Assembly (NCBI GenBank): GCA_963663765.2
Contig: CAXXUA010000002.1
Coordinates: 1 to 64,000, forward strand
DNA length: 64,000 nt
From: Candidatus Poribacteria bacterium
GTDB taxonomy: Bacteria > Poribacteria > WGA-4E > WGA-3G
Direction of reading: 5' to 3'
The translations under genes and the position numbers were made by a program. Shown here piece after piece: positions 1 through 64,000 of this stretch. The notes under the pieces are model-generated. The model was not told the origin of the DNA. It worked only from the letters and a program-made list of their open reading frames with translations, and did not search any database. Every line of letters begins with the position of its first letter. Position 1 is the first letter of the stretch.

Positions 1-21
1 GAGGTACAAACTTTTGTTCTC

Positions 22-216
22 TTTAGTCCCGTAGTGACGATATGTTTATAGAAAGACGTTATCACCCCTCTCTTGAGTTCCGTAGGAACGACATAGAAGG
101 ATAAACATATCGTCCCTACCAAATCAACGCCAAATGCGCGTATGGCATTTGGCGGGACTAAAAAGGCGTGGGGATATGTATTTTTCTATAAACATTGCGT
201 CACTTCGGGACTGAAA
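22..216. repeat. Cluster of four REP-like palindromic units (GTCCCGTAGxGACGA type) forming a long imperfect inverted repeat
   Basis: tttagtcccgtagtgacgatatgtttatagaaa (22-54) is inverted against tttctataaacattgcgtcacttcgggactgaaa (183-216). Inner units are gttccgtaggaacgac and catatcgtccctac|gggactaaa. Confidence 0.75.
120..153. mobile_element. 34-bp hairpin insert interrupting a REP unit
   Basis: Removing caaatcaacgccaaatgcgcgtatggcatttggc restores cgtccctac-gggactaaa. The insert has a perfect 9-bp stem gccaaatgc/gcatttggc. Confidence 0.6.
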
Positions 217-231
217 AGTATAGCTGATATT

Positions 232-387
232 ATACCAATTCAAATAAATCTTGTCTCATGAAGGAATTCTACTGTTTACTGGCATGGGGTTACTCTCTTC
301 GGTAGGAGCGACCTCCCGGTCGCGACCAGGAGGTCGCTCCTACCAGATCTCTGCAGCTAATGAGACATAATACAATAGAAATGGTAT
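232..387. mobile_element. MITE-like element carrying a REP palindrome (301-344)
   Basis: Imperfect 28-bp terminal inverted repeats ataccaattc...gtctcat / atgagac...gaaatggtat. Internal palindrome ggtaggagcgacctcc...ggaggtcgctcctacc. Confidence 0.55.
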
Positions 388-620
388 TATATGTGATTTT
401 TAATGGATTTTGTAGTTTTTTGGGTGTTTGTTTATTGGGATTTCCAATAGATATCCAATAGATTTGGAGAAAGGTCGTGTCGTACGCGATTCAGAATTGT
501 GGTATGCGCGGATTTGTATGCGGAATTGCAGATTTCTCGGATTACGCGGAACAGAATTTATTTCAATTGGTATGATGTAAAATATTGTCCAAACTATGGT
601 AATTGAAGAATAGTGTATTT

Positions 621-1358
621 TTAGAGAGTGGTGTGTGTTAGCGGTTCCCAACCTAACAATCGTTTTGCTTTTGAGAGATTTATTTCCTTTTGCTCATGGT
701 CTCCAGCAATAAACACAGCGTCAAAACCTTTGTGTTCAACTGAAATAGCTGCGAGATAAGCGCGCGCTAAGTCTTCTTCGTCTGTCCACCAGATATGCAC
801 AGACGCATCCTTAGGTTGATTTCGTCGTTCTAACCATTGCTCTCTTGTTGATGGACCGGTGATACGTAACGCAATTAGGGACATGTCATGTTCTCGTGCA
901 AAGTATTCACATACTTGTTCTCCAAAACTTTTTGTCAAACCGTAAACGCCTGGATTATCTCTTGGTATGACGTCTTCATAAGGGAAGCTATTGCGTGTAC
1001 GTTCATGCACGGTGAAGGTGCTGGTGTAGACACCGTGCTTAATTCCTGCTTCTTTCGCAGCATGGAGAAGGATATGGAGTCCCTTTGCATTGACATCGTA
1101 GTTTGCAATTATGTCTGGGAAATCTGCGACTGATGAACGATCACTTGTTGGACGCAACATCACCATGTAGACAAACGTATCCATCCCTTTCAGTGCTTCT
1201 TGGACAATATCCACATCCGTGACAGAACCTTGGATATAATCAATGGATTCGTCTTTAGGTGGAGATAAATCAAGTACACGAAAATTATGATGTTCTTTCA
1301 TATAAGGGAGTGTCATGGTTCCAACATGACCGGATCCACCTACAAGTAACACGTTCAC
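621..1358 (-). CDS. NAD-dependent epimerase/dehydratase (extended SDR, uronate-dehydrogenase-like)
   Basis: N-terminal GGSGHVG Rossmann motif and YGLTK (YxxxK) catalytic motif; GTG start with GGAGGA RBS. Confidence 0.85.
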   Translation of the reverse strand: MNVLLVGGSGHVGTMTLPYMKEHHNFRVLDLSPPKDESIDYIQGSVTDVDIVQEALKGMDTFVYMVMLRPTSDRSSVADFPDIIANYDVNAKGLHILLHAAKEAGIKHGVYTSTFTVHERTRNSFPYEDVIPRDNPGVYGLTKSFGEQVCEYFAREHDMSLIALRITGPSTREQWLERRNQPKDASVHIWWTDEEDLARAYLAAISVEHKGFDAVFIAGDHEQKEINLSKAKRLLGWEPLTHTTL

Positions 1359-1369
1359 TGTATTTCCTC

Positions 1370-2460
1370 CAGGACTTACGCACTATAATAGATTTGTGCT
1401 ATACTATTCCATTATGATTACATTTACACTTTCCGAAAAGAAACAAAGTTTATATTCAGATTATTGTCAATTTTTGTTATCAAGTTTTACAAACTTTACA
1501 CAAACCTATATGGCAGACCATACTGATAAGTGGAGCCACGATCAAATCAATCGGTTTCTGAGCGGTGAAAACATCCCCGCGAATGAACTTTGGAACTCGG
1601 TCAAAAACGACATTGAGTTTGATGATGATGGCTACATTGTTTTTGACGATGTTGTGCTACCTAAACTCTATGCGAAAGAGATTGAGGTCCTCCGTTCTCA
1701 GTGGAGTGGTAGCGACAAAAAAGTCGTTAAAGGCATTGGTATTGTGACGTGTATCTATGTCAATCCAAAGACAGAAGAGTATTGGATTATTGATTACCGT
1801 ATTTATGACATAGATCATGATGGTAAAACCAAAATAGACCATTTACTGGAAATGTTGCACAACGCTTACTCTAAAAAACAGATACCGTTTCGGACGGTGC
1901 TAATGGATACTTGGTATGCCTCCATGCAAGTTATGAAAGCGATTGAAAAACTTTCTAAGATTTACTACGTGCCCCTGAAACGAAATCGTCTTGTAAACGA
2001 TACGGATGGCGAGCAACCGCACCAACAAGTCCAAGACCTATCTTGGACCCGGACAGAAATCCGGCAAGGGAAAAGCGTGCACATCAAGAAGTTTCCAAAA
2101 GGGTATCAAGTCAAGTTGTTCCGGATAGCCTCCTCTACCGGGCGCACGGAATATATTGTGACAAACGATTTATCTCAATCGGATGCGGATGCGGCACACC
2201 AAGAATGTCGTATACGTTGGAAGATTGAACAACTCCATCGTGAGATCAAACAAGTCACGGGTATTGGCAAATGTCAATGTCGCAAGTTGCGTGCCCAAAG
2301 AAATCATATTGCCTGTTGTTTTCAAATATGGGTCTGTTTGAAACGTGTTGCGCGTAAACTTGGCAAAACAATTTATGAACTTAAACAAAGTTTATTGGAT
2401 GATTATATGCGATATCAACTCTCAAATCCATCGATAATCTTTGAGACTGCGTAAGTCCTG
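1370..2460 (+). mobile_element. Complete IS701-family insertion sequence
   Basis: 13-bp perfect TIRs CAGGACTTACGCA/TGCGTAAGTCCTG; 5-bp direct repeat TCCTC at 1365-1369 and 2461-2465; single DDE transposase ORF. Confidence 0.9.
1414..2454 (+). CDS. IS701-family DDE transposase
   Basis: Motifs SHDQINRFL, IVFDD, VLMDTWY, RWKIEQLHREIKQ and QRNH. ATG 1414 is preferred over the TTG at 1396. Confidence 0.9.
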   Translation: MITFTLSEKKQSLYSDYCQFLLSSFTNFTQTYMADHTDKWSHDQINRFLSGENIPANELWNSVKNDIEFDDDGYIVFDDVVLPKLYAKEIEVLRSQWSGSDKKVVKGIGIVTCIYVNPKTEEYWIIDYRIYDIDHDGKTKIDHLLEMLHNAYSKKQIPFRTVLMDTWYASMQVMKAIEKLSKIYYVPLKRNRLVNDTDGEQPHQQVQDLSWTRTEIRQGKSVHIKKFPKGYQVKLFRIASSTGRTEYIVTNDLSQSDADAAHQECRIRWKIEQLHREIKQVTGIGKCQCRKLRAQRNHIACCFQIWVCLKRVARKLGKTIYELKQSLLDDYMRYQLSNPSIIFETA

Positions 2461-2542
2461 TCCTCAATTTATTTTCGTTTTTCATAACTATTCTGAATGT
2501 CTAAAAAATCGTAAGTTTAAATTATTGCTGTGATAGAGATGT

Positions 2543-4573
2543 TTAAGGTATATTTGAAAAATCCCATATCAATATCGTGCCGTCAGTCCTCCCGCTTACG
2601 AGCGTCTTTCCATCCGGACTGAAGGTTACGCTTGAGACACCACCCGTATGCCCCGTAAGGGTTTTGATGAGTTCACCAGTTTCACCATCCCAAACACGGA
2701 TTTCACCGCTCCAAGTTCCACTACTAAGACGCCCATTCCAATACCAATCTCCACTAACGATAAGGTTTCCATCAGGACTAAATATCACACTTGATACCAC
2801 ATCTTTATGTCCTGTAAGGGTTTTTATCAACTCACCGGTGTTGGCATTCCACAAGCGGATTTCCTCACCCGTACTCGCCACACCTTCATAGCCCCTCCAA
2901 TGTCCACTGCCGCTGGCGATAGTGTTTCCGTTTGGACTGAATACCACACTATTGACTACGGATGTATGACCTTTGAGAGTTTTGATGAGTTTACCGGTAT
3001 TGGCATTCCATAGGCGAATTTCTTGACCAACACACGTACCCGAATCCTCACCCCCTCCCAAATATACTAACCTCCCACTGCCACTGGCGATAGTATTTCC
3101 ATCCGGACTAAAGGCGACAGTGTTGACGTTCTCTATATGTCCTGTGAGTGTTTTTAGAAGTTCACCTGTGCTGGCATTCCATAAGCGGATAATTCTATCG
3201 TTACCCGCACTGGCGATTGTCTCACCGTCCGAGCTGAAAACTACACTGTTCACCGAACTCGCATGTGCCATCAGTGTTTTGACGGGTTTACGTGTTTTGA
3301 CATTCCATAAGCGGATAGTTCTGTCGTCACTTGCACTGGCGATTGTCTCTCCATCTGGACTAAAAACGATGCTGCTTACCAAATCCGTATGTCCTATCAG
3401 CGTTCTGAGGAGTTCGTTAGTATGGGAATCCCATAGATGGATGTTGTTCCCTCCACAACTAACAATCGTGCTTCCATCTGGACTGAAAGCGACACTTCTG
3501 ATTGAACCTATGTCTTTTCCTCTGAATTTATCTTCTGAACCTATGTTTCTCGTAAGACTTTCGAGGAATTGGAAAGTATGAGCATTCCGTATAAATATAC
3601 CCATTTCGCTTACAATCGCACATGTCCTTCCATCTGGACTGAAAACTGCGCTGACTGCATGAATTGGAATGTCTTCAATATATTCACCGGTGTTGACATC
3701 CCATAGGCCAACACCATCCTCTCCAGCACTTATGATCGTTTTTCCGTTTGGACTGAAAGCCACGCTTTTGACAGGCTTCGTATGTCCTTCAAGATATTTG
3801 ATGAATTCACCTGTGTGGGTATTCCATAGGCGGATGGTTCCATTACCACTGCCGCTAGCGATCATATTTCCATCCGGACTAAAAACGACACTGTTGACAT
3901 CGCGACCCTCAAAATCTTCAAAAGCCGTGCGTTTTTTGAGAGTTTTGTGGAGTTCGCCAGTCTGAACATCCCACACGCGGATGTTGCTGTTCCGTTCATC
4001 TCCACTACTAGCGAGAGTCTTCCCATCCGGACTGAAACATAAGCTCAAAGAAGTATACGGACCTCCAAATGATTTGAGCCATTTACCTGTTTGGCTATCC
4101 AATAATGTGATTCCTGGGCACATACCTTCCACACATGCACCACCACTTGCGATTATTTTACCATCTGGACTGAACGCTACACTACTGACCCACTCTTGTA
4201 CGGTTGGAAAACTTTGCATACGTTTGCCTGTTTTAACATCCCACACCAAGATGCCCCCACTGGCATAACCACTAACGATAGTACTTCCATCTGGACTGAA
4301 TGCCACACTACTGACAGGTCCTGTATGTCCCGTAAGGAGTGCCACCTCTTGATACGTTTCCATATCATAAATCCAAATACCAACACTTGCCGCCACTGCT
4401 AAATACTTGCCATTCGGTGAATATGCTATCTCGTTTATAATGCCATTCCCAAGACGTGCTATTGCTCCCTCTGGCAAACTCATACGTGTGGTGTCTGCAG
4501 CGAATGAATTGAATGGAAAGAATATTAAGGAAATATAGAACACTATGAATAAATGGATGATGGTTTTCTTCAC
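2543..4573 (-). CDS. Secreted WD40-repeat beta-propeller protein
   Basis: Many GH...FSPDG...W[DN] repeats, a signal-peptide-like N-terminus and an LPEGAIARLG leader. GTG start at 4573 chosen by RBS (GGAG) and alignment with the paralogue starting at 6840. Confidence 0.9.
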   Translation of the reverse strand: MKKTIIHLFIVFYISLIFFPFNSFAADTTRMSLPEGAIARLGNGIINEIAYSPNGKYLAVAASVGIWIYDMETYQEVALLTGHTGPVSSVAFSPDGSTIVSGYASGGILVWDVKTGKRMQSFPTVQEWVSSVAFSPDGKIIASGGACVEGMCPGITLLDSQTGKWLKSFGGPYTSLSLCFSPDGKTLASSGDERNSNIRVWDVQTGELHKTLKKRTAFEDFEGRDVNSVVFSPDGNMIASGSGNGTIRLWNTHTGEFIKYLEGHTKPVKSVAFSPNGKTIISAGEDGVGLWDVNTGEYIEDIPIHAVSAVFSPDGRTCAIVSEMGIFIRNAHTFQFLESLTRNIGSEDKFRGKDIGSIRSVAFSPDGSTIVSCGGNNIHLWDSHTNELLRTLIGHTDLVSSIVFSPDGETIASASDDRTIRLWNVKTRKPVKTLMAHASSVNSVVFSSDGETIASAGNDRIIRLWNASTGELLKTLTGHIENVNTVAFSPDGNTIASGSGRLVYLGGGEDSGTCVGQEIRLWNANTGKLIKTLKGHTSVVNSVVFSPNGNTIASGSGHWRGYEGVASTGEEIRLWNANTGELIKTLTGHKDVVSSVIFSPDGNLIVSGDWYWNGRLSSGTWSGEIRVWDGETGELIKTLTGHTGGVSSVTFSPDGKTLVSGRTDGTILIWDFSNIP

Positions 4574-4607
4574 AAGATTAAGTCTCCAATACAATATAAA
4601 ATGAGTG

Positions 4608-4670
4608 TTATCCTTTATAGGCGTAGTTACGGTGCTGGATTCGCAGGTCAAAGTTGTCATCTGGATCCCA
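4608..4670 (-). pseudogene. Fragment: last 20 codons plus stop of a PhyH gene (homologous to 6874-6936)
   Basis: Encodes the identical peptide WDPDDNFDLRIQHRNYAYKG* with 5 synonymous nucleotide differences. Confidence 0.9.
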
Positions 4671-4815
4671 CATCCGTAACAGAACCTTGAATGTATTCAA
4701 CGGAAGCGTCTTTAGGTGGAGATAAATCAAGCACACGAAAATTATGATTTTCTTTCATATACGGGAGTGTCATGGTTCCAACATGACCGGATCCGCCTAC
4801 AAGAAGCACGTTCAT
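4668..4815 (-). pseudogene. Fragment: first ~49 codons of the epimerase gene (homologous to 1211-1358)
   Basis: Gap-free alignment with 14 differences in 148 nt; reads MNVLLVGGSGHVGTMTLPYMKENHNF..., fused out of frame to the PhyH fragment, with a stop at 4657-4659. Confidence 0.9.
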
Positions 4816-4903
4816 CGCTTAGTCTCCTGTTTCGTCAATGTTGTGTGGTTTGTTGGAATGATTATCGCACTTTTAGCGACAATATCCACTGTGAGAGGGC
4901 AGG

Positions 4904-6840
4904 TTACCGTGGCAAGGAGAAATCCCATAGCAATATCGTGCCATCTGCTCCGCCACTGGCGATTGTGTTTCCATCTGGACTGAAAGTAACGCTTAAGACC
5001 CCACTTGTATGTCCAGTAAAGGTTTTTATGTTTTCTCCAGTTTGAATGTCCCAGAGATGGATTTCTCCACCATACCCCAGACTATGTACCTCGCCATGCA
5101 CAAGTATGTTTCCATCAGGACTGAGTACCATGCTCGCGACTCCAGTAAACATACGTTCTTTAAATGTTATGTGATCTGTAAGCGTTTTAATGAGGTTACC
5201 AGTGCTTGCATCCCACAAGTAGATTTTTTCAAACATAGATGCTTCCTCGCCTGCACTCCATCCACCAGCAATAATCGTGTTTCCATCTGGAGTATAGACA
5301 ACGCTATTTACTGAATGTATATATTCGGTAAGTGTTTTTTTGTGTTCACCAGTATGTGCATCCCATAGATGGACAACTTTGTCACAGTAAGTTTCATTAC
5401 CACTGGCTATAGTATTTCCATCTGGACTGAAAACTACACTTTTGACGTAACCAGAACTACTTGTAAGGGTACTTCTGTGTTCACCGGAATGAACATCCCA
5501 CAAACGTGTTTGCTTCCAACCGCCATTTGCAATTGTCTTCCCATCTGGATTAAAGGCCATGCTACTAACCGATCCATTGCCTACATTAAGGGTCTTACGG
5601 TGTACATAAGTATGGGCATCCCATAGACGTATGGTATCATCATTACTCCCTGTTGCAATTGTGTTTCCATCTGGACTATAGATCACACTTGTGACACTTT
5701 CGGTATGTCCAGTGAGAGTTTTCATGATTCTTCCTGTCTTAGTATCCCACAAGCGGACAGTATTATTGTGGTTTCCGCTGACAATAGTGTTTCCATCCTG
5801 ACTATAGACCACACTGCTAACCGAATCGGAAAAACCCTCAATCGTTTTCAAAAGTTCCTTCGTATGTGCATCCCACACACGGATACCATCCGAACTCCCA
5901 CTAACGAATGTCCTGCCATCAGGACTAAAAACCGCACTCACAGCAGAAATAGCAATAAATTTGATGGAATCAAGAGTGTTGGTATTCCATACATGCATGC
6001 CATCATCACCAGCACTTATGAGTGTCCTTCCATCTGCACTGAAAACCACACTTTTCACAGGTGCTGTATGTGCAGTAATTGTTTTGAGTAGTAAACCTGT
6101 GTGAGAACTCCAGAGTCGAACAGTTTTGTCATCACTAGCACTCGCAATTAAGTTACCATCTGAACTAAAAACTATACTGTTGATACTTTCAATCTCCTCA
6201 TAACCTGTAAGAGTTTTGATGAGTTCACAAGTGTTGACATTCCAGATAGCAATTCTCTTGTTGTATTTTTCCCCACTCACGAGGGTTTTTCCATCCGGAC
6301 TGAAAGATACGCTCAAAGGAGCTGACGGTCCGCCGAATTCTTTGAGAAGTTTACCAGTGTTGGCATTCCAAAAATTGATTGATGGAGCACTACCTTCTAT
6401 GGCTGCACCACCAATAGCGATTATGTTACCATCAGGAGTTAATGCCACACACTCGACCCAATCTAAACTTCCTGTTAGAGTCTTTTTGTGTGTACAAGTA
6501 TCGGTATCCCATAAATAGACTGCACCATTCTGACTACCACTAATAATGGTCTTGCCATTTGGACTGAAGTCAACACTTTTTATATGACCAGTAGGTCAGT
6601 TAGCAGTACCACCTCTTGATACGTTTCCATATCATAAATCCAAATACCAACACTTGCAGCCACTGCTAAATACTCGCCATTTGGTGAATATGCTATCTCG
6701 TTAATAATGCCTTTCCCAAGACGTGCTATTGCTCCCTCTGGTAAACTCATTCGTGTGGTGTCTGCAGCAAATGAGTTCAATGGAAAGGGCATTAAGAAAA
6801 GAAAAATCACTATGAATAAAAGGATGGTGGTTTTCTTCAT
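4904..6840 (-). pseudogene. WD40-repeat protein with a single frameshift near 6596
   Basis: ORF 6580-6855 (signal peptide plus LPEGAIARLGKG leader) continues after an apparent 1-nt deletion (ACT GA CCT ACT GGT CAT) in the frame of ORF 4904-6448. Could be a sequencing indel. Confidence 0.75.
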
Positions 6841-6873
6841 GAGATAAGCCTCCAATTCAACATAAATTGAGTG

Positions 6874-7743
6874 TTAACCTTTATAAGCGTAGTTGCGGTG
6901 TTGGATTCGCAAGTCAAAGTTGTCATCTGGATCCCACCTTGACATATCAGAAGGCACTTCATAAGTGAACTGCTCTGTATCTGATGGATATGGATTAGTA
7001 CTGCGTTCATGCAGCGCGCGCTGATACATTTTGCACCTTTGCGTCAAGAATTCGGTTTGCCACCATTTATAACGTGTGTTCCATCTCGGTGTACGTTGGT
7101 CGAAATAGATGACTCGGCGGAGTGTCCCACTTGTGTTGATCTTACTGCCGTGCAGGACTTTGGTATGATGCAGCAGAATATCGCCTGGCTCTACTTCTGC
7201 TGGCACAGCATCTGGACGGTCAAAATTCGCCACACCCTTTTCAATCTGTACCTGTGCTTCTTCAATTCCCCAAAGATGACTCTTCGGTATAACCCACACA
7301 CATCCATTGTCTACGGTGGAATTATCAATGTATATATCAACATTGAAGATTGGAAGATTTTCTCGGATTGCATTGCCGTCTCGATGCCATCTAACAGAGG
7401 AACCGTGTTTCGGTAACTTGAAAACAAGGGATTCATAGCACGGAATAAAATCGGGTCCTATGATTCTGTACAACAGGTCTCCAATGAAGGGATGTCCGAG
7501 AAGTCGCAACGAGAATTCATTCGGATGAGAATGCAAATAGGTGAGATAGTAGGGAATACCTTCGGGACCCCGCATACACCATTCATCTGCTGGACCGCCT
7601 GCTAAAATCTCATCAATGAGTCGTTGACTTTCGCCTTGTATGACAGCAAGTTCATCTGGTTGGATAACCTGTTTCAATATGAGGTATCCGTTTTCATTAA
7701 AGAACTGAATTTCGCTGTCAGTGATCTTTTGCATATTTGTCAC
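6874..7743 (-). CDS. Phytanoyl-CoA dioxygenase (PhyH) family Fe(II)/2-oxoglutarate dioxygenase
   Basis: FxENGYL start, WHRD (HxD), DNGC..PKSH, and LHGS..N.....RR motifs. Confidence 0.9.
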   Translation of the reverse strand: MTNMQKITDSEIQFFNENGYLILKQVIQPDELAVIQGESQRLIDEILAGGPADEWCMRGPEGIPYYLTYLHSHPNEFSLRLLGHPFIGDLLYRIIGPDFIPCYESLVFKLPKHGSSVRWHRDGNAIRENLPIFNVDIYIDNSTVDNGCVWVIPKSHLWGIEEAQVQIEKGVANFDRPDAVPAEVEPGDILLHHTKVLHGSKINTSGTLRRVIYFDQRTPRWNTRYKWWQTEFLTQRCKMYQRALHERSTNPYPSDTEQFTYEVPSDMSRWDPDDNFDLRIQHRNYAYKG

Positions 7744-7837
7744 CTTTCATATTAGAATCTACAAACTTAACATTGGTTATGTTCCAAATTTAATAGAAAT
7801 CGTAAGCAGTTTGGCATGCTGCTCACACCAACATTAA

Positions 7838-8593
7838 CTAATTCACTGATTTTATCTTTCCCCAAGTAGTTGTTAATTTGTCCTGTGCTCTTACAGCCAG
7901 TGTTTGTTTCATGTTTTGCTTTACTTCGTTTGCTGTGAGTGCAACACTCCACATTTTGACTTCATCAATGCTACCGTTAAAAAAGTTGCTACCACCCATA
8001 TTTGCACCGATAGACACACCCGCGGTTGCGAAATCCATCTTGATAGCACCACCTGATGCCGTTTCTGCATCTTTCTCGCCATCAATATATAATACTGCTG
8101 TATCCTGATCTTGTGTTACAACCATGTAATACCATTGCGGTTCAAACGCTGTGTATGTGCTTACGACTTGAAATTCCTGAGCTTGTGTTCCAAGATAGCA
8201 ACCATAAACTATTCCACTACGGTTGAACGTCAAATGCGGTCTACCGCCACCTTGTAGACGGTACATTATATCAATTCTACCGCCACCAGCAATCCTTTCT
8301 GTTGGTTTAAACCATAACTCAATCGTCATATCCTCTGGTACAGCCACTCCAAATGCAGGAACAGTAACAGCACCATTATTAAATTCAAGAGCTTGTCCGA
8401 CAACACCTTCAACCCACTCAGCATTTTCAATTGTTCCCTCAAACCCGTTTTCGGAAACATCCTCGGCTGTATTACCATTGCCTTCATCAAAAGGAAAATA
8501 AAATACATAATCATCAGCTGGATTTGCAGTTTTAACAATTGTTGCACATAACACAATAATTATTGTAGTGAATAGACATACTAATTTTTTCAC
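7838..8593 (-). CDS. Secreted LamG/concanavalin-A-like domain protein with Poribacteria-type C-terminal motif
   Basis: Signal peptide, YFPFDEGNG, LYIDG, FFNGSIDEVKMW, and C-terminal LAVRAQDKLTTTWGKIK. Confidence 0.85.
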   Translation of the reverse strand: MKKLVCLFTTIIIVLCATIVKTANPADDYVFYFPFDEGNGNTAEDVSENGFEGTIENAEWVEGVVGQALEFNNGAVTVPAFGVAVPEDMTIELWFKPTERIAGGGRIDIMYRLQGGGRPHLTFNRSGIVYGCYLGTQAQEFQVVSTYTAFEPQWYYMVVTQDQDTAVLYIDGEKDAETASGGAIKMDFATAGVSIGANMGGSNFFNGSIDEVKMWSVALTANEVKQNMKQTLAVRAQDKLTTTWGKIKSVN

Positions 8594-8629
8594 TGTTCAA
8601 AACCTCCAAAAAATAAATGGAATTGCTTT

Positions 8630-8658
8630 ATTCTATACAAATTAGGTTTTTGTGTCAA
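8630..8658 (-). promoter_or_regulatory. sigma-70-type promoter for the LamG gene
   Basis: TTGACA-N17-TAGAAT on the minus strand, 37 nt upstream of the start codon. Confidence 0.6.
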
Positions 8659-8856
8659 TATACAGTTCTGGGTAATTCAATTATCCGATACTTTTTCTTT
8701 TCTACCACACAATGATATATGAAAATGTGAATCTTGCTGTTTTTGCTATATGTCAAATGTTCCTTTTTGTGCAGCAAAAGACATGATTTGCACCTATTGG
8801 TGCAAGTCATTGTTGCTGTGTAAAGTTTTTGCACGAGGTTATCTGAATTGTTGGAA

Positions 8857-9010
8857 TTGTCAGAATCATGGAATACATAGATGACACAGATTACGTATAA
8901 AGCACGACTGAGGCGGTATTGCTTAGTAAAGTCTTATCTCATGAAATGCCATCTAATGCTGATGTCTTATCCGCGAAATCCGCGAAATCCGTGAAATCCG
9001 AGATTCTACC
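8857..9010. repeat. Degenerate short repeat element with 9-bp tandem units (atccgcgaa x3.5)
   Basis: Ends ttgtcagaatc...gagattct; internal atccgcgaaatccgcgaaatccgtgaaatccg. The end resembles that of 44240-44363. Confidence 0.4.
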
Positions 9011-9080
9011 TGCGAAAAACTTTACACACGCAGTCATTGTTGCTGTTCTCTGTATTACAAATATACTGTGTTTCTCAAAT

Positions 9081-9096
9081 TGGCACGCGAATTGCT
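9081..9096 (+). promoter_or_regulatory. sigma-54 (-24/-12) promoter
   Basis: TGGCACGCGAATTGCT matches TGGCAC-N5-TTGCW exactly, 47 nt upstream of the ATG at 9143. Confidence 0.75.
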
Positions 9097-9142
9097 TCCT
9101 ATTACAGACATAATACTCTCTTTTTCTTGGAGGTCAACCGTA

Positions 9143-11086
9143 ATGCGTATCATAAGAATTTCAGGATCGTTATTTCTTTCGATTGTTTTTCTCTCAGTTG
9201 TCGTGTTTCTCATCAATACCCAAATATCAAAGGAAAACATACAGACACATAATGAATTACTTGGCATATCCTTTTCTGAACCACCCGAGCCGAAACCGAA
9301 GTTACGTAAACCGATAGTAGGACATGTGAGCAATTCGTCAGATAAGGATGTACCTGTTGCTCCACTTCCAAAGAAGGTTACTAATACTAATCTTGCTGTA
9401 TCCAATAAACCTTCACCCATAGCATTTACAGGACCCGCAAAGCAGCAGAACGAAGTACCTGTTGATTTGACAAAATCAAAATCATTTGATTTACCAACTG
9501 CTTCTTCTACGAACATAACACAACCTAAAAAGCAGAATTTAAAAGTAAAGGTTCAGTATGATAGTGTGGTTCCTGCCGCACTTAAGCCAGTATCAGAATC
9601 TATTGCGCTCGGGAATGTTGAAGTGTCGAAACTTAGTCAAGGTATATCAATTACTGGAGAAATTTCTGCTAATAGTCCGCCAAACGGTGCAGATTTTGAC
9701 GATGTTTTCTACAAAAGCCATGGTACAAACCCATTCATTGATACAGAAGACGACAATTTCTCAACATTTGCAATGGATGTTGATACTGCATCTTACGCTG
9801 TGATGCGCCGATACTTACGGGATGGTGTTCTACCGCCTGCGGATGCAATTCGGGTAGAAGAATTTGTTAATACATTTGATTACAATTATAAACCTCCAAA
9901 CGAAGATGCGTTTGCTGTCCATATTGAAGGTGCACCCTCAATATTTGGTGAAGGTAAAAGGCTTCAATTGCTGCGAATAGGTATACAAGGTCGCGTCATT
10001 CCAGATACTGATCGCAAGGATGCAATCCTTACTTTTGTCGTGGATGTATCAGGTTCAATGGAACGTGAGAATCGGTTAGATTTGGTGAAAAAAGCGTTAT
10101 TCATCCTACTCAATCAGCTCCGTCCCGGCGATGAGGTAGGAATTGTCGTCTACGGTTCTAATGCACGTGTTGTGCTACCACATACTGGAATTGAGAATCG
10201 TGAATACATCTTTGAAGCGATTAGCAACCTTAGACCGGATGGGTCAACGAATGCTGAAGCTGGTCTTCGACTCGGTTATAAACTTTCCCTAAAAAATTCC
10301 AAGTCCGATTGCATCAACCGTGTAATTCTTTGCTCCGATGGTGTCGCTAATGTTGGAAAAACAGGTCCTGAGGCTATCCTCAAAAAAATTGGCGATTATG
10401 TTAAGGAAGGCGTAACACTTACAACCGTTGGATTCGGTATGGGTAACTACAACGATGTACTCATGGAACAACTTGCGAACAAAGGAAATGGTAGTTATGC
10501 CTATGTGGATTCACTCAAAGAAGCAAAACGTGTCTTTGTTGAGAACCTGACAGGCACACTGCAAGTTATTGCTAAAGATGCGAAAATTCAGGTTGAGTTT
10601 AACTCTGAAACAGTGAGTCGTTTTCGTCTACTCGGTTATGAGAATCGGTCGCTTGCACACGAAGATTTCCGTAAAGACGATGTTGACGCGGGAGAAGTCG
10701 GTTCAGGACATAGTGTAACCGCTTTATATGAGATAAAACTCCACGAAAACGCTGATGGCAAACTCGCTACTGTCTTTATACGACATGAGGACCCAGATAC
10801 ACAAAAGATCTCAGAAGTTAGAGAAACTATTGCTACAAATCAGTTGAAAAAGTCTTTTGCTGAAGCAACTACTGAGTATCAGTTTGTTTCTGCTGTCGCT
10901 GAATTTGCTGAAATCCTACGTGAAAGTTTCTGGGCAAAGGATGGTAGTTTAACAGAAGTTCAGAAAACAATTGAGGGTGTACTATCAGAACTTAACTCAG
11001 AAACACCTCAAGAAAAAGAACGAAAGGAAGAACTATTAAATCTTGTTCGACAAGTGCGCCGCTTGAAGGAACAGAAAGAAGGTTAG
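9143..11086 (+). CDS. Membrane-anchored YfbK-like vWA protein (vWF_A + vWA + DUF3520-like)
   Basis: N-terminal TM helix, Pro/Ser-rich linker, STFAMDVDTASY, MIDAS DVSGS, SDGVAN, TL..IAKD.KIQVEFN, RLLGYENR. ATG 9143 follows GGAGG. Confidence 0.85.
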   Translation: MRIIRISGSLFLSIVFLSVVVFLINTQISKENIQTHNELLGISFSEPPEPKPKLRKPIVGHVSNSSDKDVPVAPLPKKVTNTNLAVSNKPSPIAFTGPAKQQNEVPVDLTKSKSFDLPTASSTNITQPKKQNLKVKVQYDSVVPAALKPVSESIALGNVEVSKLSQGISITGEISANSPPNGADFDDVFYKSHGTNPFIDTEDDNFSTFAMDVDTASYAVMRRYLRDGVLPPADAIRVEEFVNTFDYNYKPPNEDAFAVHIEGAPSIFGEGKRLQLLRIGIQGRVIPDTDRKDAILTFVVDVSGSMERENRLDLVKKALFILLNQLRPGDEVGIVVYGSNARVVLPHTGIENREYIFEAISNLRPDGSTNAEAGLRLGYKLSLKNSKSDCINRVILCSDGVANVGKTGPEAILKKIGDYVKEGVTLTTVGFGMGNYNDVLMEQLANKGNGSYAYVDSLKEAKRVFVENLTGTLQVIAKDAKIQVEFNSETVSRFRLLGYENRSLAHEDFRKDDVDAGEVGSGHSVTALYEIKLHENADGKLATVFIRHEDPDTQKISEVRETIATNQLKKSFAEATTEYQFVSAVAEFAEILRESFWAKDGSLTEVQKTIEGVLSELNSETPQEKERKEELLNLVRQVRRLKEQKEG

Positions 11087-11107
11087 AATATTTGACAGGA
11101 TAATTTA

Positions 11108-11300
11108 TCGTAGATTTTGGAATTATTTACACACTTGAACAGGTAGGAGCGACCTCCAAATCAACGGTATGAATCATGGCGAATCATGTAGAATGCCATA
11201 CGCGTATTCTACCAAGCGCATTCATCCAATGACATTCCCTGGGTCGCGACCAGGAGGTCGCTCCTACAGAAGATGTGTATAATTATTTCAATATATCACC
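11108..11300. mobile_element. MITE-like wrapper containing the same REP palindrome as 301-344, interrupted by an ~82-bp insert (about 11157-11238)
   Basis: gtaggagcgacctc[caaatcaacg...]ctgggtcgcgaccaggaggtcgctcctac, with flanking imperfect IRs gaattatttacaca/tgtgtataattatttc. Confidence 0.55.
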
Positions 11301-11533
11301 ATATATAACATTTGTGTATAATCTGGAATGTGTTTCCTTTTTCTCAGAATTTAAACTTTTTCGCGAGTTAAACGTCTATGCAGATATGTAGAGTAAAATT
11401 ACATCTCTTTCATACCATGATGTAAATAGCATAAAAAACCCGATGCCTATGCTTGAACGACTCTACCTTTCACTTATTCCGTAAACCAATTCACAATAAA
11501 AAACAACCCAACACAAAAAAGAAGGGGAGAACA

Positions 11534-13837
11534 ATGAAACGATCAGACTTAAACACAATGGTACGGAGCCTATTTGTTCCCAGCATAGATGAATCTCGGA
11601 AATATGAAAAACTAATTGTCAAACGCTATCTCGCGAAGGTTGTTATTAGAAACCAGATTGCAACAACCGAAGTTGAGATTTTGCTCAGCAATCCGAATGA
11701 CGATGCATTTGAAGGAGATTATGTTTTTCCTTTACCAGACTCAGCTGATACTATAAACATTGAATTTCAAATTGATGGTAATCCAATAGAACCTGAGTTT
11801 CTTGGGAAAAATAGGTTAAAGAAATTCTATAACAACATCCTCAATACAGAGGAGAACCATGTTTTACATGAAATCGGAACGTCTGCATTGCGAATCGAGA
11901 TGCTAAAGATCGATGGTGGAGCAGAATGTAAGATAAATATTCGATACAATGAGTTTATTGAGGAAGTTGATGAAAACTTTGTTTACACACATCATTTAAG
12001 ATCGAATCAACCTGTTGGTCACCTTGAGTTGTCTCTAATAGTTGAGGAAATATACCCTATTGGGACAATAGAGTCTCCTTCACACGAAATAGAAGTTTGC
12101 AAAGAAAACGAATCTCGTGCAAGTCTGACTTATCAATCAAATGACATATTGTTAGACAAGGATTTCGTTTGCTCTTACACTTTAATTCCTGAAAATTTGG
12201 TAATTGAACAGCAACTGCATTTTGCACTACCAAAGCTTATTGCAGGTCTCTCTGAAACTATTTCTTCCAATGTAAGCTATGATGATGTATCTTTAGGCAA
12301 GTCTAAACTACAAGCAGAATCCGACGGAATCCAACAACCAACTCGGTTACAAAGAGGTGCACAAAGACTTGGTGAAGTTGAATTGTTAAGAAGAAAGAGT
12401 TCATTGAGTTTTGGACTAAATACAATAAACGAGGCAGCATATCACGATGTTTTCTTCAAAGGACACGGTGTCAATCCTTTTATTGATACGGAAGACGATA
12501 ACCTATCTACTTTTGGAATGGATGCCGATACTGCATCCTACTCAGTGACACGTCGCTATCTCAACGATGGTCATCTGCCACCACCAGAAGCAGTGCGTGT
12601 TGAAGAATTTGTCAATACTTTTGAATACGGTTATGTCCCTCCAAAAGACGATGCATTTGCAGTCCATCTTGAGGGGGCACCATCAAAATTTGGTACTGGT
12701 AAGCGATTGCAATTACTTCGTATCGGTATTCAAGGACATGTCATTCCAGACACTGACCGTAAAGATGCTGTGCTTACATTTGTCATTGATGTTTCAGGTT
12801 CAATGAGAATTGAAAATCGGTTGGGGCATGTGAAGAAAGCATTGCGACTTTTGGTTGACCAACTACGTCCTACTGATAAGATCGGTATTGTGGTCTACGG
12901 CACAAATGCACGTGTTATCCTACCCCATACCAGTAACGTGAATCGTCAACATATTTTGGAAAAAATAGACTCGCTATGTCCTGAAGGTGTGACGAATCTG
13001 GAAGAAGGATTTCAAATTGGGTACGAACTTGCTCAGAAGAATTCCCAACAGGATTGTATCAATCGAGTAATTCTCTGCTCAGATGGTGTAGCAAACTCTG
13101 GTCAAACTGCTTCTGAATCGCTCCTGAAAGAAATTAGTGATTATGTAGATGAGGGTATTTACCTTACCACAGTCGGCTTTGGTATGGGAAATTATAACGA
13201 TCAACTGATGGAAGAACTCGCAAAAAAAGGCAACGGAAATTACGCCTATGTTGATACCCTAAAGGAAGCGAAACGTATCTTTGTTGAAAACCTAACTGGA
13301 ACTCTACAGGTGATTGCTAAAGATGCCAAGATTCAGGTTAAATTCAACGAAGACACTGTCAGTCGTTTCAGACTATTAGGCTATGAAAATCGCAGGATGG
13401 ATCACGAGGATTTCCGAAATGACGATGCAGATGCTGGGGAAATCGGTTCTGGACACAGTGTCACTGCACTTTACGAAGTAAAACTCCACAAAGGTGTTGA
13501 CAAAGGTAGACTCGGTACTGTATACATTCGACATGAAGATCCCGATTCAGCAAAAGTTACTGAGGTTAAGCAGAAACTTCGCGTTGAGGAACTCAAAGAG
13601 AAATTTGAGGATTCCTCCCCAAGTTTTCAGTTATCTGCTGCAGTCGCTCAATTCGCTGAGATCTTACGTGAAAGTTATTGGGCGAAGGATGGCAGTTTAG
13701 CGGATGTTCAACGTACAATAAAAGAACTCCTACCTAAATTGGATTCTGATTCCCCGCAATCCGAGGAACAGACGAAGGAACTGTTTAGCCTTGTGCGAAA
13801 AGCTCGTAAACTCAAGGACAATAACGAAGATAAGTAA
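11534..13837 (+). CDS. Chimeric VIT-domain + YfbK-like vWA protein
   Basis: N-terminus aligns with the VIT region of 13938-16121 (NQ.ATT, EG.Y.FPL, SPSHEI, DF.C.Y.L); the C-terminal ~470 aa closely match 9143-11086. ATG 11534 follows AAGGGGAG; no signal peptide. Confidence 0.85.
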   Translation: MKRSDLNTMVRSLFVPSIDESRKYEKLIVKRYLAKVVIRNQIATTEVEILLSNPNDDAFEGDYVFPLPDSADTINIEFQIDGNPIEPEFLGKNRLKKFYNNILNTEENHVLHEIGTSALRIEMLKIDGGAECKINIRYNEFIEEVDENFVYTHHLRSNQPVGHLELSLIVEEIYPIGTIESPSHEIEVCKENESRASLTYQSNDILLDKDFVCSYTLIPENLVIEQQLHFALPKLIAGLSETISSNVSYDDVSLGKSKLQAESDGIQQPTRLQRGAQRLGEVELLRRKSSLSFGLNTINEAAYHDVFFKGHGVNPFIDTEDDNLSTFGMDADTASYSVTRRYLNDGHLPPPEAVRVEEFVNTFEYGYVPPKDDAFAVHLEGAPSKFGTGKRLQLLRIGIQGHVIPDTDRKDAVLTFVIDVSGSMRIENRLGHVKKALRLLVDQLRPTDKIGIVVYGTNARVILPHTSNVNRQHILEKIDSLCPEGVTNLEEGFQIGYELAQKNSQQDCINRVILCSDGVANSGQTASESLLKEISDYVDEGIYLTTVGFGMGNYNDQLMEELAKKGNGNYAYVDTLKEAKRIFVENLTGTLQVIAKDAKIQVKFNEDTVSRFRLLGYENRRMDHEDFRNDDADAGEIGSGHSVTALYEVKLHKGVDKGRLGTVYIRHEDPDSAKVTEVKQKLRVEELKEKFEDSSPSFQLSAAVAQFAEILRESYWAKDGSLADVQRTIKELLPKLDSDSPQSEEQTKELFSLVRKARKLKDNNEDK

Positions 13838-13858
13838 AAGTAATTATGATAAGGATAC

Positions 13859-13892
13859 TTGTAAGGTGCATTTAATAATCTGCACCTTACAA
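13859..13892. terminator. Intergenic hairpin (terminator or REP-like)
   Basis: ttgtaaggtgca-N10-tgcaccttacaa, a perfect 12-bp stem; no clear U-tract. Confidence 0.4.
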
Positions 13893-13937
13893 ACATTCTA
13901 TTGTAATACCTACTTTCACATTTAAACGGAGGTTGCC

Positions 13938-16121
13938 ATGAAAAGATTGTATTTCCACTCAGCCATGTTAATCCTGTTGCTAACAGGATTTGCACAAATC
14001 GTTCAAGCACAAGGGATTATAGTCACACACCGACCCAGTACTCCAAGAATACAAAACTTAATCATAGAAAAACACCATGTTGATGTGACAATTGACAACC
14101 AACTTGCTACAACGAAAATTGACCAGATCTTCGCAAACCCGAACAACAGACAATTGGAAGGTACATATCTTTTCCCACTTCAAGATGATGTAGCGATTTC
14201 TGATTTTGTGTTGTATATTGATGGAAAACCAGTCAAAGCGGAACTACTCCCTAAAGACAAGGCAAAAAGTATCTATGAAGGTATCGTCCGTTCAATGCAA
14301 GACCCCGCACTGTTGGAATATGTTGGTAAACGCGCTTTTCAAGCAAGGGTGTTTCCAATACCACCTAACGGAGAAAGGCGAATCCAGCTTGAATATTCAC
14401 AAGTGATTAAAGTAGATGCTAATTTGGCAAAGTACACATATCCACTTCGAACCGAAAAGTTTACGCGTCAACCCGTAGGAAGTCTCTCAGTTAACATTGA
14501 CCTAAAAAGCAAACATGAACTAAAAACTATCTATTCACCATCACATGAGATCGCTGTCAATAGAAAAGACGATCATCAAGCAAACATCAGTTACGAGGGT
14601 GAAAATGTCCGTGTAAAACGTGATTTCCTCTGCTACTATTCGCTCTCCGATAAAGACTTCGGTATTGACTTGATAACACACAGAGATGATGTGGATGAAG
14701 ATGGTTACTTTATGCTGCTGATTTCACCGAAGTATGAAGTAGATAAGAAAGATATTGTTGAAAAGGATTTTATCTTCGTCCTTGATCGGTCTGGAAGTAT
14801 GAAGGGTGATAAAATAGAACAAGCGAAAGAAGCACTCCGATTTTGTGTGAACAATCTAAACGATGGTGACCGATTCAATCTCATCCTCTTTAATACGGAT
14901 GTAGAACCGTTCTCAGATACGTTAGTTTCCGTAAAGCAGGAACGCAAAAACGCGCTTGCTTTTGTTGATGAAATTGAAGGGAACGGCGGTACAAACATCA
15001 ATAGTGCATTACTTACAGCATTAGATGAAGAACCTGATCCAAAAAGACCACGTATTGTCGTTTTCCTAACTGATGGAGAAGCAACTGTAGGAACAACCGA
15101 TCCAACCCGTATCCTTAAGAATGTAGCAAATGCAAATAAAGAACAATCTCGGGTTTTTGTTTTCGGTGTCGGCTATAAAGTCAACGTAAATCTTCTTGAT
15201 AAAATGGCAGAACAAAACGGTGGCACCCGGCAATATGTCAGACCAAACGAAGACTTAGAAGTTGCTGTATCTTCTTTCTTTACAAAAGTAAGTGAACCTG
15301 TACTGGTTAATTTAGCATTAGATATTCAGGACATCAAAACAAAGAACCTTTATCCACAGAAACTCCCCCACCTATTTCGCGGTTCTCAGGTAACTGTTCT
15401 TGGTAGATATGTCAGTAATGGAAAATCCAAGCTAATACTACGTGGTGACATCAACGGAAAACAGCAAGAATTCTCCAACACTGCACAATTTCCCAGACAG
15501 GAATCAGATCATCAATTCCTACCGAGACTATGGGCACAACGTAAGGTCGCATATCTTGTTGATGAGGTCAGACTAAACGGGGAAAACAAGGAACTGATAG
15601 ACGAAATCGTCCGTCTCAGTGAAAAATATGGTATTATGACACCATACACCTCATTCCTTGTCACAGAAGAACAAGATGCACAGAACATAATTGCCGGCCG
15701 TGGAAGACCAGAATTAAGTCGAAGAGCGCGTGTTACAACTTCTCCAAGAGCATTAAATGCACCAAAATCAGCAACACAACCTGCTGATAAAGCAGCAGAA
15801 CTAAAAGCTGAACAAGCAGTCAGGACAAGCGAGAGTTTGCAAAAAATGCAGACTGACGCAAAATTGCAAGATTCAGCTACTGTTATTAAGCAGGTCAAGA
15901 GTAAAACCTTTCATCTCATTAATAAAGTCTGGGTAGATAGCACACACAATGATGAAACAAAGACAACCAAGATAGAATTTGGAAGTGAGAAATACTTTGA
16001 ATTGCTCAAAAAAGAACCTGATTTAGCAAAATACTTGGCAATTGGAAAACACGTTATCGTGTGTTACAAAGGTACGTGTTATGAAATTCATCCGCCAGAA
16101 GAAAAGAAAGAAAAGGACTAA
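13938..16121 (+). CDS. Secreted VIT + vWA domain protein (inter-alpha-trypsin-inhibitor-like)
   Basis: Signal peptide, VIT region, MIDAS DRSGS, GGTNI, FLTDG, RLWAQRK and KYGIMTPYTS. Confidence 0.88.
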   Translation: MKRLYFHSAMLILLLTGFAQIVQAQGIIVTHRPSTPRIQNLIIEKHHVDVTIDNQLATTKIDQIFANPNNRQLEGTYLFPLQDDVAISDFVLYIDGKPVKAELLPKDKAKSIYEGIVRSMQDPALLEYVGKRAFQARVFPIPPNGERRIQLEYSQVIKVDANLAKYTYPLRTEKFTRQPVGSLSVNIDLKSKHELKTIYSPSHEIAVNRKDDHQANISYEGENVRVKRDFLCYYSLSDKDFGIDLITHRDDVDEDGYFMLLISPKYEVDKKDIVEKDFIFVLDRSGSMKGDKIEQAKEALRFCVNNLNDGDRFNLILFNTDVEPFSDTLVSVKQERKNALAFVDEIEGNGGTNINSALLTALDEEPDPKRPRIVVFLTDGEATVGTTDPTRILKNVANANKEQSRVFVFGVGYKVNVNLLDKMAEQNGGTRQYVRPNEDLEVAVSSFFTKVSEPVLVNLALDIQDIKTKNLYPQKLPHLFRGSQVTVLGRYVSNGKSKLILRGDINGKQQEFSNTAQFPRQESDHQFLPRLWAQRKVAYLVDEVRLNGENKELIDEIVRLSEKYGIMTPYTSFLVTEEQDAQNIIAGRGRPELSRRARVTTSPRALNAPKSATQPADKAAELKAEQAVRTSESLQKMQTDAKLQDSATVIKQVKSKTFHLINKVWVDSTHNDETKTTKIEFGSEKYFELLKKEPDLAKYLAIGKHVIVCYKGTCYEIHPPEEKKEKD

Positions 16122-16138
16122 TTCAAAAGTCTATCGTT

Positions 16139-16798
16139 TTATTCCCGTTTAATCGTATAGATATTTATTGGGGTTGTTTTCTGGTTTGCTGTAATATTGA
16201 ATGTGGTTTTTTCAAAAACAAATCCATTTTCATTCAGACTATTGAAAAAACCACATGCATTATTTCTATTTGGTTCTGAAAAGAGTACCACACCGTTTTG
16301 TGCAAGTAAAGTCTGAAGTAATTCTATTATCGGTTTCCAATTCTGTTCTTCATATATGACATCAGAGGCGAGGATCACATCGAATTTACATTGAAAGCAT
16401 GCTGCGTTCCAATCCATCTGAACAATAGACCCTGTATCAACACCGTTTTGTTGTGCATTGTATCTGGCAAACAGTAACGCATCATGCTCAAAGTCTGTAA
16501 ACACAACATTTGCACCTGATTGTGAGGCGACAATCCCTGTTAACCCAAAACCGCAACCAATCTCAAGGACATATTTACCTGATAGGTAGTTGTCCAACTT
16601 TGCTATGTGTTGTGCTAAACTGATCGCTGATCCCCATAGATATACCCAATAGGGGAGATAGAGTACATCATCAGAATCTTCTCTACTCAGTTTGTCCAAG
16701 AATTGATCGGGATCCTCTAATATCGTGAGTTGAATCTCTCTATTTTCAACTGAAATTGTAATGTTTCTGATAGGGTAATCTGGAAGTCGGTTGTTCAT
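16139..16798 (-). CDS. SAM-dependent methyltransferase (Methyltransf_16 / protein-lysine MTase-like)
   Basis: PYW..LW.SA, VLEIGCGFG, DW and FDVILASDVIYE motifs; start uncertain (16798 or 16834). Confidence 0.8.
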   Translation of the reverse strand: MNNRLPDYPIRNITISVENREIQLTILEDPDQFLDKLSREDSDDVLYLPYWVYLWGSAISLAQHIAKLDNYLSGKYVLEIGCGFGLTGIVASQSGANVVFTDFEHDALLFARYNAQQNGVDTGSIVQMDWNAACFQCKFDVILASDVIYEEQNWKPIIELLQTLLAQNGVVLFSEPNRNNACGFFNSLNENGFVFEKTTFNITANQKTTPINIYTIKRE

Positions 16799-16853
16799 CC
16801 TCTTTATGATAACTGAATATTCAATACTGGTCAATAACTATGACACATCCGCA

Positions 16854-17028
16854 CAGAGGCATTCAATTGACCGAAATGGACTCTTATAGGAGGGGTTTGT
16901 AACTCCGATTTCAGAGAACCTACATAACAAGTCAGGGTTACAAACCCCTCCTACAAAGCATATATAGAAGAAATCAAGAATTGAAAAACCATCCGACAAG
17001 GGTACGTTTTGACAATTGAATGCCCTTG
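16854..17028. mobile_element. MITE (family D) carrying a GGAGGGGTTTGTAAC REP pair
   Basis: TIRs cagaggcattcaattg/caattgaatgcccttg, the same ends as 44007-44137; no clear TSD. Confidence 0.65.
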
Positions 17029-17045
17029 ACCAAGTAGGTGAATAG

Positions 17046-19280
17046 ATGAAAATTTCTGTTTCAATTATATTACTCCTCTCTGTTTCAATTGGAATTGTAC
17101 AGACTCAGAATCAAAATTTAGACTACACAAAACGGGGTTTACCCGAAGGTGCTGTCGTTCTTATCGGTAAAGGGGTACTGACCGGCCCTGTAGTTATTTC
17201 ACCAGAAAGTAGTCGGTTTGCTGTACCAACAAGTGTCGGTATTTGGCTTTACGATTTAGACACGTATCAAGAAATTGGAATATTGGCTGCACATCAAACA
17301 GTCTGGAGTTCCTTAGTTTTTTCACCGGATGGAAGGACGCTTGCAACTGGTTACCGAGATGGAAGAATTCAGTTATGGGATACTGTAACTGGGAATAGTA
17401 AAGGTATGCTGACAAAACACATTGGATCGGTGATAAAACTATTTTTTTCTTCAGATGGTGAACAGCTTATCAGTGTAGGAAGTAGTTGGTCAGATGACAA
17501 AAATATTCATTTATGGAATGCGAAAACTGGGAAATATATAACTACTCTTACCGATATGGTTGAATATAATGTAGCATTTTCTTTTGCTGACAATGTACTT
17601 GCTATCATTCGTTCAAAGGGAATTGAATTATGGGATATTAAAACCAGGAAGCAAAATACCTTCATTACTGATGAACGTGAAACCTTTAGGTTTGCTGATA
17701 TCATGACGTTTTCTCCAAATGGAGAGATACTTGCCTTTAGTAGTGAGCAAGATATCTATTTGTGGAATACAGAAAACAAAAAGATTATGTCAACGCTAAT
17801 TGGTCATATATCTAATATAAGACACCTAAAATTCTCCCCGGATTCCAAAGTGTTGGCGAGTGCATGTGCCAAAAATGCTGGTCAAGGAACATCAATCTGG
17901 TTGTGGGATGTGGAAACTGGTCAGTATATAGCGACACTTCTTGGATATACGGGTGGTGTTCACTCATTCGTTTTTTCACCTGATAGTAAAATATTAGCAA
18001 GCACAAGTGATGATTTGACAATTCGTCTATGGGACGTCAACACTGGACAGCACAAGAACTCTCTAACTGGCCACAACACAGAACTTTTCTCTATTGAATT
18101 TGCACCGGATGGAGAAACACTTTTAGCAAGAGATTGGGACGCAAGGGTCCATACTTGGAACCTAAGAACGGGAGAATACAAGAACATATTCACTGCACAA
18201 ACGTCTTTGCGAACCACTTTTTATCCAACAAACGAATATTGGAATGTTGCGTGGAACTCACCCGTTGTTTTTTCATTAGATGGACAGACCTATCGTTGTG
18301 CTAATGCAGATAACACAATTTGGGTATGGGATACAAAAACGAACAAACTGAAGAAAAAATTATCTGGATATACTTTCAAAACTATTGGCGTTATTTTGTC
18401 ACAAGATAGTCAAACTGTTGCAAATGCTGGTATGAACAACACAATCCATTTATGGAATTTGAACACTGGTCATCTACAGACAACTCTTAAGACAGAAATT
18501 GATGAGATCAGACCTATGGCGTTCTCACCTGATGGAAACTTACTTGCAACTCGATCAAAAAACAATATACAATTATGGAACACCAAAGCAGACCGCAATT
18601 ACGTTGTTCTAAAAAGAGCTCTCTTAAATCAATCGCTTCGATTTATTGGACATATTCAAGATCACGCATCGCTTGAGTACCAAATGTACCTAAAAAACAT
18701 AGCGCGTTTTATACGAAATAATGAAAAACGTTCTGAACAGTATCGGGCAACTTTAGTTGGACATACCGGTCATGTGGCATCTGTAGCATTTTCACCTGAT
18801 GGAAAACTACTTGCAAGTGCCGGTAGTTGGAATAATATAACTCGACAGTATGATACCTCTATCAGAATCTGGGATTTAAAGACAGAACAATCAGACACAA
18901 TACTTAATGGGCATACATCTGGAATCAGATGCCTCTGTTTCTCTCCAGATGGTAAAATACTTGCAAGTGGGAGTCAGGATAAAACTGTTAGACTCTGGAA
19001 CATGTCAACACAGAAAACAGTATCAAATCTCACGGGTCACCCAACCGTGGTTTTTTGTCTCGCGTTTTCTCCTAATGGTAAAATACTGGCAAGTGCAAGT
19101 GGTGATTTAGAATGCACTATACATCTGTGGGATGTCCTGTCAGGTCAACTGAAAACAAAATTAAATGGACACAAACGTTATATTAAATATCTGACATTTT
19201 CTCCCGATGGAAAACTCCTTGCAAGCGTGAGTATTGATGGCACAATCCTGATTTGGGATATGGAGAGAATCAACAAATGA
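17046..19280 (+). CDS. Secreted WD40-repeat protein
   Basis: Signal peptide, DYT..GLPEGA..LIGKG leader and WD40 repeats. Confidence 0.9.
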   Translation: MKISVSIILLLSVSIGIVQTQNQNLDYTKRGLPEGAVVLIGKGVLTGPVVISPESSRFAVPTSVGIWLYDLDTYQEIGILAAHQTVWSSLVFSPDGRTLATGYRDGRIQLWDTVTGNSKGMLTKHIGSVIKLFFSSDGEQLISVGSSWSDDKNIHLWNAKTGKYITTLTDMVEYNVAFSFADNVLAIIRSKGIELWDIKTRKQNTFITDERETFRFADIMTFSPNGEILAFSSEQDIYLWNTENKKIMSTLIGHISNIRHLKFSPDSKVLASACAKNAGQGTSIWLWDVETGQYIATLLGYTGGVHSFVFSPDSKILASTSDDLTIRLWDVNTGQHKNSLTGHNTELFSIEFAPDGETLLARDWDARVHTWNLRTGEYKNIFTAQTSLRTTFYPTNEYWNVAWNSPVVFSLDGQTYRCANADNTIWVWDTKTNKLKKKLSGYTFKTIGVILSQDSQTVANAGMNNTIHLWNLNTGHLQTTLKTEIDEIRPMAFSPDGNLLATRSKNNIQLWNTKADRNYVVLKRALLNQSLRFIGHIQDHASLEYQMYLKNIARFIRNNEKRSEQYRATLVGHTGHVASVAFSPDGKLLASAGSWNNITRQYDTSIRIWDLKTEQSDTILNGHTSGIRCLCFSPDGKILASGSQDKTVRLWNMSTQKTVSNLTGHPTVVFCLAFSPNGKILASASGDLECTIHLWDVLSGQLKTKLNGHKRYIKYLTFSPDGKLLASVSIDGTILIWDMERINK

Positions 19281-21178
19281 AAAACATTATATCAATTCTT
19301 TTACTGATGTTAACATTCTATCAGAATGGATGGACAAAAGACTATCGACATTGGGACCTGCCTGAAGGGACTACGATGCGTCTTGGAAAAGGAAAAGTAA
19401 ATGATCTCGCTTTTTCACCGAATGGTAAACACTTTATTGTAACTGGTTCAATGGGCATTTGGGTATACGACGCACGGACCTATGAACATATTGCATTACT
19501 AACAGCAGATTTCAAGAACAGATCACATATTTCTATGGATACAATTAAATTTGCACAGAATGGTGATACGTTTTTTACGCTAAGCAGATCTCATAGTAGT
19601 GATGGTGATCTCATTCGTATATGGGATGCATATACAGGAAGGACAAAAACTCAGTTCAGAGTAGGACAGAATAGCTATATTTTTGTTCTGTCCCCCAATG
19701 GAAAAACACTTGCACATTTGAACCGTGCTAATAGAATTCAATTATGGGATACCCAAACAGGTGAACACAAAACAACCTTTGATGTAAAAGATCACAGTAA
19801 AATTACCTTCACACCTGATGGAAAGCAACTTGTTATCGCCAATACTAAAAAAACTTCAATTCAATTCTGGGATTTAGATACAAGACTAATCACAAAAACT
19901 ATCCAAGCTGATGAGAAGCATCAAGTTAATTGGTTAGCTTTTATTTCTAATACGATTCTTGCAACTGGAAAACTCAATGAATCAGTTCGCTTCTGGAGTC
20001 TATCTACAGATGAACATACCGATATAACTCTGTATGGAAATATAGAATATAGGGGTATAGCCGCATTTTCTCCTACTACAAAATGGTTAGCGAGTGTAAC
20101 AGCGGATGGAAATGTTCAATTGTGGAGTCTGGTAACAGGAAAGTCAGAAACAATATTTACCAACAATGGTTCAAATATCTCATCTATTGCATTTTCAGCT
20201 GATGGTTTAAGCATTGCACGTGCCAGTACTGATGGAAATATCTATATTGTTGATGTCAAGACGCAAAAGCAATTAGCAAAAATTACTGGTCATACAGCAT
20301 CAATAACAACACCACTAACATTCATTGATGAAGGGCAGATGTTAGCAAGTGGAGGATATATATGGAATTTAAAAACTGGTCAACCCAAAACAATATTTAT
20401 TCCAGATGTTGCATACAATTTTTATAGAGCATTTAACACATTCTCACCAGATGGAAAATTTCTTGCAACTACGAGTAGCAAATGTATATTTCTTTCCTAT
20501 GCAAACACCGGTGTAACCCGCACAATGCTTTCAGGAGAATCAGATAATCCTCCGTGTGTAGCCTTTTCTCCTGATGGGACAACACTTGCAATTGGAGGCT
20601 GGATAAAATCACGAAACAGCGGAAGACATTATGGCAATATTCGACTGTGGAACGTAATCACCGGAGAACAAAGATCTACACTTACTGATCACACCAATCG
20701 GGTAACGTGTATCGCGTTTTCTCCAGATGGGAAGGTATTGGCAAGTGGCAGCAATGACCAAACCATTTGCTTGTGGAATCCAGATACAGGCGAACTTTCA
20801 AATACACTCACAGGCCATAATAGCTCAATTAATCGTCTTGTATTCTCACCTGATGGGAAGACATTAGTAAGCGTTGCTGATAGTAGAGACAATTCTATTT
20901 GGTTATGGGATCCCCTGACCGGTAAACAAAAAGCAAAACTTATTGGTCATACATGGGGCGTAAATACTGTCGTATTTTCACCTGATGGAAAGTATCTCGC
21001 GAGTGCAAGCAGAGATAACACTATACGGTTATGGAATATTGAAACAAAAAAACAATTGAGAGTATACGAATTAGATCACAAGAATATTACTTCAATCGTT
21101 TTCTCCCCTGATGCAAAGAATTTGGTCAGTAGTAACTCAGACGGGACAATCCTTTTTTGGAATACTTCGGATCAATAG
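19277..21178 (+). CDS. Secreted WD40-repeat protein
   Basis: ATGA overlap with the upstream stop, DY.HWDLPEG..MRLGKG leader and WD40 repeats. Confidence 0.9.
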   Translation: MKNIISILLLMLTFYQNGWTKDYRHWDLPEGTTMRLGKGKVNDLAFSPNGKHFIVTGSMGIWVYDARTYEHIALLTADFKNRSHISMDTIKFAQNGDTFFTLSRSHSSDGDLIRIWDAYTGRTKTQFRVGQNSYIFVLSPNGKTLAHLNRANRIQLWDTQTGEHKTTFDVKDHSKITFTPDGKQLVIANTKKTSIQFWDLDTRLITKTIQADEKHQVNWLAFISNTILATGKLNESVRFWSLSTDEHTDITLYGNIEYRGIAAFSPTTKWLASVTADGNVQLWSLVTGKSETIFTNNGSNISSIAFSADGLSIARASTDGNIYIVDVKTQKQLAKITGHTASITTPLTFIDEGQMLASGGYIWNLKTGQPKTIFIPDVAYNFYRAFNTFSPDGKFLATTSSKCIFLSYANTGVTRTMLSGESDNPPCVAFSPDGTTLAIGGWIKSRNSGRHYGNIRLWNVITGEQRSTLTDHTNRVTCIAFSPDGKVLASGSNDQTICLWNPDTGELSNTLTGHNSSINRLVFSPDGKTLVSVADSRDNSIWLWDPLTGKQKAKLIGHTWGVNTVVFSPDGKYLASASRDNTIRLWNIETKKQLRVYELDHKNITSIVFSPDAKNLVSSNSDGTILFWNTSDQ

Positions 21179-21185
21179 GAGGTAA

Positions 21186-23318
21186 GTGATGAAATATATC
21201 ATACCGATTCTAACACTAATATGTATCTCAAACGGTTTTACACAGATCAACGTAATTGATTCAGGTTACACCTATTGGGGATTACCAAAGGGCGCAAAAG
21301 CACGTATCGGGAAAAGTTCTTTAGCAGGAACTAATGCTATCACACTCTCTCCTGATGGTACTCAGTTGGCTGCCGCTTCTGAAATAGGAGTGTGGATTTA
21401 TGATACCAGCACTTCTAAGGTTATCGGACTGCTACAGGAACATTCAGGGAAGGTGACTTCTGCCGCGTTCTCCACAGATGGCAAAACACTTGCAACCGGA
21501 GGTGTAGACACAACGATACGTTTGTATGTTACTGAAACACTTGAGCATAAGTCAACATTAAACGGACATGTAGGGAGTGTTACACTTTTGAAGTTTCTAC
21601 CTGATGGAAAGACACTTGCGAGCGGTAGTCGAGACGACACTATACGATTGTGGAACTTAAATACGGGAAAACTGAAATACACACTCAGTGGACATTCCAA
21701 TGGGGTCAATTCTATTACTCTTTCTCAAGATGGAAATTTACTTGCAAGCAAAGGTTGGCTAAAAAACCTACTGTGGGACACAAAAACTGGTAAACGTGTG
21801 GCTGTATTTCAACAGAAAACTGCAATGGGAAGAAATAAAGTTGCTTATGGTGCTTTGTCACCTGATGGAAAAATACTCGCAAGTTGGAGTGGCACCCCAG
21901 GTATCCGATTGTGGGACACACATACAGCTCAACATTTCACGACATTAAAACATGCAGAACAGCCATGGTATTCTGCCGTTGCATTGTCACCTGATGGAAA
22001 AACTCTCGCAAGTAATAGTAGCAAAAGAAATGAAATACTCCTATGGAATTTGAATACTAATGAACCCAATGCCACTCTAACTGGAGATGTTGAAAGTATA
22101 TCGAAAATTGTCTTTTCACCTGATGGAAGGACAATTGCAGGTTATTCGTCCAAGCACATCCAATTTTGGGACATAAAAACTTATAAATCACTTATGAGTT
22201 TTCCTTTGAATTCTTATTTATATTCGCTAATTTTTTCGGATGATGGAAAAATTAGCGCAGCACATAATCGCGAGGAAATCCATATATGGGATGTACATAC
22301 TGGTCAACAGAAATTTGTCTTGACAGGACACCAAGAATTTGGATCTTCTGTCTCCTATTTATCTGACGGATCGACGCTTGCATGTAAGAAATACAGCACT
22401 ATGTATCTGCTTGATACAAAAACGGGAAAAACACGCACGAAAATCCAAGTGAACTACACACCTACCTTTTCTCCAGATGCAAAAATGTGTGCAATAAAAA
22501 AATATAAGAAACCAATCCAATTATGGGATACTAAGACTGGAACTCTCAAAATTACTTTACCTGAAACAACAGATAAAGACTATATTACAATCGTATTTTC
22601 ACCCGATAGTAAAATGCTCGCAAATAGCGGAAACGATGGAAAAATCTATATCTGTGATATACCAACTGCATCAATTACAAACACAATACCTATACATATA
22701 TCAAGCAACAATGATGTGATCTTTCTCCCAGAAAATAAAATGCTTGTAATTAGAAACATAAATGGGGAAGTTCAACTATGGGATCTCGGTAATGGTAAAT
22801 TAAAGCAAACACTTACAACACAAAAAGAAGTGATAAGTTATATCACGTATTCCCCACATGCTGATGCTTTAGCCGGTGTAGATCATAACGGAAATATACA
22901 CTTATGGGATTTAGAAACATGGACTCTCCAGTTTAAACTTAGTACTGAAAATGGTACAGCAACGTACATAAGGTTCTCTCCAGATGGAAAGACACTATTA
23001 AGTTTTAGTGGACGCTTTGTTAACTCTATCATGTTTTGGGATGTGGGAACAGGTAGATTAAAAGGAACTCTAAATAAGGAAATAGAATACAGATTTCCCC
23101 TGCAGTTTTCACCTAATGGAAAATTCCTAATGACATTAAGTAAGGAAAGGAAATCAATTTTACTGTGGAATGTCATGACGCGAACTCATATTGCAACATT
23201 AACGCTAAACATGGGTGAAGTATCGTCATATTCAATATCAACAGATAGCAAAACATTGGCAAGTATAAGTGATAACGGTTCAATTATATTTTGGGATCTT
23301 ACAAAGTACCAAAAATAA
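21186..23318 (+). CDS. Secreted WD40-repeat protein
   Basis: GGAGG RBS, signal peptide, YTYWGLPKGAKARIGK leader and WD40 repeats. Confidence 0.9.
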   Translation: MMKYIIPILTLICISNGFTQINVIDSGYTYWGLPKGAKARIGKSSLAGTNAITLSPDGTQLAAASEIGVWIYDTSTSKVIGLLQEHSGKVTSAAFSTDGKTLATGGVDTTIRLYVTETLEHKSTLNGHVGSVTLLKFLPDGKTLASGSRDDTIRLWNLNTGKLKYTLSGHSNGVNSITLSQDGNLLASKGWLKNLLWDTKTGKRVAVFQQKTAMGRNKVAYGALSPDGKILASWSGTPGIRLWDTHTAQHFTTLKHAEQPWYSAVALSPDGKTLASNSSKRNEILLWNLNTNEPNATLTGDVESISKIVFSPDGRTIAGYSSKHIQFWDIKTYKSLMSFPLNSYLYSLIFSDDGKISAAHNREEIHIWDVHTGQQKFVLTGHQEFGSSVSYLSDGSTLACKKYSTMYLLDTKTGKTRTKIQVNYTPTFSPDAKMCAIKKYKKPIQLWDTKTGTLKITLPETTDKDYITIVFSPDSKMLANSGNDGKIYICDIPTASITNTIPIHISSNNDVIFLPENKMLVIRNINGEVQLWDLGNGKLKQTLTTQKEVISYITYSPHADALAGVDHNGNIHLWDLETWTLQFKLSTENGTATYIRFSPDGKTLLSFSGRFVNSIMFWDVGTGRLKGTLNKEIEYRFPLQFSPNGKFLMTLSKERKSILLWNVMTRTHIATLTLNMGEVSSYSISTDSKTLASISDNGSIIFWDLTKYQK

Positions 23319-23355
23319 TACGTCCTATTGTAAATCTAAAAGGGAGACATAAGGG

Positions 23356-25524
23356 ATGAGACAATTTCATTTAGTTGTGTTTTCATGTATATTGTTTACT
23401 TTCTTATCCAATGGTTTTGGTAAAGACATAACACAGATTGGCTTACCAGAACATGCAAAATCACGCATTGGTATAGGAAATGCATACGATGTTTCTTATT
23501 CTCCTGATGGAACACTTCTTGCAGTGGCATCAACAATCGGTATTTGGCTGTATGAAACGGAAACCTACAAACCCCTTACGCTCCTTAGAGGACATACAGC
23601 GAGTGTACTAAATGTAGAATTTTCTACTGATGGAAAGACGCTTGCCAGCGGAAGTCATGACCACACGATTCGGATCTGGGATCCTAAAAACCATCAAATG
23701 ATCACTGTTCTGAAAGGACATCAGAAACCGATAACAGACATCACAATTTCACCTGATAAAAAAACTTTAGCAAGTTTTGGTTATCGTGATAATTCTGTCC
23801 AGTTGTGGAATACAGAATCTGGACAAACAATAGGTTCCCTAACGGAAAAAATAACGGGTGTCGTATCAATAGCATTTTCGCCTGAAGGTAAGATAATTGC
23901 TGTTGGTGATGTAAACGGAGAGGTATTGCTCTATTCTACAAAGACAAAAGCAAACATTGCTTCCCTTATAGGACATGTAAATGCCCCCAGCGATATAGAT
24001 GAACCTGGTTCAGTTACTTCGTTGGCATTTTCGCCAGATGGTAAAACGCTTGCAAGTGGCAGCAGAGATACAACTATTAGATTATGGAACACTAAAACTG
24101 CAAGACATATTGTAACACTTAGAGGACACACTGGTAGAATCACTACAATCGTATTTTCTTCAGATGGTAATACAATTGCAAGTGGAGCATCTTCCACGCA
24201 TTGGTCTTCAGATACTACTATTCAATTGTGGGATGCAAAAACCGGAAGAAACATAAGTTCCATAGAAACCCAAAATAGAAATTACTCATTAGCATTTTCA
24301 CCAGACAATGTAACTTTAGCAAGTATAGGTAGTTATAGTTATGTAAGTATATGGAAGATAAATACAGGTAAACTGAAAACCAAACTAAAAGCACAACAAA
24401 AGCAGTCTATACCAAAAAGAACTTACACAGATGGCGATAATAGAATTTATAGAAATGATGACGGGACATACAGGCTATTAAATATAGAAACCAATGAGCA
24501 GAAACCAATTTTAATAGACTTCAATTCGTCAATCAATAGGATAAAATTCTCACCAGATGGAAAACTATTAGCAATTCCTGATGATAGAACAATATGGTTG
24601 TGGGATGTTCAAACAGACACACTCAGAGCAACACTTACCGACAATACTTATTTGCTATCATCAATCAAGTTTTCACCCGATGGAAACTTTCTGTCAACTG
24701 CAACGCGCAATTCAGTTAATCTGTGGAATACAAAAACTGGAGGTATGATAGCAACCTATATGATTGAAAGTTCATCTAATACTTTCAAACACGAATTTTC
24801 TACAGACAGCAAATTGCTTGCAACCCCAATCCAAAAGGGAAAAATGATTCAAATGTGGGATTCCGAAACAGGACATCCACAGTTTTTACTTTTAGGTCAT
24901 GACAGAGAGGTTACCGCAATTCTATTCTCCTCTGATGGTAATACAATTATTAGCAGATCTTATGAGAAAGTTATCTTATGGGAAGCTAAAACTGGAAAAC
25001 GCATAACGACCATTAAAAGTCCTAAAGGATACAACCTATCACTTCAATTCTCACCTGATGAAAAAATATTAGTCGGTAATGCAAACTCCAGTGATTCACA
25101 AGTAGGAAAGAATACAATTTGGATTTGGGATCCCAAAACCGGACTGCAACTAAATACATTAAATGAACATGAAGAAGCAGTTACAAGTGTACAATTTGCA
25201 CCAGATAATAAAACATTGGTAAGTGGCAGCTTTGATAAAACCATTCGCTTTTGGAACGTTGAAACTGGACAACTTCTCACTACATTTAAGGGATATAAAC
25301 CGCGTGCTCCAATAACTATTTCGCCCGATGGAAGATTATTAGCATGTGGTAGCGAGAATGCAAAAGTTCTTGTGTGGGATATTCGCAGTGGAGAACTAAA
25401 AAAGTCGTTTAATTCCTACAATCCTGTCCAATCTATAATATTTTCTGATGATGTTAATACATTGACGACTAAAGGTGCAGATGGAACAACGCTTCTGTGG
25501 GATTTACAAGAAAAGAACCACTAA
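23356..25524 (+). CDS. Secreted WD40-repeat protein
   Basis: Signal peptide, DITQIGLPEHAKSRIG leader and WD40 repeats. Confidence 0.9.
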   Translation: MRQFHLVVFSCILFTFLSNGFGKDITQIGLPEHAKSRIGIGNAYDVSYSPDGTLLAVASTIGIWLYETETYKPLTLLRGHTASVLNVEFSTDGKTLASGSHDHTIRIWDPKNHQMITVLKGHQKPITDITISPDKKTLASFGYRDNSVQLWNTESGQTIGSLTEKITGVVSIAFSPEGKIIAVGDVNGEVLLYSTKTKANIASLIGHVNAPSDIDEPGSVTSLAFSPDGKTLASGSRDTTIRLWNTKTARHIVTLRGHTGRITTIVFSSDGNTIASGASSTHWSSDTTIQLWDAKTGRNISSIETQNRNYSLAFSPDNVTLASIGSYSYVSIWKINTGKLKTKLKAQQKQSIPKRTYTDGDNRIYRNDDGTYRLLNIETNEQKPILIDFNSSINRIKFSPDGKLLAIPDDRTIWLWDVQTDTLRATLTDNTYLLSSIKFSPDGNFLSTATRNSVNLWNTKTGGMIATYMIESSSNTFKHEFSTDSKLLATPIQKGKMIQMWDSETGHPQFLLLGHDREVTAILFSSDGNTIISRSYEKVILWEAKTGKRITTIKSPKGYNLSLQFSPDEKILVGNANSSDSQVGKNTIWIWDPKTGLQLNTLNEHEEAVTSVQFAPDNKTLVSGSFDKTIRFWNVETGQLLTTFKGYKPRAPITISPDGRLLACGSENAKVLVWDIRSGELKKSFNSYNPVQSIIFSDDVNTLTTKGADGTTLLWDLQEKNH

Positions 25525-25645
25525 AAGGAATATTACACGTTCAATCTCATTCTCACCAGATATAAAACGGTTAGCACGTACAACCCCAGGCAATCTCCGT
25601 TCAGATGTGATTAGGTTCTACTAGATCTCAATTGACAAATTACAA

Positions 25646-26741
25646 ATGCAAATTAACGCTTTACTTCAAACTAAAACATTAGGAGTTCTGGTCTATAAGG
25701 CGCATAAAGAACTTGTGAGATCAACACATTTTTCTCCAGATGGGAAAACAATAGCAACAATAAGTAACAGCGAAATTGTTTTGTGGGATGCAATAAAAGG
25801 GAAACACAAAACTATTTTGAAGGAACCACCGACACAGTTCTATTCATTTGCTTTCTCACCTGACAACAGGACAATTGCAACCGGTGATGGATGGAATAAC
25901 AATCAAGTCCGTTTGTGGGATACTCATACCGGTAAACTAAAGTCAGCACTTAAAGGACATAACGCTTGGATAGATTCCCTTGCCTACTCTCCTGATGGAA
26001 TGTTATTGGTGAGCGGCAGCAGGGACGGCATGATACGCGTATGGAACCCAAAAACTGGGGAACATAGGATGACTCTGGAGGGTCATACAAAGAAAATTTA
26101 TAGAATTGTTTTTTCTCCAAATGGAAAATTGTTTGCCAGTGCAAGTCAAGATAACACGTTGATTTTGTGGGATATGTTGTCAACAATACAAGAAGGGAAA
26201 CCTCAAACAATATTTAAAGTAAATACTACAAGTACCTACCACCTAAAGTTTTCTCTGAATAATAAAACACTCGTGAGTGGAGGTGGTGATAAAACAATAC
26301 GTCTGTGGGACACAAAAACTGGTCAAAGCAAGACTGCACTTCAAGGGCATACATCTTATATTGACTTCCTTGATTTTTCACCAGATGGACAAACATTGAT
26401 CAGCGGCAGTAGAGATTTCACTGTTCGATTATGGGATGAAAACAGGTACAATTCGCACTATCCTTGATAAGAATAGAGAACCATGGTCACAGATTCTGAT
26501 TTCACCCCATGGAAGAACATTAGTTACTCATGAAGACAGCGTAGCTTTCCATGTATGGAATCTGAAAACAGGTACACTCCGTTTTAGCATAAAAGCAAAA
26601 TATGTTGAATTTGATACCTTTGCGTTTATACACGGAGGATCAACACTCATCAGTATGGATTGGAATGATACTTTGCATGTATGGGATGCAGAGACAGGTG
26701 AATTCCAGATGAAAATCAAAACGCAGCACAAAATCAGATAA
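25646..26741 (+). pseudogene. 5'-truncated, frameshifted WD40 gene homologous to the C-terminal half of 29039-31291
   Basis: No signal peptide or leader. Shares GWNNN and ISPHGRTL motifs with 29039-31291. Apparent 1-nt deletion near 26438; degenerate WD40 remnants at 25530-25600. Confidence 0.8.
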
Positions 26742-26805
26742 AGATTTTGTAGGTGCGTAAGCCAGAAACCGGTCCGATGATTGACCAGCTGCTGCCAATG
26801 ACATA
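26734..26805 (-). pseudogene. Fragment: last 23 codons plus stop of the DUF6785-like gene (homologous to 31284-31355)
   Basis: YVIGSSWSIIGPVSGLRTYKIFI* vs YVIGSSWAIIGPVSGLRTYKIFI*; 4 synonymous changes and 1 conservative change. Confidence 0.9.
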
Positions 26806-26905
26806 AATCACTTTGAGCAATATTACTATAGCAATTAACACATTTGAATTTTGCATATCAAATCCTTAAGCAATATCAGAAGGAATTATAATTCAGAGAT
26901 AAACC

Positions 26906-29014
26906 ATGAGATACCTATTGGTGTATTTATTTACAATTTTGCTTTTATTGCCATTCGTTCATGCACAAGATTATACGCGCTGGGATTTACCCGATGGAGC
27001 ATTAGCACGTCTCGGTAAAGGCAGCATAATCGGTGATATTGTGTTTTCACCTGACAGCAAAATGCTTGCAATACCGAGTTCAATTGGGATATGGTTGTAT
27101 GATGCACAAACCTATAAAGAACTTGCGCTACTGAAAGGAAATACATCAAGAAATAAAAAAATAGAGTTTTCACCTAATGGTACAATCCTTGTCAGTGTTG
27201 ATGGTAGGGTGAATAATACTATTCGACTGTGGAATTTGTCAAACACTACAGATATTGTTAAACAAAAAGCAATCGAAATTAAACAAAAGAGCGATATTTC
27301 ATCAATTGCATTTTCACCTATTGGAGGAACGCTTGCCACCGTATGTAATGACAATACGGTAGTTTTATGCAATTCTCATACTGGTCATCATAAAAATACA
27401 CTAAAAGGACATACGAATCGTATCTCTTCAATTGCATTTGCAACCAATAACGTTATGTTGGCAAGTGGAAGTATTGATGGAACTGTCCGACTATGGAACT
27501 TGAAAACTGGGATACAGATGCATTTGCTAAATACAAATGGTAATCCTGTCAATGCAATAGCATTCTCAGGAGATAATAGTATACTTGCTTATAATACTTA
27601 TGAAGGACCTTTACATCAAAATAGAATCCGCTTCTGGAATGTGACAACTAAAACAAAAACACCAATTGTTATAGACAATGTTCACAACATCACTTCACTT
27701 GTGTTCTCTCCAAATAGGAAAACCATTGTTGGTATTGGGGAATTTGAAACAAGAATTTGGGATATAAAAACAGGTAAGCAGATACAAAAGTATCTGGGGA
27801 GTTTTACGATCTCCCCAGATTGGACACAATTCGCAAGTACGCAACGTGATAAAATACTGTTGTGGAATTCAATAACCGGTAAACATGTTAAGACGTTCAC
27901 TTGATATAATAAAGATGCAAGGAACGTAGTCTTTTCTCCTGACAGCAAAAAAATTGCAAACGGCAATAGTATCTGGGATATTGAAACTGACAAATATACT
28001 GCAATCAATGAAGAACATGTTTCAATAGGACGCTATATTAGGTTCACCCATGACAGCAAAACGCTTGCCAGTCACAGTTACCGGACATCAATGTGGTTCT
28101 GGAATGTTAAAACCGGAAAACAAATCGCCAAATTTGAAGGTGATATTTTCGCATTATCTTCAGATGGCAAAATGGTAGCATCCGGATTCAGAAACAGAAA
28201 TGTCACTCATCCGATTCAAGTGTGGGACACAAAAACGGGTAAACCGAAATTTTCTATTCACGCAAAACACCAGAGAGAAACCAATATACTAACCTTTTCA
28301 CCTGACAACAAAACGTTGGTTAGCAGCTGTGCCCCAAACGAGAAACTCAAAATATGGGACGCAAACTCTGCCAAACTTCAACAAACAATTTCTATTAAAC
28401 CTTATAATAGTAGTTACTTGACGTTTTCACCTGATAGCCAACTATTGGTAACTTGGAGTAGTATAAATATTGAGATGTGGGATTTCAAAAACGCAGAACA
28501 CATTACAACACTTAAAGGCCATACTGATGATGTAAACTTCATCCGATTTTCATCGAATGGTCTTATACTCGCAAGTGCAAGTACTGATGAGACTGTTTAC
28601 TTATGGAATACTAAGACAGGGAAACACATAGTAACATTATTTGGCCATACAGACAGAATAACTTCAATGGCATTTTCCTGTGATGGAAAAACCTTAGCAA
28701 CAGCAAGTAATGACGCGACAATACGGTTATGGAATACAAAAAATGGAAAACACAAGACGACTTTGGTTGGACACACAAGAAATATTAATACTGTAACATT
28801 TTCTCCAGATGGAAAAACGTTTGTAAGTACAAGTGATGATGGAACAATACGGTTCTGGGACACAAAAACATGGCATCATAAATTAACTCTTAATGTAGAA
28901 CCAGATATTGTTTTTCATGTAGCATTTTCTCCTGATGGAAAAATGTTAGCGATTGGTGGCGATACGATTCTCTTATGGAAATTAACTGATGTAATACGAA
29001 TGCAAAGTAGGTAA
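26906..29014 (+). pseudogene. WD40 gene interrupted by one in-frame TGA (27902-27904)
   Basis: The reading frame stays open for 62 codons after the TGA and joins ORF 28091-29014 in frame. The TGA sits where the Gly (GGA) of a WD40 'TGH'-like motif is expected. Confidence 0.85.
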
Positions 29015-29038
29015 CAGTGTTTGAGGAGATGAACATAG

Positions 29039-31291
29039 ATGAAATACATTAAGTCCACTTTGGAATCGCGCCAAATATTGTATGTAATATCAATCTTTAT
29101 GACATTACTTTTCTGCTTACAATGGCATTCATTTTACATTGCTGAAGCTTCGTACATTGCAACCACAAGAAGACAGGTTGCCTTTTCACCTGATGGTAAT
29201 AAATTGGCAGTATCTACTTCCAATGGTATTTGGTTATACGATAGCTACACCTATGAAAAACGCCAAACACTCAAAGAAAATTCAAAGTGGAATAGTTATG
29301 ATAATATCGTGTTTTCACCAAACGGAAAAATGTTAGCAGCCACAGATGTATACTCAAACAAAATTCATTTGTGGAATCTTAGAACTGGGAAAATCAAATT
29401 TACGTTTTTCGGGCATACTGAGAAAATTTCAGCAATCGCATTTGCTCCTGATAGTGCAATACTTGTAAGTTGTAGTTATGACAAAGCAATCAAGTTATGG
29501 GATGTTCAATCGGGTCTACTCCATGAAACTCTCTATCGACACACCAATATAATCTATTCTGTTGCTTTCTCTCCTGATGGAAATACTTTGGCAAGTTGTG
29601 AATATCAGAAAATACTCTTGTGGAATACTCACACGGGTCAAATCCAGAAAACTCTATACGGACATACAGACTTAGTCTCTGCTGTCGCCTTCTCTCCAGA
29701 TGGCAAGATGATTGCAAGTGCAGGATATGAAAAAATCTTGTTGTGGGATGCACATTCTGGTAAGCATCAAAATACACTAATAGGTCATAGAGGAAGCGTA
29801 GAATCTCTCGCTTTTGCTCCTGATGGTAACATGCTTGCTGGCGGATGTTATCAGGAAATTTTGCTATGGGATATCCAGAATGACAAACTTCTACATACAC
29901 TCAAAGATCCAAAGAGATTAACAGCATACCTATATTACAGTCCAACAGGTATAAATTCCATTTCGTTCTCACAAGATGGCAAAACAATCGCAAGTGTCAG
30001 TGAAGTAAAAAGCAATCAGATCCATTTATGGGACGTAAAAACTGGGAAATACAAATCATCTTTTGGAGAAATTCAACGTAACAGTCTTTATCTGCGAAAT
30101 ATCTCTGATGATGGAAGACTATTTACCCTGTCTTGTAATGGAAGCAGTCACAAAGAGGTGCTTATTGTATGGGAACTGCAAATAGATAAGTCGGAAACAC
30201 CAATCACTATGATCATGTCTAAGCCATCAAAAGAGATTTCTATATCTACTGCACATAATGAATACATTAAGTCAGTACATTTATTAACTGATGGAAAAAC
30301 AATTGCTACCGTTAGCAAAAATACAATTGCATTGTGGAATGCAGAAAAAGCAGAACACAAGGCAACATTAAAAGTCCAAGATGAACATATCTATTCTGTG
30401 GCATTCTCACCTGATGGGAAGACAATTGCAAGTGGAGGTGGTTGGAATAACAATGTAATTCGCTTGTGGGACATCGAAAATGGTATATTATTAGTAACAC
30501 TGAGAGAACATGCTTCTTGGATTGATTGCCTTGCGTTTTCTCCAAATGGAAAATTATTAATCAGTGGAAGTAGGGACAACACGCTTCGATTGTGGGATGC
30601 GAAATCCGGCAAACATCAAGCCACACTAAATGCAATTGGAGCATCTGTAAAGACTTTGGTGTTTTCGCGTGATGGAAACTCCTTGGCAACTGTCGGGGAT
30701 GACAACGCAATTCTGCTATGGGACATGTCGTCAATCTTGATAAACAGAAAACCAATTGCAATATTTCGAGAACATACTGACACAATTGATCAAATCACAT
30801 TTTCTCCGGATGGGAAAACCGTTGTCAGTGGTAGTCGTGATAGCACAATCCGTTCATACGACACAGTAACTGGTCAACACAAAGCCACACTGTACGGACA
30901 CACATCTTGGATTGACTTTCTTGCGTTTTCTCCTGATGGCGAGATCTTAGTTAGTGGAAGTAAGGACAATACTGTACGTTTATGGGATGCCGCAACTGGC
31001 AAACTTCGCACTATCCTAAATAAACAAAGGGGTGGAGATAAACATATTGTTATATCACCCCATGGGAGAACTCTTCTAACACAGGAAGATTATAAGACTT
31101 TTCATCTGTGGGATCTGAGAAAGGGTAGACACCGTATCAAAATAGGTGATGATAAAAAATCTTTCAGAGAATTCCTGTTTATAAGTGGTGGAATGAACCT
31201 AATAACGTTTGATTGGGGTACGTTTTATGTTTGGGATGTTCAAACAGGAAGATATAACATGAAAATACATTCCATACATATTTTCAGATAA
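29039..31291 (+). CDS. WD40-repeat protein with N-terminal hydrophobic segment
   Basis: WD40 repeats; lacks the LPxGA leader. The stop overlaps the convergent gene's stop. Confidence 0.9.
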   Translation: MKYIKSTLESRQILYVISIFMTLLFCLQWHSFYIAEASYIATTRRQVAFSPDGNKLAVSTSNGIWLYDSYTYEKRQTLKENSKWNSYDNIVFSPNGKMLAATDVYSNKIHLWNLRTGKIKFTFFGHTEKISAIAFAPDSAILVSCSYDKAIKLWDVQSGLLHETLYRHTNIIYSVAFSPDGNTLASCEYQKILLWNTHTGQIQKTLYGHTDLVSAVAFSPDGKMIASAGYEKILLWDAHSGKHQNTLIGHRGSVESLAFAPDGNMLAGGCYQEILLWDIQNDKLLHTLKDPKRLTAYLYYSPTGINSISFSQDGKTIASVSEVKSNQIHLWDVKTGKYKSSFGEIQRNSLYLRNISDDGRLFTLSCNGSSHKEVLIVWELQIDKSETPITMIMSKPSKEISISTAHNEYIKSVHLLTDGKTIATVSKNTIALWNAEKAEHKATLKVQDEHIYSVAFSPDGKTIASGGGWNNNVIRLWDIENGILLVTLREHASWIDCLAFSPNGKLLISGSRDNTLRLWDAKSGKHQATLNAIGASVKTLVFSRDGNSLATVGDDNAILLWDMSSILINRKPIAIFREHTDTIDQITFSPDGKTVVSGSRDSTIRSYDTVTGQHKATLYGHTSWIDFLAFSPDGEILVSGSKDNTVRLWDAATGKLRTILNKQRGGDKHIVISPHGRTLLTQEDYKTFHLWDLRKGRHRIKIGDDKKSFREFLFISGGMNLITFDWGTFYVWDVQTGRYNMKIHSIHIFR

Positions 31292-33221
31292 AAATCTTGT
31301 AGGTGCGTAAGCCAGAAACCGGTCCGATGATTGCCCAGCTGCTACCGATGACATAATCACCCAAAATCAAACCCAAAAAGAGCGGTGCAACACGACGGTG
31401 TAGCTTCAATCCACCGTGTCTTAAGATCATCAACTTCAGAAACCACGCAATGAAGAATGCAAACCAGAAATAATCCATCGCGAAACTAATTGCAAGCGCA
31501 TAACCCGCGGGATGGAAAGGCCACCACAGAAAATGCATTCGCATATACATCATGACAAATGTCAATAATGCACCGATTCCCATAAAACTTATACCGATTG
31601 GATTCGGTTCGGTTGGATTGTGCAACCATCGTTGAAGTCGTCCAAAAGACTCTCGACCAACCCAACCTTTGAAACCACCTGCTTTCGCTAGCGCACCATT
31701 CCGATAAGTTATGTCAAGATTTGCCCAAAACGTTGCTATTATGCCAACTACAATTGCTATCAACATAGCAATCCACAATCGTCTATTCCCCATACCAGTT
31801 GACTCCGCCAGTTTGAATGCTTCAATCTGATTCGGCATCGGATGATTTCGGTAGCCACGGTTGAACCAATAGAATAGTGACATAATCGTGAGGCTGCTTG
31901 TGTCAAACTGTCGAGTTCCACCTACCATCGCTAACATATCATGCGGATTGACATAGTAGATTTCATGCGGAGTTCCGAGTTCTGCACGTACGCGTGTTAT
32001 CGCAAAGGAGAGCAGGAAGTAGATACCAAAGAAAATACCAGCAACCCACAAAGTCATACCTGCTATGTTTGCAAAGATGCCGAGTGCAATTAGTGAACCG
32101 ATGATGCCTAACAATGCAGCACGATACGGCATCGGTTCATCTGAATCGTCAAGGTGTGATCTGAATCCAAGTGCTTTCTTCAATACCTCTTTCAGATGCC
32201 GACGGGTTACCCAGATTGCCAACAAAAAAAGGGCAACCCAAGCACCGTAAGCCTGTTCATTCAAAGCAGGGAAATAGCGGGTACCGAGGGCAGCAGCAAC
32301 GACAAATTCTGCTAAACGCACAACAAAGAAAAACCAACATGAAAAAGAAAGGTCAAGTGGTAAGAAAAATGCTAAACCAACTGCAAATGGATAAACAGAG
32401 ATACGGGTCCCACGTATTACACTCCAAGGACGTTCCGTGAAGATGTTTTGAAACACTGCTGTACGCTTGATGTATGGAATCTCTGGAAATTGCGGAAACA
32501 GATAGCTAATCCCATTTATGACACCGATGATGAATGCGATACTGAATCCAATCCACATCATCCGATTTTTCAACAACCGTATGCCGCCATCCTCTGAAAG
32601 ATGTAGGGGTAATTGTATGATAGGATATGCCAATTTTTCCTGTTCTGTCCATCGCTTGCGTACAAGCGTGTTAATGCATAACATCATAAACATCATGATG
32701 AGGAAGAACAGACCCCAAAATGCTAATGGTTTTATCCAAACTTGCAGATTGTGATTTGTATAAAAACTGGCTTCTCCTTCATAAAACCCTTGGAGACTAT
32801 GCGGGTCAGAAATGGTTAGCCAAGTAGGTAGATACCGAAAAAAGAGTGTTTGCCATTCATTCTCCTCAGTCGCAAAGCGGAAAGGGTGTGCAATACTACC
32901 GAACATATTTTGCATCGTGTCGTGACCAGCAAATGTGCATGAAATCGCAACCATGATGTAAACAGTTAGCAGTTCTCCCTGCTTTAGCATGTGTCGTGGG
33001 GCAATCTGCTTCATTAAGATATTTGCAATGACACACACAAACATAATGAAAATCGGTTGGATAAAAAGCGGTAGACATGAACCGTCGAGTGAGTAATATT
33101 TTACTTCAACAATTGTCATCCAATAAACATTGACGGGAATGAGCAGGACACCTAATAGGAGCGCGCGACCAGTAATTCGCATGGATGTTGAGTTTCTGTC
33201 ATGTGTGTGCATAGAATCCAT
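31284..33221 (-). CDS. Polytopic membrane protein, DUF6785/DUF6784-like (putative transporter)
   Basis: GEL..[VI]Y.M, W.E.EKL.YPI.QLP, TRVRAELG and WWP.HP.GY motifs; paralogue of 58563-60524. Start moved to avoid overlap with the upstream gene. Confidence 0.7.
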   Translation of the reverse strand: MDSMHTHDRNSTSMRITGRALLLGVLLIPVNVYWMTIVEVKYYSLDGSCLPLFIQPIFIMFVCVIANILMKQIAPRHMLKQGELLTVYIMVAISCTFAGHDTMQNMFGSIAHPFRFATEENEWQTLFFRYLPTWLTISDPHSLQGFYEGEASFYTNHNLQVWIKPLAFWGLFFLIMMFMMLCINTLVRKRWTEQEKLAYPIIQLPLHLSEDGGIRLLKNRMMWIGFSIAFIIGVINGISYLFPQFPEIPYIKRTAVFQNIFTERPWSVIRGTRISVYPFAVGLAFFLPLDLSFSCWFFFVVRLAEFVVAAALGTRYFPALNEQAYGAWVALFLLAIWVTRRHLKEVLKKALGFRSHLDDSDEPMPYRAALLGIIGSLIALGIFANIAGMTLWVAGIFFGIYFLLSFAITRVRAELGTPHEIYYVNPHDMLAMVGGTRQFDTSSLTIMSLFYWFNRGYRNHPMPNQIEAFKLAESTGMGNRRLWIAMLIAIVVGIIATFWANLDITYRNGALAKAGGFKGWVGRESFGRLQRWLHNPTEPNPIGISFMGIGALLTFVMMYMRMHFLWWPFHPAGYALAISFAMDYFWFAFFIAWFLKLMILRHGGLKLHRRVAPLFLGLILGDYVIGSSWAIIGPVSGLRTYKIFI

Positions 33222-33240
33222 TGGGGATTGAATAGAAATG

Positions 33241-35115
33241 TTATCGGTAGGTTTTAACAATTTCTGATATGACAATTCGTCTGTTTTTCCAATTGAGTCT
33301 GGCAGGGGGTATGAGATAAATTCCGTCAATAGGTATGTTTTCTTGATTACGGATTTCTCGTACAAGTTCAAGTGTCAACTGCATACCGAGTTCGTTACCT
33401 GCTGTGTCGCCAAGGTCACGGAACTTGTCCACTATAAACTGAGGTATATATAAGCCCAAATTGTCGCGAAGATAGGAAGCACTGCGTGCACTCGTTAAAG
33501 GCAGGATACCGAAAAGAATTTTAGTATTGAGATGTTCAGCGGCTTTATATGCGCGTTCAATGTCTTCAAAAGTCCATACAGGTTGGGTATATACGAATTT
33601 AGCTCCTTCTGTTACCTTGTTAGCGAAATGCTTGACGTGTGGGTCAAGGTTTTCTGCGATTGTGTATCCGCCGCCAAAGTAGAATCCACACGGGTCACCG
33701 ATTGACGAACCATCTGCGAGTTCACCATGATTAAGACGAGAGATGAGTTTCATGAGTTGGACGGCGCCACGTACATCAGGCACAAGGCTTGCAGATTCAT
33801 AAGGTCCTGCTTTTGGATGATCACCTGACAACGCGACGATTCCACGTATGCCTAACGCCTCAGCTTCTAATAGGTGTGATTGCATACTGATGAGATTGCG
33901 GGAACGTGTTGTCCAATGGATAAGTGTTGGAATGTTAGTCGCTTGCTGAAGCCGAAATGCTGTGCCGACTGCACCTATGTTCACGGCAGCACCAGAATTG
34001 TCAGTTACATCAAATAGGTCAACTCCTATTGCAGCAAGCACTTTAGCTTCCTTTAGCAATGCCCGTAATTGTGGGAAAGTGTTTGCCCGCGCTTCTACAC
34101 TGACGATTCGATTTCGAGTTTCAAAAACCTGTTGTACGGGGTTTTCTCTTTGTGTCTTGTATGTTGGTGTGCTTTTCGGTAGAACAAAGATGCGGGTTTG
34201 GCGTTTAATGGGTTTCATCGAAGCAACTGCTTGACGTATTCTGGCAATGTATTGCGGAGTTGTTCCACAGCAACCTCCAATCATGTTCGCTCCGAGGTCG
34301 ACTAATTTATGAACATAGTCTGTAAAGACATCTGCACCAACGGTATATGAAACAGCGATCTCACCTTGTTCTACCCTTGGATTGCCGGCATTTGGTTGGA
34401 CGACGAGTGGTACTCTGATGACAGGAGCAAGGAGTTCCATTGCTTGAACGAGATCGTGTGGACCTCTGCAATTGATACCGACAGCATGCGCACCCAGTTG
34501 CTCTAATTCTTGTGCAAAAACCCGAACATCCAGACCCGTACCAACCGTCCCACCTGAAATACCACTAATTTCAACAACCACTGGAACACCATAGGTCAGT
34601 GCTTGTTTTGTGGCGATTTCTGCCTGTTTTTGAGAAACAAAGGTTTCCAGAATCAGTAGGTCAACACCTTCATCAACAAGTGCATCCATTTGTTCTTTGA
34701 AGAGTTGACGTGCGGTTTTCGTAGAAGGTATTTCAGACGTAACATTTACATCATCTGCGTTGAAAGGAATTTGACCAACCGACCCAGCAACAAAACATCG
34801 TTTTCCCGTTCCTTCACGTGCTAATTTCACTCCTGCACGATTGATTTCCTTTACTTGATTGTCAAACCCATGGATTGCTAATGCTTCTCGATTTGCCTGA
34901 TATGTGTTGGTTTGGATGACATCTGCGCCAGCATCTGCATACGCTTGATGTATATTTACGACTTCGTCAGTATATTCATCAATGATGTTGCATGCGTCTA
35001 CACAAGGGAGATTCGCTGGTATCTGTTTGCGTAGTTCTGTTCCGATGGCACCATCACACACAAGAATTCGGTGTTCAATAGCTTCTATGAATGTATCATT
35101 AGTTGTAAGCGTCAT
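33241..35115 (-). CDS. yitJ: Bifunctional homocysteine S-methyltransferase / methylenetetrahydrofolate reductase
   Basis: DGAIGT, AGADVIQTNTY, GINC, PNAG and GGCCGTTP motifs, then an MTHFR-like domain (VTDN, RN...QS.LL, SGD, TQPV). Confidence 0.85.
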   Translation of the reverse strand: MTLTTNDTFIEAIEHRILVCDGAIGTELRKQIPANLPCVDACNIIDEYTDEVVNIHQAYADAGADVIQTNTYQANREALAIHGFDNQVKEINRAGVKLAREGTGKRCFVAGSVGQIPFNADDVNVTSEIPSTKTARQLFKEQMDALVDEGVDLLILETFVSQKQAEIATKQALTYGVPVVVEISGISGGTVGTGLDVRVFAQELEQLGAHAVGINCRGPHDLVQAMELLAPVIRVPLVVQPNAGNPRVEQGEIAVSYTVGADVFTDYVHKLVDLGANMIGGCCGTTPQYIARIRQAVASMKPIKRQTRIFVLPKSTPTYKTQRENPVQQVFETRNRIVSVEARANTFPQLRALLKEAKVLAAIGVDLFDVTDNSGAAVNIGAVGTAFRLQQATNIPTLIHWTTRSRNLISMQSHLLEAEALGIRGIVALSGDHPKAGPYESASLVPDVRGAVQLMKLISRLNHGELADGSSIGDPCGFYFGGGYTIAENLDPHVKHFANKVTEGAKFVYTQPVWTFEDIERAYKAAEHLNTKILFGILPLTSARSASYLRDNLGLYIPQFIVDKFRDLGDTAGNELGMQLTLELVREIRNQENIPIDGIYLIPPARLNWKNRRIVISEIVKTYR

Positions 35116-35190
35116 AGTAGAGTTGATAGTTGCTGTTGCGATTGTTGATATTAATGCGTTTTACTTAATCAATACCTTCGCCAATAATAG

Positions 35191-35497
35191 ACATTCTTCC
35201 AGATTGTGCGGTCAGTTGTAGCACATTCTTCCAGATTGTGCGGTCAGTTGTAGCACATTCTTCCAGATTGTGTGGTCAGTTGTAGCACATTCTTCCAGAT
35301 TGTGCGGTCAGTTGTAGCACATTCTTCCAGATTGTGCGGTCAGTTGTAGCACATTCTTCCAGATTGTGCGGTCAGTTGTAGCACATTCTTCCAGATTGTG
35401 CGGTCAGTTGTAGCACATTCTTCCAGATTGTGCGGTCAGTTGTAGCACATTCTTCCAGATTGTGCGGTCAGTTGTAGCACATTCTTCCAGATTGTGC
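35191..35497. repeat. Tandem array, 32-bp unit (gtagcacattcttccagattgtgc + ggtcagtt), 9 full copies plus 1 partial
   Basis: Units start at 35191, 35223 ... 35479; one C>T variant at 35273; no unique spacers. Confidence 0.95.
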
Positions 35498-35704
35498 ATA
35501 TAAATTATTCTGTCAGATTCTATCGTCAAATTAGACGCTATGATAATTAAAAATACTTCAACGAAAACCTGAAGTTATTTTTATTTATGTAATCCTAACA
35601 ATATCACAGAGCAATGGTAGATCAACACTATATACTCATTCAACTGAAGCACTCAAAAATGGCGAAGGTATTGCTTAATAGAAAAAGTTTGATACTCAAT
35701 GCTA

Positions 35705-37807
35705 TTAATTTGGGGTAATTGCAGATCCAAAAATGTACTCGTAGTCCCAAAGAAGTGCTGTGCCACCTTGACTGGCAGTAGCAATTGTTTTCCCATTCGG
35801 ATTAATTGAAATCATATTAACTGGATATGTATGTGCTTTGAGTCTTTTCTTTTCCAAACCGGTGTTGACATCCCACAATCGTACAGTAGCGTCTTGATTT
35901 CCGCTCATCAGGAGATTTCCATCGGGACTAAAAATCAGGGTATTTGCGTAACTATAAAGTGTTTCAATATTTTTCTTCAGTTTACCGGTCTCTACATCCC
36001 ACAACTGAATACCTAATATATCTCCTCCGCTTGCAAGTGTTTTTCCATCTGGACTGAATGTAATACAAGAAATTGTCCATGATTGAGAGGTAAGTGTTCT
36101 TAGCAATTCTCCTGTAGCAACATCCCATATATGGATTGTCTGATTTACGCTTCCATTGGCGATGGTCTTTCCATCCGGATTAAACGCTATTGCAATACGA
36201 TAGTAATTAGCCATATATCCAGTAAGTGTGTATATATGTTCACCTGTTTTGGCATTCCATAGTCGTATACTATTATCCTTGCTTTCACTTGCAATAAGTG
36301 TTCCATCTGGACTAAACAAGACTTTTCTTACAATATCCGTATGTCCAGTAAGTTTCTTTATTCGTTTTCCCGATTTGGAATCCCACAGACGTAGGGAATT
36401 ATCCCAGCTGCCGCTTGCTAATACAGAACCATCTGGACTGAACGCAACGGATGCAACGGTAGACCTATGACCTCGTAGTGTGTTAATATGTTTCCCTGTA
36501 GTGACATCCCACAAACGAATGGTTTTATCAGCACTTCCACTTGCAAGTGTCAATCCATCCGGACTGATATCCATACAAAATATGTCTCTCCCATGACCTT
36601 TTAGAATACTTCTATGTTTCCCTGTTTCAACATTCCACAAACGAACAGTCCAGTCATTTCCCCTACTTGCGAGTGTTTGTCCATCAGTACTAAGCTTAAT
36701 ACCTTCGGTTGTGTGTCGCAATAATCTGTGTGACAGTTTTGGAGAGATGGCTGTTTCACTAACAATGTCGGTATGTCCTGTGAGGGTATTCTTATGTTTT
36801 TTTGTAGTAATGTCCCAAAGATACACTATACTGTCTTGGCTCAAACTAATAAGCGTTTTTCCATCTGGACTAAATAATACTTTTTGTAGTTCTGATATAT
36901 GTTTCTTGAGAGTTTTCTTATGTTTTCCTGTTGCGACATTCCATAATTTGACGCTTTTATCATGGCTGCCACTTGCAAGCGTTCTTCCATCTGGACTAAA
37001 GTCCAAACTATATATAGCCTTTTTATGTCCTTTAAGTGTCAGTTTTTGTCTACCTGTTTTGACATCCCAGAGACAAATTATGTCGTCAAACCCACCACTT
37101 GCGAGTGTTTTGCCATCTGGACTGAAAGCGACAGCTCTGACTGATTTTTTATGACCTTTTAGAACTTGCTTTTTCTTTTTTTCTGCAGTATTCCATAATT
37201 CAACACCATTACCTCTGCATCTTGCAAGCATGAGACCGTCTGGACTACAATCTATGTTTACATATAAATCCATATAGAGTTCAACCTTATGTGTGTTTGT
37301 TGTGAGATCCCACAAATCCATCTTATAGGTATTCAGACTTGCAAGTGTATTCCCATCACCAATGAAAGAGACATATTTAAAGATTAAACTATCATTGGAA
37401 TCAAATTCACTTATGAATGTATTCTTATGCTTTAGTGTTTGCGTGTCCCATAGACGGATTGTTTTGTCTTTGCTTGCAGTTGCGAGTGTTTTGCCGTTGG
37501 GACTAAACGCTAAGCTTTGAACAGCACCTGTATGTCCAGTGAGAAGTTTCTGTTCTTCTAAGGTATTTGCATCATAGAACCAAATACCTGTAGCACTTGC
37601 GACTGCTAATTGTGAGCTATCTGGTGAAAACACAATATCAGAAATCTTACCTTTACCGAGTCGTGCTTTTACTCCCTTAGGTAGATTCCATTGGGGAGAA
37701 TCGTGGATGAATGCATCTGGACGATTAGGCGTAGAAACAAATCTAAATACTAATATGGCAAGAATGATGCCTATTACAAGTAAGATTGCACTCCATTTTG
37801 GTTTCAT
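35705..37807 (-). CDS. Membrane-anchored or secreted WD40-repeat protein
   Basis: N-terminal TM, DSPQWNLPKGVKARLGKG leader and canonical WD40 repeats. Confidence 0.9.
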   Translation of the reverse strand: MKPKWSAILLVIGIILAILVFRFVSTPNRPDAFIHDSPQWNLPKGVKARLGKGKISDIVFSPDSSQLAVASATGIWFYDANTLEEQKLLTGHTGAVQSLAFSPNGKTLATASKDKTIRLWDTQTLKHKNTFISEFDSNDSLIFKYVSFIGDGNTLASLNTYKMDLWDLTTNTHKVELYMDLYVNIDCSPDGLMLARCRGNGVELWNTAEKKKKQVLKGHKKSVRAVAFSPDGKTLASGGFDDIICLWDVKTGRQKLTLKGHKKAIYSLDFSPDGRTLASGSHDKSVKLWNVATGKHKKTLKKHISELQKVLFSPDGKTLISLSQDSIVYLWDITTKKHKNTLTGHTDIVSETAISPKLSHRLLRHTTEGIKLSTDGQTLASRGNDWTVRLWNVETGKHRSILKGHGRDIFCMDISPDGLTLASGSADKTIRLWDVTTGKHINTLRGHRSTVASVAFSPDGSVLASGSWDNSLRLWDSKSGKRIKKLTGHTDIVRKVLFSPDGTLIASESKDNSIRLWNAKTGEHIYTLTGYMANYYRIAIAFNPDGKTIANGSVNQTIHIWDVATGELLRTLTSQSWTISCITFSPDGKTLASGGDILGIQLWDVETGKLKKNIETLYSYANTLIFSPDGNLLMSGNQDATVRLWDVNTGLEKKRLKAHTYPVNMISINPNGKTIATASQGGTALLWDYEYIFGSAITPN

Positions 37808-37842
37808 TGTCTTATACGCCTTGTAGACTGTCTACACTAATT

Positions 37843-37926
37843 TTGTAGGTCGGGTAGAGGAACGAAACCCGACATGTATTTATTGCGACTATCATGTCGG
37901 GTTTCGTTCCTCTACCCGACCTACAA
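37843..37926. repeat. REP doublet (REPIN-like) GTAGGTCGGGTAGAG type
   Basis: ttgtaggtcgggtagaggaacgaaacccgacatg ... catgtcgggtttcgttcctctacccgacctacaa, perfect 34-bp arms. Confidence 0.85.
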
Positions 37927-37972
37927 TGTAAGAGTAGACAATTCATTTGTTGTAATAAACATATCGTCCCTA

Positions 37973-38129
37973 ATGAAAATTAATAAATAAATTAGATAAT
38001 TTTATCTAACCCACCCTGATAGGCGTGGTTTGTAAGCGCGCTGGCACATCAAGTCCCAACAGCGCGCCTACAAACCACGCCTACCGTGTGAGATTAATTT
38101 ATTACCGAATTAATAAATTAATCTTCATA
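37973..38129. mobile_element. AT-rich-ended MITE inserted in the centre of a GTCCCTAC-GGGAC REP and carrying a TAGGCGTG REP pair
   Basis: TIRs atgaaaattaat/attaatcttcat; removal restores catatcgtccctacgagactaaag. Confidence 0.6.
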
Positions 38130-38320
38130 CGAGACTAAAGACCGATGTTCATGTTTCAATAATCTAAAATTGATTCAAAAGGTGCAGTTAGGAAACCTTA
38201 TCTGCAGCAATTAGATATTAACTTTCAGTAAATCTCAATAATAGAAGACTCTTAAAACTGAATAACCCTGATTAAGGTCTTTTCACATTTGACAGCACAG
38301 ACGGCTGGCTGTTCTATTTC

Positions 38321-39928
38321 TCAATCTGTTTTGTTAAGTATAGAAGATAAGTCCCATACGAGGATTGATCCATCACCACCTGCACTTGCAAGTGTCGTTT
38401 TGTCAGCACTTAGTGATATATCGCCTGAAAAGGAGGTATGACCCATCAAAATCTTTTCGTATTGTCCATTGGTAACATCCCAAAGATGTATGTGTTCATA
38501 CCCACCTCGAATTGCGATAAGTCTCCCATTGTTTGTGAACAACAATTCTCTCCAAAGGAGTTCCTTAATTGTTGAAAGTGTCATTATAGTTTTTCCAGTG
38601 TGTATATCCCATAAGCGCACACTTCCATCCCAACTTGAGCTTGCTAATTTGTCACCTTTGGGACTGAATAAAACTTGATAAATATCTTCTGGATGTTCCG
38701 TAAGAGTCATTGTAGAATTGCCTGTTGTAGCTTCAAAAAGGTGAATGTTTCCATCTTTATTGCCAGCTGCCAGCAGACTTCCATCCCTACTGAAAGACAC
38801 ACAAGTAATAGATCCTATTCTTTCAGCGAGGAAGGCTTTTTGTGTATAAGTTTTAAGATTCCAAACTAATACAATTCCTTCATCTCCGCCACTTGCAAGT
38901 GACTTTCCATCTGGACTGAATTCAATGTCGTTAATGAAACCTTTATGTCCTATCAATTTTCTTCTTAGTTTTCCTGTTTTAGTATTCCAAAGGCGGAGAG
39001 ATCCGTCACTGTTTCCACTTGCAAGCCAGTTTCCATCCGGACTAAATGCTGAACTATCTGGTAAAGTGTCCGATTGAATTCTTACACGATTAAGATTAAA
39101 GTTTGATCTACGGGATACTTTATATCCTTTGAACGTTTTCTTTAATTCTCCTGTTGCTAAATCCCACAGACGAATGGGATAACCTTGTCGCAGTATTGCA
39201 AGAGTTTGACCATTTGGACTAAGAGAAATGTGATTTTGAAATAAATTTCGAAACTCAGAAAAACCTGTAAGTCTTTTGATGAGTTTTCGTGTGCGTGTAT
39301 CTTTTATACTGATGATGTAACGAAATTTATCTGTAGTAGCGAATGTCTTTCCATCAGGACTAACCTCAAAACTAAAGACTGCTTCTTTATCCTCAACTAA
39401 TGCATCATAAGAATCACTTTTAGTTTCCTGATACAATTGAATGGTTTTATTTTCTTTTTCAATTGTAAATGTCATTTTGTCAGGACTGAAGTAGACATCT
39501 TTACTCATAAATATCATTCTACTTTCTCCGGTTGTGACATCCCACAAAAGTAAGATACCACCATCAATTTCACTAATAAGTGTTAGTCCATCAGCACTGA
39601 ATGTAGTGCGATTAATTTCCCGAATTTCAATACTACTCTTTTTTTTGATTGGAATTGGCAACAATTTGATTTCTTGATAGGTCTCGGTGTCGTGAAGCCA
39701 AATTCCAATTTCTGTAACGACAGCAAATATATTACCGTCTGGAGAATACAACATATGCTGTATTCGTCCTTTACCGAGTCGTGATTTTGCATCTCTTGGT
39801 AGACCCATCTGTGTGTAATTTTGAGCAAAGCAGGTTGGTATACACAGCATCGAGAGGATGCTAATCAGTAAGACCTTTAATATCAGATTGGGGATAAATA
39901 CTCTGATTTTCATTGCGTTTATTTTCAT
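38321..39928 (-). CDS. Secreted WD40-repeat protein
   Basis: Signal peptide, NYTQMGLPRDAKSRLGKG leader and WD40 repeats. Confidence 0.88.
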   Translation of the reverse strand: MKINAMKIRVFIPNLILKVLLISILSMLCIPTCFAQNYTQMGLPRDAKSRLGKGRIQHMLYSPDGNIFAVVTEIGIWLHDTETYQEIKLLPIPIKKKSSIEIREINRTTFSADGLTLISEIDGGILLLWDVTTGESRMIFMSKDVYFSPDKMTFTIEKENKTIQLYQETKSDSYDALVEDKEAVFSFEVSPDGKTFATTDKFRYIISIKDTRTRKLIKRLTGFSEFRNLFQNHISLSPNGQTLAILRQGYPIRLWDLATGELKKTFKGYKVSRRSNFNLNRVRIQSDTLPDSSAFSPDGNWLASGNSDGSLRLWNTKTGKLRRKLIGHKGFINDIEFSPDGKSLASGGDEGIVLVWNLKTYTQKAFLAERIGSITCVSFSRDGSLLAAGNKDGNIHLFEATTGNSTMTLTEHPEDIYQVLFSPKGDKLASSSWDGSVRLWDIHTGKTIMTLSTIKELLWRELLFTNNGRLIAIRGGYEHIHLWDVTNGQYEKILMGHTSFSGDISLSADKTTLASAGGDGSILVWDLSSILNKTD

Positions 39929-39995
39929 ATTAGCAGTGAAGTTCTGCGCGTTTACAAAACGCGCTGACTGAGTTTGAGAAAATTAGAATTAACGT

Positions 39996-40261
39996 AACTC
40001 AAGTTGCTACCTTGTAGCATAATCTGTTAGATTGTGTATTTTAGCACACAAACTTCAAAAAAGTGTATTGTACTCTATTAAAAACGGTGTCTGCATATCT
40101 AAAAACCTAATGAAGTTTGACAATCAAATCGGTAGTTGAATTCGTAGGGGTTGGGTTCCCCAACCCGTTTGGTTTTTGAGTTTGCGAAGATCTTGTGTGG
40201 AAACCACGCCCTACGAATACACAACTTGAACGTCAAAACTCATAAGGTAGCAACTTGGGTT
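39996..40261. mobile_element. MITE with 18-bp TIRs and 5-bp TSD, containing REP units and a possible nested element (about 40110-40243)
   Basis: aactcaagttgctacctt/aaggtagcaacttgggtt flanked by AACGT on both sides. Internal gtagcataatctgttagattgtg and gtaggggttggg...gccctac. Confidence 0.65.
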
Positions 40262-40272
40262 AACGTAGTAGA

Positions 40273-41886
40273 CTATTCTATTGTTTCGCCTGCTTTATCT
40301 ATTGGGATAAAGTAATAACCGAAGATAATACACATCTCGTCTTCGGAGGTAAGTCCGAATTGGAGTGGTACATCCTTGTCATAGTTGTTGTGTGTACATT
40401 GGAAAGATAATGCATCACCTACGCCTAAAATGAGCGGTATATCAAAGAGTGTAATCGGTGCATCGTCATAGGCAATGCTCCGATGCAATAGATCTCCTGA
40501 AGACTTTTGGAATATTTCAAAGAGTTCTCCGTGTCTATGCATGTGTGAGGTGAGAAGGAAGACATGTAATTCTGTATCTGGGTCGTGTCCTCTACGTTCC
40601 AATTCGTCTTCAACATACCACGTCAATTTTGCAACACGGGTTGTGTTTGGTGGCACGTTAATGCTTCTGTTTGAGACAAAGATTTCAATTGCCTCGTACT
40701 TTACCTCATCCTCTGGTATTGTATAGATATTGACATAGGTTTCGCCGATCAATGTTTCATCACCGAGCAGGTTGATATAGTGTGAATTGAGGTCAAAGAC
40801 GGTATCACCGGGTAGACGTAAACCTACACCTTCAGGGAACTCAAATTTTGTATCGTCGGTTTGTGTGCCAACGACAAAAAGTCTATCAATCCCGAAGTTT
40901 CCAAGGACTTGTGGGTCATCAGGATCAAGTTCACGGAATTGGTCTTGTGGGTTAACCCCGATAGTTGGGTCTACACCTCTGTTTTGCACACCGTTTTCAA
41001 GTCCTTCATTTGTGAGACGATATACGATGAAATGATGACTTCCTGAAGGATAGAAGATTTCAACTCTGTTGATGAATATATCTTCCTCAAGGGGTTGTCC
41101 TTTATCGTCCTTAATTTGCGTAGCATAGAAGACTTCTCTTTCTGTGCCCGGTTCAATTTTGAAAGCTGGTAAATGTATTTGGTAGCCTTCTCCGGGATCG
41201 GGTGGTGGTGGCGGAGTGAAGACTTCTTCGGGGTCGCGTAACACGCCGAGGTCGCCGACTCCAGCGACTTTTCCGGTGCGTGGCGCGCCAGCTGCGATCC
41301 ATGTCCAGATAGCATCTATTTTGCCTTTGTGAATGGGACCCATTCCAAATGGCATGCGTCCACCCATTGCGGCATCTTCTGGACCCAATAATTTCGTGAG
41401 TAGAAAACTGTTTTCAGGATTATTTGGGTCAACAAGTTTCATTCCTGCGTCCGCTGCGGCTTGATTTCGTGGTACTCGGTCGACCAAATCTTGGTAAGAT
41501 TGTCCATAGGTAAGATTCAGATTTGCTGCATTTGCAGGGGGAGCGTGGCATACACCGTTTGCACAACTCTTATCAAAGATATTGTCTTGAATATCGTGAT
41601 AGGTAGAGTGATCATCATGTTCAGTTTCACCGAAACGATTTGCAATCCTCACAAGGTCAAGGACATTGACAATACCATCGCGATTGACATCTGGATTCTG
41701 GTCTGATGTTCTATCTCCAGGACCTCCAAATGCGTTTGAGACTAAGACAAGGTCAAGTATATTTACGGTGCCATCATTGTTGACATCTTCCAACAAGGTT
41801 GATTCATTGTCATGACTGAACACAATAAACGATACACCTACTATAAGTAGTAAACTAAACGTGGCATAAACTATTTTTCTATTCAT
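40273..41886 (-). CDS. Secreted dockerin-like + c-type heme-like + copper type II (PHM/DBH-like) monooxygenase fusion
   Basis: Signal/TM segment; two DVNxDGxVNxLDLV repeats; CANGVCH with downstream RMP; copper ligand motifs SHH, NSHY, SHMH and DEMC. Confidence 0.75.
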   Translation of the reverse strand: MNRKIVYATFSLLLIVGVSFIVFSHDNESTLLEDVNNDGTVNILDLVLVSNAFGGPGDRTSDQNPDVNRDGIVNVLDLVRIANRFGETEHDDHSTYHDIQDNIFDKSCANGVCHAPPANAANLNLTYGQSYQDLVDRVPRNQAAADAGMKLVDPNNPENSFLLTKLLGPEDAAMGGRMPFGMGPIHKGKIDAIWTWIAAGAPRTGKVAGVGDLGVLRDPEEVFTPPPPPDPGEGYQIHLPAFKIEPGTEREVFYATQIKDDKGQPLEEDIFINRVEIFYPSGSHHFIVYRLTNEGLENGVQNRGVDPTIGVNPQDQFRELDPDDPQVLGNFGIDRLFVVGTQTDDTKFEFPEGVGLRLPGDTVFDLNSHYINLLGDETLIGETYVNIYTIPEDEVKYEAIEIFVSNRSINVPPNTTRVAKLTWYVEDELERRGHDPDTELHVFLLTSHMHRHGELFEIFQKSSGDLLHRSIAYDDAPITLFDIPLILGVGDALSFQCTHNNYDKDVPLQFGLTSEDEMCIIFGYYFIPIDKAGETIE

Positions 41887-42635
41887 TATTTGCGATTAAC
41901 CTCCAGATTTTGTTCGTCTGTATTATCTGTAACATTGTTGATAAACTTTTCCTTTGAAGTGAACCTATATTTCAAGAGTGTCCATGCAGCAAAAAATCCG
42001 TCCGACCAAAAACGGAGTTTTTTACCTTCCTTTTTTGTACGTGGCGAATAGGAAACCGGAACTTCATGTATGTGATATCCAGATCGTAGTATTTTTGCAG
42101 TAATCTCAGGACAGAATTCAAATCCCTCACAAGTTAAGTCAATTTGTTTGATAAGATTTGTGGTAAACAGTTTATATCCTGTGGCTTCGTCGGTGATTCT
42201 GCTTCCGTAGAGTATATTTGTATACAATGCAAGCATGCGGTTTGCTAAATAGTTATGAATACTTGCATTTCCTCTTCCGTTGAGAAATCGTGAACCGTAA
42301 ACGACATCTACTTTCCCTTTCTCCAAGGGTTTGATTAGATGTAATAAATCATATGGAGAAAGTTCCATATCAGCATCTTGTATTACGACAGCATCGCCAT
42401 TGACATGTGGAATTCCGGTGCGGATTGCGGATCCTTTTCCTTGATTTTTTTCACAATGAACAATAGTGAGATTTTCGTTTTCAGTTAGTTTTTCAAGGAT
42501 AGCCTGGGTTCCATCTGTTGATCCGTCATTGACTACGATGATTTGTGTTTCAAGTGGTAGTGCTTGTACAGTTTCCAGTACCTGTTGAATTGTTTTCTCT
42601 TCATTGTACGTTGGAATAATAACAGATACTAGCAT
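41886..42635 (-). CDS. Glycosyltransferase family 2 (DPM1-like)
   Basis: SVIIPTYNE, VNDGSTDGT, NQGKG, QDAD, VVYGSRF and EVPVSY.PR motifs. Confidence 0.9.
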   Translation of the reverse strand: MLVSVIIPTYNEEKTIQQVLETVQALPLETQIIVVNDGSTDGTQAILEKLTENENLTIVHCEKNQGKGSAIRTGIPHVNGDAVVIQDADMELSPYDLLHLIKPLEKGKVDVVYGSRFLNGRGNASIHNYLANRMLALYTNILYGSRITDEATGYKLFTTNLIKQIDLTCEGFEFCPEITAKILRSGYHIHEVPVSYSPRTKKEGKKLRFWSDGFFAAWTLLKYRFTSKEKFINNVTDNTDEQNLEVNRK

Positions 42636-42728
42636 TGTGCATTTTTTGATAGCAATAAGTCGTTAACGTTTAGCAAGTTAGAGTTCAAAATATTATCTAA
42701 TTTCCTTTTTGTGTTAACCGACAATTGA

Positions 42729-43520
42729 TTAGAGTAACGATTTTACCATACCGCCGTCTGCTTGAATAGTTGTTCCCGTGATATAACTTGCTTTTTCTGA
42801 AGCGAGGAAAACGACCAAGTTTGCGAATTCTTCTGGATCTCCGATTCTCCCGAGTGGGATATCTGCTGTCATTTTTTCGAGTGCATCTTCATAGGAAATT
42901 CCAGCTTCTTCTGCGCGTACTGTTGCGAGTTGTTTAATTCTGTCAGTGTAGATAATACCTGGGCACACGTTGTTGACGAGGATGTTATCTGGTGCGAGTT
43001 CTGTTGCGAGTGTTTTTGCGAATCCGATGACCCCTGTTCGTGCCATATTTGATAGCATGAGTCCGTCAACGGGTTGTTTAACTGAGACAGAAGTGAGATT
43101 TATTATCCTTCCGCTTCCTCGTTGTCGCATATATGGGACGACAGCGCGACATAAATTGATGGTGCTCATTAAATTTAGATGTACTGCATTGTGATAGTCT
43201 TCTGGTAATAGGTCATCAAACCTGCCGGCTCTTGGTCCGCCAGCGTTGTTAACCAGAATATCAATGCCACCAAAATGACCTAATACTTTTCCTATTAGAG
43301 ATTCTACTTGATCATGTTTGCTGACATCGGTTGGTATTGCTAACACTTCGGAACCCGTGGCGTTACGTATATGTGTTGCAGTTTCCTCAAGAGTATCTGC
43401 GTTTCTCGCACAGATGGCGACCTTTGCGCCTTCATGTGCTAATCCCAATGCGATTGCTTTTCCAAGTCCTTTACTGGATGCGCCTATAACTGCAATTTTG
43501 TCCCTGAGTCCGAGGTTCAT
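42729..43520 (-). CDS. SDR-family oxidoreductase
   Basis: GASSKGLG, DILVNNAG and NNVCPG motifs; the catalytic YxxxK is replaced by SNMAR, as in atypical SDRs. Confidence 0.88.
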   Translation of the reverse strand: MNLGLRDKIAVIGASSKGLGKAIALGLAHEGAKVAICARNADTLEETATHIRNATGSEVLAIPTDVSKHDQVESLIGKVLGHFGGIDILVNNAGGPRAGRFDDLLPEDYHNAVHLNLMSTINLCRAVVPYMRQRGSGRIINLTSVSVKQPVDGLMLSNMARTGVIGFAKTLATELAPDNILVNNVCPGIIYTDRIKQLATVRAEEAGISYEDALEKMTADIPLGRIGDPEEFANLVVFLASEKASYITGTTIQADGGMVKSLL

Positions 43521-43583
43521 ATTTTTTAAATAGGCTACGGTTTGCCTAATCCTTTCAAAGTGGGTGTACTGTCTAATTGGTTA

Positions 43584-43612
43584 AGTATACTGATTATGTG
43601 TTTTGTTGTCAA
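43584..43612 (-). promoter_or_regulatory. sigma-70-type promoter for the SDR-GT2-monooxygenase genes
   Basis: TTGACA-N17-TATACT on the minus strand. Confidence 0.7.
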
Positions 43613-43630
43613 GGTTTAAAACCGTTGCGG

Positions 43631-43996
43631 CAGGGTTATTTAGTTTTAGTAGTTTTTGCAGATATTTATAACATTCGTGAATTAGATGCGTAGGTCGGGT
43701 AGAGCGATAGCGAAACCCATAGGTGTCAACTTAAGGAATTTTACCTCTTGTGGGAGGGGTTTTCAACCCCGATTTTATGTTCATTTCCACTCAAATCGGG
43801 GTTAAAAACCCCTCCCACAAGAGAATATGCCAACACTTTTTTCTTAAGTTGACACCTATGGGTAGAGCGATAGCGAAACCCGACATGTATTGATTGTAGT
43901 TGTCATGTCGGGTTTCGCTATCGCTCTACCCGACCTACGATATAAACTTTATGTAACACCCATCAACTGATAATTCTTAAAACTAAATAACCCTGC
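43631..43996. mobile_element. MITE family A with internal REP doublet and nested MITE C
   Basis: TIRs cagggttatttagtttta/taaaactaaataaccctg; 9-bp TSD CCGTTGCGG (43622-43630, 43997-44005); inverted homologue at 50243-51613. Confidence 0.85.
43719..43859. mobile_element. MITE family C inserted in a REP arm
   Basis: 17-bp TIRs ataggtgtcaacttaag/cttaagttgacacctat; flanking direct repeat gggtagagcgatagcgaaaccc (43697-43718, 43860-43881); internal REP pair gtgggagggg...cccctcccac. Confidence 0.85.
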
Positions 43997-44006
43997 CCGT
44001 TGCGGA

Positions 44007-44137
44007 CAGAGGCATTCAATTGTCACTTAAGTTTCTTGTGGGAGGGGTTTGTAACCCCGATTGCTTGAGTAGAATCGGCTCCCGAATCGCGAAAATCACC
44101 AAAAAATTAGGAAAAATTCGACAATTGAATGCCTCTG
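44007..44137. mobile_element. MITE family D
   Basis: 18-bp perfect TIRs cagaggcattcaattgtc/gacaattgaatgcctctg; 10-bp TSD CCGTTGCGGA. Confidence 0.85.
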
Positions 44138-44239
44138 CCGTTGCGGATTTTTTTGATTGAACCAGAATTTTGAGATATTCAGGATTTAACTCATAAATGA
44201 TCATTGATGTGTGATTGTGGTTTTTGTTTTGAACGTGAG

Positions 44240-44363
44240 TTGTCTGAACCAGGATTTGCAGGATTATTAGATATTATGGATTTACCTCAATAGATCCTAT
44301 TCCAAAAGTCGATATATAAACACCTATCAAACAACTTTGATAGGGTGATCCTAGTTCAGACAA
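44240..44363. repeat. Short element with terminal inverted repeats
   Basis: ttgtctgaaccaggat/atcctagttcagacaa (1 mismatch). Confidence 0.5.
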
Positions 44364-44510
44364 GTAACCAGAACTTTACATACCATGCAAAAATAAACAA
44401 TGAAAAAATGCTGAAATTATGCTATAATACTATGTGAAAAATGGAGAAAACGTTAATATACAAACGTTGAGCATTCAACATTTTATAACAACTTTTAGAT
44501 TAGGTAACCA

Positions 44511-45611
44511 GTGAATACAACAAAGAAAAAACTAACCCCCAAACCCGGTATTGAAACTCTCAAAGCCTATCAGGGTGGTAAACCGATTGAAGAGGTTAAA
44601 CGCGAACTCGGTATCTCTAATATAATCAAATTAGCTTCAAATGAAAATCCGCTTGGTGCTCCACAATTGGCTTTATTGGCAATTAAAGAGAATGCCACGA
44701 AAGTAAATCTATATCCCGATGCGAATGCCTATTATCTCAAAGCAGACTTAGCAAAACATCTCGGCGTAACCGAAGACCATCTGATCCTGACAAACGGTTC
44801 TAACGAGGTGTTGACACTCGTCGGTGATACTTATCTCAGCCCAGGTGACGAAGTCATCTATTCAGAAGGTGCATTTGTTGTCTATGGACTTGTAGCAAAG
44901 ATTGCTGGTGCTACATCTGTTGTTGTGCCAATGCAGAACGACACACACCACCTATCATCAATAGCAGCAGCAATCACGGATAAGACAAAAGTTATCTTTA
45001 TTGCAAATCCAAATAACCCTTCAGGAACAATGGTGACCGCAGCTGAAACAGCACAATTCATGGCTATGGTGCCAGATAACGTTTTGGTCATCTATGACGA
45101 AGCGTATTATGAATATGTCACGCGTACTGATTATCCACAGACGCTACCCTATGTGATGGAAAACCGTAACTTCATTATCACACGAACTTTTTCCAAAATC
45201 TACGGTCTTGCTGGATTGCGTGTTGGCTATGGTATCGCACCACCTTCTATTATTTCTACGATGAATGCTGTTCGGCAACCGTTCAACTGTAACGCAATAG
45301 CACAAGCAGCCGCACGCGCAGCTTTGGAAGATAGTGATTTTGTTGAGAAAAGCAAAGAACTCAATGAAGTAGGAAAATCATTCCTTTATAATGCATTTGA
45401 CAAATTAGGGTTAAGATATATTAAATCTGAAGGAAACTTCATCATGGTTTTTGTAAATCAAACGGGGGCAAAATTAGCTGAAGCCATGATGCAAAAAGGT
45501 GTAATTGTTCGAGAAATGAAAGATTACGGATACCCTAATGCAATCAGGGTTACCATCGGCATAACGAATCAGAATGAACGGTTCATTGAAGTACTTAAGT
45601 CTTTTATTTAA
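44511..45611 (+). CDS. hisC: Histidinol-phosphate aminotransferase
   Basis: KLASNENP, NPNNPSG, DEAY.EY and RTFSKIYGLAGLRVGY motifs. Confidence 0.93.
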   Translation: MNTTKKKLTPKPGIETLKAYQGGKPIEEVKRELGISNIIKLASNENPLGAPQLALLAIKENATKVNLYPDANAYYLKADLAKHLGVTEDHLILTNGSNEVLTLVGDTYLSPGDEVIYSEGAFVVYGLVAKIAGATSVVVPMQNDTHHLSSIAAAITDKTKVIFIANPNNPSGTMVTAAETAQFMAMVPDNVLVIYDEAYYEYVTRTDYPQTLPYVMENRNFIITRTFSKIYGLAGLRVGYGIAPPSIISTMNAVRQPFNCNAIAQAAARAALEDSDFVEKSKELNEVGKSFLYNAFDKLGLRYIKSEGNFIMVFVNQTGAKLAEAMMQKGVIVREMKDYGYPNAIRVTIGITNQNERFIEVLKSFI

Positions 45612-45652
45612 TACGAAAAATTTGACTTCTAAAACTGAAAGCCATACTAACT

Positions 45653-46765
45653 ATGAAAGAACTAATACAAATAGATAATCGAAGACCTACCCGAACTATA
45701 AATGTAGGAAACATACCGATTGGTGGCGGAAACCCAATTTCCATCCAGACGATGACCACTACCCTAACGCACGACATTGATGCGACATTAGCACAGGTTG
45801 AACGGTGTGCAGAAGCAGGTGCACAAATCGTCCGAGTGGCTGTACCAGATGAAAAGGACGCAAAAGCACTTAGTCAAATCGTGAAACGTTCCCCTGTCCC
45901 AATTGTTTCTGACATCCATTTCAACTATAGATTCGCGCTGGATGCAGTAGATGCGGGTGTCGCAAAGGTTCGCATCAATCCGGGGAACATTGGCAACGAA
46001 GAACGGATTGCGCAAGTGTTGTCTGCAGCAAAATCCGCAAATATCCCCATTCGCATCGGTGTCAACGAAGGATCACTTGAAAAAGACCTATTAGATAAAT
46101 ATCCCTCACCCACAGCAGAAGCGTTGGTAGAAAGTGCTATGCGGCATGTCAAAATCTGTGAAGAACACGATTTTACAGACATCGCAATCTCCGTCAAATC
46201 CAGCGACCCACTACGAATGATAGAGGCGAACAGATTGCTTTCTGCGAAAGTGCGTTACCCCTTACACCTCGGCGTAACCGAAGCAGGGACACCGCGACGT
46301 GCACATGTCAAATCCACCCTCGGCATCGGAACACTATTATTAGACGGTATCGGTGACACCCTCCGAATCTCCATAACAGGCGACCCTGTTGAGGAAGTAT
46401 TGACTGCAAAAGAACTGCTCCGCGCATTAGGTATGGCAGACAATATATTAAATGTCATCTCTTGTCCATTTTGTGGACGTGGTGACCCTGAAGCAAATTA
46501 TGAAAACATCGTTGCTGTTGCAGAGGAAATTTTGGAGAAAAACGGTATCATAGGTGATATTGCAATTATGGGATGTGAAGTCAACGGTCCAGGTGAAACG
46601 CGCAACGCAAAAATCGGTATTCATCTGGGAGGCAAAGAACTGGCTGTACTAAAAGTCAACGGTGAACGGGTGCGTACCTTCCGTGGAAAAGACGAAGTAA
46701 ATCCAGAGTTTTTAGCGAATGCTTTAATAGAAGCAGCACAGCAGTTACAAACATCTGAAATGTGA
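45653..46765 (+). CDS. ispG: 4-hydroxy-3-methylbut-2-en-1-yl diphosphate synthase
   Basis: DIHF, RINPGN, IRIGVN.GSL, PLHLGVTEAG, GIGDTLRIS, SCP.CGR and MGC.VNGPGE motifs. Confidence 0.95.
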   Translation: MKELIQIDNRRPTRTINVGNIPIGGGNPISIQTMTTTLTHDIDATLAQVERCAEAGAQIVRVAVPDEKDAKALSQIVKRSPVPIVSDIHFNYRFALDAVDAGVAKVRINPGNIGNEERIAQVLSAAKSANIPIRIGVNEGSLEKDLLDKYPSPTAEALVESAMRHVKICEEHDFTDIAISVKSSDPLRMIEANRLLSAKVRYPLHLGVTEAGTPRRAHVKSTLGIGTLLLDGIGDTLRISITGDPVEEVLTAKELLRALGMADNILNVISCPFCGRGDPEANYENIVAVAEEILEKNGIIGDIAIMGCEVNGPGETRNAKIGIHLGGKELAVLKVNGERVRTFRGKDEVNPEFLANALIEAAQQLQTSEM

Positions 46766-46860
46766 GACTTTGATTATCTTGTAATATGAGACCAAAACTT
46801 TTACTACACTTTATGTTTTATGGAGGCTATAGGTGATGTTTGCAAACCTATAGAATAAAT

Positions 46861-47787
46861 ATGAAAAAGGTTATGTTTTTCTTTGTTTTAACTGTTATAA
46901 GCACATTTGCTATTTCTCCGCTTAGACCTGCTGAGGATAAAGATGACAAAGCACCTGAAGGGATGGTGTTGATTCCTGCAGGTGAGTTTGAAAGGGGCAG
47001 TAATCATTTTAGAGATAATGAAAAACCAATTCACAAAGTCTACGTAGATGCTTTCTATATGGACATACACGAAGTGACCGTTGGTGAATATAATCGGTTT
47101 GTCAAGGAGACAGGACATCGTCCATTACCTCCTTGGGTTTCAAAATATTCACCAACAGATAAACATCCTGCGGTTTGCGTGAGTTGGCATGATGCTATGG
47201 CTTTTGCAAAGTGGACAGGTAAGCGGTTGCCGACAGAAGCGGAATGGGAAAGAGCCGCGCGAGGTGGTTTGAAAGGTAAATACTATCCGTGGGGTGATGC
47301 TGCACCAGATGGCACACAATGTAATTTTTCTGACATAAACTCGGGTAGAGACAATGCAGATAAAACTGTTGATGATGGTTATCAATGGAATGCACCAGTA
47401 GGTAGTTACCCGCCTAATGCTTACGGACTCTACGATATGACAGGGAATGTGTGGGAGTGGTGCCTTGATGCGTATGATGCAGATTATTATTTGGACTGTT
47501 ATTATTCAGATCCGCCCCTCAAGAATCCAGTATTAGGAACAACCGTTGTTGACTGGCTTGAAAACAACGTAATTTTACCCCGCAAGGATGTCCTGTTGAG
47601 TACAAACGACATAGATTGGGTGATTGCAAATGCCTCCACTATACATTCTAAACGTGTGTTACGTAGTGGTTCCCGTGCCTGTACTGTTGAAGTAATACGG
47701 GTTTCCCATCGGAACAGTAATGTGCCAACGACTACTTATTACAACGACTTTGGGTTTCGCTGCGTCAAGGATATAAAACCTAAATGA
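46861..47787 (+). CDS. Secreted FGE-sulfatase (SUMF1-like) domain protein
   Basis: Signal peptide, RLPTEAEWE.AARGG, N.YGLYDM.GNVWEW and GFRCV motifs; the FGE catalytic Cys pair is not evident. Confidence 0.88.
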   Translation: MKKVMFFFVLTVISTFAISPLRPAEDKDDKAPEGMVLIPAGEFERGSNHFRDNEKPIHKVYVDAFYMDIHEVTVGEYNRFVKETGHRPLPPWVSKYSPTDKHPAVCVSWHDAMAFAKWTGKRLPTEAEWERAARGGLKGKYYPWGDAAPDGTQCNFSDINSGRDNADKTVDDGYQWNAPVGSYPPNAYGLYDMTGNVWEWCLDAYDADYYLDCYYSDPPLKNPVLGTTVVDWLENNVILPRKDVLLSTNDIDWVIANASTIHSKRVLRSGSRACTVEVIRVSHRNSNVPTTTYYNDFGFRCVKDIKPK

Positions 47788-47813
47788 CCATAGACATAAA
47801 TAGAACATAATCA

Positions 47814-49322
47814 ATGCAATACATACAAAAAGCAATCCGTTCCATAATCGGACAAATCTGTATCATCGCGCTGTTTTTCCTGATATACCATATAGTAATG
47901 GAATTAATCATGCGCGAGACAGGACTCAGACTGGGAGCTGTGAAATTTCACAGACACTTCGTCCCGTACTATGCTCAACCGGAACCAAACCTGAGTTGGT
48001 GGATTCTTCCCGCACTTGTTATTTGCATTGGATTCCTCTTTCTTTCCTATAAATTTATCCTTTCAAACAACATTAGTTCGCGAAAGTTGATATTGATTGC
48101 TTATGTTTGCTTCATCGCGATCAATATCAGTGTCGCACAAATTGATGGTTTCCGTGAAATAGAGACAGAACAGGGTACTGAACAAATTTTAACACTATTC
48201 TATCCTTACACACGATCTGGGTTGGAATATTATGAGGATGTGCCACAAATAGAAAAACTCGGACTCCGCACATTTTTGCGTGATTTTAGCAAACCGGAGG
48301 TGTTCAATGAATTAACTGGACACACACGCACCCATCCGCCGGGAGGCGTTGTATTCCTATGGTTGTTCAGTAAGATATTCGGTTACAATCTCATATCTGC
48401 ATCGTTAGTATCAGTGCTATTCACTGCACTCGTCATCATACCTATCTATAAACTCACAGAACGTCTATACAATCAGAAGGTCGCGCTTTACGCATTGCTG
48501 CTATTCCTTGTCACACCAAACTTTGTGATGTTCACCACAACATCTATGGACGGACCATTTAGTGTGTTTCCAATTCTTAGTCTCTACCTGTTTTACGAAG
48601 CAAGACACAAGGAAACTGATCCAGAATCCGCATTGACAAAATTTCGTCCCTATAGTCTCCTTACAGGTCTTTCGCTTGCGCTGGGTATGTTTTTGACCTA
48701 TTCAACCGTGGTAATTGGAGTCTTCCTGTGTGTCATCGCATTATTAGAGAGATACCGGTTCAAGCAATACCTGAAGATGTTGTTATATGCTTCTATCGGT
48801 TTTGTTGGTTTCTACGTGCTATTATACTTACTCACTGGCTTCCAACCCTTTGACGCACTTTGGGCAGCAATTAAAAAAGATGAAGCAGGTATGGGAACAG
48901 GATTTGAAAGTATTGACCGTTATTTCCACCTGAGTATTGCTAATCTTTTTGCCTTCTTAATGGGTGTAGGTATTCCGATAACAACAGTCTGGCTACGTCA
49001 ACTTGTAAAAACATTCAAGGAGTGGAAGCAAAACACCACAACATCTGCATCTGAGGAGATGCCAGTTCGCGTGCCTTGGATATTACGTCATGACAAGGTA
49101 GATACATACATCATCGGTTTCCTCATAACAATCCTCTACTTCACATTCTCAACTTGGTTCACGATGGAGGTGGAACGAATCTGGATTTTCATGGTGCCGT
49201 TCTTCGTCATTCCCGTAGCCAAATACCTAACAACACGAACCCAACGTGATTTCTTCTGGGTTGCTGGTTTACTTGTCGTTCAGCTCATCATTTCAGAGGT
49301 ACTACTCTATACCCATTGGTAG
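47814..49322 (+). CDS. Polytopic membrane protein, probable GT-C (family 39-like) glycosyltransferase
   Basis: About 10-12 hydrophobic segments, THPPG motif, and EVERIW near the C-terminus. Confidence 0.6.
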   Translation: MQYIQKAIRSIIGQICIIALFFLIYHIVMELIMRETGLRLGAVKFHRHFVPYYAQPEPNLSWWILPALVICIGFLFLSYKFILSNNISSRKLILIAYVCFIAINISVAQIDGFREIETEQGTEQILTLFYPYTRSGLEYYEDVPQIEKLGLRTFLRDFSKPEVFNELTGHTRTHPPGGVVFLWLFSKIFGYNLISASLVSVLFTALVIIPIYKLTERLYNQKVALYALLLFLVTPNFVMFTTTSMDGPFSVFPILSLYLFYEARHKETDPESALTKFRPYSLLTGLSLALGMFLTYSTVVIGVFLCVIALLERYRFKQYLKMLLYASIGFVGFYVLLYLLTGFQPFDALWAAIKKDEAGMGTGFESIDRYFHLSIANLFAFLMGVGIPITTVWLRQLVKTFKEWKQNTTTSASEEMPVRVPWILRHDKVDTYIIGFLITILYFTFSTWFTMEVERIWIFMVPFFVIPVAKYLTTRTQRDFFWVAGLLVVQLIISEVLLYTHW

Positions 49323-49344
49323 CAATTGTTGCAATAGACTGTAA

Positions 49345-50193
49345 TTAACCTAATTCGATGTTTAGTGAAACAAAGAACGCGACGAGTCCTAATGCAATAC
49401 AGTAATACGTAAACACAGAGAATCTTCCACGGTTTAGCATGACCAACAGCAAACGCAAAGCAATATAACCAACCAGAAAAGATGCAAACATGCCGATCAC
49501 TAAGATATGCAAAGGAATAACAGTGTCACCAATGTCTTTGATTTTAAGGACGACTGCCCCAAGAATGGCGGGAATTGAAAGTAGAAACGAATATTCCGCT
49601 GCGGTTTTTGCTGGAATACCCAAAAAGAGAGCGAGTGAAATTGTTGAGCCTGAACGTGAAATCCCTGGTGTAATAGCACAACCTTGTGCAATGCCAACAA
49701 GCAGCGCATGCCACCATTTCATCTTATCTGGTGCAGTATCAAGACCATCGGCATCCTTTTTTCTGAGTCGTGGCAATTGAAGGATGACGCCAGTTACGAT
49801 GAGCATGATACTAACAAGTTGCACCTCACCAAAGAAAGACTCTAACTGATCCTTAAACAGCACAGCAATGATGCCTGTAGGAATAGAACCGAGAAGTATC
49901 AACCAAATAAATCTGAGTTCAACCGACTCGTTTGTGGTTCTAATTGGGTGCTTATAGAAACGTTTATCTCCAAGCGTAGACAACCCTCCAACAAATAATT
50001 TTCCTATTGCCTGACGATATGCTACAAGCACAGCAGCTAATGTGCCAACGTGCAACATCACATCAAAAAACACAAGCGTTTCTTTCAATCCGAGTAACTG
50101 TTGTGCTAAGACGAGGTGTCCAGAACTGCTAACGGGGAGAAATTCAGTGAGACCTTGTAAAATACCAAGTAAAATCGCTTCAAACAATGACAT
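49345..50193 (-). CDS. uppP: Undecaprenyl-diphosphate phosphatase
   Basis: QGLTEFLPVSSSGHL, PGISRSG and SFLLSIP motifs. Confidence 0.95.
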   Translation of the reverse strand: MSLFEAILLGILQGLTEFLPVSSSGHLVLAQQLLGLKETLVFFDVMLHVGTLAAVLVAYRQAIGKLFVGGLSTLGDKRFYKHPIRTTNESVELRFIWLILLGSIPTGIIAVLFKDQLESFFGEVQLVSIMLIVTGVILQLPRLRKKDADGLDTAPDKMKWWHALLVGIAQGCAITPGISRSGSTISLALFLGIPAKTAAEYSFLLSIPAILGAVVLKIKDIGDTVIPLHILVIGMFASFLVGYIALRLLLVMLNRGRFSVFTYYCIALGLVAFFVSLNIELG

Positions 50194-50199
50194 GTGTAT

Positions 50200-50228
50200 A
50201 TTATAGCAACCAATTCTCCAGACTGCAA
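50200..50228 (-). promoter_or_regulatory. sigma-70 promoter for a probable leaderless uppP transcript
   Basis: TTGCAG-N17-TATAAT with extended TG; only 6 nt separate the -10 box from the ATG; no SD sequence. Confidence 0.65.
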
Positions 50229-50379
50229 GGTATTTATGTTCCTACGGGTTATTTAGTTTTAAGAATTATCAGTTGATGGTTGTTACTAAGAGTTTATATC
50301 GTAGGTCGGGTAGAGCGTTAGCGAAACCCGACATGTATTGATTGTAGTTGTCATGTCGGGTTTCACTAACGCTCTACCC

Positions 50380-51525
50380 ATAGGTGTCAACTTAGCGGTT
50401 CATATTATTGTAGGAGGGAAACCTTGAAACCCCGATTTTCTCACTCAAGGTAGGCGTGCTTTGTAAGCGCGCTCCCCAACTGCAGGCGTGCTTTGTAAGC
50501 GCGCTCCCCAACTGCAGGCGTGCTTTGTAAGCGCGCTCCCCAACTGCAGGCGTGCTTTGTAAGCGCGCTCCCCAACTGCAGGCGTGCTTTGTAAGCGCGC
50601 CACCCAACTGCAGGCGTGCTTTGTAAGCGCGCCACCCAACTGCAGGCGTGCTTTGTAAGCGCGCCCCCCAACTGCAGGCGTGCTTTGTAAGCGCGCCCCC
50701 CAACTGCAGGCGTGCTTTGTAAGCGCGCCCCCCAACTGCAGGCGTGCTTTGTAAGCGCGCCCCCCAACTGCAGGCGTGCTTTGTAAGCGCGCCCCCCAAC
50801 TGCAGGCGTGCTTTGTAAGCGCGCCCCCCAACTGCAGGCGTGCTTTGTAAGCGCGCCCCCCAACTGCAGGCGTGCTTTGTAAGCGCGCTCCCCAACTGCA
50901 GGCGTGCTTTGTAAGCGCGCCCCCCAACTGCAGGCGTGCTTTGTAAGCGCGCCACCCAACTGCAGGCGTGCTTTGTAAGCGCGCCACCCAACTGCAGGCG
51001 TGCTTTGTAAGCGCGCCACCCAACTGCAGGCGTGCTTTGTAAGCGCGCTCCCCAACTGCAGGCGTGCTTTGTAAGCGCGCCACCCAACTGCAGGCGTGCT
51101 TTGTAAGCGCGCCACCCAACTGCAGGCGTGCTTTGTAAGCGCGCTCCCCAACTGCAGGCGTGCTTTGTAAGCGCGCTCCCCAACTGCAGGCGTGCTTTGT
51201 AAGCGCGCCACCCAACTGCAGGCGTGCTTTGTAAGCGCGCCACCCAACTGCAGGCGTGCTTTGTAAGCGCGCCCCCCAACTGCAGGCGTGCTTTGTAAGC
51301 GCGCCCCCCAACTGCAGGCGTGCTTTGTAAGCGCGCCCCCCAACTGCAGGCGTGCTTTGTAAGCGCGCCCCCCAACTGCAGGCGTGCTTTGTAAGCGCGC
51401 TCCCCAACTGCAGGCGTGCTTTGTAAGCGCGCCGTTGCCAATCCTGTGTTTATCGGCGCGCTTACAAAGCACGCCTACCGGGATGGGGCATTTAGCTCTT
51501 GACTTTTTCTTAAGTTGACACCTAT
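50380..51525. mobile_element. MITE family C inserted in a REP arm, expanded by the tandem array
   Basis: TIRs ataggtgtcaactta/taagttgacacctat; flanking repeat gggtttc(a/g)ctaacgctctaccc (50358-50379, 51526-51547). Confidence 0.85.
50452..51433. repeat. Tandem array, 32-bp unit aggcgtgctttgtaagcgcgc(tc/ca/cc)cccaactgc, 30 full copies plus 1 partial
   Basis: Exact 32-bp period from 50452 to 51412; three unit variants; closed by a single inverted REP arm ggcgcgcttacaaagcacgcctac (about 51455-51478). Confidence 0.95.
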
Positions 51526-51631
51526 GGGTTTCGCTAACGCTCTACCCGACCTACGCATCTAATTCACGAATGTTATTAATATCTGCAAAAAATACTAAAA
51601 CTAATTAACCCTGTTATGTTCCAAATTCACA

Positions 51632-51660
51632 TTGACGTATGAACTGAATCGTGGTATACT
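51632..51660 (+). promoter_or_regulatory. sigma-70 promoter for the YCF48-TolC operon
   Basis: TTGACG-N17-TATACT with extended TG. Confidence 0.75.
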
Positions 51661-51686
51661 TTAACGGATTTATTATGTTATCTCAT

Positions 51687-51808
51687 CAGGACATACGTAG
51701 TTTTCATGAATTCATCAAGAATTAAGTCGAAAAAGATGTAATTTTCAGCATTTTTTAGGTTTCTTGCGCGCTTACAAAGCGCGCCTACCGTTGGGTGCGT
51801 AAGTCCTG
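51687..51808. mobile_element. 122-bp MITE with IS701-type ends
   Basis: caggacatacgta ... tgcgtaagtcctg; the right end is identical to the TIR of IS 1370-2460. Contains REP gcgcgcttacaaagcgcgcctac. Confidence 0.65.
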
Positions 51809-51889
51809 ATAATATTGCGAACATTTCTTTTTTAATTCCATACGAAGTATTCAAGTGAAAGATTTATAAAAATGTAGGAGGGAATATAT

Positions 51890-53761
51890 ATGAAGCGGCG
51901 TATCACATTTACATTAGTCTTACTTATATTGATTAGCACATCGTCGTTAGCCATGGCACAGAAAAATTGGGTAACTGTTAGTGAAGCAAAATGGCAATCA
52001 TCCTTTTCTGATGTTTTTTTTGTGGACAATCAGAACGGATGGATAGTCGGTAGCAATTCCATCATACTAAATACAGCAGACGGTGGCAAGACGTGGATTC
52101 AGCAACCCGTCCCATTTAAGCTTGAGTTCAAAAAAGTCAGATTCATTAGCCCCAAGATCGGTTGGGTTGTGGGTGAAAATGGCACTGTGCTAAGGACAGT
52201 TGATGGCGGTCAGTTCTGGAATAAATTAAACACAGGAAACCGTGTTGCTTTGTTAGATGTCTCATTTGTAGATGAGATGCACGGATGGGCTTGCGGTGAC
52301 GGCGGTTTCGTAATGTCAACGCAAGATGGGGGGAATTCATGGTTAAAGCATGAGGTCGGTACGAACAACACTATTGAAGGTATCCATTTTGTCAATCCTC
52401 AAGTTGGTTGGGCAGCAGGAGGTGGTGGTACATTGCTTCACACTAAAGACGGTGGAGAGTCATGGTCGTTTCAAACAAGTGCGACAGTCAACACACTCAA
52501 TGCAATAACAATGCTTGACGAAACCGCTGGATGGTCAGTTGGTGCTGGCGGTGCTGTTGTTAACACAGTTGATGGTGAGAATTGGCAGGCTCAAAAAAGT
52601 AATGTGCCTAATTCTAACGGCATGCCGGAACCGATATACGATGTACATTTTACGGATAAGAACAATGGCTTAGCTGCTGCAGAATTTGGTGTGATCCTCC
52701 GAACAACGGATGGTGGAACACAATGGCGACCCCTATTACCACAGCAAGTCGCTGCACGTCTGCAGGGTGTTCACATGAAGAACGCAAATGAAGCTTGGGT
52801 AGTTGGTGATAAAGCCACAATCCTACGTACTACCGATGGTGGTGATACTTGGGACATCGTATCAAATATAATGGATCTTCGCGCAGTACATTTTGCAAAT
52901 GACAAACTCGGTTGGGCAGTAGGTTTAGCAGGAAGTGTTATTCACACAAATGACGGTGGAAATACATGGATATCTCAGCAAAGCGGTGATGTTTTTGAAC
53001 TATTTGGTGTCGGTTTTGTTGATGAAAAGAGGGGTTATATTGTTGGTAGCAACGCAGCACTCCTTGAAACAGATAATGGCGGTAAGACTTGGAAGAGTCT
53101 CAGTGATCCTGGGGATGAAGGACACGGAAGAGCTAAGCGGATAAAGTTTGGTGGAACTATGGGTTGGAAAGGAGCATTGGCAAGTTATGCTATGAGTATC
53201 GTTTCGAAAACACATGCATGGGCAGTGGGTGAAACTGGAAGAGTGATGCGGACAACGGATGCCGGTGAAACTTGGCACGGTGTAGACATTGACGCGAACT
53301 TTTCAGGTGTAGGTTTTAACAATCTGTTCGGTGTCCATTTCCTAAATGAAAAAATTGGCTGGATAGTCGGTTATGCAGGAACAATCGCCAGAACGACTGA
53401 TGGTGGAGAAACTTGGACCATAAATATGGGGTCTTCAGAATTACAGGACATTTATGCTGTCAATCCTAAAACCGCGTGGGTAGTTGGGAGCCAGGGAACT
53501 ATCATGTTAACCGCTGATGGTGGAGAGACATGGATTGATCAAACTGTGCCGACAGATGAGAACCTTAATGCAGTTCTCTTTACTACCGATAAACAGGGAT
53601 GGGTAGTTGGAGATAAAGGGACTATCCTACATACAAATGATAGCGGTGTAACTTGGTTGAACCATAGTTCTCCAACAAAGAACAACCTTAGAGATATTGT
53701 CAAATCATCAAATGGCACATTGTGGGTAATCGGTGATTCAACAACTATCCTTCGCTACTGA
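51890..53761 (+). CDS. Secreted YCF48-like (Asp-box/BNR) beta-propeller protein
   Basis: Signal peptide and about 13 repeats of F....GW.VG..G.I..T.DGG.TW. Confidence 0.9.
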   Translation: MKRRITFTLVLLILISTSSLAMAQKNWVTVSEAKWQSSFSDVFFVDNQNGWIVGSNSIILNTADGGKTWIQQPVPFKLEFKKVRFISPKIGWVVGENGTVLRTVDGGQFWNKLNTGNRVALLDVSFVDEMHGWACGDGGFVMSTQDGGNSWLKHEVGTNNTIEGIHFVNPQVGWAAGGGGTLLHTKDGGESWSFQTSATVNTLNAITMLDETAGWSVGAGGAVVNTVDGENWQAQKSNVPNSNGMPEPIYDVHFTDKNNGLAAAEFGVILRTTDGGTQWRPLLPQQVAARLQGVHMKNANEAWVVGDKATILRTTDGGDTWDIVSNIMDLRAVHFANDKLGWAVGLAGSVIHTNDGGNTWISQQSGDVFELFGVGFVDEKRGYIVGSNAALLETDNGGKTWKSLSDPGDEGHGRAKRIKFGGTMGWKGALASYAMSIVSKTHAWAVGETGRVMRTTDAGETWHGVDIDANFSGVGFNNLFGVHFLNEKIGWIVGYAGTIARTTDGGETWTINMGSSELQDIYAVNPKTAWVVGSQGTIMLTADGGETWIDQTVPTDENLNAVLFTTDKQGWVVGDKGTILHTNDSGVTWLNHSSPTKNNLRDIVKSSNGTLWVIGDSTTILRY

Positions 53762-53779
53762 TTTTATTCAATTACAGCG

Positions 53780-53867
53780 TATCTCATAAATGCAATTTTG
53801 TCCAAATTCACCGGATCATGTGTCTGGTAAATCGGGGTTAGAAACCCCTCCTACCATTTATGAGATA
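53780..53867. repeat. Short inverted-repeat element with a REP half
   Basis: tatctcataaatg/catttatgagata flanking aatcggggttagaaacccctcctac. Confidence 0.5.
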
Positions 53868-53949
53868 GGTTGAAATATAAGATAACATAAGAATCAACCG
53901 ATATATAGATGCAATACGTTTTTGCATTCATTTGGAGGGAACAATAAAC

Positions 53950-55338
53950 ATGAGTTTTTTACGGTTCCATCTCCCTTTTTGGGTAGGAACCTTTTTATTA
54001 CTTCTACTGGCTATTTCAGTCAACCCAGAAGAACATAGAACCTTAAATCTTGAAGAGAGTATTGAAATAGCAAAACAGAACAATCTTGGACTACAGGCTG
54101 CAGCGCAAAAACTGAAAGCTGCACAATCACAGATAACTCTTGCACGTGCAACACTTCTACCCAGACTTGATGCAAATGGCAACTACACCTATTTCAAGGA
54201 CATACAAAAATCGGTAATACAAGCAGATGGTGGTTTCGGTTTCCCTATGTCCGATGATGAAATGGATGAAATGCCTACAACCAGCATGGATAATGAAGCA
54301 GAACTCATAGAATTGGAGTTTGGCGCACATCATAATATACAAGGTACCGTGCGCTTGATACAACCTATCTTTGCATGGGGTAGATACTATTATGGCTATC
54401 AAGGATCGAAGCTGCAATACGAAGCGGCAGAAAAAGACCTAAATGCATCATACAACAAACTACGACTGGATGTTTATGAATCCTTTTACCGCGTATTAAT
54501 TGCACAGGAGTTCGTAAAAGTTGCTGAACAGAGTGCTGAACTTGTGAAAAAACAACTCAAAATCGCTGAGTCCTCTTTTAAGGCAGGTGTATCAACCAAC
54601 TTTGATGTGTTACGTGCGAAAGTACAACTTGCTAATGCAGAATCACAAACAATTCGTGCAAGAAACAATTTTACTACTGCACAAAATACCTACAAAACAT
54701 TATTAAACATTCCACTCACTGAACAAGTTGCAGTCGAAGGGTCTTTTGAGACTCCTCAGGTTGACATAAAGTTGGATGCGCTCATTAAATTAGCACGTGA
54801 AAACCGGCCTGAAATCACTAGTTCACAGCTCAACGAACAAGCAGGACAGAAACAACTGAAAGTCGCAAAGACTCGTAACCTACCCGATTTATCTTTCTTC
54901 TCCAATTATCAGATTTCGCACAACGAAAGGCTTCTTGAAATGAACCGCATTTGGAGTCTTGGACTGCAAATAAACATACCTATCTTTGATGGTTTTGCAG
55001 CACGCGCAGGTGTCAAACAGAGCGAGGCAGTTCTAAAACAACTTCAATTAGGCACAGAGCAAACTATGACTACCGTTGAATTTGAGGTGCGAACTACTTA
55101 TCTTGCACTACTTGAAGCGGCTGCCCTCCTTGACGTTCAAAAAGAAACGGTAGCGCAAGCGGAGGAGAGTGTGAGAATTGCTAATCTGCAATTTGAAAAC
55201 GGTATGATTACGACTGTTGGGTATACTGATACGCAACTTGCATTGACACAAGCAAAAGTCAACCGTCTGCAAGCTCAACACGATTATGTCGTTGGTGTCG
55301 CAAAATTAGAAAAAGCTATTGGGCAAAAAATAGAATAA
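53950..55338 (+). CDS. TolC-family outer membrane efflux protein
   Basis: L.L.E.I..A..NN and A..LP.L motifs, two OEP repeats, and C-terminal L.KAIG. ATG 53950 follows GGAGG. Confidence 0.9.
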   Translation: MSFLRFHLPFWVGTFLLLLLAISVNPEEHRTLNLEESIEIAKQNNLGLQAAAQKLKAAQSQITLARATLLPRLDANGNYTYFKDIQKSVIQADGGFGFPMSDDEMDEMPTTSMDNEAELIELEFGAHHNIQGTVRLIQPIFAWGRYYYGYQGSKLQYEAAEKDLNASYNKLRLDVYESFYRVLIAQEFVKVAEQSAELVKKQLKIAESSFKAGVSTNFDVLRAKVQLANAESQTIRARNNFTTAQNTYKTLLNIPLTEQVAVEGSFETPQVDIKLDALIKLARENRPEITSSQLNEQAGQKQLKVAKTRNLPDLSFFSNYQISHNERLLEMNRIWSLGLQINIPIFDGFAARAGVKQSEAVLKQLQLGTEQTMTTVEFEVRTTYLALLEAAALLDVQKETVAQAEESVRIANLQFENGMITTVGYTDTQLALTQAKVNRLQAQHDYVVGVAKLEKAIGQKIE

Positions 55339-55409
55339 AGTACTATATTCAATAAATAAGCTAAACAGTAGAGAGAAATTGCACATACATTGAAGGGAGA
55401 ATTAGACAA

Positions 55410-57017
55410 TTGAAAAAAGTTTGGATTCCAATTATCATCATCTTGGTTGTAGCAGTCATCGCACTGTTCCGATTCATGAAACCCGATGATCCAGAAATAC
55501 CTCAGATCGCACAAGAGGATGTACCAACACCTGTTGAAGTCTATAAAGCGAAACTCGGTGAAATCCGTTCTGAACTGCAACTTGCAGGCACAATTGAAGC
55601 GAAATCACGTGTGAGTGTCATTCCCAAAATCTCTGGACGTATCATCACTATGTCTGTTCGTGAAGGTGAAACCGTCAAGAAAGGAGCTCAACTCGCTGTA
55701 ATTGAGCACGAAGAGTTGGATCTTGCAGTACAACAAGCACAAGCAACATTGGAAGCAGCAGAAGCTTCCTACTCACAGGCAAAGCAACTGGCAAAGGTAC
55801 GAGTACAAACACAGGTTGCACAAGCGAAAGCACAAGCAAATGCAGCTGAAGTCTCGCTTCAACAAGTGAAAGAACTTGCCGAAATTCGTACTGTCACACA
55901 GATTGAGCAAGCGGAAGCAGGATTAAAATCGCTTGAAGCTAATCTTGAGAAGATCAAGACCGGTGCACGCGAAGAAGATATAGAAAAAACTCAAGCGAGT
56001 GTGAAACAAGCGAAGGCAAATTTACAAAATACACAAAGCAACCACTCTCGTATGCAGCAACTATATGACAACGGAGCGATTAGCAAACAATCCTTGGAAA
56101 ACAGTCATACTCAGTTAGATGTTGTCAATGCACAACACAAAATCGCTACAGAACAACTACAGCTCATCATGAATGGGGCACGTGAAGAAGACATCCAAGC
56201 AATGGAAGCGCAGGTAGAACAAGCAAGAGCGGGTCTGAAGCTAGCTCAGGTCCAAGCCACTACAAAGATGTGGGAAAAAGACATTGCACTTGTACAGTCA
56301 CAAGTTGACACTGCACACGCAGGACTCAAATCTGCAATTGCTTTAGAACAGGCAAAGAGTTGGGAGGCAGAAATAACCGCAGCAAAAACCGCACGAACGC
56401 AAGCAAGCATTGCACTCAAACTCGCAAATAAACGGCTTAAAGATGCAACCATAGCAGCACCTATTACTGGTGTTGTTTCACAACGTTTCTTGGACTTAGG
56501 TGGCATGGCAGTCCCCACAGTTCCATTGTTTGAGATTGTGGATATTGACACCGTCAAAGCAACAACAGATGTGATCGAACTCCAATTGGCACAATTAACA
56601 CTCAATCAACAAGCGAATATCATAATTGAAGGAATCAATATGCCTCTTACAGGAGTGATTAGTTATATCAGTCCTACATTACAACCAATTCAACGGACAG
56701 CGACCGTGGAATTTCATATTGACAATCCTAATGGTATAGTTAAGCCGGGAATGTTTGCAAAAGTAACCGTACCAATTGAAGTACGTCAAGACACTATCTT
56801 AGTCCCACGCAACTCTCTTATAGAAGATGCAGTGACAAAAACGCAGAATGTCTTTGTCGTTGAAGCAGGAAAGAGCAAAAGACGACCCGTTGAAATCGGC
56901 CTTACTCGCGGTGGTAAAGTAGAAGTCGTTGAAGGGCTAAACGAAGGTGATTCTGTTATCATCGCTGGACAACACTCTCTCAAAGTTGATGAAAATGTTA
57001 CTGTTGTCAATCCTTGA
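55410..57017 (+). CDS. Efflux periplasmic adaptor (membrane fusion protein) with very long coiled coil
   Basis: N-terminal TM, lipoyl halves (ISGRI..M.V.EG..VKKG; I.APITGVV), KPGMF and VEV.EGL.EGD.VI..GQ; about 245 aa helical insert. Confidence 0.88.
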   Translation: MKKVWIPIIIILVVAVIALFRFMKPDDPEIPQIAQEDVPTPVEVYKAKLGEIRSELQLAGTIEAKSRVSVIPKISGRIITMSVREGETVKKGAQLAVIEHEELDLAVQQAQATLEAAEASYSQAKQLAKVRVQTQVAQAKAQANAAEVSLQQVKELAEIRTVTQIEQAEAGLKSLEANLEKIKTGAREEDIEKTQASVKQAKANLQNTQSNHSRMQQLYDNGAISKQSLENSHTQLDVVNAQHKIATEQLQLIMNGAREEDIQAMEAQVEQARAGLKLAQVQATTKMWEKDIALVQSQVDTAHAGLKSAIALEQAKSWEAEITAAKTARTQASIALKLANKRLKDATIAAPITGVVSQRFLDLGGMAVPTVPLFEIVDIDTVKATTDVIELQLAQLTLNQQANIIIEGINMPLTGVISYISPTLQPIQRTATVEFHIDNPNGIVKPGMFAKVTVPIEVRQDTILVPRNSLIEDAVTKTQNVFVVEAGKSKRRPVEIGLTRGGKVEVVEGLNEGDSVIIAGQHSLKVDENVTVVNP

Positions 57018-57033
57018 GAACTATGAATAAATT

Positions 57034-58500
57034 ATGAAAGTTGAACAGCTGCATGGCCCCAAAGAGAAAACGCTTCAGGTTGCAGAACTTGAACATCTCC
57101 TACATTGTGATTCTCCCGATGTGTTCTTCCAGCACGGACTTAGCAAAGAAGGGAGGATTATAGTCGCTCGTGCACCATCACGTCTTGACATTATGGGTGG
57201 AATTTCAGATTATTGTGGATCAAATGTCTTTGAAAAGACACTCAACCGGGCTGCTGTTGCTGCTATCCAAGCTCGACATGATAGAAACTTGAATGCACTC
57301 ACTTTACAAGAAGATAGTATATTAAAACGCAGTTTCCAGATGTCACTTGATGATTTTTACATAGACGGCACACTCAAGTCATACAGACAGATGAGAAAGT
57401 TTTTTAATAGGAATGTGCGAACAGATTGGACCGGATATGTACTCGGTTGTTTTTTTGCTTTGCTAAGGGAGAAAAAGATTGACGCATTCCCAAACGGTGC
57501 GGTAGTTGTTATAAAAAGTGATATACCGATGGGAGCCGGTGTTGCCTCCTCTGCAGCAATTGAAGTCGCTACATTGAATGCTATCAATCAGATGTATCAA
57601 CTCAAGTTAGATGCGCTGGAAACATCCCGGTTAGCCCAGATTGTTGAAAACCGAATCGTTGGTGCTCCGTGTGGGATTATGGACCAGATTACTGTTGCTG
57701 CGGGTAGAAGGAACAAAATGCTCTCAATTCTTTGCCAACCCAACCAAATTCTTGAGCATGTGCAATGCCCACCGAACGTAAGTATTATTGGAATCCATAC
57801 AAAAGTTCCTCGTAGTACAAAAAGCACAGCATATATTGATACGCGCACCGCAGCATTCATGGGTTTAACTATATTGAAAAAGGAACTCGGTTGGAAGAAA
57901 TTGGAAGACAACTATTTGTGTAATATCTCTGTTGATGAATTCCGTAAATACTGTGAACCCATCCTTCCGAAAAAGATCAAAGGTTCTGATTTCCTTGACA
58001 AATTTGGTGAGACTGTTGATACTGTAACTCAAGTAGACCCAGAAAAAACATATCTTGTCAAAGATCGCGTACAGCATCCAATATATGAAAACGAACGTGT
58101 GAAGTTGTATATTAATTGCATCAAAAATGCTGATCAGTTCCCAGATAGAGCTTCTGAATTTCTAAAAGTTGCGGGTGCTTTAATGTATGAGTCTAACGCA
58201 AGTTATCGGGATTTAGCTGGATTGGGTTCCCCTGAGATAGATGGGTTAGTAAATATTGCAGAAAAAATCGGTGAACAAGGGGGAATCTATGGCGCGAAAA
58301 TAACAGGTGGTGGGGAAGGCGGAACTGTAGCACTTCTATGTTATGGCGATTATTCCACCGCATTGACGCAACTTCTCTATGCCTATAGATTAGCATGGGG
58401 TATTCGCACAGAAACCTTAAGCGGTTCTTCTCCAGGTGCTTTTGAATTTGGACATGTTGAATGGGAATTAGAAGAGAGCGAACCACTAACCTACTTTTAA
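57034..58500 (+). CDS. GHMP-family sugar kinase (galactokinase / L-arabinokinase-like)
   Basis: ARAP.RLD.MGGI.DY.GS, IPMGAGVASSAA, CGIMDQ and GAKITGGG.GG motifs. Confidence 0.85.
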   Translation: MKVEQLHGPKEKTLQVAELEHLLHCDSPDVFFQHGLSKEGRIIVARAPSRLDIMGGISDYCGSNVFEKTLNRAAVAAIQARHDRNLNALTLQEDSILKRSFQMSLDDFYIDGTLKSYRQMRKFFNRNVRTDWTGYVLGCFFALLREKKIDAFPNGAVVVIKSDIPMGAGVASSAAIEVATLNAINQMYQLKLDALETSRLAQIVENRIVGAPCGIMDQITVAAGRRNKMLSILCQPNQILEHVQCPPNVSIIGIHTKVPRSTKSTAYIDTRTAAFMGLTILKKELGWKKLEDNYLCNISVDEFRKYCEPILPKKIKGSDFLDKFGETVDTVTQVDPEKTYLVKDRVQHPIYENERVKLYINCIKNADQFPDRASEFLKVAGALMYESNASYRDLAGLGSPEIDGLVNIAEKIGEQGGIYGAKITGGGEGGTVALLCYGDYSTALTQLLYAYRLAWGIRTETLSGSSPGAFEFGHVEWELEESEPLTYF

Positions 58501-58562
58501 TCTGAAGATAATCAAGTCCTATTTCATCATAATTTATTGAATATCTCTTATGGATACAATCT

Positions 58563-60524
58563 GTGGAAAACTTGAATGAACAAAACAACACACGTGGAAT
58601 AGGTGTCACATGGCGTGCAATACTCATCGGTGTGTTGTTGATCCCTCCGAATGTATATTGGGTAATAGTCGTAGAGTGCGTTTGGCATTCTGGACATCCG
58701 ACAACTATCTCTCTGTTTTGGAATGTCGTTCTCAACATATTTTTCCTGATTCTACTGAATTTGTTCCTAAAACGTGTGGCACCAAAAGCCGCGTTAACGC
58801 AGGGTGAATTGATTACTATCTATGCAATGCTCTCTATCGCATCTGGTCTTGCAGGACACGATACGTTAGCATTAACGATACCCGCACTACCGCATGCATT
58901 TTGGTTTGCCACGTTAGAGAACGATTGGGCAGGTACTTTCCACAGTTATATCCCTCAACACCTTGTGGTAACTGACAAGGAAATATTACGCGGATTCTAC
59001 GAAGGTGATACCTCTTTTTACAACGCACAGATTGGTGGCGCGTGGATTATACCTACACTGTGGTGGACAACCCTTATCTTTGCACTCGGCGCGATCATGA
59101 TCTGCATCAATGTGCTTATCCGTAAGCAGTGGACAGAACATGAAAGACTCGCATATCCCATCATCCAACTCCCAATGGCAATCACAGAAGGCGGTGGGAG
59201 AGCACAACTTTTCAAAAACCGAATCCTATGGTACGGTTTCATCATCGCTGCAGCATTGAACGTCTGGCACGGTCTTGCACACTTCTTCCCAATCTTACCC
59301 GATTTCAGTGTGCGCCACAACGCACGGAATTGGGGTACTTTTTTCACGGAAAAACCGTGGGATGCTGTAGGCAATATTCCTGTGCCCTTATATCCATTTG
59401 TCATCGGATTAGGTTTTCTATTACCCCTCGACTTAGCATTCTCGTTATGGTTTTTCTATCTTTTTGAAAAAATTCAACGTGTTGCTGGTAGTACCCTCGG
59501 TTTTCCTGCACCTTTCCCATATAGCAGCGAACAATCCATCGGAGGATGGTTGGCAATATTTGTCATAGCATTGCTTGTTACGCGCAAACACTTAGTTAGA
59601 GTAGTACGAACTATATTTGGAATGTCAGGCAGTATTGACGACTCAAACGAGCCTATTCGGTACCGTACCGCATTTGTTATCATTTTACTCGCAAGCCTAT
59701 ATATAATATGGTTCTGTTTAAAGGCAGGGATGACGCTGCTGATAATACTTCCATTCTTTGCTTTCTTCTTTGCACTCTCAATTGCCATTACACGTGTACG
59801 CGCTGAACTCGGTCCTCCTGCACATGAGATGGCGGGTATGTGCAATGGACAACAATTTTTGATAAATATATTGGGAACTCGACGCATCGGACCGAACAAC
59901 CTGACTATATTTCCATATTTCTGGTTCTTCAGTGGACGCGGGTATAGAGAACACATCATGCCACACCAACTTGAAGCGTTCAAGATGGCAGAACGCGCAA
60001 ATATGAACACAAAAAGGTTGGTGTTAGCCATGTTAATTGCCGTTGTCCTCGGTTCTATTGCATCATTTTGGGCAACACTCTCCGAACTCTATCGTCTCGG
60101 CGGTGCGATCACTGGTGCAGGCGGGGGAATAGGTCCATCAGTCGGACATATCGGACAATTCAATTGGCTTGCAGGACTCTTTGCATACCCACGCGATCCC
60201 AACGTACCTGCTATGGGATTCATGGCAGGCGGTATGGGATTTACATTCTTACTCATGATCATGCGCATGCGATTTATCTGGTGGCCCCTACATCCAGCTG
60301 GTTACCCTATATCAATGACATTTGGTGTCGGTTACTTTTGGAGTTGTCTTGTTATCAGTACATTCCTAAAATGGATGGCACTGCGATTTGGCGGTCCATC
60401 AACTTATAGGAAAATGGTTTTCTTCTTCTTTGGAGTTATCCTCGGTGAATACTGCGTAGGTGCGTTTTGGAGCGTATTAAGCGTAATTATCCGTGAACCT
60501 ATCTACGATTTTGCACCAGGTTAA
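58563..60524 (+). CDS. Polytopic membrane protein, DUF6785/DUF6784-like
   Basis: Paralogue of 31284-33221 (GEL..IY.M, W.E.ERL.YPI.QLP, TRVRAELG, WWPLHPAGY). Confidence 0.7.
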   Translation: MENLNEQNNTRGIGVTWRAILIGVLLIPPNVYWVIVVECVWHSGHPTTISLFWNVVLNIFFLILLNLFLKRVAPKAALTQGELITIYAMLSIASGLAGHDTLALTIPALPHAFWFATLENDWAGTFHSYIPQHLVVTDKEILRGFYEGDTSFYNAQIGGAWIIPTLWWTTLIFALGAIMICINVLIRKQWTEHERLAYPIIQLPMAITEGGGRAQLFKNRILWYGFIIAAALNVWHGLAHFFPILPDFSVRHNARNWGTFFTEKPWDAVGNIPVPLYPFVIGLGFLLPLDLAFSLWFFYLFEKIQRVAGSTLGFPAPFPYSSEQSIGGWLAIFVIALLVTRKHLVRVVRTIFGMSGSIDDSNEPIRYRTAFVIILLASLYIIWFCLKAGMTLLIILPFFAFFFALSIAITRVRAELGPPAHEMAGMCNGQQFLINILGTRRIGPNNLTIFPYFWFFSGRGYREHIMPHQLEAFKMAERANMNTKRLVLAMLIAVVLGSIASFWATLSELYRLGGAITGAGGGIGPSVGHIGQFNWLAGLFAYPRDPNVPAMGFMAGGMGFTFLLMIMRMRFIWWPLHPAGYPISMTFGVGYFWSCLVISTFLKWMALRFGGPSTYRKMVFFFFGVILGEYCVGAFWSVLSVIIREPIYDFAPG

Positions 60525-60532
60525 ATAACATT

Positions 60533-61591
60533 ATGAAATACACAATAGTTTTTTTAGCAATTTTCATACTCGGTTTTATTCTTTTTTCAACCTCCTACGC
60601 AGCTGATGAAGGTTCTCATGCTGCGGATTTCCTCAGCCACGGTGTTGGCGCACGCGCACTCGGCATGGGAAGCGCATTTGTTGCAATTGCTGACGACGCA
60701 ACCGCTACCTATTGGAATCCCGCCGGACTGACAAAAGTCAAAAAACATAGTTTCTCTGCTATGTATTCCGACACCTTTAGCACTGGGGATGGAAGTTTTT
60801 TTACCAGAGGCTTAGTTAATTACAATTTTGTCAACTATGTACATCAAATTGAAGGTATTGGTAGTCTTGGATTGAGTTGGATTCGACTTGGAATTGACGA
60901 CATACCCCGTACAACTTTTATTGATGTTGACAACAACGGTATTCTCGGAGATTTTCAAGATATAAATGGCAACGGCATTAAAGATGAAGGTGAACCTTAT
61001 ATTGACAGACCAACAGTTGCAGAATATTTTAGCAACAATGACAATGCTTTGCTCATCTCTTACGCTCGACAGGTTCATTCAATGGTTGCTGTAGGTGGAA
61101 ATCTAAAACTGCTGAGTCAATCTATCTTTGAAAACAGTGGTAGAGGTTTCGGTATTGACATCGGATTGATTCTCTTACCATATAAGGGTTTGCGTCTTGG
61201 ATCAATGTTGCTTGATGCAACTGGTACGCAGATACGATGGGACACAGAAGATAATCCTGTTTTCACTCGCGAAAGAAGGTTGCGCTTTGGTGGAGGCTAT
61301 CAGTTCACATTTCCAAGTTTTGGAAAAGGCAGCATCAGCATAGATTTTGAAACCAACCAAGCAGATTTAGATGAAGGCACAGAATCTGGTGGTGGACTTG
61401 TGTGGCGAACTGGTGCTGAATACTGGCTTTTTGACACACTTGCATTGCGTTTTGGTTGGAACGGTGATGGGGTGTCTGCTGGAACCGGATTCCAAGTAGG
61501 TGTCGGTACCATGACATTTTTTGTTGACTATGCTTTCAATACGCACACCCTCGGCGGTTCACAACGTATCTCTGTTTCTGGGCAATTTTAA
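60533..61591 (+). CDS. PorV/FadL-like outer membrane beta-barrel
   Basis: Signal peptide, GVGARALGMG.AFVA.ADD.TA.YWNPAGL, DYA, and terminal Phe; Dx[DN]xNG Ca-binding-like insert. Confidence 0.8.
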   Translation: MKYTIVFLAIFILGFILFSTSYAADEGSHAADFLSHGVGARALGMGSAFVAIADDATATYWNPAGLTKVKKHSFSAMYSDTFSTGDGSFFTRGLVNYNFVNYVHQIEGIGSLGLSWIRLGIDDIPRTTFIDVDNNGILGDFQDINGNGIKDEGEPYIDRPTVAEYFSNNDNALLISYARQVHSMVAVGGNLKLLSQSIFENSGRGFGIDIGLILLPYKGLRLGSMLLDATGTQIRWDTEDNPVFTRERRLRFGGGYQFTFPSFGKGSISIDFETNQADLDEGTESGGGLVWRTGAEYWLFDTLALRFGWNGDGVSAGTGFQVGVGTMTFFVDYAFNTHTLGGSQRISVSGQF

Positions 61592-61992
61592 TCTTTAGAT
61601 AGTGTAAAGTTCTTCCCAAACAGAATCTCAAATTGCGCGGATAACACGCAGAAGTCTGCAGCATTAGATCGCATTGCTTAGAACAACGTTTATAGTACAA
61701 TCTGAATTTATCTTAACACTGCTGTAGCGTCCAGTTTCAGTTTGTGCAAATACGACCTCAGGGAGGGAGGGGTTACCCGTGTAATCTGTGTTTCTGCAAA
61801 CAAAGGAAATATGAATTTCCTAAATTGACACCTATAGCGACAAAAACTCCACACGGTCATAACGCTTTTCCATTTGATTTTTGTGACTAAGATAAGATAT
61901 AATTGCCATATTAGGCAAATTATTTTATTATTGGTAAAATTAGTTTTGGCTCAGTATAACATTTACTTTAACAAATGAAAGGAAATATTATT

Positions 61993-64000
61993 GTGAAAAG
62001 GAACCAGATTTTTATATTATTGACACTTTTTGTTGTTTCTTCGTTTTTTCAAACTAATGTATTTGCCCAAGATTCACCACAATGGCATCTGCCTGAAGGT
62101 GCTGTTAAACGGCTTGGGAAAGGTTGGTTATATGAAATCCAATATTCTCCAGATGGAACGCAGCTTGCTGCTGCAGGTTCACTCGGTGTTTGGCTTTATG
62201 ACACAGCAACCGATAAAGAGATTAGACTATTGAATGGATTTGGATGGGGTGTTTCAGCACTCACTTATTCTCCTGATGGAAAAGTCCTTGTTTCTGGGAG
62301 CATAGATGGAAACATCCGTTTTTGGGAACCGAATACTGGTGAACTCATACGGACAATTGACGCACATTGGGCGAGTATCCGAAGTCTCGTGTTTAACGCT
62401 GATGGGTCAATACTCGCAAGTGGAAGTAGAGATAGAACCGTACGTCTGTGGGATTCTGAGACAGGTGAACTCCTGCGGACACTTAGAGGACATATTGATG
62501 GTCTTAACAGCGTCACTTTCAGTGCTGATGGCACCAAAATCATCAGTGGTGGTCGAGACGATACTATCAAAATATGGGATGTTGAATCAGGGGAACTACT
62601 TCGGACGCTTGAAGCACATCGTGACAATGTCGAAAGTGTCGTTACCAGTCCAGATGGTAAAACGCTTGCAAGTTGTGATTTGAACGCAATTATCCATTTG
62701 TGGGATACGGATACTTGGACAATTAAGGCAACATTACATGGTCATTCGTCTCATATCTATGACATGAAATTTATTCCGGATGGGAGTATCCTTGCAAGTG
62801 CTGGTGAAGATGATACCGTCCGATTGTGGGATGCGTCCACAGGTGAACATTTACACACACTCACTGGACACACAGCAGATGTGTTCGGACTTGCTTGGAC
62901 GCCTGACGGTTCAGTGCTCACAAGTGGTGCGTGGGATGCCTCTATTCGTTCTTGGGACCCCATCACTGGTAATCATCTGAAAACCATTACCGGTCATACG
63001 GATGTTGTTGTGAGTGTCACCTTTAGTGCAGATGGCAGCATTCTCGCCACACGCAGTTGGGACAAAACCATTCGTCTCTGGGATGCTGACACGGGACAAC
63101 TTAGGCACACCCTTATCGGTCACCAAGATGATGTTGACATTGTTGTTTTTAGTCCGGATGGCAGAACTCTCGCAAGTGGTAGCCAAGACAATACTGTTCG
63201 TCTATGGGATGCTATTACAGGTGAACATATAAAAACGCTCAGAGGGCATTATTCATATCTGATTAGTCTTGCGTTTAGTTCTGATGGTAGCATACTGGCA
63301 AGTGGCAGTGAGGACGATAACATCCTTTTGTGGAATGTTGAGACAGGTAGATACATGGGAGGATTAAGGGAACATGAGGCAGGTGTTGAGACACTTGCTT
63401 TCAGTCCTGATAACACGATGCTTGCAAGTGGTAGTCGTGACGATAAAATAATTATATGGGATCTTGAAACACGCGATGCAATACACACCATAACTGAACA
63501 TGAGGACGATGTTTGGACTGTTGCTTTCAGTCCAGATGGTACAAGACTCGCAAGTGGTGGAGGCGACAAAGTCTCCTTATGGGATGTTGATACTGCAGAA
63601 CTTCTACAAACTTTCCGCAGACCACTTGACCGTGAAATACCAATAGGCGCGCCGGAAGAACTGATCGGAGACCTGCCTACAGACCTGCCTGCAAATGCTA
63701 CAAGTATCGTCTTTAGTCCTGATGGAAAAGTTCTTGTGACTGGAAGTTATGACAGAACCATCCGCTTATGGGACATTGACACGGGCGAACAACTGAGAAC
63801 TCTTGAAGGGCATGCTTATTCTATAACAAGTGTCGCTGTTAGTCCGGATGGCACTGCGATTGCAAGCGGAAGTGTCGACGGTACTGTCATCCTGTGGGCA
63901 TTCCCACTGCCGTTGAGCGTAGAACAAGTCCTTACAGTTTTCGCTGATGTGAACAATGACGGTGTTATAAATATACTGGATATAGTGTTTATTGCAGCGA
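61993..64000 (+). CDS. Secreted WD40-repeat protein with dockerin-like domain (runs off the window end; absent from the ORF track)
   Basis: GTG start after AAAGGA; signal peptide, QDSPQWHLPEGAVKRLGKG, WD40 repeats, and in-frame DVNNDGVINILDIV at the window edge. Confidence 0.88.
   Translation, partial: MKRNQIFILLTLFVVSSFFQTNVFAQDSPQWHLPEGAVKRLGKGWLYEIQYSPDGTQLAAAGSLGVWLYDTATDKEIRLLNGFGWGVSALTYSPDGKVLVSGSIDGNIRFWEPNTGELIRTIDAHWASIRSLVFNADGSILASGSRDRTVRLWDSETGELLRTLRGHIDGLNSVTFSADGTKIISGGRDDTIKIWDVESGELLRTLEAHRDNVESVVTSPDGKTLASCDLNAIIHLWDTDTWTIKATLHGHSSHIYDMKFIPDGSILASAGEDDTVRLWDASTGEHLHTLTGHTADVFGLAWTPDGSVLTSGAWDASIRSWDPITGNHLKTITGHTDVVVSVTFSADGSILATRSWDKTIRLWDADTGQLRHTLIGHQDDVDIVVFSPDGRTLASGSQDNTVRLWDAITGEHIKTLRGHYSYLISLAFSSDGSILASGSEDDNILLWNVETGRYMGGLREHEAGVETLAFSPDNTMLASGSRDDKIIIWDLETRDAIHTITEHEDDVWTVAFSPDGTRLASGGGDKVSLWDVDTAELLQTFRRPLDREIPIGAPEELIGDLPTDLPANATSIVFSPDGKVLVTGSYDRTIRLWDIDTGEQLRTLEGHAYSITSVAVSPDGTAIASGSVDGTVILWAFPLPLSVEQVLTVFADVNNDGVINILDIVFIAA

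Follow-up and report, generated by a model that had tools for sequence, protein, structure and literature searches.

Homology-facilitated illegitimate recombination (HFIR) is known from natural transformation in Acinetobacter, Streptococcus pneumoniae and Pseudomonas stutzeri, and in its classical form it usually replaces recipient DNA. The passage on this process in one published account (PMC6382021, where Meier and Wackernagel, 2003 is cited) summarises HFIR with segments of 3–10 bp. Tandem duplication join points form a second class, in which head-to-tail units meet where the 5' part of the downstream gene is fused to the 3' part of the upstream gene at a few shared bases. A third class is represented by hypervariable loci such as those for capsule and O-antigen, where alleles are switched between conserved flanking genes. 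In Poribacteria, WD40 domains are highly abundant and many genes carry a phyH domain (PMC3909097); the account of these families given there concerns gene content and does not extend to locus-level cassette variation or join-point scars.

The locus described here resembles each of these systems in part. With HFIR it would share the integration of diverged DNA through one illegitimate joint, formed where a few bases match, and without a site-specific recombinase. It differs from HFIR in that the incoming DNA would be a diverged allele of the same locus and not unrelated DNA, and in that the product is a tandem stack duplicating 147 nt of the anchor gene and no replacement, which counts against the classical form. 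The head-to-tail units, the fused gene ends and the few shared bases are those of tandem duplication join points; unlike these, the units appear to have been dissimilar at birth, with WD40 cores from old separate clades, and the scar has an orthologue-like substitution pattern. Conserved flanks and several deep cassette types that are discordant with the flank phylogeny are shared with hypervariable loci, whereas here the new allele would have been added beside the old one via an illegitimate joint and not by a double homologous crossover. The case is a natural example, at one locus, of a known process whose mechanism class is known.

Layout of the Locus

The genome examined comprises 6.35 Mb in 15 contigs with no N and 41% G+C, and its completeness is estimated at 97.8%. 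The window, i.e., the whole stretch of DNA that was analysed, covers the initial 64 kb of contig C2, which starts only 620 nt past the epimerase gene. Part of this stretch is held by a run labelled as sponge metagenome, and close homologues of the epimerase are labelled Candidatus Poribacteria by their sources. The minus strand reads, in order, LamG-domain gene, PhyH, WDa, scar, WDb, IS element (on the plus strand) and epimerase (Table 1), so that gene families and coordinates reproduce the order PhyH-WD40a-scar-WD40b-IS-epimerase of the original prediction.

Table 1. Features of the PhyH–epimerase locus, with positions in the window.
Feature	Position	Strand	Remarks
LamG-domain gene	8593-7838	minus	
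PhyH-family dioxygenase, intact, 289 aa	7743-6874	minus	PF05721, E 6.5e-28
WD40 "a" (WDa), pseudogene	6840-4904	minus	frames read; clade a
88-nt spacer 3' of WDa	4816-4903	minus	includes epimerase ribosome-binding region
Whole scar	4815-4608	minus	epimerase 5' part fused to PhyH 3' part
Scar piece 1, first 147 nt of epimerase	4669-4815	minus	ancestral ATG kept
Joint, 4-nt microhomology	4668-4671		CCAC (plus) / GTGG (minus)
Scar piece 2, last 63 nt of PhyH	4608-4670	minus	stop codon included
Upstream spacer, PhyH stop to WDb start	4574-4607	minus	carried with the scar
WD40 "b" (WDb), intact, 676 aa	4573-2543	minus	from GTG at 4573; WD40 Pfam hits
IS element, 1091 bp	1370-2460	plus	DDE_Tnp_1; transposase ORF 1396-2454
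NAD-dependent epimerase/dehydratase-family gene, intact, 245 aa	1358-621	minus	GTG start; PF01370, E 5.6e-13

Orthologues of the PhyH protein in the genus are 85–93% identical in amino acids. The spacer downstream of WDa falls in the length class of the 85–90-nt spacers of relatives, and the one upstream of WDb can be aligned to the spacer at 6841-6873 as well as to the 32–36-nt spacers of relatives; WDb is the cassette that arrived together with the PhyH piece of the scar. The N-terminus of WDb is signal-peptide-like, its start having been set by alignment to relatives. Since the epimerase starts with ATG in 28 of 28 relatives, the GTG of the intact gene is derived, and this gene also has a derived residue of its own, D40.

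An integron-like or recombinase-driven cassette array was considered and rejected: among the 14 translated ORFs scanned in 3-16834 no recombinase family was matched save the DDE transposase of the IS, and the cassette borders are ordinary spacers that lack repeated attachment sites. A promoter/terminator scan returned fewer sites than shuffled sequence (14 vs. 22.2; 1 vs. 5.9). Three successive large VWA/VIT-domain genes with YfbK_C (9068-16121) adjoin the locus.

The Scar and Its Joint

Both pieces of the scar align without indels to the intact genes nearby, positions 4814-4668 to the epimerase at 1357-1211 (91.2% over 147 nt, E 6e-54) and positions 4671-4608 to PhyH at 6937-6874 (92.2% over 64 nt, E 6e-20), and the 6.35 Mb genome holds no further copies of either gene. 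The epimerase piece has 14 nucleotide differences from 1358-1212, which change 12 codons: an ATG/GTG swap at the start, seven synonymous codons and four non-synonymous ones (scar/intact N/H23, A/E37, V/I39, and E/D40). In the PhyH piece all five differences from 6936-6874 are synonymous. GTGG on the minus strand represents the sole letters common to both parents at the joint, where the PhyH frame is +1 relative to that of the epimerase. This confirms to the base the predicted out-of-frame fusion at CCAC, and the predicted substitution counts proved exact throughout. With 4 bp, the joint lies inside the 3–10 bp range summarised for HFIR in the relevant passage of PMC6382021. An out-of-frame ORF of 52 aa (4815-4657, piece 1 plus 9 nt) runs through the fusion and has no Pfam hit.

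Substitution Pattern of the Scar

Scar and intact genes were compared over 68 codons by Nei-Gojobori counting, which gave 12.5 synonymous and 5.5 non-synonymous differences (pS 0.278, pN 0.035, pN/pS 0.125). Over the same codons, 13 working orthologues show pN/pS values of 0.034–0.102 against the intact genes and of 0.057–0.109 against the scar. The pS of 0.28 between scar and intact genes is about half of that to the nearest sampled species (0.56–0.62). Under a model in which the scar has been dead since the split, 37–44% of the changes are expected to be synonymous; for the 18 substitutions available, the probability of at least 14 synonymous ones (shortest-path count) is 5e-4 to 4e-3 and that of at least 13 is 2.6e-3 to 1.5e-2, the full range (5e-4 to 1.5e-2) reflecting the choice of counting rule and of transition bias. 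The dead-scar model is rejected; the numbers are small, yet they point clearly one way.

Several scar variants would be natural alleles of working genes elsewhere, judging by where they recur. At five of five sites the PhyH piece has the state of G045, which is the sister species in the tree of flanking genes; between nt 110 and 138 the epimerase piece agrees with G016 at all seven differing sites, including A37 and V39; and the residues A37, V39 and E40 are also found in two working homologues, P0027 and P0029 ("KDASVEY"). Position 23 varies (H, Q, L) among the top 31 of 540 protein hits. Polarising the third-position changes by outgroups meets largely saturated sites. That gene conversion lowered the number of non-synonymous changes was ruled out on logical grounds, as conversion removes differences at all codon positions alike. 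The analysis supports the view that both pieces of the scar derive from genes which probably still worked, in a lineage of their own, not long before the joint was formed; the earlier claim that the fragments had recently been in functional genes was borne out by the pN/pS of 0.125, the rejection of the dead-scar model and the variants in working alleles.

Two WD40 Types at One Site

The two units of the locus, 6937-4668 and 4671-1211 (the latter minus the IS), are colinear. Identity between them is 92% in the PhyH piece, 82–85% in the spacer and signal peptide, 93–95% in the next 120 nt, 40–70% in the WD40 core and downstream spacer and 91–95% in the epimerase piece. Divergence is similar along the whole left arm, with 89–95% identity for the WD40 N-terminus, which was counted as suggesting the joining of two haplotypes.

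Only 48% of the residues are identical between WDa and WDb. Each has closer counterparts at the same site in other species: WDb is 70–78% identical in amino acids, over its full length, to the WD40 genes of G055, G050, G005, G044, G008, and G020, and WDa is 60–63% identical to those of four other species. Maximum-likelihood analysis of 16 WD40 proteins encoded at the PhyH-epimerase site resolves three clades, a, b and c, each with support of at least 100/99; WDa falls in a and WDb in b (both 100/99), and each of these two clades also holds cassettes of other species. A tree constrained to unite WDa and WDb is worse by 267 lnL units (p-AU 1.2e-7). Since their sister placement is rejected, the two genes are no recent duplicates that grew apart at this site. 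WDb clusters with the cassettes of G005 and of the distant G055 and apart from that of the flank sister G045; holding it with the latter is rejected at p-AU 3e-4 in a test framed after the tree was seen.

The Locus Across the Genus

PhyH and epimerase genes occur on one fetched locus in 29 genomes, this one counted. Between them lie no WD40 cassette in 15 genomes, one in 11 and two in three, and the cassette-free gaps of the 15 measure 7–154 nt. The two-cassette orders are b-a in G005, c-b in G055 and a-scar-b in the present genome. Fragments of flanking genes were found in the gap of none of the 13 other genomes that have a WD40 gene there; the 126-nt spacer between the cassettes of G005 consists of a downstream spacer followed by an upstream spacer. 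Cassette type is discordant with the tree of flanking genes, in which five sister pairs differ, two of them in type (G053/G050 and G020/G003 carry a vs. b) and three in presence/absence.

Most of these states, as well as N-termini that go by species and cores that go by type, could be accounted for by an ancestral c-b-a tandem from which different cassettes were lost. The order a-b is unobtainable from it; nor can this order be reached from b-a (G005) or c-b (G055) by loss alone, which argues for a separate event.

In loci L040 (G055) and L020 (G005) the two WD40 copies are 75–98% identical over the first ~200 nt and 40–65% beyond, a pattern that points to recombination or conversion acting on the signal-peptide end only.

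The donor haplotype was found in none of 39 other genomes of the genus, 18 metagenome loci and 31 inspected proteins. The best matches in those 39 genomes reach at most 86% for the epimerase piece and at most 88% for the PhyH piece; in the 18 JGI metagenome loci identity peaks at 79.6% for the scar and at 82.7% for the intact epimerase. Among the top 31 of 540 hits in the protein database N23 is absent and "KDASVEY" occurs in two. Nor was an un-stacked haplotype found in the genomes and metagenome loci searched. Scar and intact genes are each other's closest match, as would also be expected from an in situ duplication; over the epimerase piece the margin is small, with 90.5% to the scar vs. 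89.1% to G053.

Origin of the Stacked Locus

The preferred reading, to which a probability of roughly 0.65 is assigned, is that two PhyH-WD40-epimerase haplotypes from related lineages were combined through one illegitimate joint at a microhomology together with homologous exchange. An a-haplotype and a b-haplotype would have come from related lineages, set apart at synonymous sites by about half the distance to the nearest species sampled. One illegitimate joint would then have connected the epimerase of the a-haplotype, at its nt 148, with the final 63 nt of PhyH from the b-haplotype, and homologous exchange elsewhere in the shared flank would have completed the event, giving PhyH - WDa - [epimerase 5' :: PhyH 3'] - WDb - epimerase. 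Afterwards, an active IS would have landed upstream of the epimerase and WDa would have lost its reading frame. Possible routes include an HFIR-like integration, a Campbell-type insertion of a circularised fragment and a template switch onto a foreign copy.

The import of one haplotype and the molecular route by which it came are both inferred. ComEC and DprA homologues are present and Ku was not found (genome estimated 97.8% complete), but ComEC and DprA also occur in 10 of 14 control genomes; these genes are weak evidence at best, since carrying them does not amount to competence. The original prediction had proposed that a divergent version of the locus from a related lineage was added. The cassette clades, the pN/pS and the shared variants point to a separate lineage, whereas the donor that this implies was not found in the genomes, metagenome loci and proteins searched.

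The strongest alternative, albeit an unlikely one, is that two complete tandem units, produced by an older insertion or duplication of the whole unit, were later reduced by a deletion at the GTGG microhomology, which would have removed the 3' part of the epimerase and the 5' part of PhyH. Microhomology deletions of a few bases are common. Such a history would account just as well for the gene-like substitutions in the two pieces of the scar, and the nearest sampled species (pS 0.56–0.62 vs. 0.28) could not show a younger duplication. On the other hand, a second copy or fragment of PhyH or epimerase occurs at the locus in none of 28 relatives that have both genes on one locus, none of which carries two complete tandem units, the case that had been named in advance as speaking against the proposed import. 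The two WD40 genes, moreover, are old separate types, so that import or rebuilding of the second unit would be needed all the same, and at least two events plus a long retention of redundant genes would be required.

A tandem duplication in situ between sister chromosomes, followed by divergence, is less probable still. Either a single WD40 gene would have been duplicated or a b-a ancestor, with the loss of one cassette per unit. The join has the architecture of a classical tandem duplication with a short microhomology, the scar pieces are closest to the genes of this very genome, and the order b-a is carried by G005, which belongs to the same flank clade. Against this stand the rejected clade of WDa plus WDb (p-AU 1.2e-7) and their 48% amino acid identity vs. 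60–78% to the cassettes of other species. Dead pieces predict ~60% non-synonymous changes and 22–31% are observed, scar variants recur in working alleles of other species, and three events would be required if a b-a ancestor was duplicated. Tree and substitution pattern thus both speak against a duplication in situ.

The joint was also followed in reads, examined as Logan contigs. X2 and X3 are runs from two studies; one of the two runs may be the source sample, but their contigs are independent of the assembler used for the genome. Contigs of 432 nt in X2 and in X3 span 4361-4792 with 0 differences, so that 4668, for which spanning long reads had been called for, is bridged here by short-read contigs of two runs. 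Contig depth is even over epimerase, WDb, joint, WDa, and PhyH (17.7–23.5 in X2 and 154–182 in X3). That the joint is an assembly error is very unlikely. A chimera of two co-occurring strains can be dismissed as barely credible: several congeners live in one host and an ~86%-identical second epimerase variant occurs in the same runs, but contigs of X2 and X3 cross the joint without differences at uniform depth, the genome has 15 contigs and no N, and a 4-nt overlap would be far under the overlap length of any assembler.

The second epimerase variant, seen over 1025-1370 in X2, X3, and X6 from the same host samples, has a depth near that of this genome in X2 and X3 and about twice it in X6. Such depths point to a co-resident congener, a possible kind of DNA donor.

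Another host's run, X7, contains a strain that is 98.3% identical to the window over PhyH plus WDa and 95.4% over the epimerase. This step in identity was counted for the two-haplotype reading as a hint only. The sequence 3' of WDa in other strains is shown by neither X6 nor X7 (the X7 contig ends at 4955), and the cover of X7 over 4334-4614, next to nil at a likeness of at least 86%, was not used as evidence.

Later Events: Frameshift and IS Insertion

WDa has suffered a deletion of 1 nt (GG to G at 6596/6597) that puts its signal peptide and first 82 codons out of frame with the remaining 563 codons. The extra G is present in the X7 strain, while the contigs of X2 and X3 agree with the window. 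The IS has terminal inverted repeats (CAGGACTTACGCA) and is flanked by a 5-bp target duplication, TCCTC (1365-1369 and 2461-2465), 11 nt upstream of the start of the epimerase; its insertion came after the stacking. Nine more full-length or near-full-length copies occur in the genome, seven of which are 99.4–100% identical. From the intact base in X7 and the near-identical IS copies it follows that frameshift and insertion are both recent. With the frame of WDa lost, the locus looks to be passing from allele a to allele b.

Collection or Replacement of WD40 Variants

The genome encodes 204 WD40-like ORFs (6.3% of its bases), 13 of which lie in the window, and has 32 PhyH matches. It had been suggested that foreign WD40 variants are collected at a fixed address. 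This idea gains no more than partial support, as WDa is frameshifted, scars are present in none of 13 relatives with a WD40 gene at the site and no enrichment was seen. For the latter, a genome-wide scan reduced 2817 short direct repeats to 534 unique pairs outside WD40, 300 of them at most 8 kb apart. Pairs enclosing a whole WD40 ORF numbered 9 of 300 vs. 9.07 expected from 200 random placements, so that the proposed enrichment of scars next to WD40 genes did not appear in this crude scan (word size 14, pairs inside WD40 dropped), which missed the 64-nt PhyH piece itself. Allele replacement by add-then-decay fits better than accumulation.

A broader reading, tentative and on balance doubtful, takes the PhyH-epimerase boundary as a genus-wide hotspot where secreted WD40 propellers of at least three old types (a, b, and c) are exchanged among symbiont species of one sponge host by add-then-decay, the scar being perhaps one intermediate caught in the act. 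Counted for it were the genomes with zero, one and two cassettes (15/11/3), the five discordant sister pairs and the grouping of WDb.

Some further repeats were noted. The genome-wide scan gave 93 candidate pairs with just one of the two copies inside a long ORF; many of these pairs are gene-end fragments that recur 2–3 kb away at 88–98% identity. Examples in G000 are C13:720573-725894, C4:252379-255692, C4:261487-264657 and C5:533864-536699, which may be other join-point scars; none encloses a whole WD40 ORF. Within the window, eight WD40-like ORFs are arranged head-to-tail on the plus strand at 17046-31291. At 50452-51433 a 32-nt unit (AGGCGTGCTTTGTAAGCGCGCCCCCCAACTGC) is repeated in tandem almost perfectly, with 30.7 copies, 98% matches and no spacers, and the array is open in three overlapping minus-strand ORFs. 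A sequence of 60–70 nt occurs three times (37845-37905, 43860-43931, and 50301-50379; 83–96% identity), one copy being directly upstream of the WD40 gene at 35705-37807.

Concluding Remarks

Join-point scars with an orthologue-like substitution pattern are rare direct evidence that a diverged allele of a cell's own locus was taken in via an illegitimate joint; had the allele been replaced smoothly by homologous recombination, no trace of this kind would be left. The preferred reading makes a testable prediction, namely the existence of two un-stacked haplotypes, which should be findable in long-read sponge metagenomes. The locus offers a concrete and datable example of the turnover of host-facing WD40 proteins in a sponge symbiont, with the addition of a new allele, a frameshift in the old one and the arrival of an IS. 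If the PhyH-epimerase boundary were indeed a hotspot throughout the genus, host-facing eukaryote-like proteins would be turned over there by adding and decaying alleles without any integrase.

Follow-up and report, generated by a model that had tools for sequence, protein, structure and literature searches.

A stranded DUF6785/DUF6784 gene end inside a WD40 array of a poribacterium, a probable junction left by recombination between diverged haplotypes

The window analysed here, a stretch of 64,000 nucleotides from a Candidatus Poribacteria bacterium (contig CAXXUA010000002.1 of assembly GCA_963663765.2; genome G000 below), holds an array of WD40 genes on the plus strand that runs convergently into a membrane-protein gene on the minus strand. 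This latter gene (31284..33371, minus strand) is an intact DUF6785/DUF6784 gene by Pfam, with DUF6785 matched over residues 68-559 (E 2e-174) and DUF6784 over residues 595-692 of 695 (E 2e-36). Facing it is WD40 gene I (29039..31291, plus strand; Pfam WD40 E 3e-98), which is intact and encodes 750 aa, and upstream of I lies WD40 gene H (26906..29014, plus strand), which reads in a single frame with one in-frame stop at 27902-27904, as seen from the H protein of the relative G020 that aligns to 26906-28984 in one frame (52.7% over 693 aa). Before H stands the WD40 pseudogene G' (25526..26741, plus strand), a displaced I-type gene recognized by its alignments to I and to gene I2 of the closest species, G016. 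Homology of G' begins right after the stop codon of gene F, the 5' half of the gene is gone, a stop near 25620 interrupts its frame, and 26435 is the site of a 2-nt frameshift. Pfam returned only WD40 and beta-propeller families, and no other domain, for G', H, I, E and F, while the open reading frames of 26806-31283 are H, I and shadow frames inside them only. WD40-like DNA makes up 5.6% of this genome.

At the end of G' lies a 72-nt piece (26734..26805, minus strand), hereafter the scar, that by homology to 31284-31355 is the stranded 3' end of a DUF6785/DUF6784 gene, 23 codons and the TGA. The two copies are identical at 67 of 72 bases (BLAST E 1.4e-24), the second copy being the last 23 codons plus stop of the intact gene, and since the DUF6784 match there spans residues 595-692, the repeated piece is the C-terminal end of that domain. 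Read on the minus strand, the five differences are 4 synonymous ones (Ile, Gly, Lys, Ile) and 1 Ser/Ala, such that 22 of 23 residues match, as the earlier note on this DNA had it. The note's observation that both copies overlap a WD40 stop in the same way also held, with the minus-strand TGA at 26734-26736 in the scar and 31284-31286 in the intact gene, and the convergent WD40 stop codons (TAA 26739-26741 and 31289-31291) overlapped by 8 nt in each. Outside the repeat, identity at the same offset drops sharply on both sides (39/72 in the upstream 72 nt, Fisher p 1e-7; 21/72 downstream, 5e-16). The reading as a gene tail stranded at a rearrangement junction is supported.

The junction zone is narrow (26806..26811), as homology ends at 26805 or, if one 1-nt indel is allowed, at 26811 (78 nt at 92.3% by BLAST), and within it TCAC (4-5 nt at most) represents a possible microhomology at the joint that could be due to chance. 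Because the rest of the DUF gene is missing from the scar, with homology stopping at 26805-26811, the scar cannot encode the protein. The spacer that follows (26806..26905) has no detectable homologue, alignment scores against the G016 post-scar region, the DUF genes and the sequence upstream of H in 7 relatives being no better than those of shuffles (243 of 300 shuffles scored equally well for the G016 post-scar sequence). The repeats lie in the same orientation and 4,550 bp apart, and the segment 26806-31355 (4,550 bp) comprises H, I and the intact gene end. Only these two copies exist in the genome (6,349,617 bases, 15 contigs), the third-ranked BLAST match to the 72-nt piece having an E of 0.74; two copies only, together with no Rfam match in 25000-36000, rule out a dispersed repeat or mobile element.

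Contigs from public sponge metagenomes present the locus in two forms. Of the 7 runs listed, none is registered as RNA. The X1 run has an 826-nt contig of which one part corresponds to 26397-26733 (2 differences) and the rest to 31284-31500 (3 differences); as it runs from 26733 straight into 31284, gene G there directly abuts the DUF gene without H-I. The same run has no contig over 27236-28663, an absence that we count only together with the contig joining across the gap, and the X1 contig may just as well stem from a loop-out deletion between the 72-nt repeats. The stacked form is found in X6, from another study and under another organism label, in which 26598-27652 is covered by a 1,069-nt contig that has 19 differences and bridges both edges of the scar. 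Both the X1 and the X6 contigs have 'AT' behind 26435, that is, a G without the frameshift, and X6 appears to be a strain with a full-length G followed by the scar and H-I. Logan contigs from X2 and X5 break inside a shared exact 37-mer (26754-26776) and do not themselves phase the scar; the scar-specific alleles that they carry join G' on the left side and H on the right side, at 0 differences. These public contigs show the arrangement to be real and polymorphic, with stacked and unstacked forms coexisting in sponge metagenomes. A further X6 contig, which corresponds to 25531-26565 without 26217-26342, is only ~87% identical, and from 26598 on the X6 contigs are 98-99% identical; because these contigs are unjoined to each other, no mosaic breakpoint is claimed.

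Comparison of the tails with the WD40 bodies revealed a conflict of ages. The two open reading frames of G' (25646-26467 and 26436-26741) are collinear with residues 389-750 of I, the identity being 48.9% (262 aa) and 48.5% (99 aa), which agrees with the earlier estimate by eye of roughly half identity, and I is the best paralogue of G' in the window, all others reaching at most 39%. For the pair between 25646-26741 and 29039-31291, the calculation that the earlier note had proposed gave dS of 1.68 and 1.47 with dN of 0.40 and 0.47 (dN/dS about 0.24-0.32), whereas the tail pair has a dS of 0.30 (4/16 sites) and a dN of 0.019. Conserved flanks compared between G000 and G016 have dS of 0.39-0.62. 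G' is far closer to the other species, sharing 72-80% aa in two frames with residues 354-772 of I2 and 81% of its DNA across 25526-26802 with G016, as compared to only 64-68% for E, F and I, and its dS of 0.47-0.92 against G016 I2 and I3 is as expected of species-level orthologues. In the tree of I-type genes, G' grouped with G016_I2 and G041c10 (support 99/98), these relatives belonging to two other Poribacteria species, and next with G016_I3 (96/96), and not with its own I, which sits elsewhere on a terminal branch of 0.73. G' is also a patchwork of I2 and I3, with 153 sites matching I2 only and 106 matching I3 only, in blocks. The earlier note took the contrast between tails and WD40 bodies to mean that the WD40 genes evolve much faster than their flanks; this is not supported as worded, as the synonymous sites of G' and I are saturated and G' clusters with other species, so that the pair is old and not one that was recently copied and then rapidly diverged.

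The best match of the scar is the intact tail of its own genome (67/72), followed by G020 and G003 with 61/72 each, a search that the earlier note had asked for, and scar and intact tail have in common a Ser codon that neither the 23 other orthologous tails nor the two G016 remnants possess. The DUF gene is well conserved within the genus (85-91% aa identity among orthologues), its C-terminal peptide being nearly invariant across 24 orthologues (at least 22/23 residues in 19), and its MetH-like neighbour is 81-93% identical among relatives. The substitution pattern favours divergence of the two tails as functional gene ends over a neutral scar after in-situ copying by a likelihood ratio of 4-8; neutrality since an in-situ copy has p = 0.056-0.067, a synonymous/non-synonymous test on 5 changes that is not significant alone. 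Having 4 of 5 changes synonymous would fit divergence while both copies were working gene ends. The array genes E, F, H and I share 43-51% aa with their positional orthologues in the closest species, no closer than in farther species, and E and F have dS of 1.4-2.0 against that species although the flanks have 0.4-0.6. The closest relatives of I and H reach only 42-55% aa identity. No donor haplotype was found among the relatives examined or in metagenomes, and a metagenome scan for nearer relatives of G' confirmed 4 loci among 55 candidate stretches, the best at 39% identity, and is uninformative.

On balance, we consider it probable that the scar is a junction left by recombination between diverged haplotypes, anchored by homology in or beyond the DUF gene and joined illegitimately at the other end. 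An I-type WD40 gene, G, would once have closed the array and overlapped the convergent DUF6785/DUF6784 gene at its end. A diverged haplotype of this locus would then have contributed DNA by recombination, namely the spacer, H and I together with the end of the DUF gene and sequence beyond it. Homology within or beyond the DUF gene would have anchored the right side of this DNA, and its left end would have been joined by an illegitimate event to the resident DUF gene, 72-77 nt upstream of the stop codon of that gene. The resident 72-nt gene end would thereby have been stranded beside G, the new H-I pair would be followed by an intact DUF gene, and the displaced G would have decayed by 5' deletion, a stop codon and a frameshift. 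A homology anchor for such displacement is present in the conserved DUF gene and its MetH-like neighbour. Both the direction of the event (insertion and not loop-out) and the one-sided use of homology are what we infer from these data. The allele stacking that the earlier note had proposed is supported by dS, by the tree and by the public contig without the H-I insert, and the scar is most likely a functionless product of recombination.

A simple in-situ tandem duplication would account for the geometry, as direct repeats bound the unit and its end is joined to its start, but not for the ages, with dS of 1.47-1.68 between G' and I against 0.30 between the tails and G' grouping with other species. 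An older version of it is a less likely contender that still deserves some weight, in which H, I and the gene end were duplicated in tandem in the ancestor of G000 and G016, after which the G000 scar was gene-converted and H-I replaced by a diverged allele. G016 has the same general layout, keeping I2, a scar, H2, I3 and the tail in the same order, such that an older shared duplication with later renewal of the G000 scar is possible, and the patchwork nature of G' shows recombination among these genes. Yet the G016 scar is at least 98 nt long, decayed and of G020-like, probably ancestral states, while that of G000 stops at 72-77 nt, and the 100 nt downstream of the G000 scar has no homology to the G016 post-scar sequence. 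Such a history needs three extra events, and a conversion tract would moreover have to start exactly at the gene boundary. We find it quite improbable that, with E-F-H-I-DUF as the original order, a foreign fragment of 1.28 kb (an I-type gene's 3' half together with 72 nt of the DUF end) was inserted between F and H with both ends illegitimate. Other species commonly have E-F-H-I convergent on the DUF gene, the DUF orthologue faces a convergent I-type gene in 4 of 19 loci and, in another set, in 4 of the 4 loci retaining DUF, and the start of G' homology immediately behind the F stop codon would suit such an insertion; it requires, however, two illegitimate joints with zero homology anchors, G' looks vertically inherited relative to the closest species (81% of DNA against 64-68% for E, F and I), and the X1 contig has G as the terminal gene beside DUF in a near-identical strain.

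Genomic islands integrate at the 3' ends of genes and carry a replacement gene end, such that attL and attR duplicate it, and the present direct repeat of a gene 3' end that flanks an insert and leaves the target gene intact resembles such an island. H-I could accordingly be read as a site-specific integrating cassette with the DUF gene end as attachment site and the 72-nt repeats as attL/attR. The independent truncations of the DUF gene lie close together, at +66 (G016), +67 (G011) and +72 to +77 (G000), and a Peptidase_M78/DUF4411 pair at another place in the genome is flanked by two copies of a 253-nt PhyH gene end. We regard this as very unlikely, however, as the open reading frame list and Pfam show no integrase or recombinase in 26806-31283, the repeats are 93% and not 100% identical, the breakpoints differ, and the insert is the usual gene pair of the locus, H-I beside DUF being an ordinary chromosomal layout in 8 other species. 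It is just as hard to believe that the scar was kept for a function, either as part of a membrane mini-ORF or, where G' ends, as a hairpin resembling a terminator. Translation revealed an incidental ORF of 40 codons (26734..26856, minus strand) in which a new start of 16-17 residues is fused to the scar, with a predicted ATG at 26856-26854 and AAGGA 7 nt upstream, 4 of the 5 changes being synonymous, and a hairpin at 26721-26758 has a z of -3.4, with 1/200 shuffles folding as well. The mini-ORF is nevertheless unconserved, the G016 scar having 7 non-synonymous changes and unrelated sequence beyond, the intact copy is without the hairpin (z 0.29), and there was no terminator-like site, no promoter-like site for the ORF and no Rfam match. 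The promoter and terminator scan of 26500-27100 returned one promoter-like site, inside H (27002-27030), and no terminator-like one, with counts not above those of shuffles, and G', the gene upstream, is dead and thus needs no terminator. An assembly chimera made by the 72-nt repeat, which the earlier note had itself raised, has a negligible chance. Assemblies built on short words do break in the shared 37-mer, as in X2 and X5, but the X6 contig of another study runs through 26598-27652, the scar alleles in X2 and X5 are contiguous with both G' and H, and the mid-array tail of G016 is independent.

A pattern of this kind recurs, as the earlier note had proposed. Scar 1 (4608..4814, minus strand; identified by Pfam PhyH and Epimerase) is a composite junction of a PhyH gene tail (4608-4671, the last 64 nt) and an epimerase gene head (4668-4814, the first 147 nt), which overlap by 4 nt, possibly a chance microhomology. 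Its counterparts are in the window, 4332-4671 matching 6599-6937 at 89.7% and 4668-4814 matching 1211-1357 at 91%. The epimerase head has a dS of 0.26 and the PhyH tail 5 synonymous and 0 non-synonymous changes, and the WD40 genes on either side share 49% aa, with a dS of 1.56 in their bodies. G016 possesses its own mid-array DUF-tail scar with different upstream sequence, and counting this one, at or beyond +98, the DUF gene end truncations amount to four independent ones in three genomes. A mechanism specific to WD40 genes, which the earlier note had also suggested, was not demonstrated. Our genome-wide screen for pairs of 45-450 nt with 85% identity or more and a distance of 300-30,000 nt found 22 two-copy direct repeats (the pair 4332-4671/6599-6937 was dropped by the single-match filter), 4 of them within 300 nt of WD40-like DNA, a zone that takes in 6.9% of the genome. 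Two of these 4 are internal repeats of WD40 genes, and at least 2 clear gene-end scars flank non-WD40 cargo; the counts are too small for us to claim a WD40 association.

Among known systems, segmental tandem duplication is similar in that the end of a unit is joined to its start, with a partial boundary gene proximally and the intact gene distally, and scar 1 has exactly the form of such a junction, with its 4-nt overlap at the joint. Unlike in such duplications, the genes here were not identical at birth, the WD40 bodies having dS of 1.5-1.7 against 0.26-0.70 for the boundary fragments. The orphan cassette arrays at Vibrio T6SS and Rhs loci are proposed to be products of one-sided homology plus illegitimate joining (PMC5361080). 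They share with the present locus a conserved anchor beside a variable cassette, in which the incoming allele takes the position on the anchor side and the older allele is shifted aside with a short piece of the conserved gene, repeats of the event building arrays, and the stacked arrays being able to spread by ordinary homologous recombination. Here, in contrast, a separate convergent DUF6785/DUF6784 gene is the anchor in place of the variable gene's 5' core, the cargo consists of signal-peptide WD40 beta-propellers with no toxin/immunity signature in Pfam, and the displaced copy decays instead of being retained, with no donor found in our search. A polymorphic toxin/immunity orphan array was rejected, as all Pfam matches of G', H, I, E and F are to WD40 or beta-propeller families. 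By itself, the scar is an ordinary recombination by-product.

WD40 and other eukaryote-like repeat proteins are reported as abundant in Poribacteria and are suspected of a role in host interaction (PMC3909097). Among the papers listed on WD40 and Poribacteria, titles and abstract openings revealed no work on array hypervariability. We hold it doubtful, and offer only tentatively, that the DUF gene end is a preferred breakpoint or anchor of a cassette-stacking system that diversifies the secreted 'eukaryote-like' WD40 proteins of Poribacteria. Strains and species would then swap deep allelic classes, which would pile up beside a conserved membrane-protein gene, much as in the orphan arrays of polymorphic toxin loci, with host-interaction proteins in place of toxins. 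Hints in this direction are the truncations at +66, +67, +72 to +77 and at least +98, the diverged E/F/H/I orthologues and the coexisting haplotypes.

Returning to the recombination between diverged haplotypes that we favour, the value of the scar is that of a dated marker. The array would have grown by stacking pre-existing, deeply diverged alleles beside a conserved gene and not by copying and diverging, displaced alleles would decay, and stacked and unstacked forms coexist in nature. A locus such as this one, with alleles that far predate its flanks, is a candidate for balancing or diversifying selection exerted by the host or phages.

The 72 nt at 26734-26805 (the scar) match 31284-31355 at 67 of 72 positions, with a longest exact stretch of 37 nt ending at 26783, and given a 1-nt indel the BLAST match extends to 26811. 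Read on the minus strand, the scar comprises the final 23 codons and TGA of the gene at 31284-33371 (minus strand; the DUF gene), whose product carries the Pfam domains DUF6785 (E 2e-174) and DUF6784 (residues 595-692, E 2e-36). The window's genome, G000 (6,349,617 bases, 15 contigs), holds only these two copies (E 1.4e-24; next match E 0.74), and at the same offset identity falls to 39/72 in the preceding 72 nt (Fisher p 1e-7) and to 21/72 in the following 72 nt (Fisher p 5e-16). The five differences comprise four synonymous changes and one Ser/Ala replacement, and each copy has an 8-nt overlap with a plus-strand WD40 ORF that takes in the ORF's TAA. The earlier note's description of a repeated gene tail, with the same overlap at each copy and this substitution spectrum, held throughout. 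A 40-codon minus-strand ORF, with AAGGA 7 nt before its ATG, combines 16-17 new codons with the scar. A hairpin (DNA or RNA) was also predicted at 26721-26758, across the WD40 stop and the scar start (z -3.4; 1 of 200 shuffles as stable), and is missing from the intact copy (z 0.29).

The WD40 gene that runs into the scar, G' (25526-26741), is a pseudogene: a stop codon interrupts it in frame near 25620, the reading frame shifts at 26435-26437, and its homology to the full-length gene of the closest species begins right after the stop codon of WD40 gene F (25524). Its two remnant plus-strand ORFs (25646-26467 and 26436-26741) are collinear with residues 389-650 and 653-750 of WD40 protein I (29039-31291, plus strand, 750 aa) at 48.9% and 48.5% identity, in agreement with the rough half proposed by eye, and reach at most 39% against the other WD40 proteins in the window. 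The gene order continues with the scar, a 100-nt spacer, WD40 gene H (26906-29014, plus strand, open in a single frame except for one stop codon at 27902-27904), I and the intact DUF gene; the spacer matched neither the G016 post-scar region, nor DUF genes, nor the DNA upstream of H in seven relatives. Both direct repeats bound a unit of 4,550 bp (26806-31355), in which every ORF of 80 aa or more other than H and I lies on the opposite strand inside those genes, and for which Pfam returned only WD40 and beta-propeller families. Among related genomes, H1 and H2 of G016 are each also split into two ORFs, and H of G020 is a single 697-aa ORF.

Across the genus, the DUF gene has an orthologue at 85-91% amino acid identity along with many paralogues at 40-48%. 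An I-type WD40 gene, preceded by an H-type gene, converges on this orthologue in 4 of 19 first loci (G020, G003, G005, G014) and in all four further loci with the DUF gene (G044, G054, G051, G050), where identity to the window is 38-55% for H and 42-49% for I, versus 84-91% for the DUF protein. The closest species by its MetH-like gene, G016 (93% aa), shares 86-89% DNA identity with the window in conserved flanks and 64-68% in array genes, except for the G' region (25526-26802), which reaches 80.6%. The G016 array runs E, F, X, H1, I1, I2, a DUF-tail scar, H2, I3, a DUF tail and the MetH-like gene, with the DUF gene deleted apart from its first 54 codons. The full-length G016_I2 shares 75% and 80% amino acid identity with the two parts of G', and G016_I3 shares 64% and 74%. 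Compared with these two genes, G' (window 25526-26810) is a block-wise patchwork (17 I3-only and 2 I2-only sites in 26525-26625; 2 and 13, respectively, in 26325-26425), which suggests gene conversion among array members.

Evaluating divergence by Nei-Gojobori estimates revealed WD40 bodies and tails of mismatched ages. The scar and the intact tail differ by dS 0.30 (4/16 sites) and dN 0.019, while the two parts of G' versus the window's own I gave dS 1.68 and 1.47 with dN 0.40 and 0.47. Between G' and G016 I2 or I3, dS was 0.47-0.92 and dN 0.11-0.16; between G000 and G016, four conserved flank genes gave dS 0.39-0.62 and dN 0.035-0.084, and the positional orthologues E and F gave dS 2.0 and 1.4 with dN 0.38. 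A maximum-likelihood tree built from 16 I-type C-terminal halves and 2 outgroups placed G' with G016_I2 and G041c10 (99/98), followed by G016_I3 (96/96), and left the window's own I on a branch of length 0.73, in a weak grouping with G020 (81/86). Together, dS and the tree therefore place the G'/I split long before these species split. With dN/dS at ~0.24-0.32 and synonymous divergence as expected from replacement sites, the G'/I difference reads as an old divergence and not as fast protein evolution of recent copies, and the proposal that WD40 genes evolve much faster than their flanks was not borne out as worded.

The tails themselves tell of a more recent history. The C-terminal 23 residues are near invariant in 24 orthologous tails (19 of them at most one residue off the common form), and within the window, scar and intact tail match each other best (67/72), with G020 and G003 next at 61/72. 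A Ser codon is common to both window copies only, with Ile, Thr, Ala or Val in other species; this and the mutual best match indicate that the scar comes from the window's own lineage, after the G016 split. Homology in the mid-array scar of G016 extends over 98 nt or more; this scar has 7 non-synonymous changes, is closest to G020-type tails (62/72, versus 55/72 for the window's intact tail), and its downstream sequence did not align with that of the window. Given these distinct junctions and sequence affinities, at least two events at the locus would be the simplest reading. The 4/5 synonymous pattern would be 4-8 times less likely under free drift of the scar after an in-situ copy (p 0.056-0.067) and is as expected between two functional gene ends, which is suggestive only. 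The last 117 nt of the DUF gene have a match in 35 of 40 genomes of the genus, and in three genomes copies beginning at the stop codon are cut short: G016 (locus L050, 12302-12367, break at +66, DUF gene deleted; mid-array scar, +98 or beyond), G011 (L108, about 9968-10034, +67, a deletion remnant adjoining the MetH-like gene) and G000 (the window scar, +72 to +77, 26805-26811). The independent breaks at +66, +67 and +72 to +77 are closely spaced, which could reflect a fragile or preferred site, or chance.

Population data came from Logan contigs with at least 85% likeness, and the runs containing the window stretch include a sponge metagenome. Run X6, from a different study and under a different organism label, yielded a 1,069-nt contig over 26598-27652 (19 differences) that crosses both scar edges and a 7,571-nt contig over 27627-31500 (27 differences); the former supplies support across the junction, from contigs and not from long reads. 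In runs X2 and X5, contigs over 25400-26776, 26754-31326 and 31304-31500 had 0 differences each and ended inside the shared 37-mer, so that scar-specific alleles run on without a break into G' on the left and into H on the right. In the sponge metagenome X1, an 826-nt contig passes from 26397-26733 (2 differences) to 31284-31500 (3 differences), with G directly adjoining the DUF gene without H-I, and no X1 contig was found over 27236-28663. Contigs of X1 and X6 carry an extra AT behind 26435, with which the frameshift is gone. An X6 contig ~87% like G' lacks 26217-26342, exactly 126 nt or one WD40 blade. The bridging and joining contigs thus indicate that the arrangement is no assembly artefact and that the 4.55-kb segment is polymorphic; the unstacked X1 form may fit insertion or loop-out alike.

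A similar junction, the composite scar 1, lies at 4608-4814. There, 4332-4671 matches 6599-6937 (89.7%), covering a WD40 5' end and the last 64 nt of a PhyH gene (6874-7743), and 4668-4814 matches 1211-1357 (91%), the first 147 nt of an epimerase gene (621-1358). The two matches share a 4-nt overlap, and in scar 1 a unit's end is joined to that unit's own start. Its flanking WD40 genes are 49% identical (dS 1.56, dN 0.36); for the boundary pieces, the epimerase head gave dS 0.26 and the PhyH tail 5 synonymous and 0 non-synonymous changes. Within one unit of scar 1, WD40 gene 2543-4660 and the epimerase gene are separated by an IS-type DDE transposase gene (1396-2454). A genome-wide screen of G000 returned 22 short direct repeats with two copies each; four are near WD40-like DNA, including two internal to WD40 genes. 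At least two clear gene-end scars flank non-WD40 cargo. A PhyH-family gene has its final 253 nt repeated 2.6 kb downstream at 98% (L107; C5:533864-534116 and 536444-536696) around a Peptidase_M78 (IrrE-like) gene and a DUF4411 gene, a cassette-insertion layout resembling the main scar. The last 215 nt of a xylose-isomerase-like TIM-barrel gene (Pfam AP_endonuc_2) recur 3.1 kb downstream at 92.6% (L106; C4:252379-252593 and 255475-255689) around three ORFs without a Pfam match. Of the earlier note's interpretation, the stranded tail and its recurrence as a mechanism stand, and rapid WD40 evolution is not supported as worded; the mechanism recurs, with no demonstrated restriction to WD40 genes. 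DNA with tblastn similarity to the window's WD40 proteins (E ≤1e-15) makes up 354,149 of 6,349,617 bases (5.6%) of G000. The window also has two 32-nt-unit tandem arrays, at 35191-35497 (9.6 copies, 99%; between the MetH-like gene and a WD40 gene) and 50452-51433 (30.7 copies, 98%; open in three minus-strand frames), whose units are unrelated and which were rejected as CRISPR-like because spacers are absent.

Simple tandem duplication was rejected, as it predicts near-identical gene copies and is contradicted by the mismatched ages and young local tails. As the best fit we favour, with modest confidence, a recombination in which two diverged haplotypes of the locus took part, one ending in G and the other bearing H-I, with one-sided homology. 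The homologous crossover would lie within the conserved DUF gene or past it, the illegitimate joint would fall 72-77 nt into the end of the resident DUF gene, and the displaced G would then have decayed. This scheme has been proposed to explain orphan cassette arrays at Rhs loci and in Vibrio T6SS clusters (PMC5361080). An older shared duplication followed by conversion and allele replacement seems unlikely to us, and insertion of a 1.28-kb fragment of G' plus scar decidedly more so. We give very little credence to an integrase-less 'att' cassette and equally little to function of the mini-ORF or hairpin, and hardly any to an assembly artefact, against which stand the X6 contig across both scar edges and the X2/X5 alleles contiguous with G' and H. 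All readings other than function and assembly artefact make the 72 nt a functionless scar.

WD40 abundance in Poribacteria was already known (PMC3909097), and gene ends stranded where a rearrangement was joined have precedents, as do arrays of displaced alleles; in the titles and abstract openings of the papers found on Poribacteria and WD40, no description of this arrangement was seen. What is new is a conserved convergent membrane-protein gene as the anchor for stacked, deeply diverged WD40 alleles, with stacked and unstacked forms directly evidenced in sponge metagenomes. The scar is ordinary as an object and a moderately interesting marker of array evolution.
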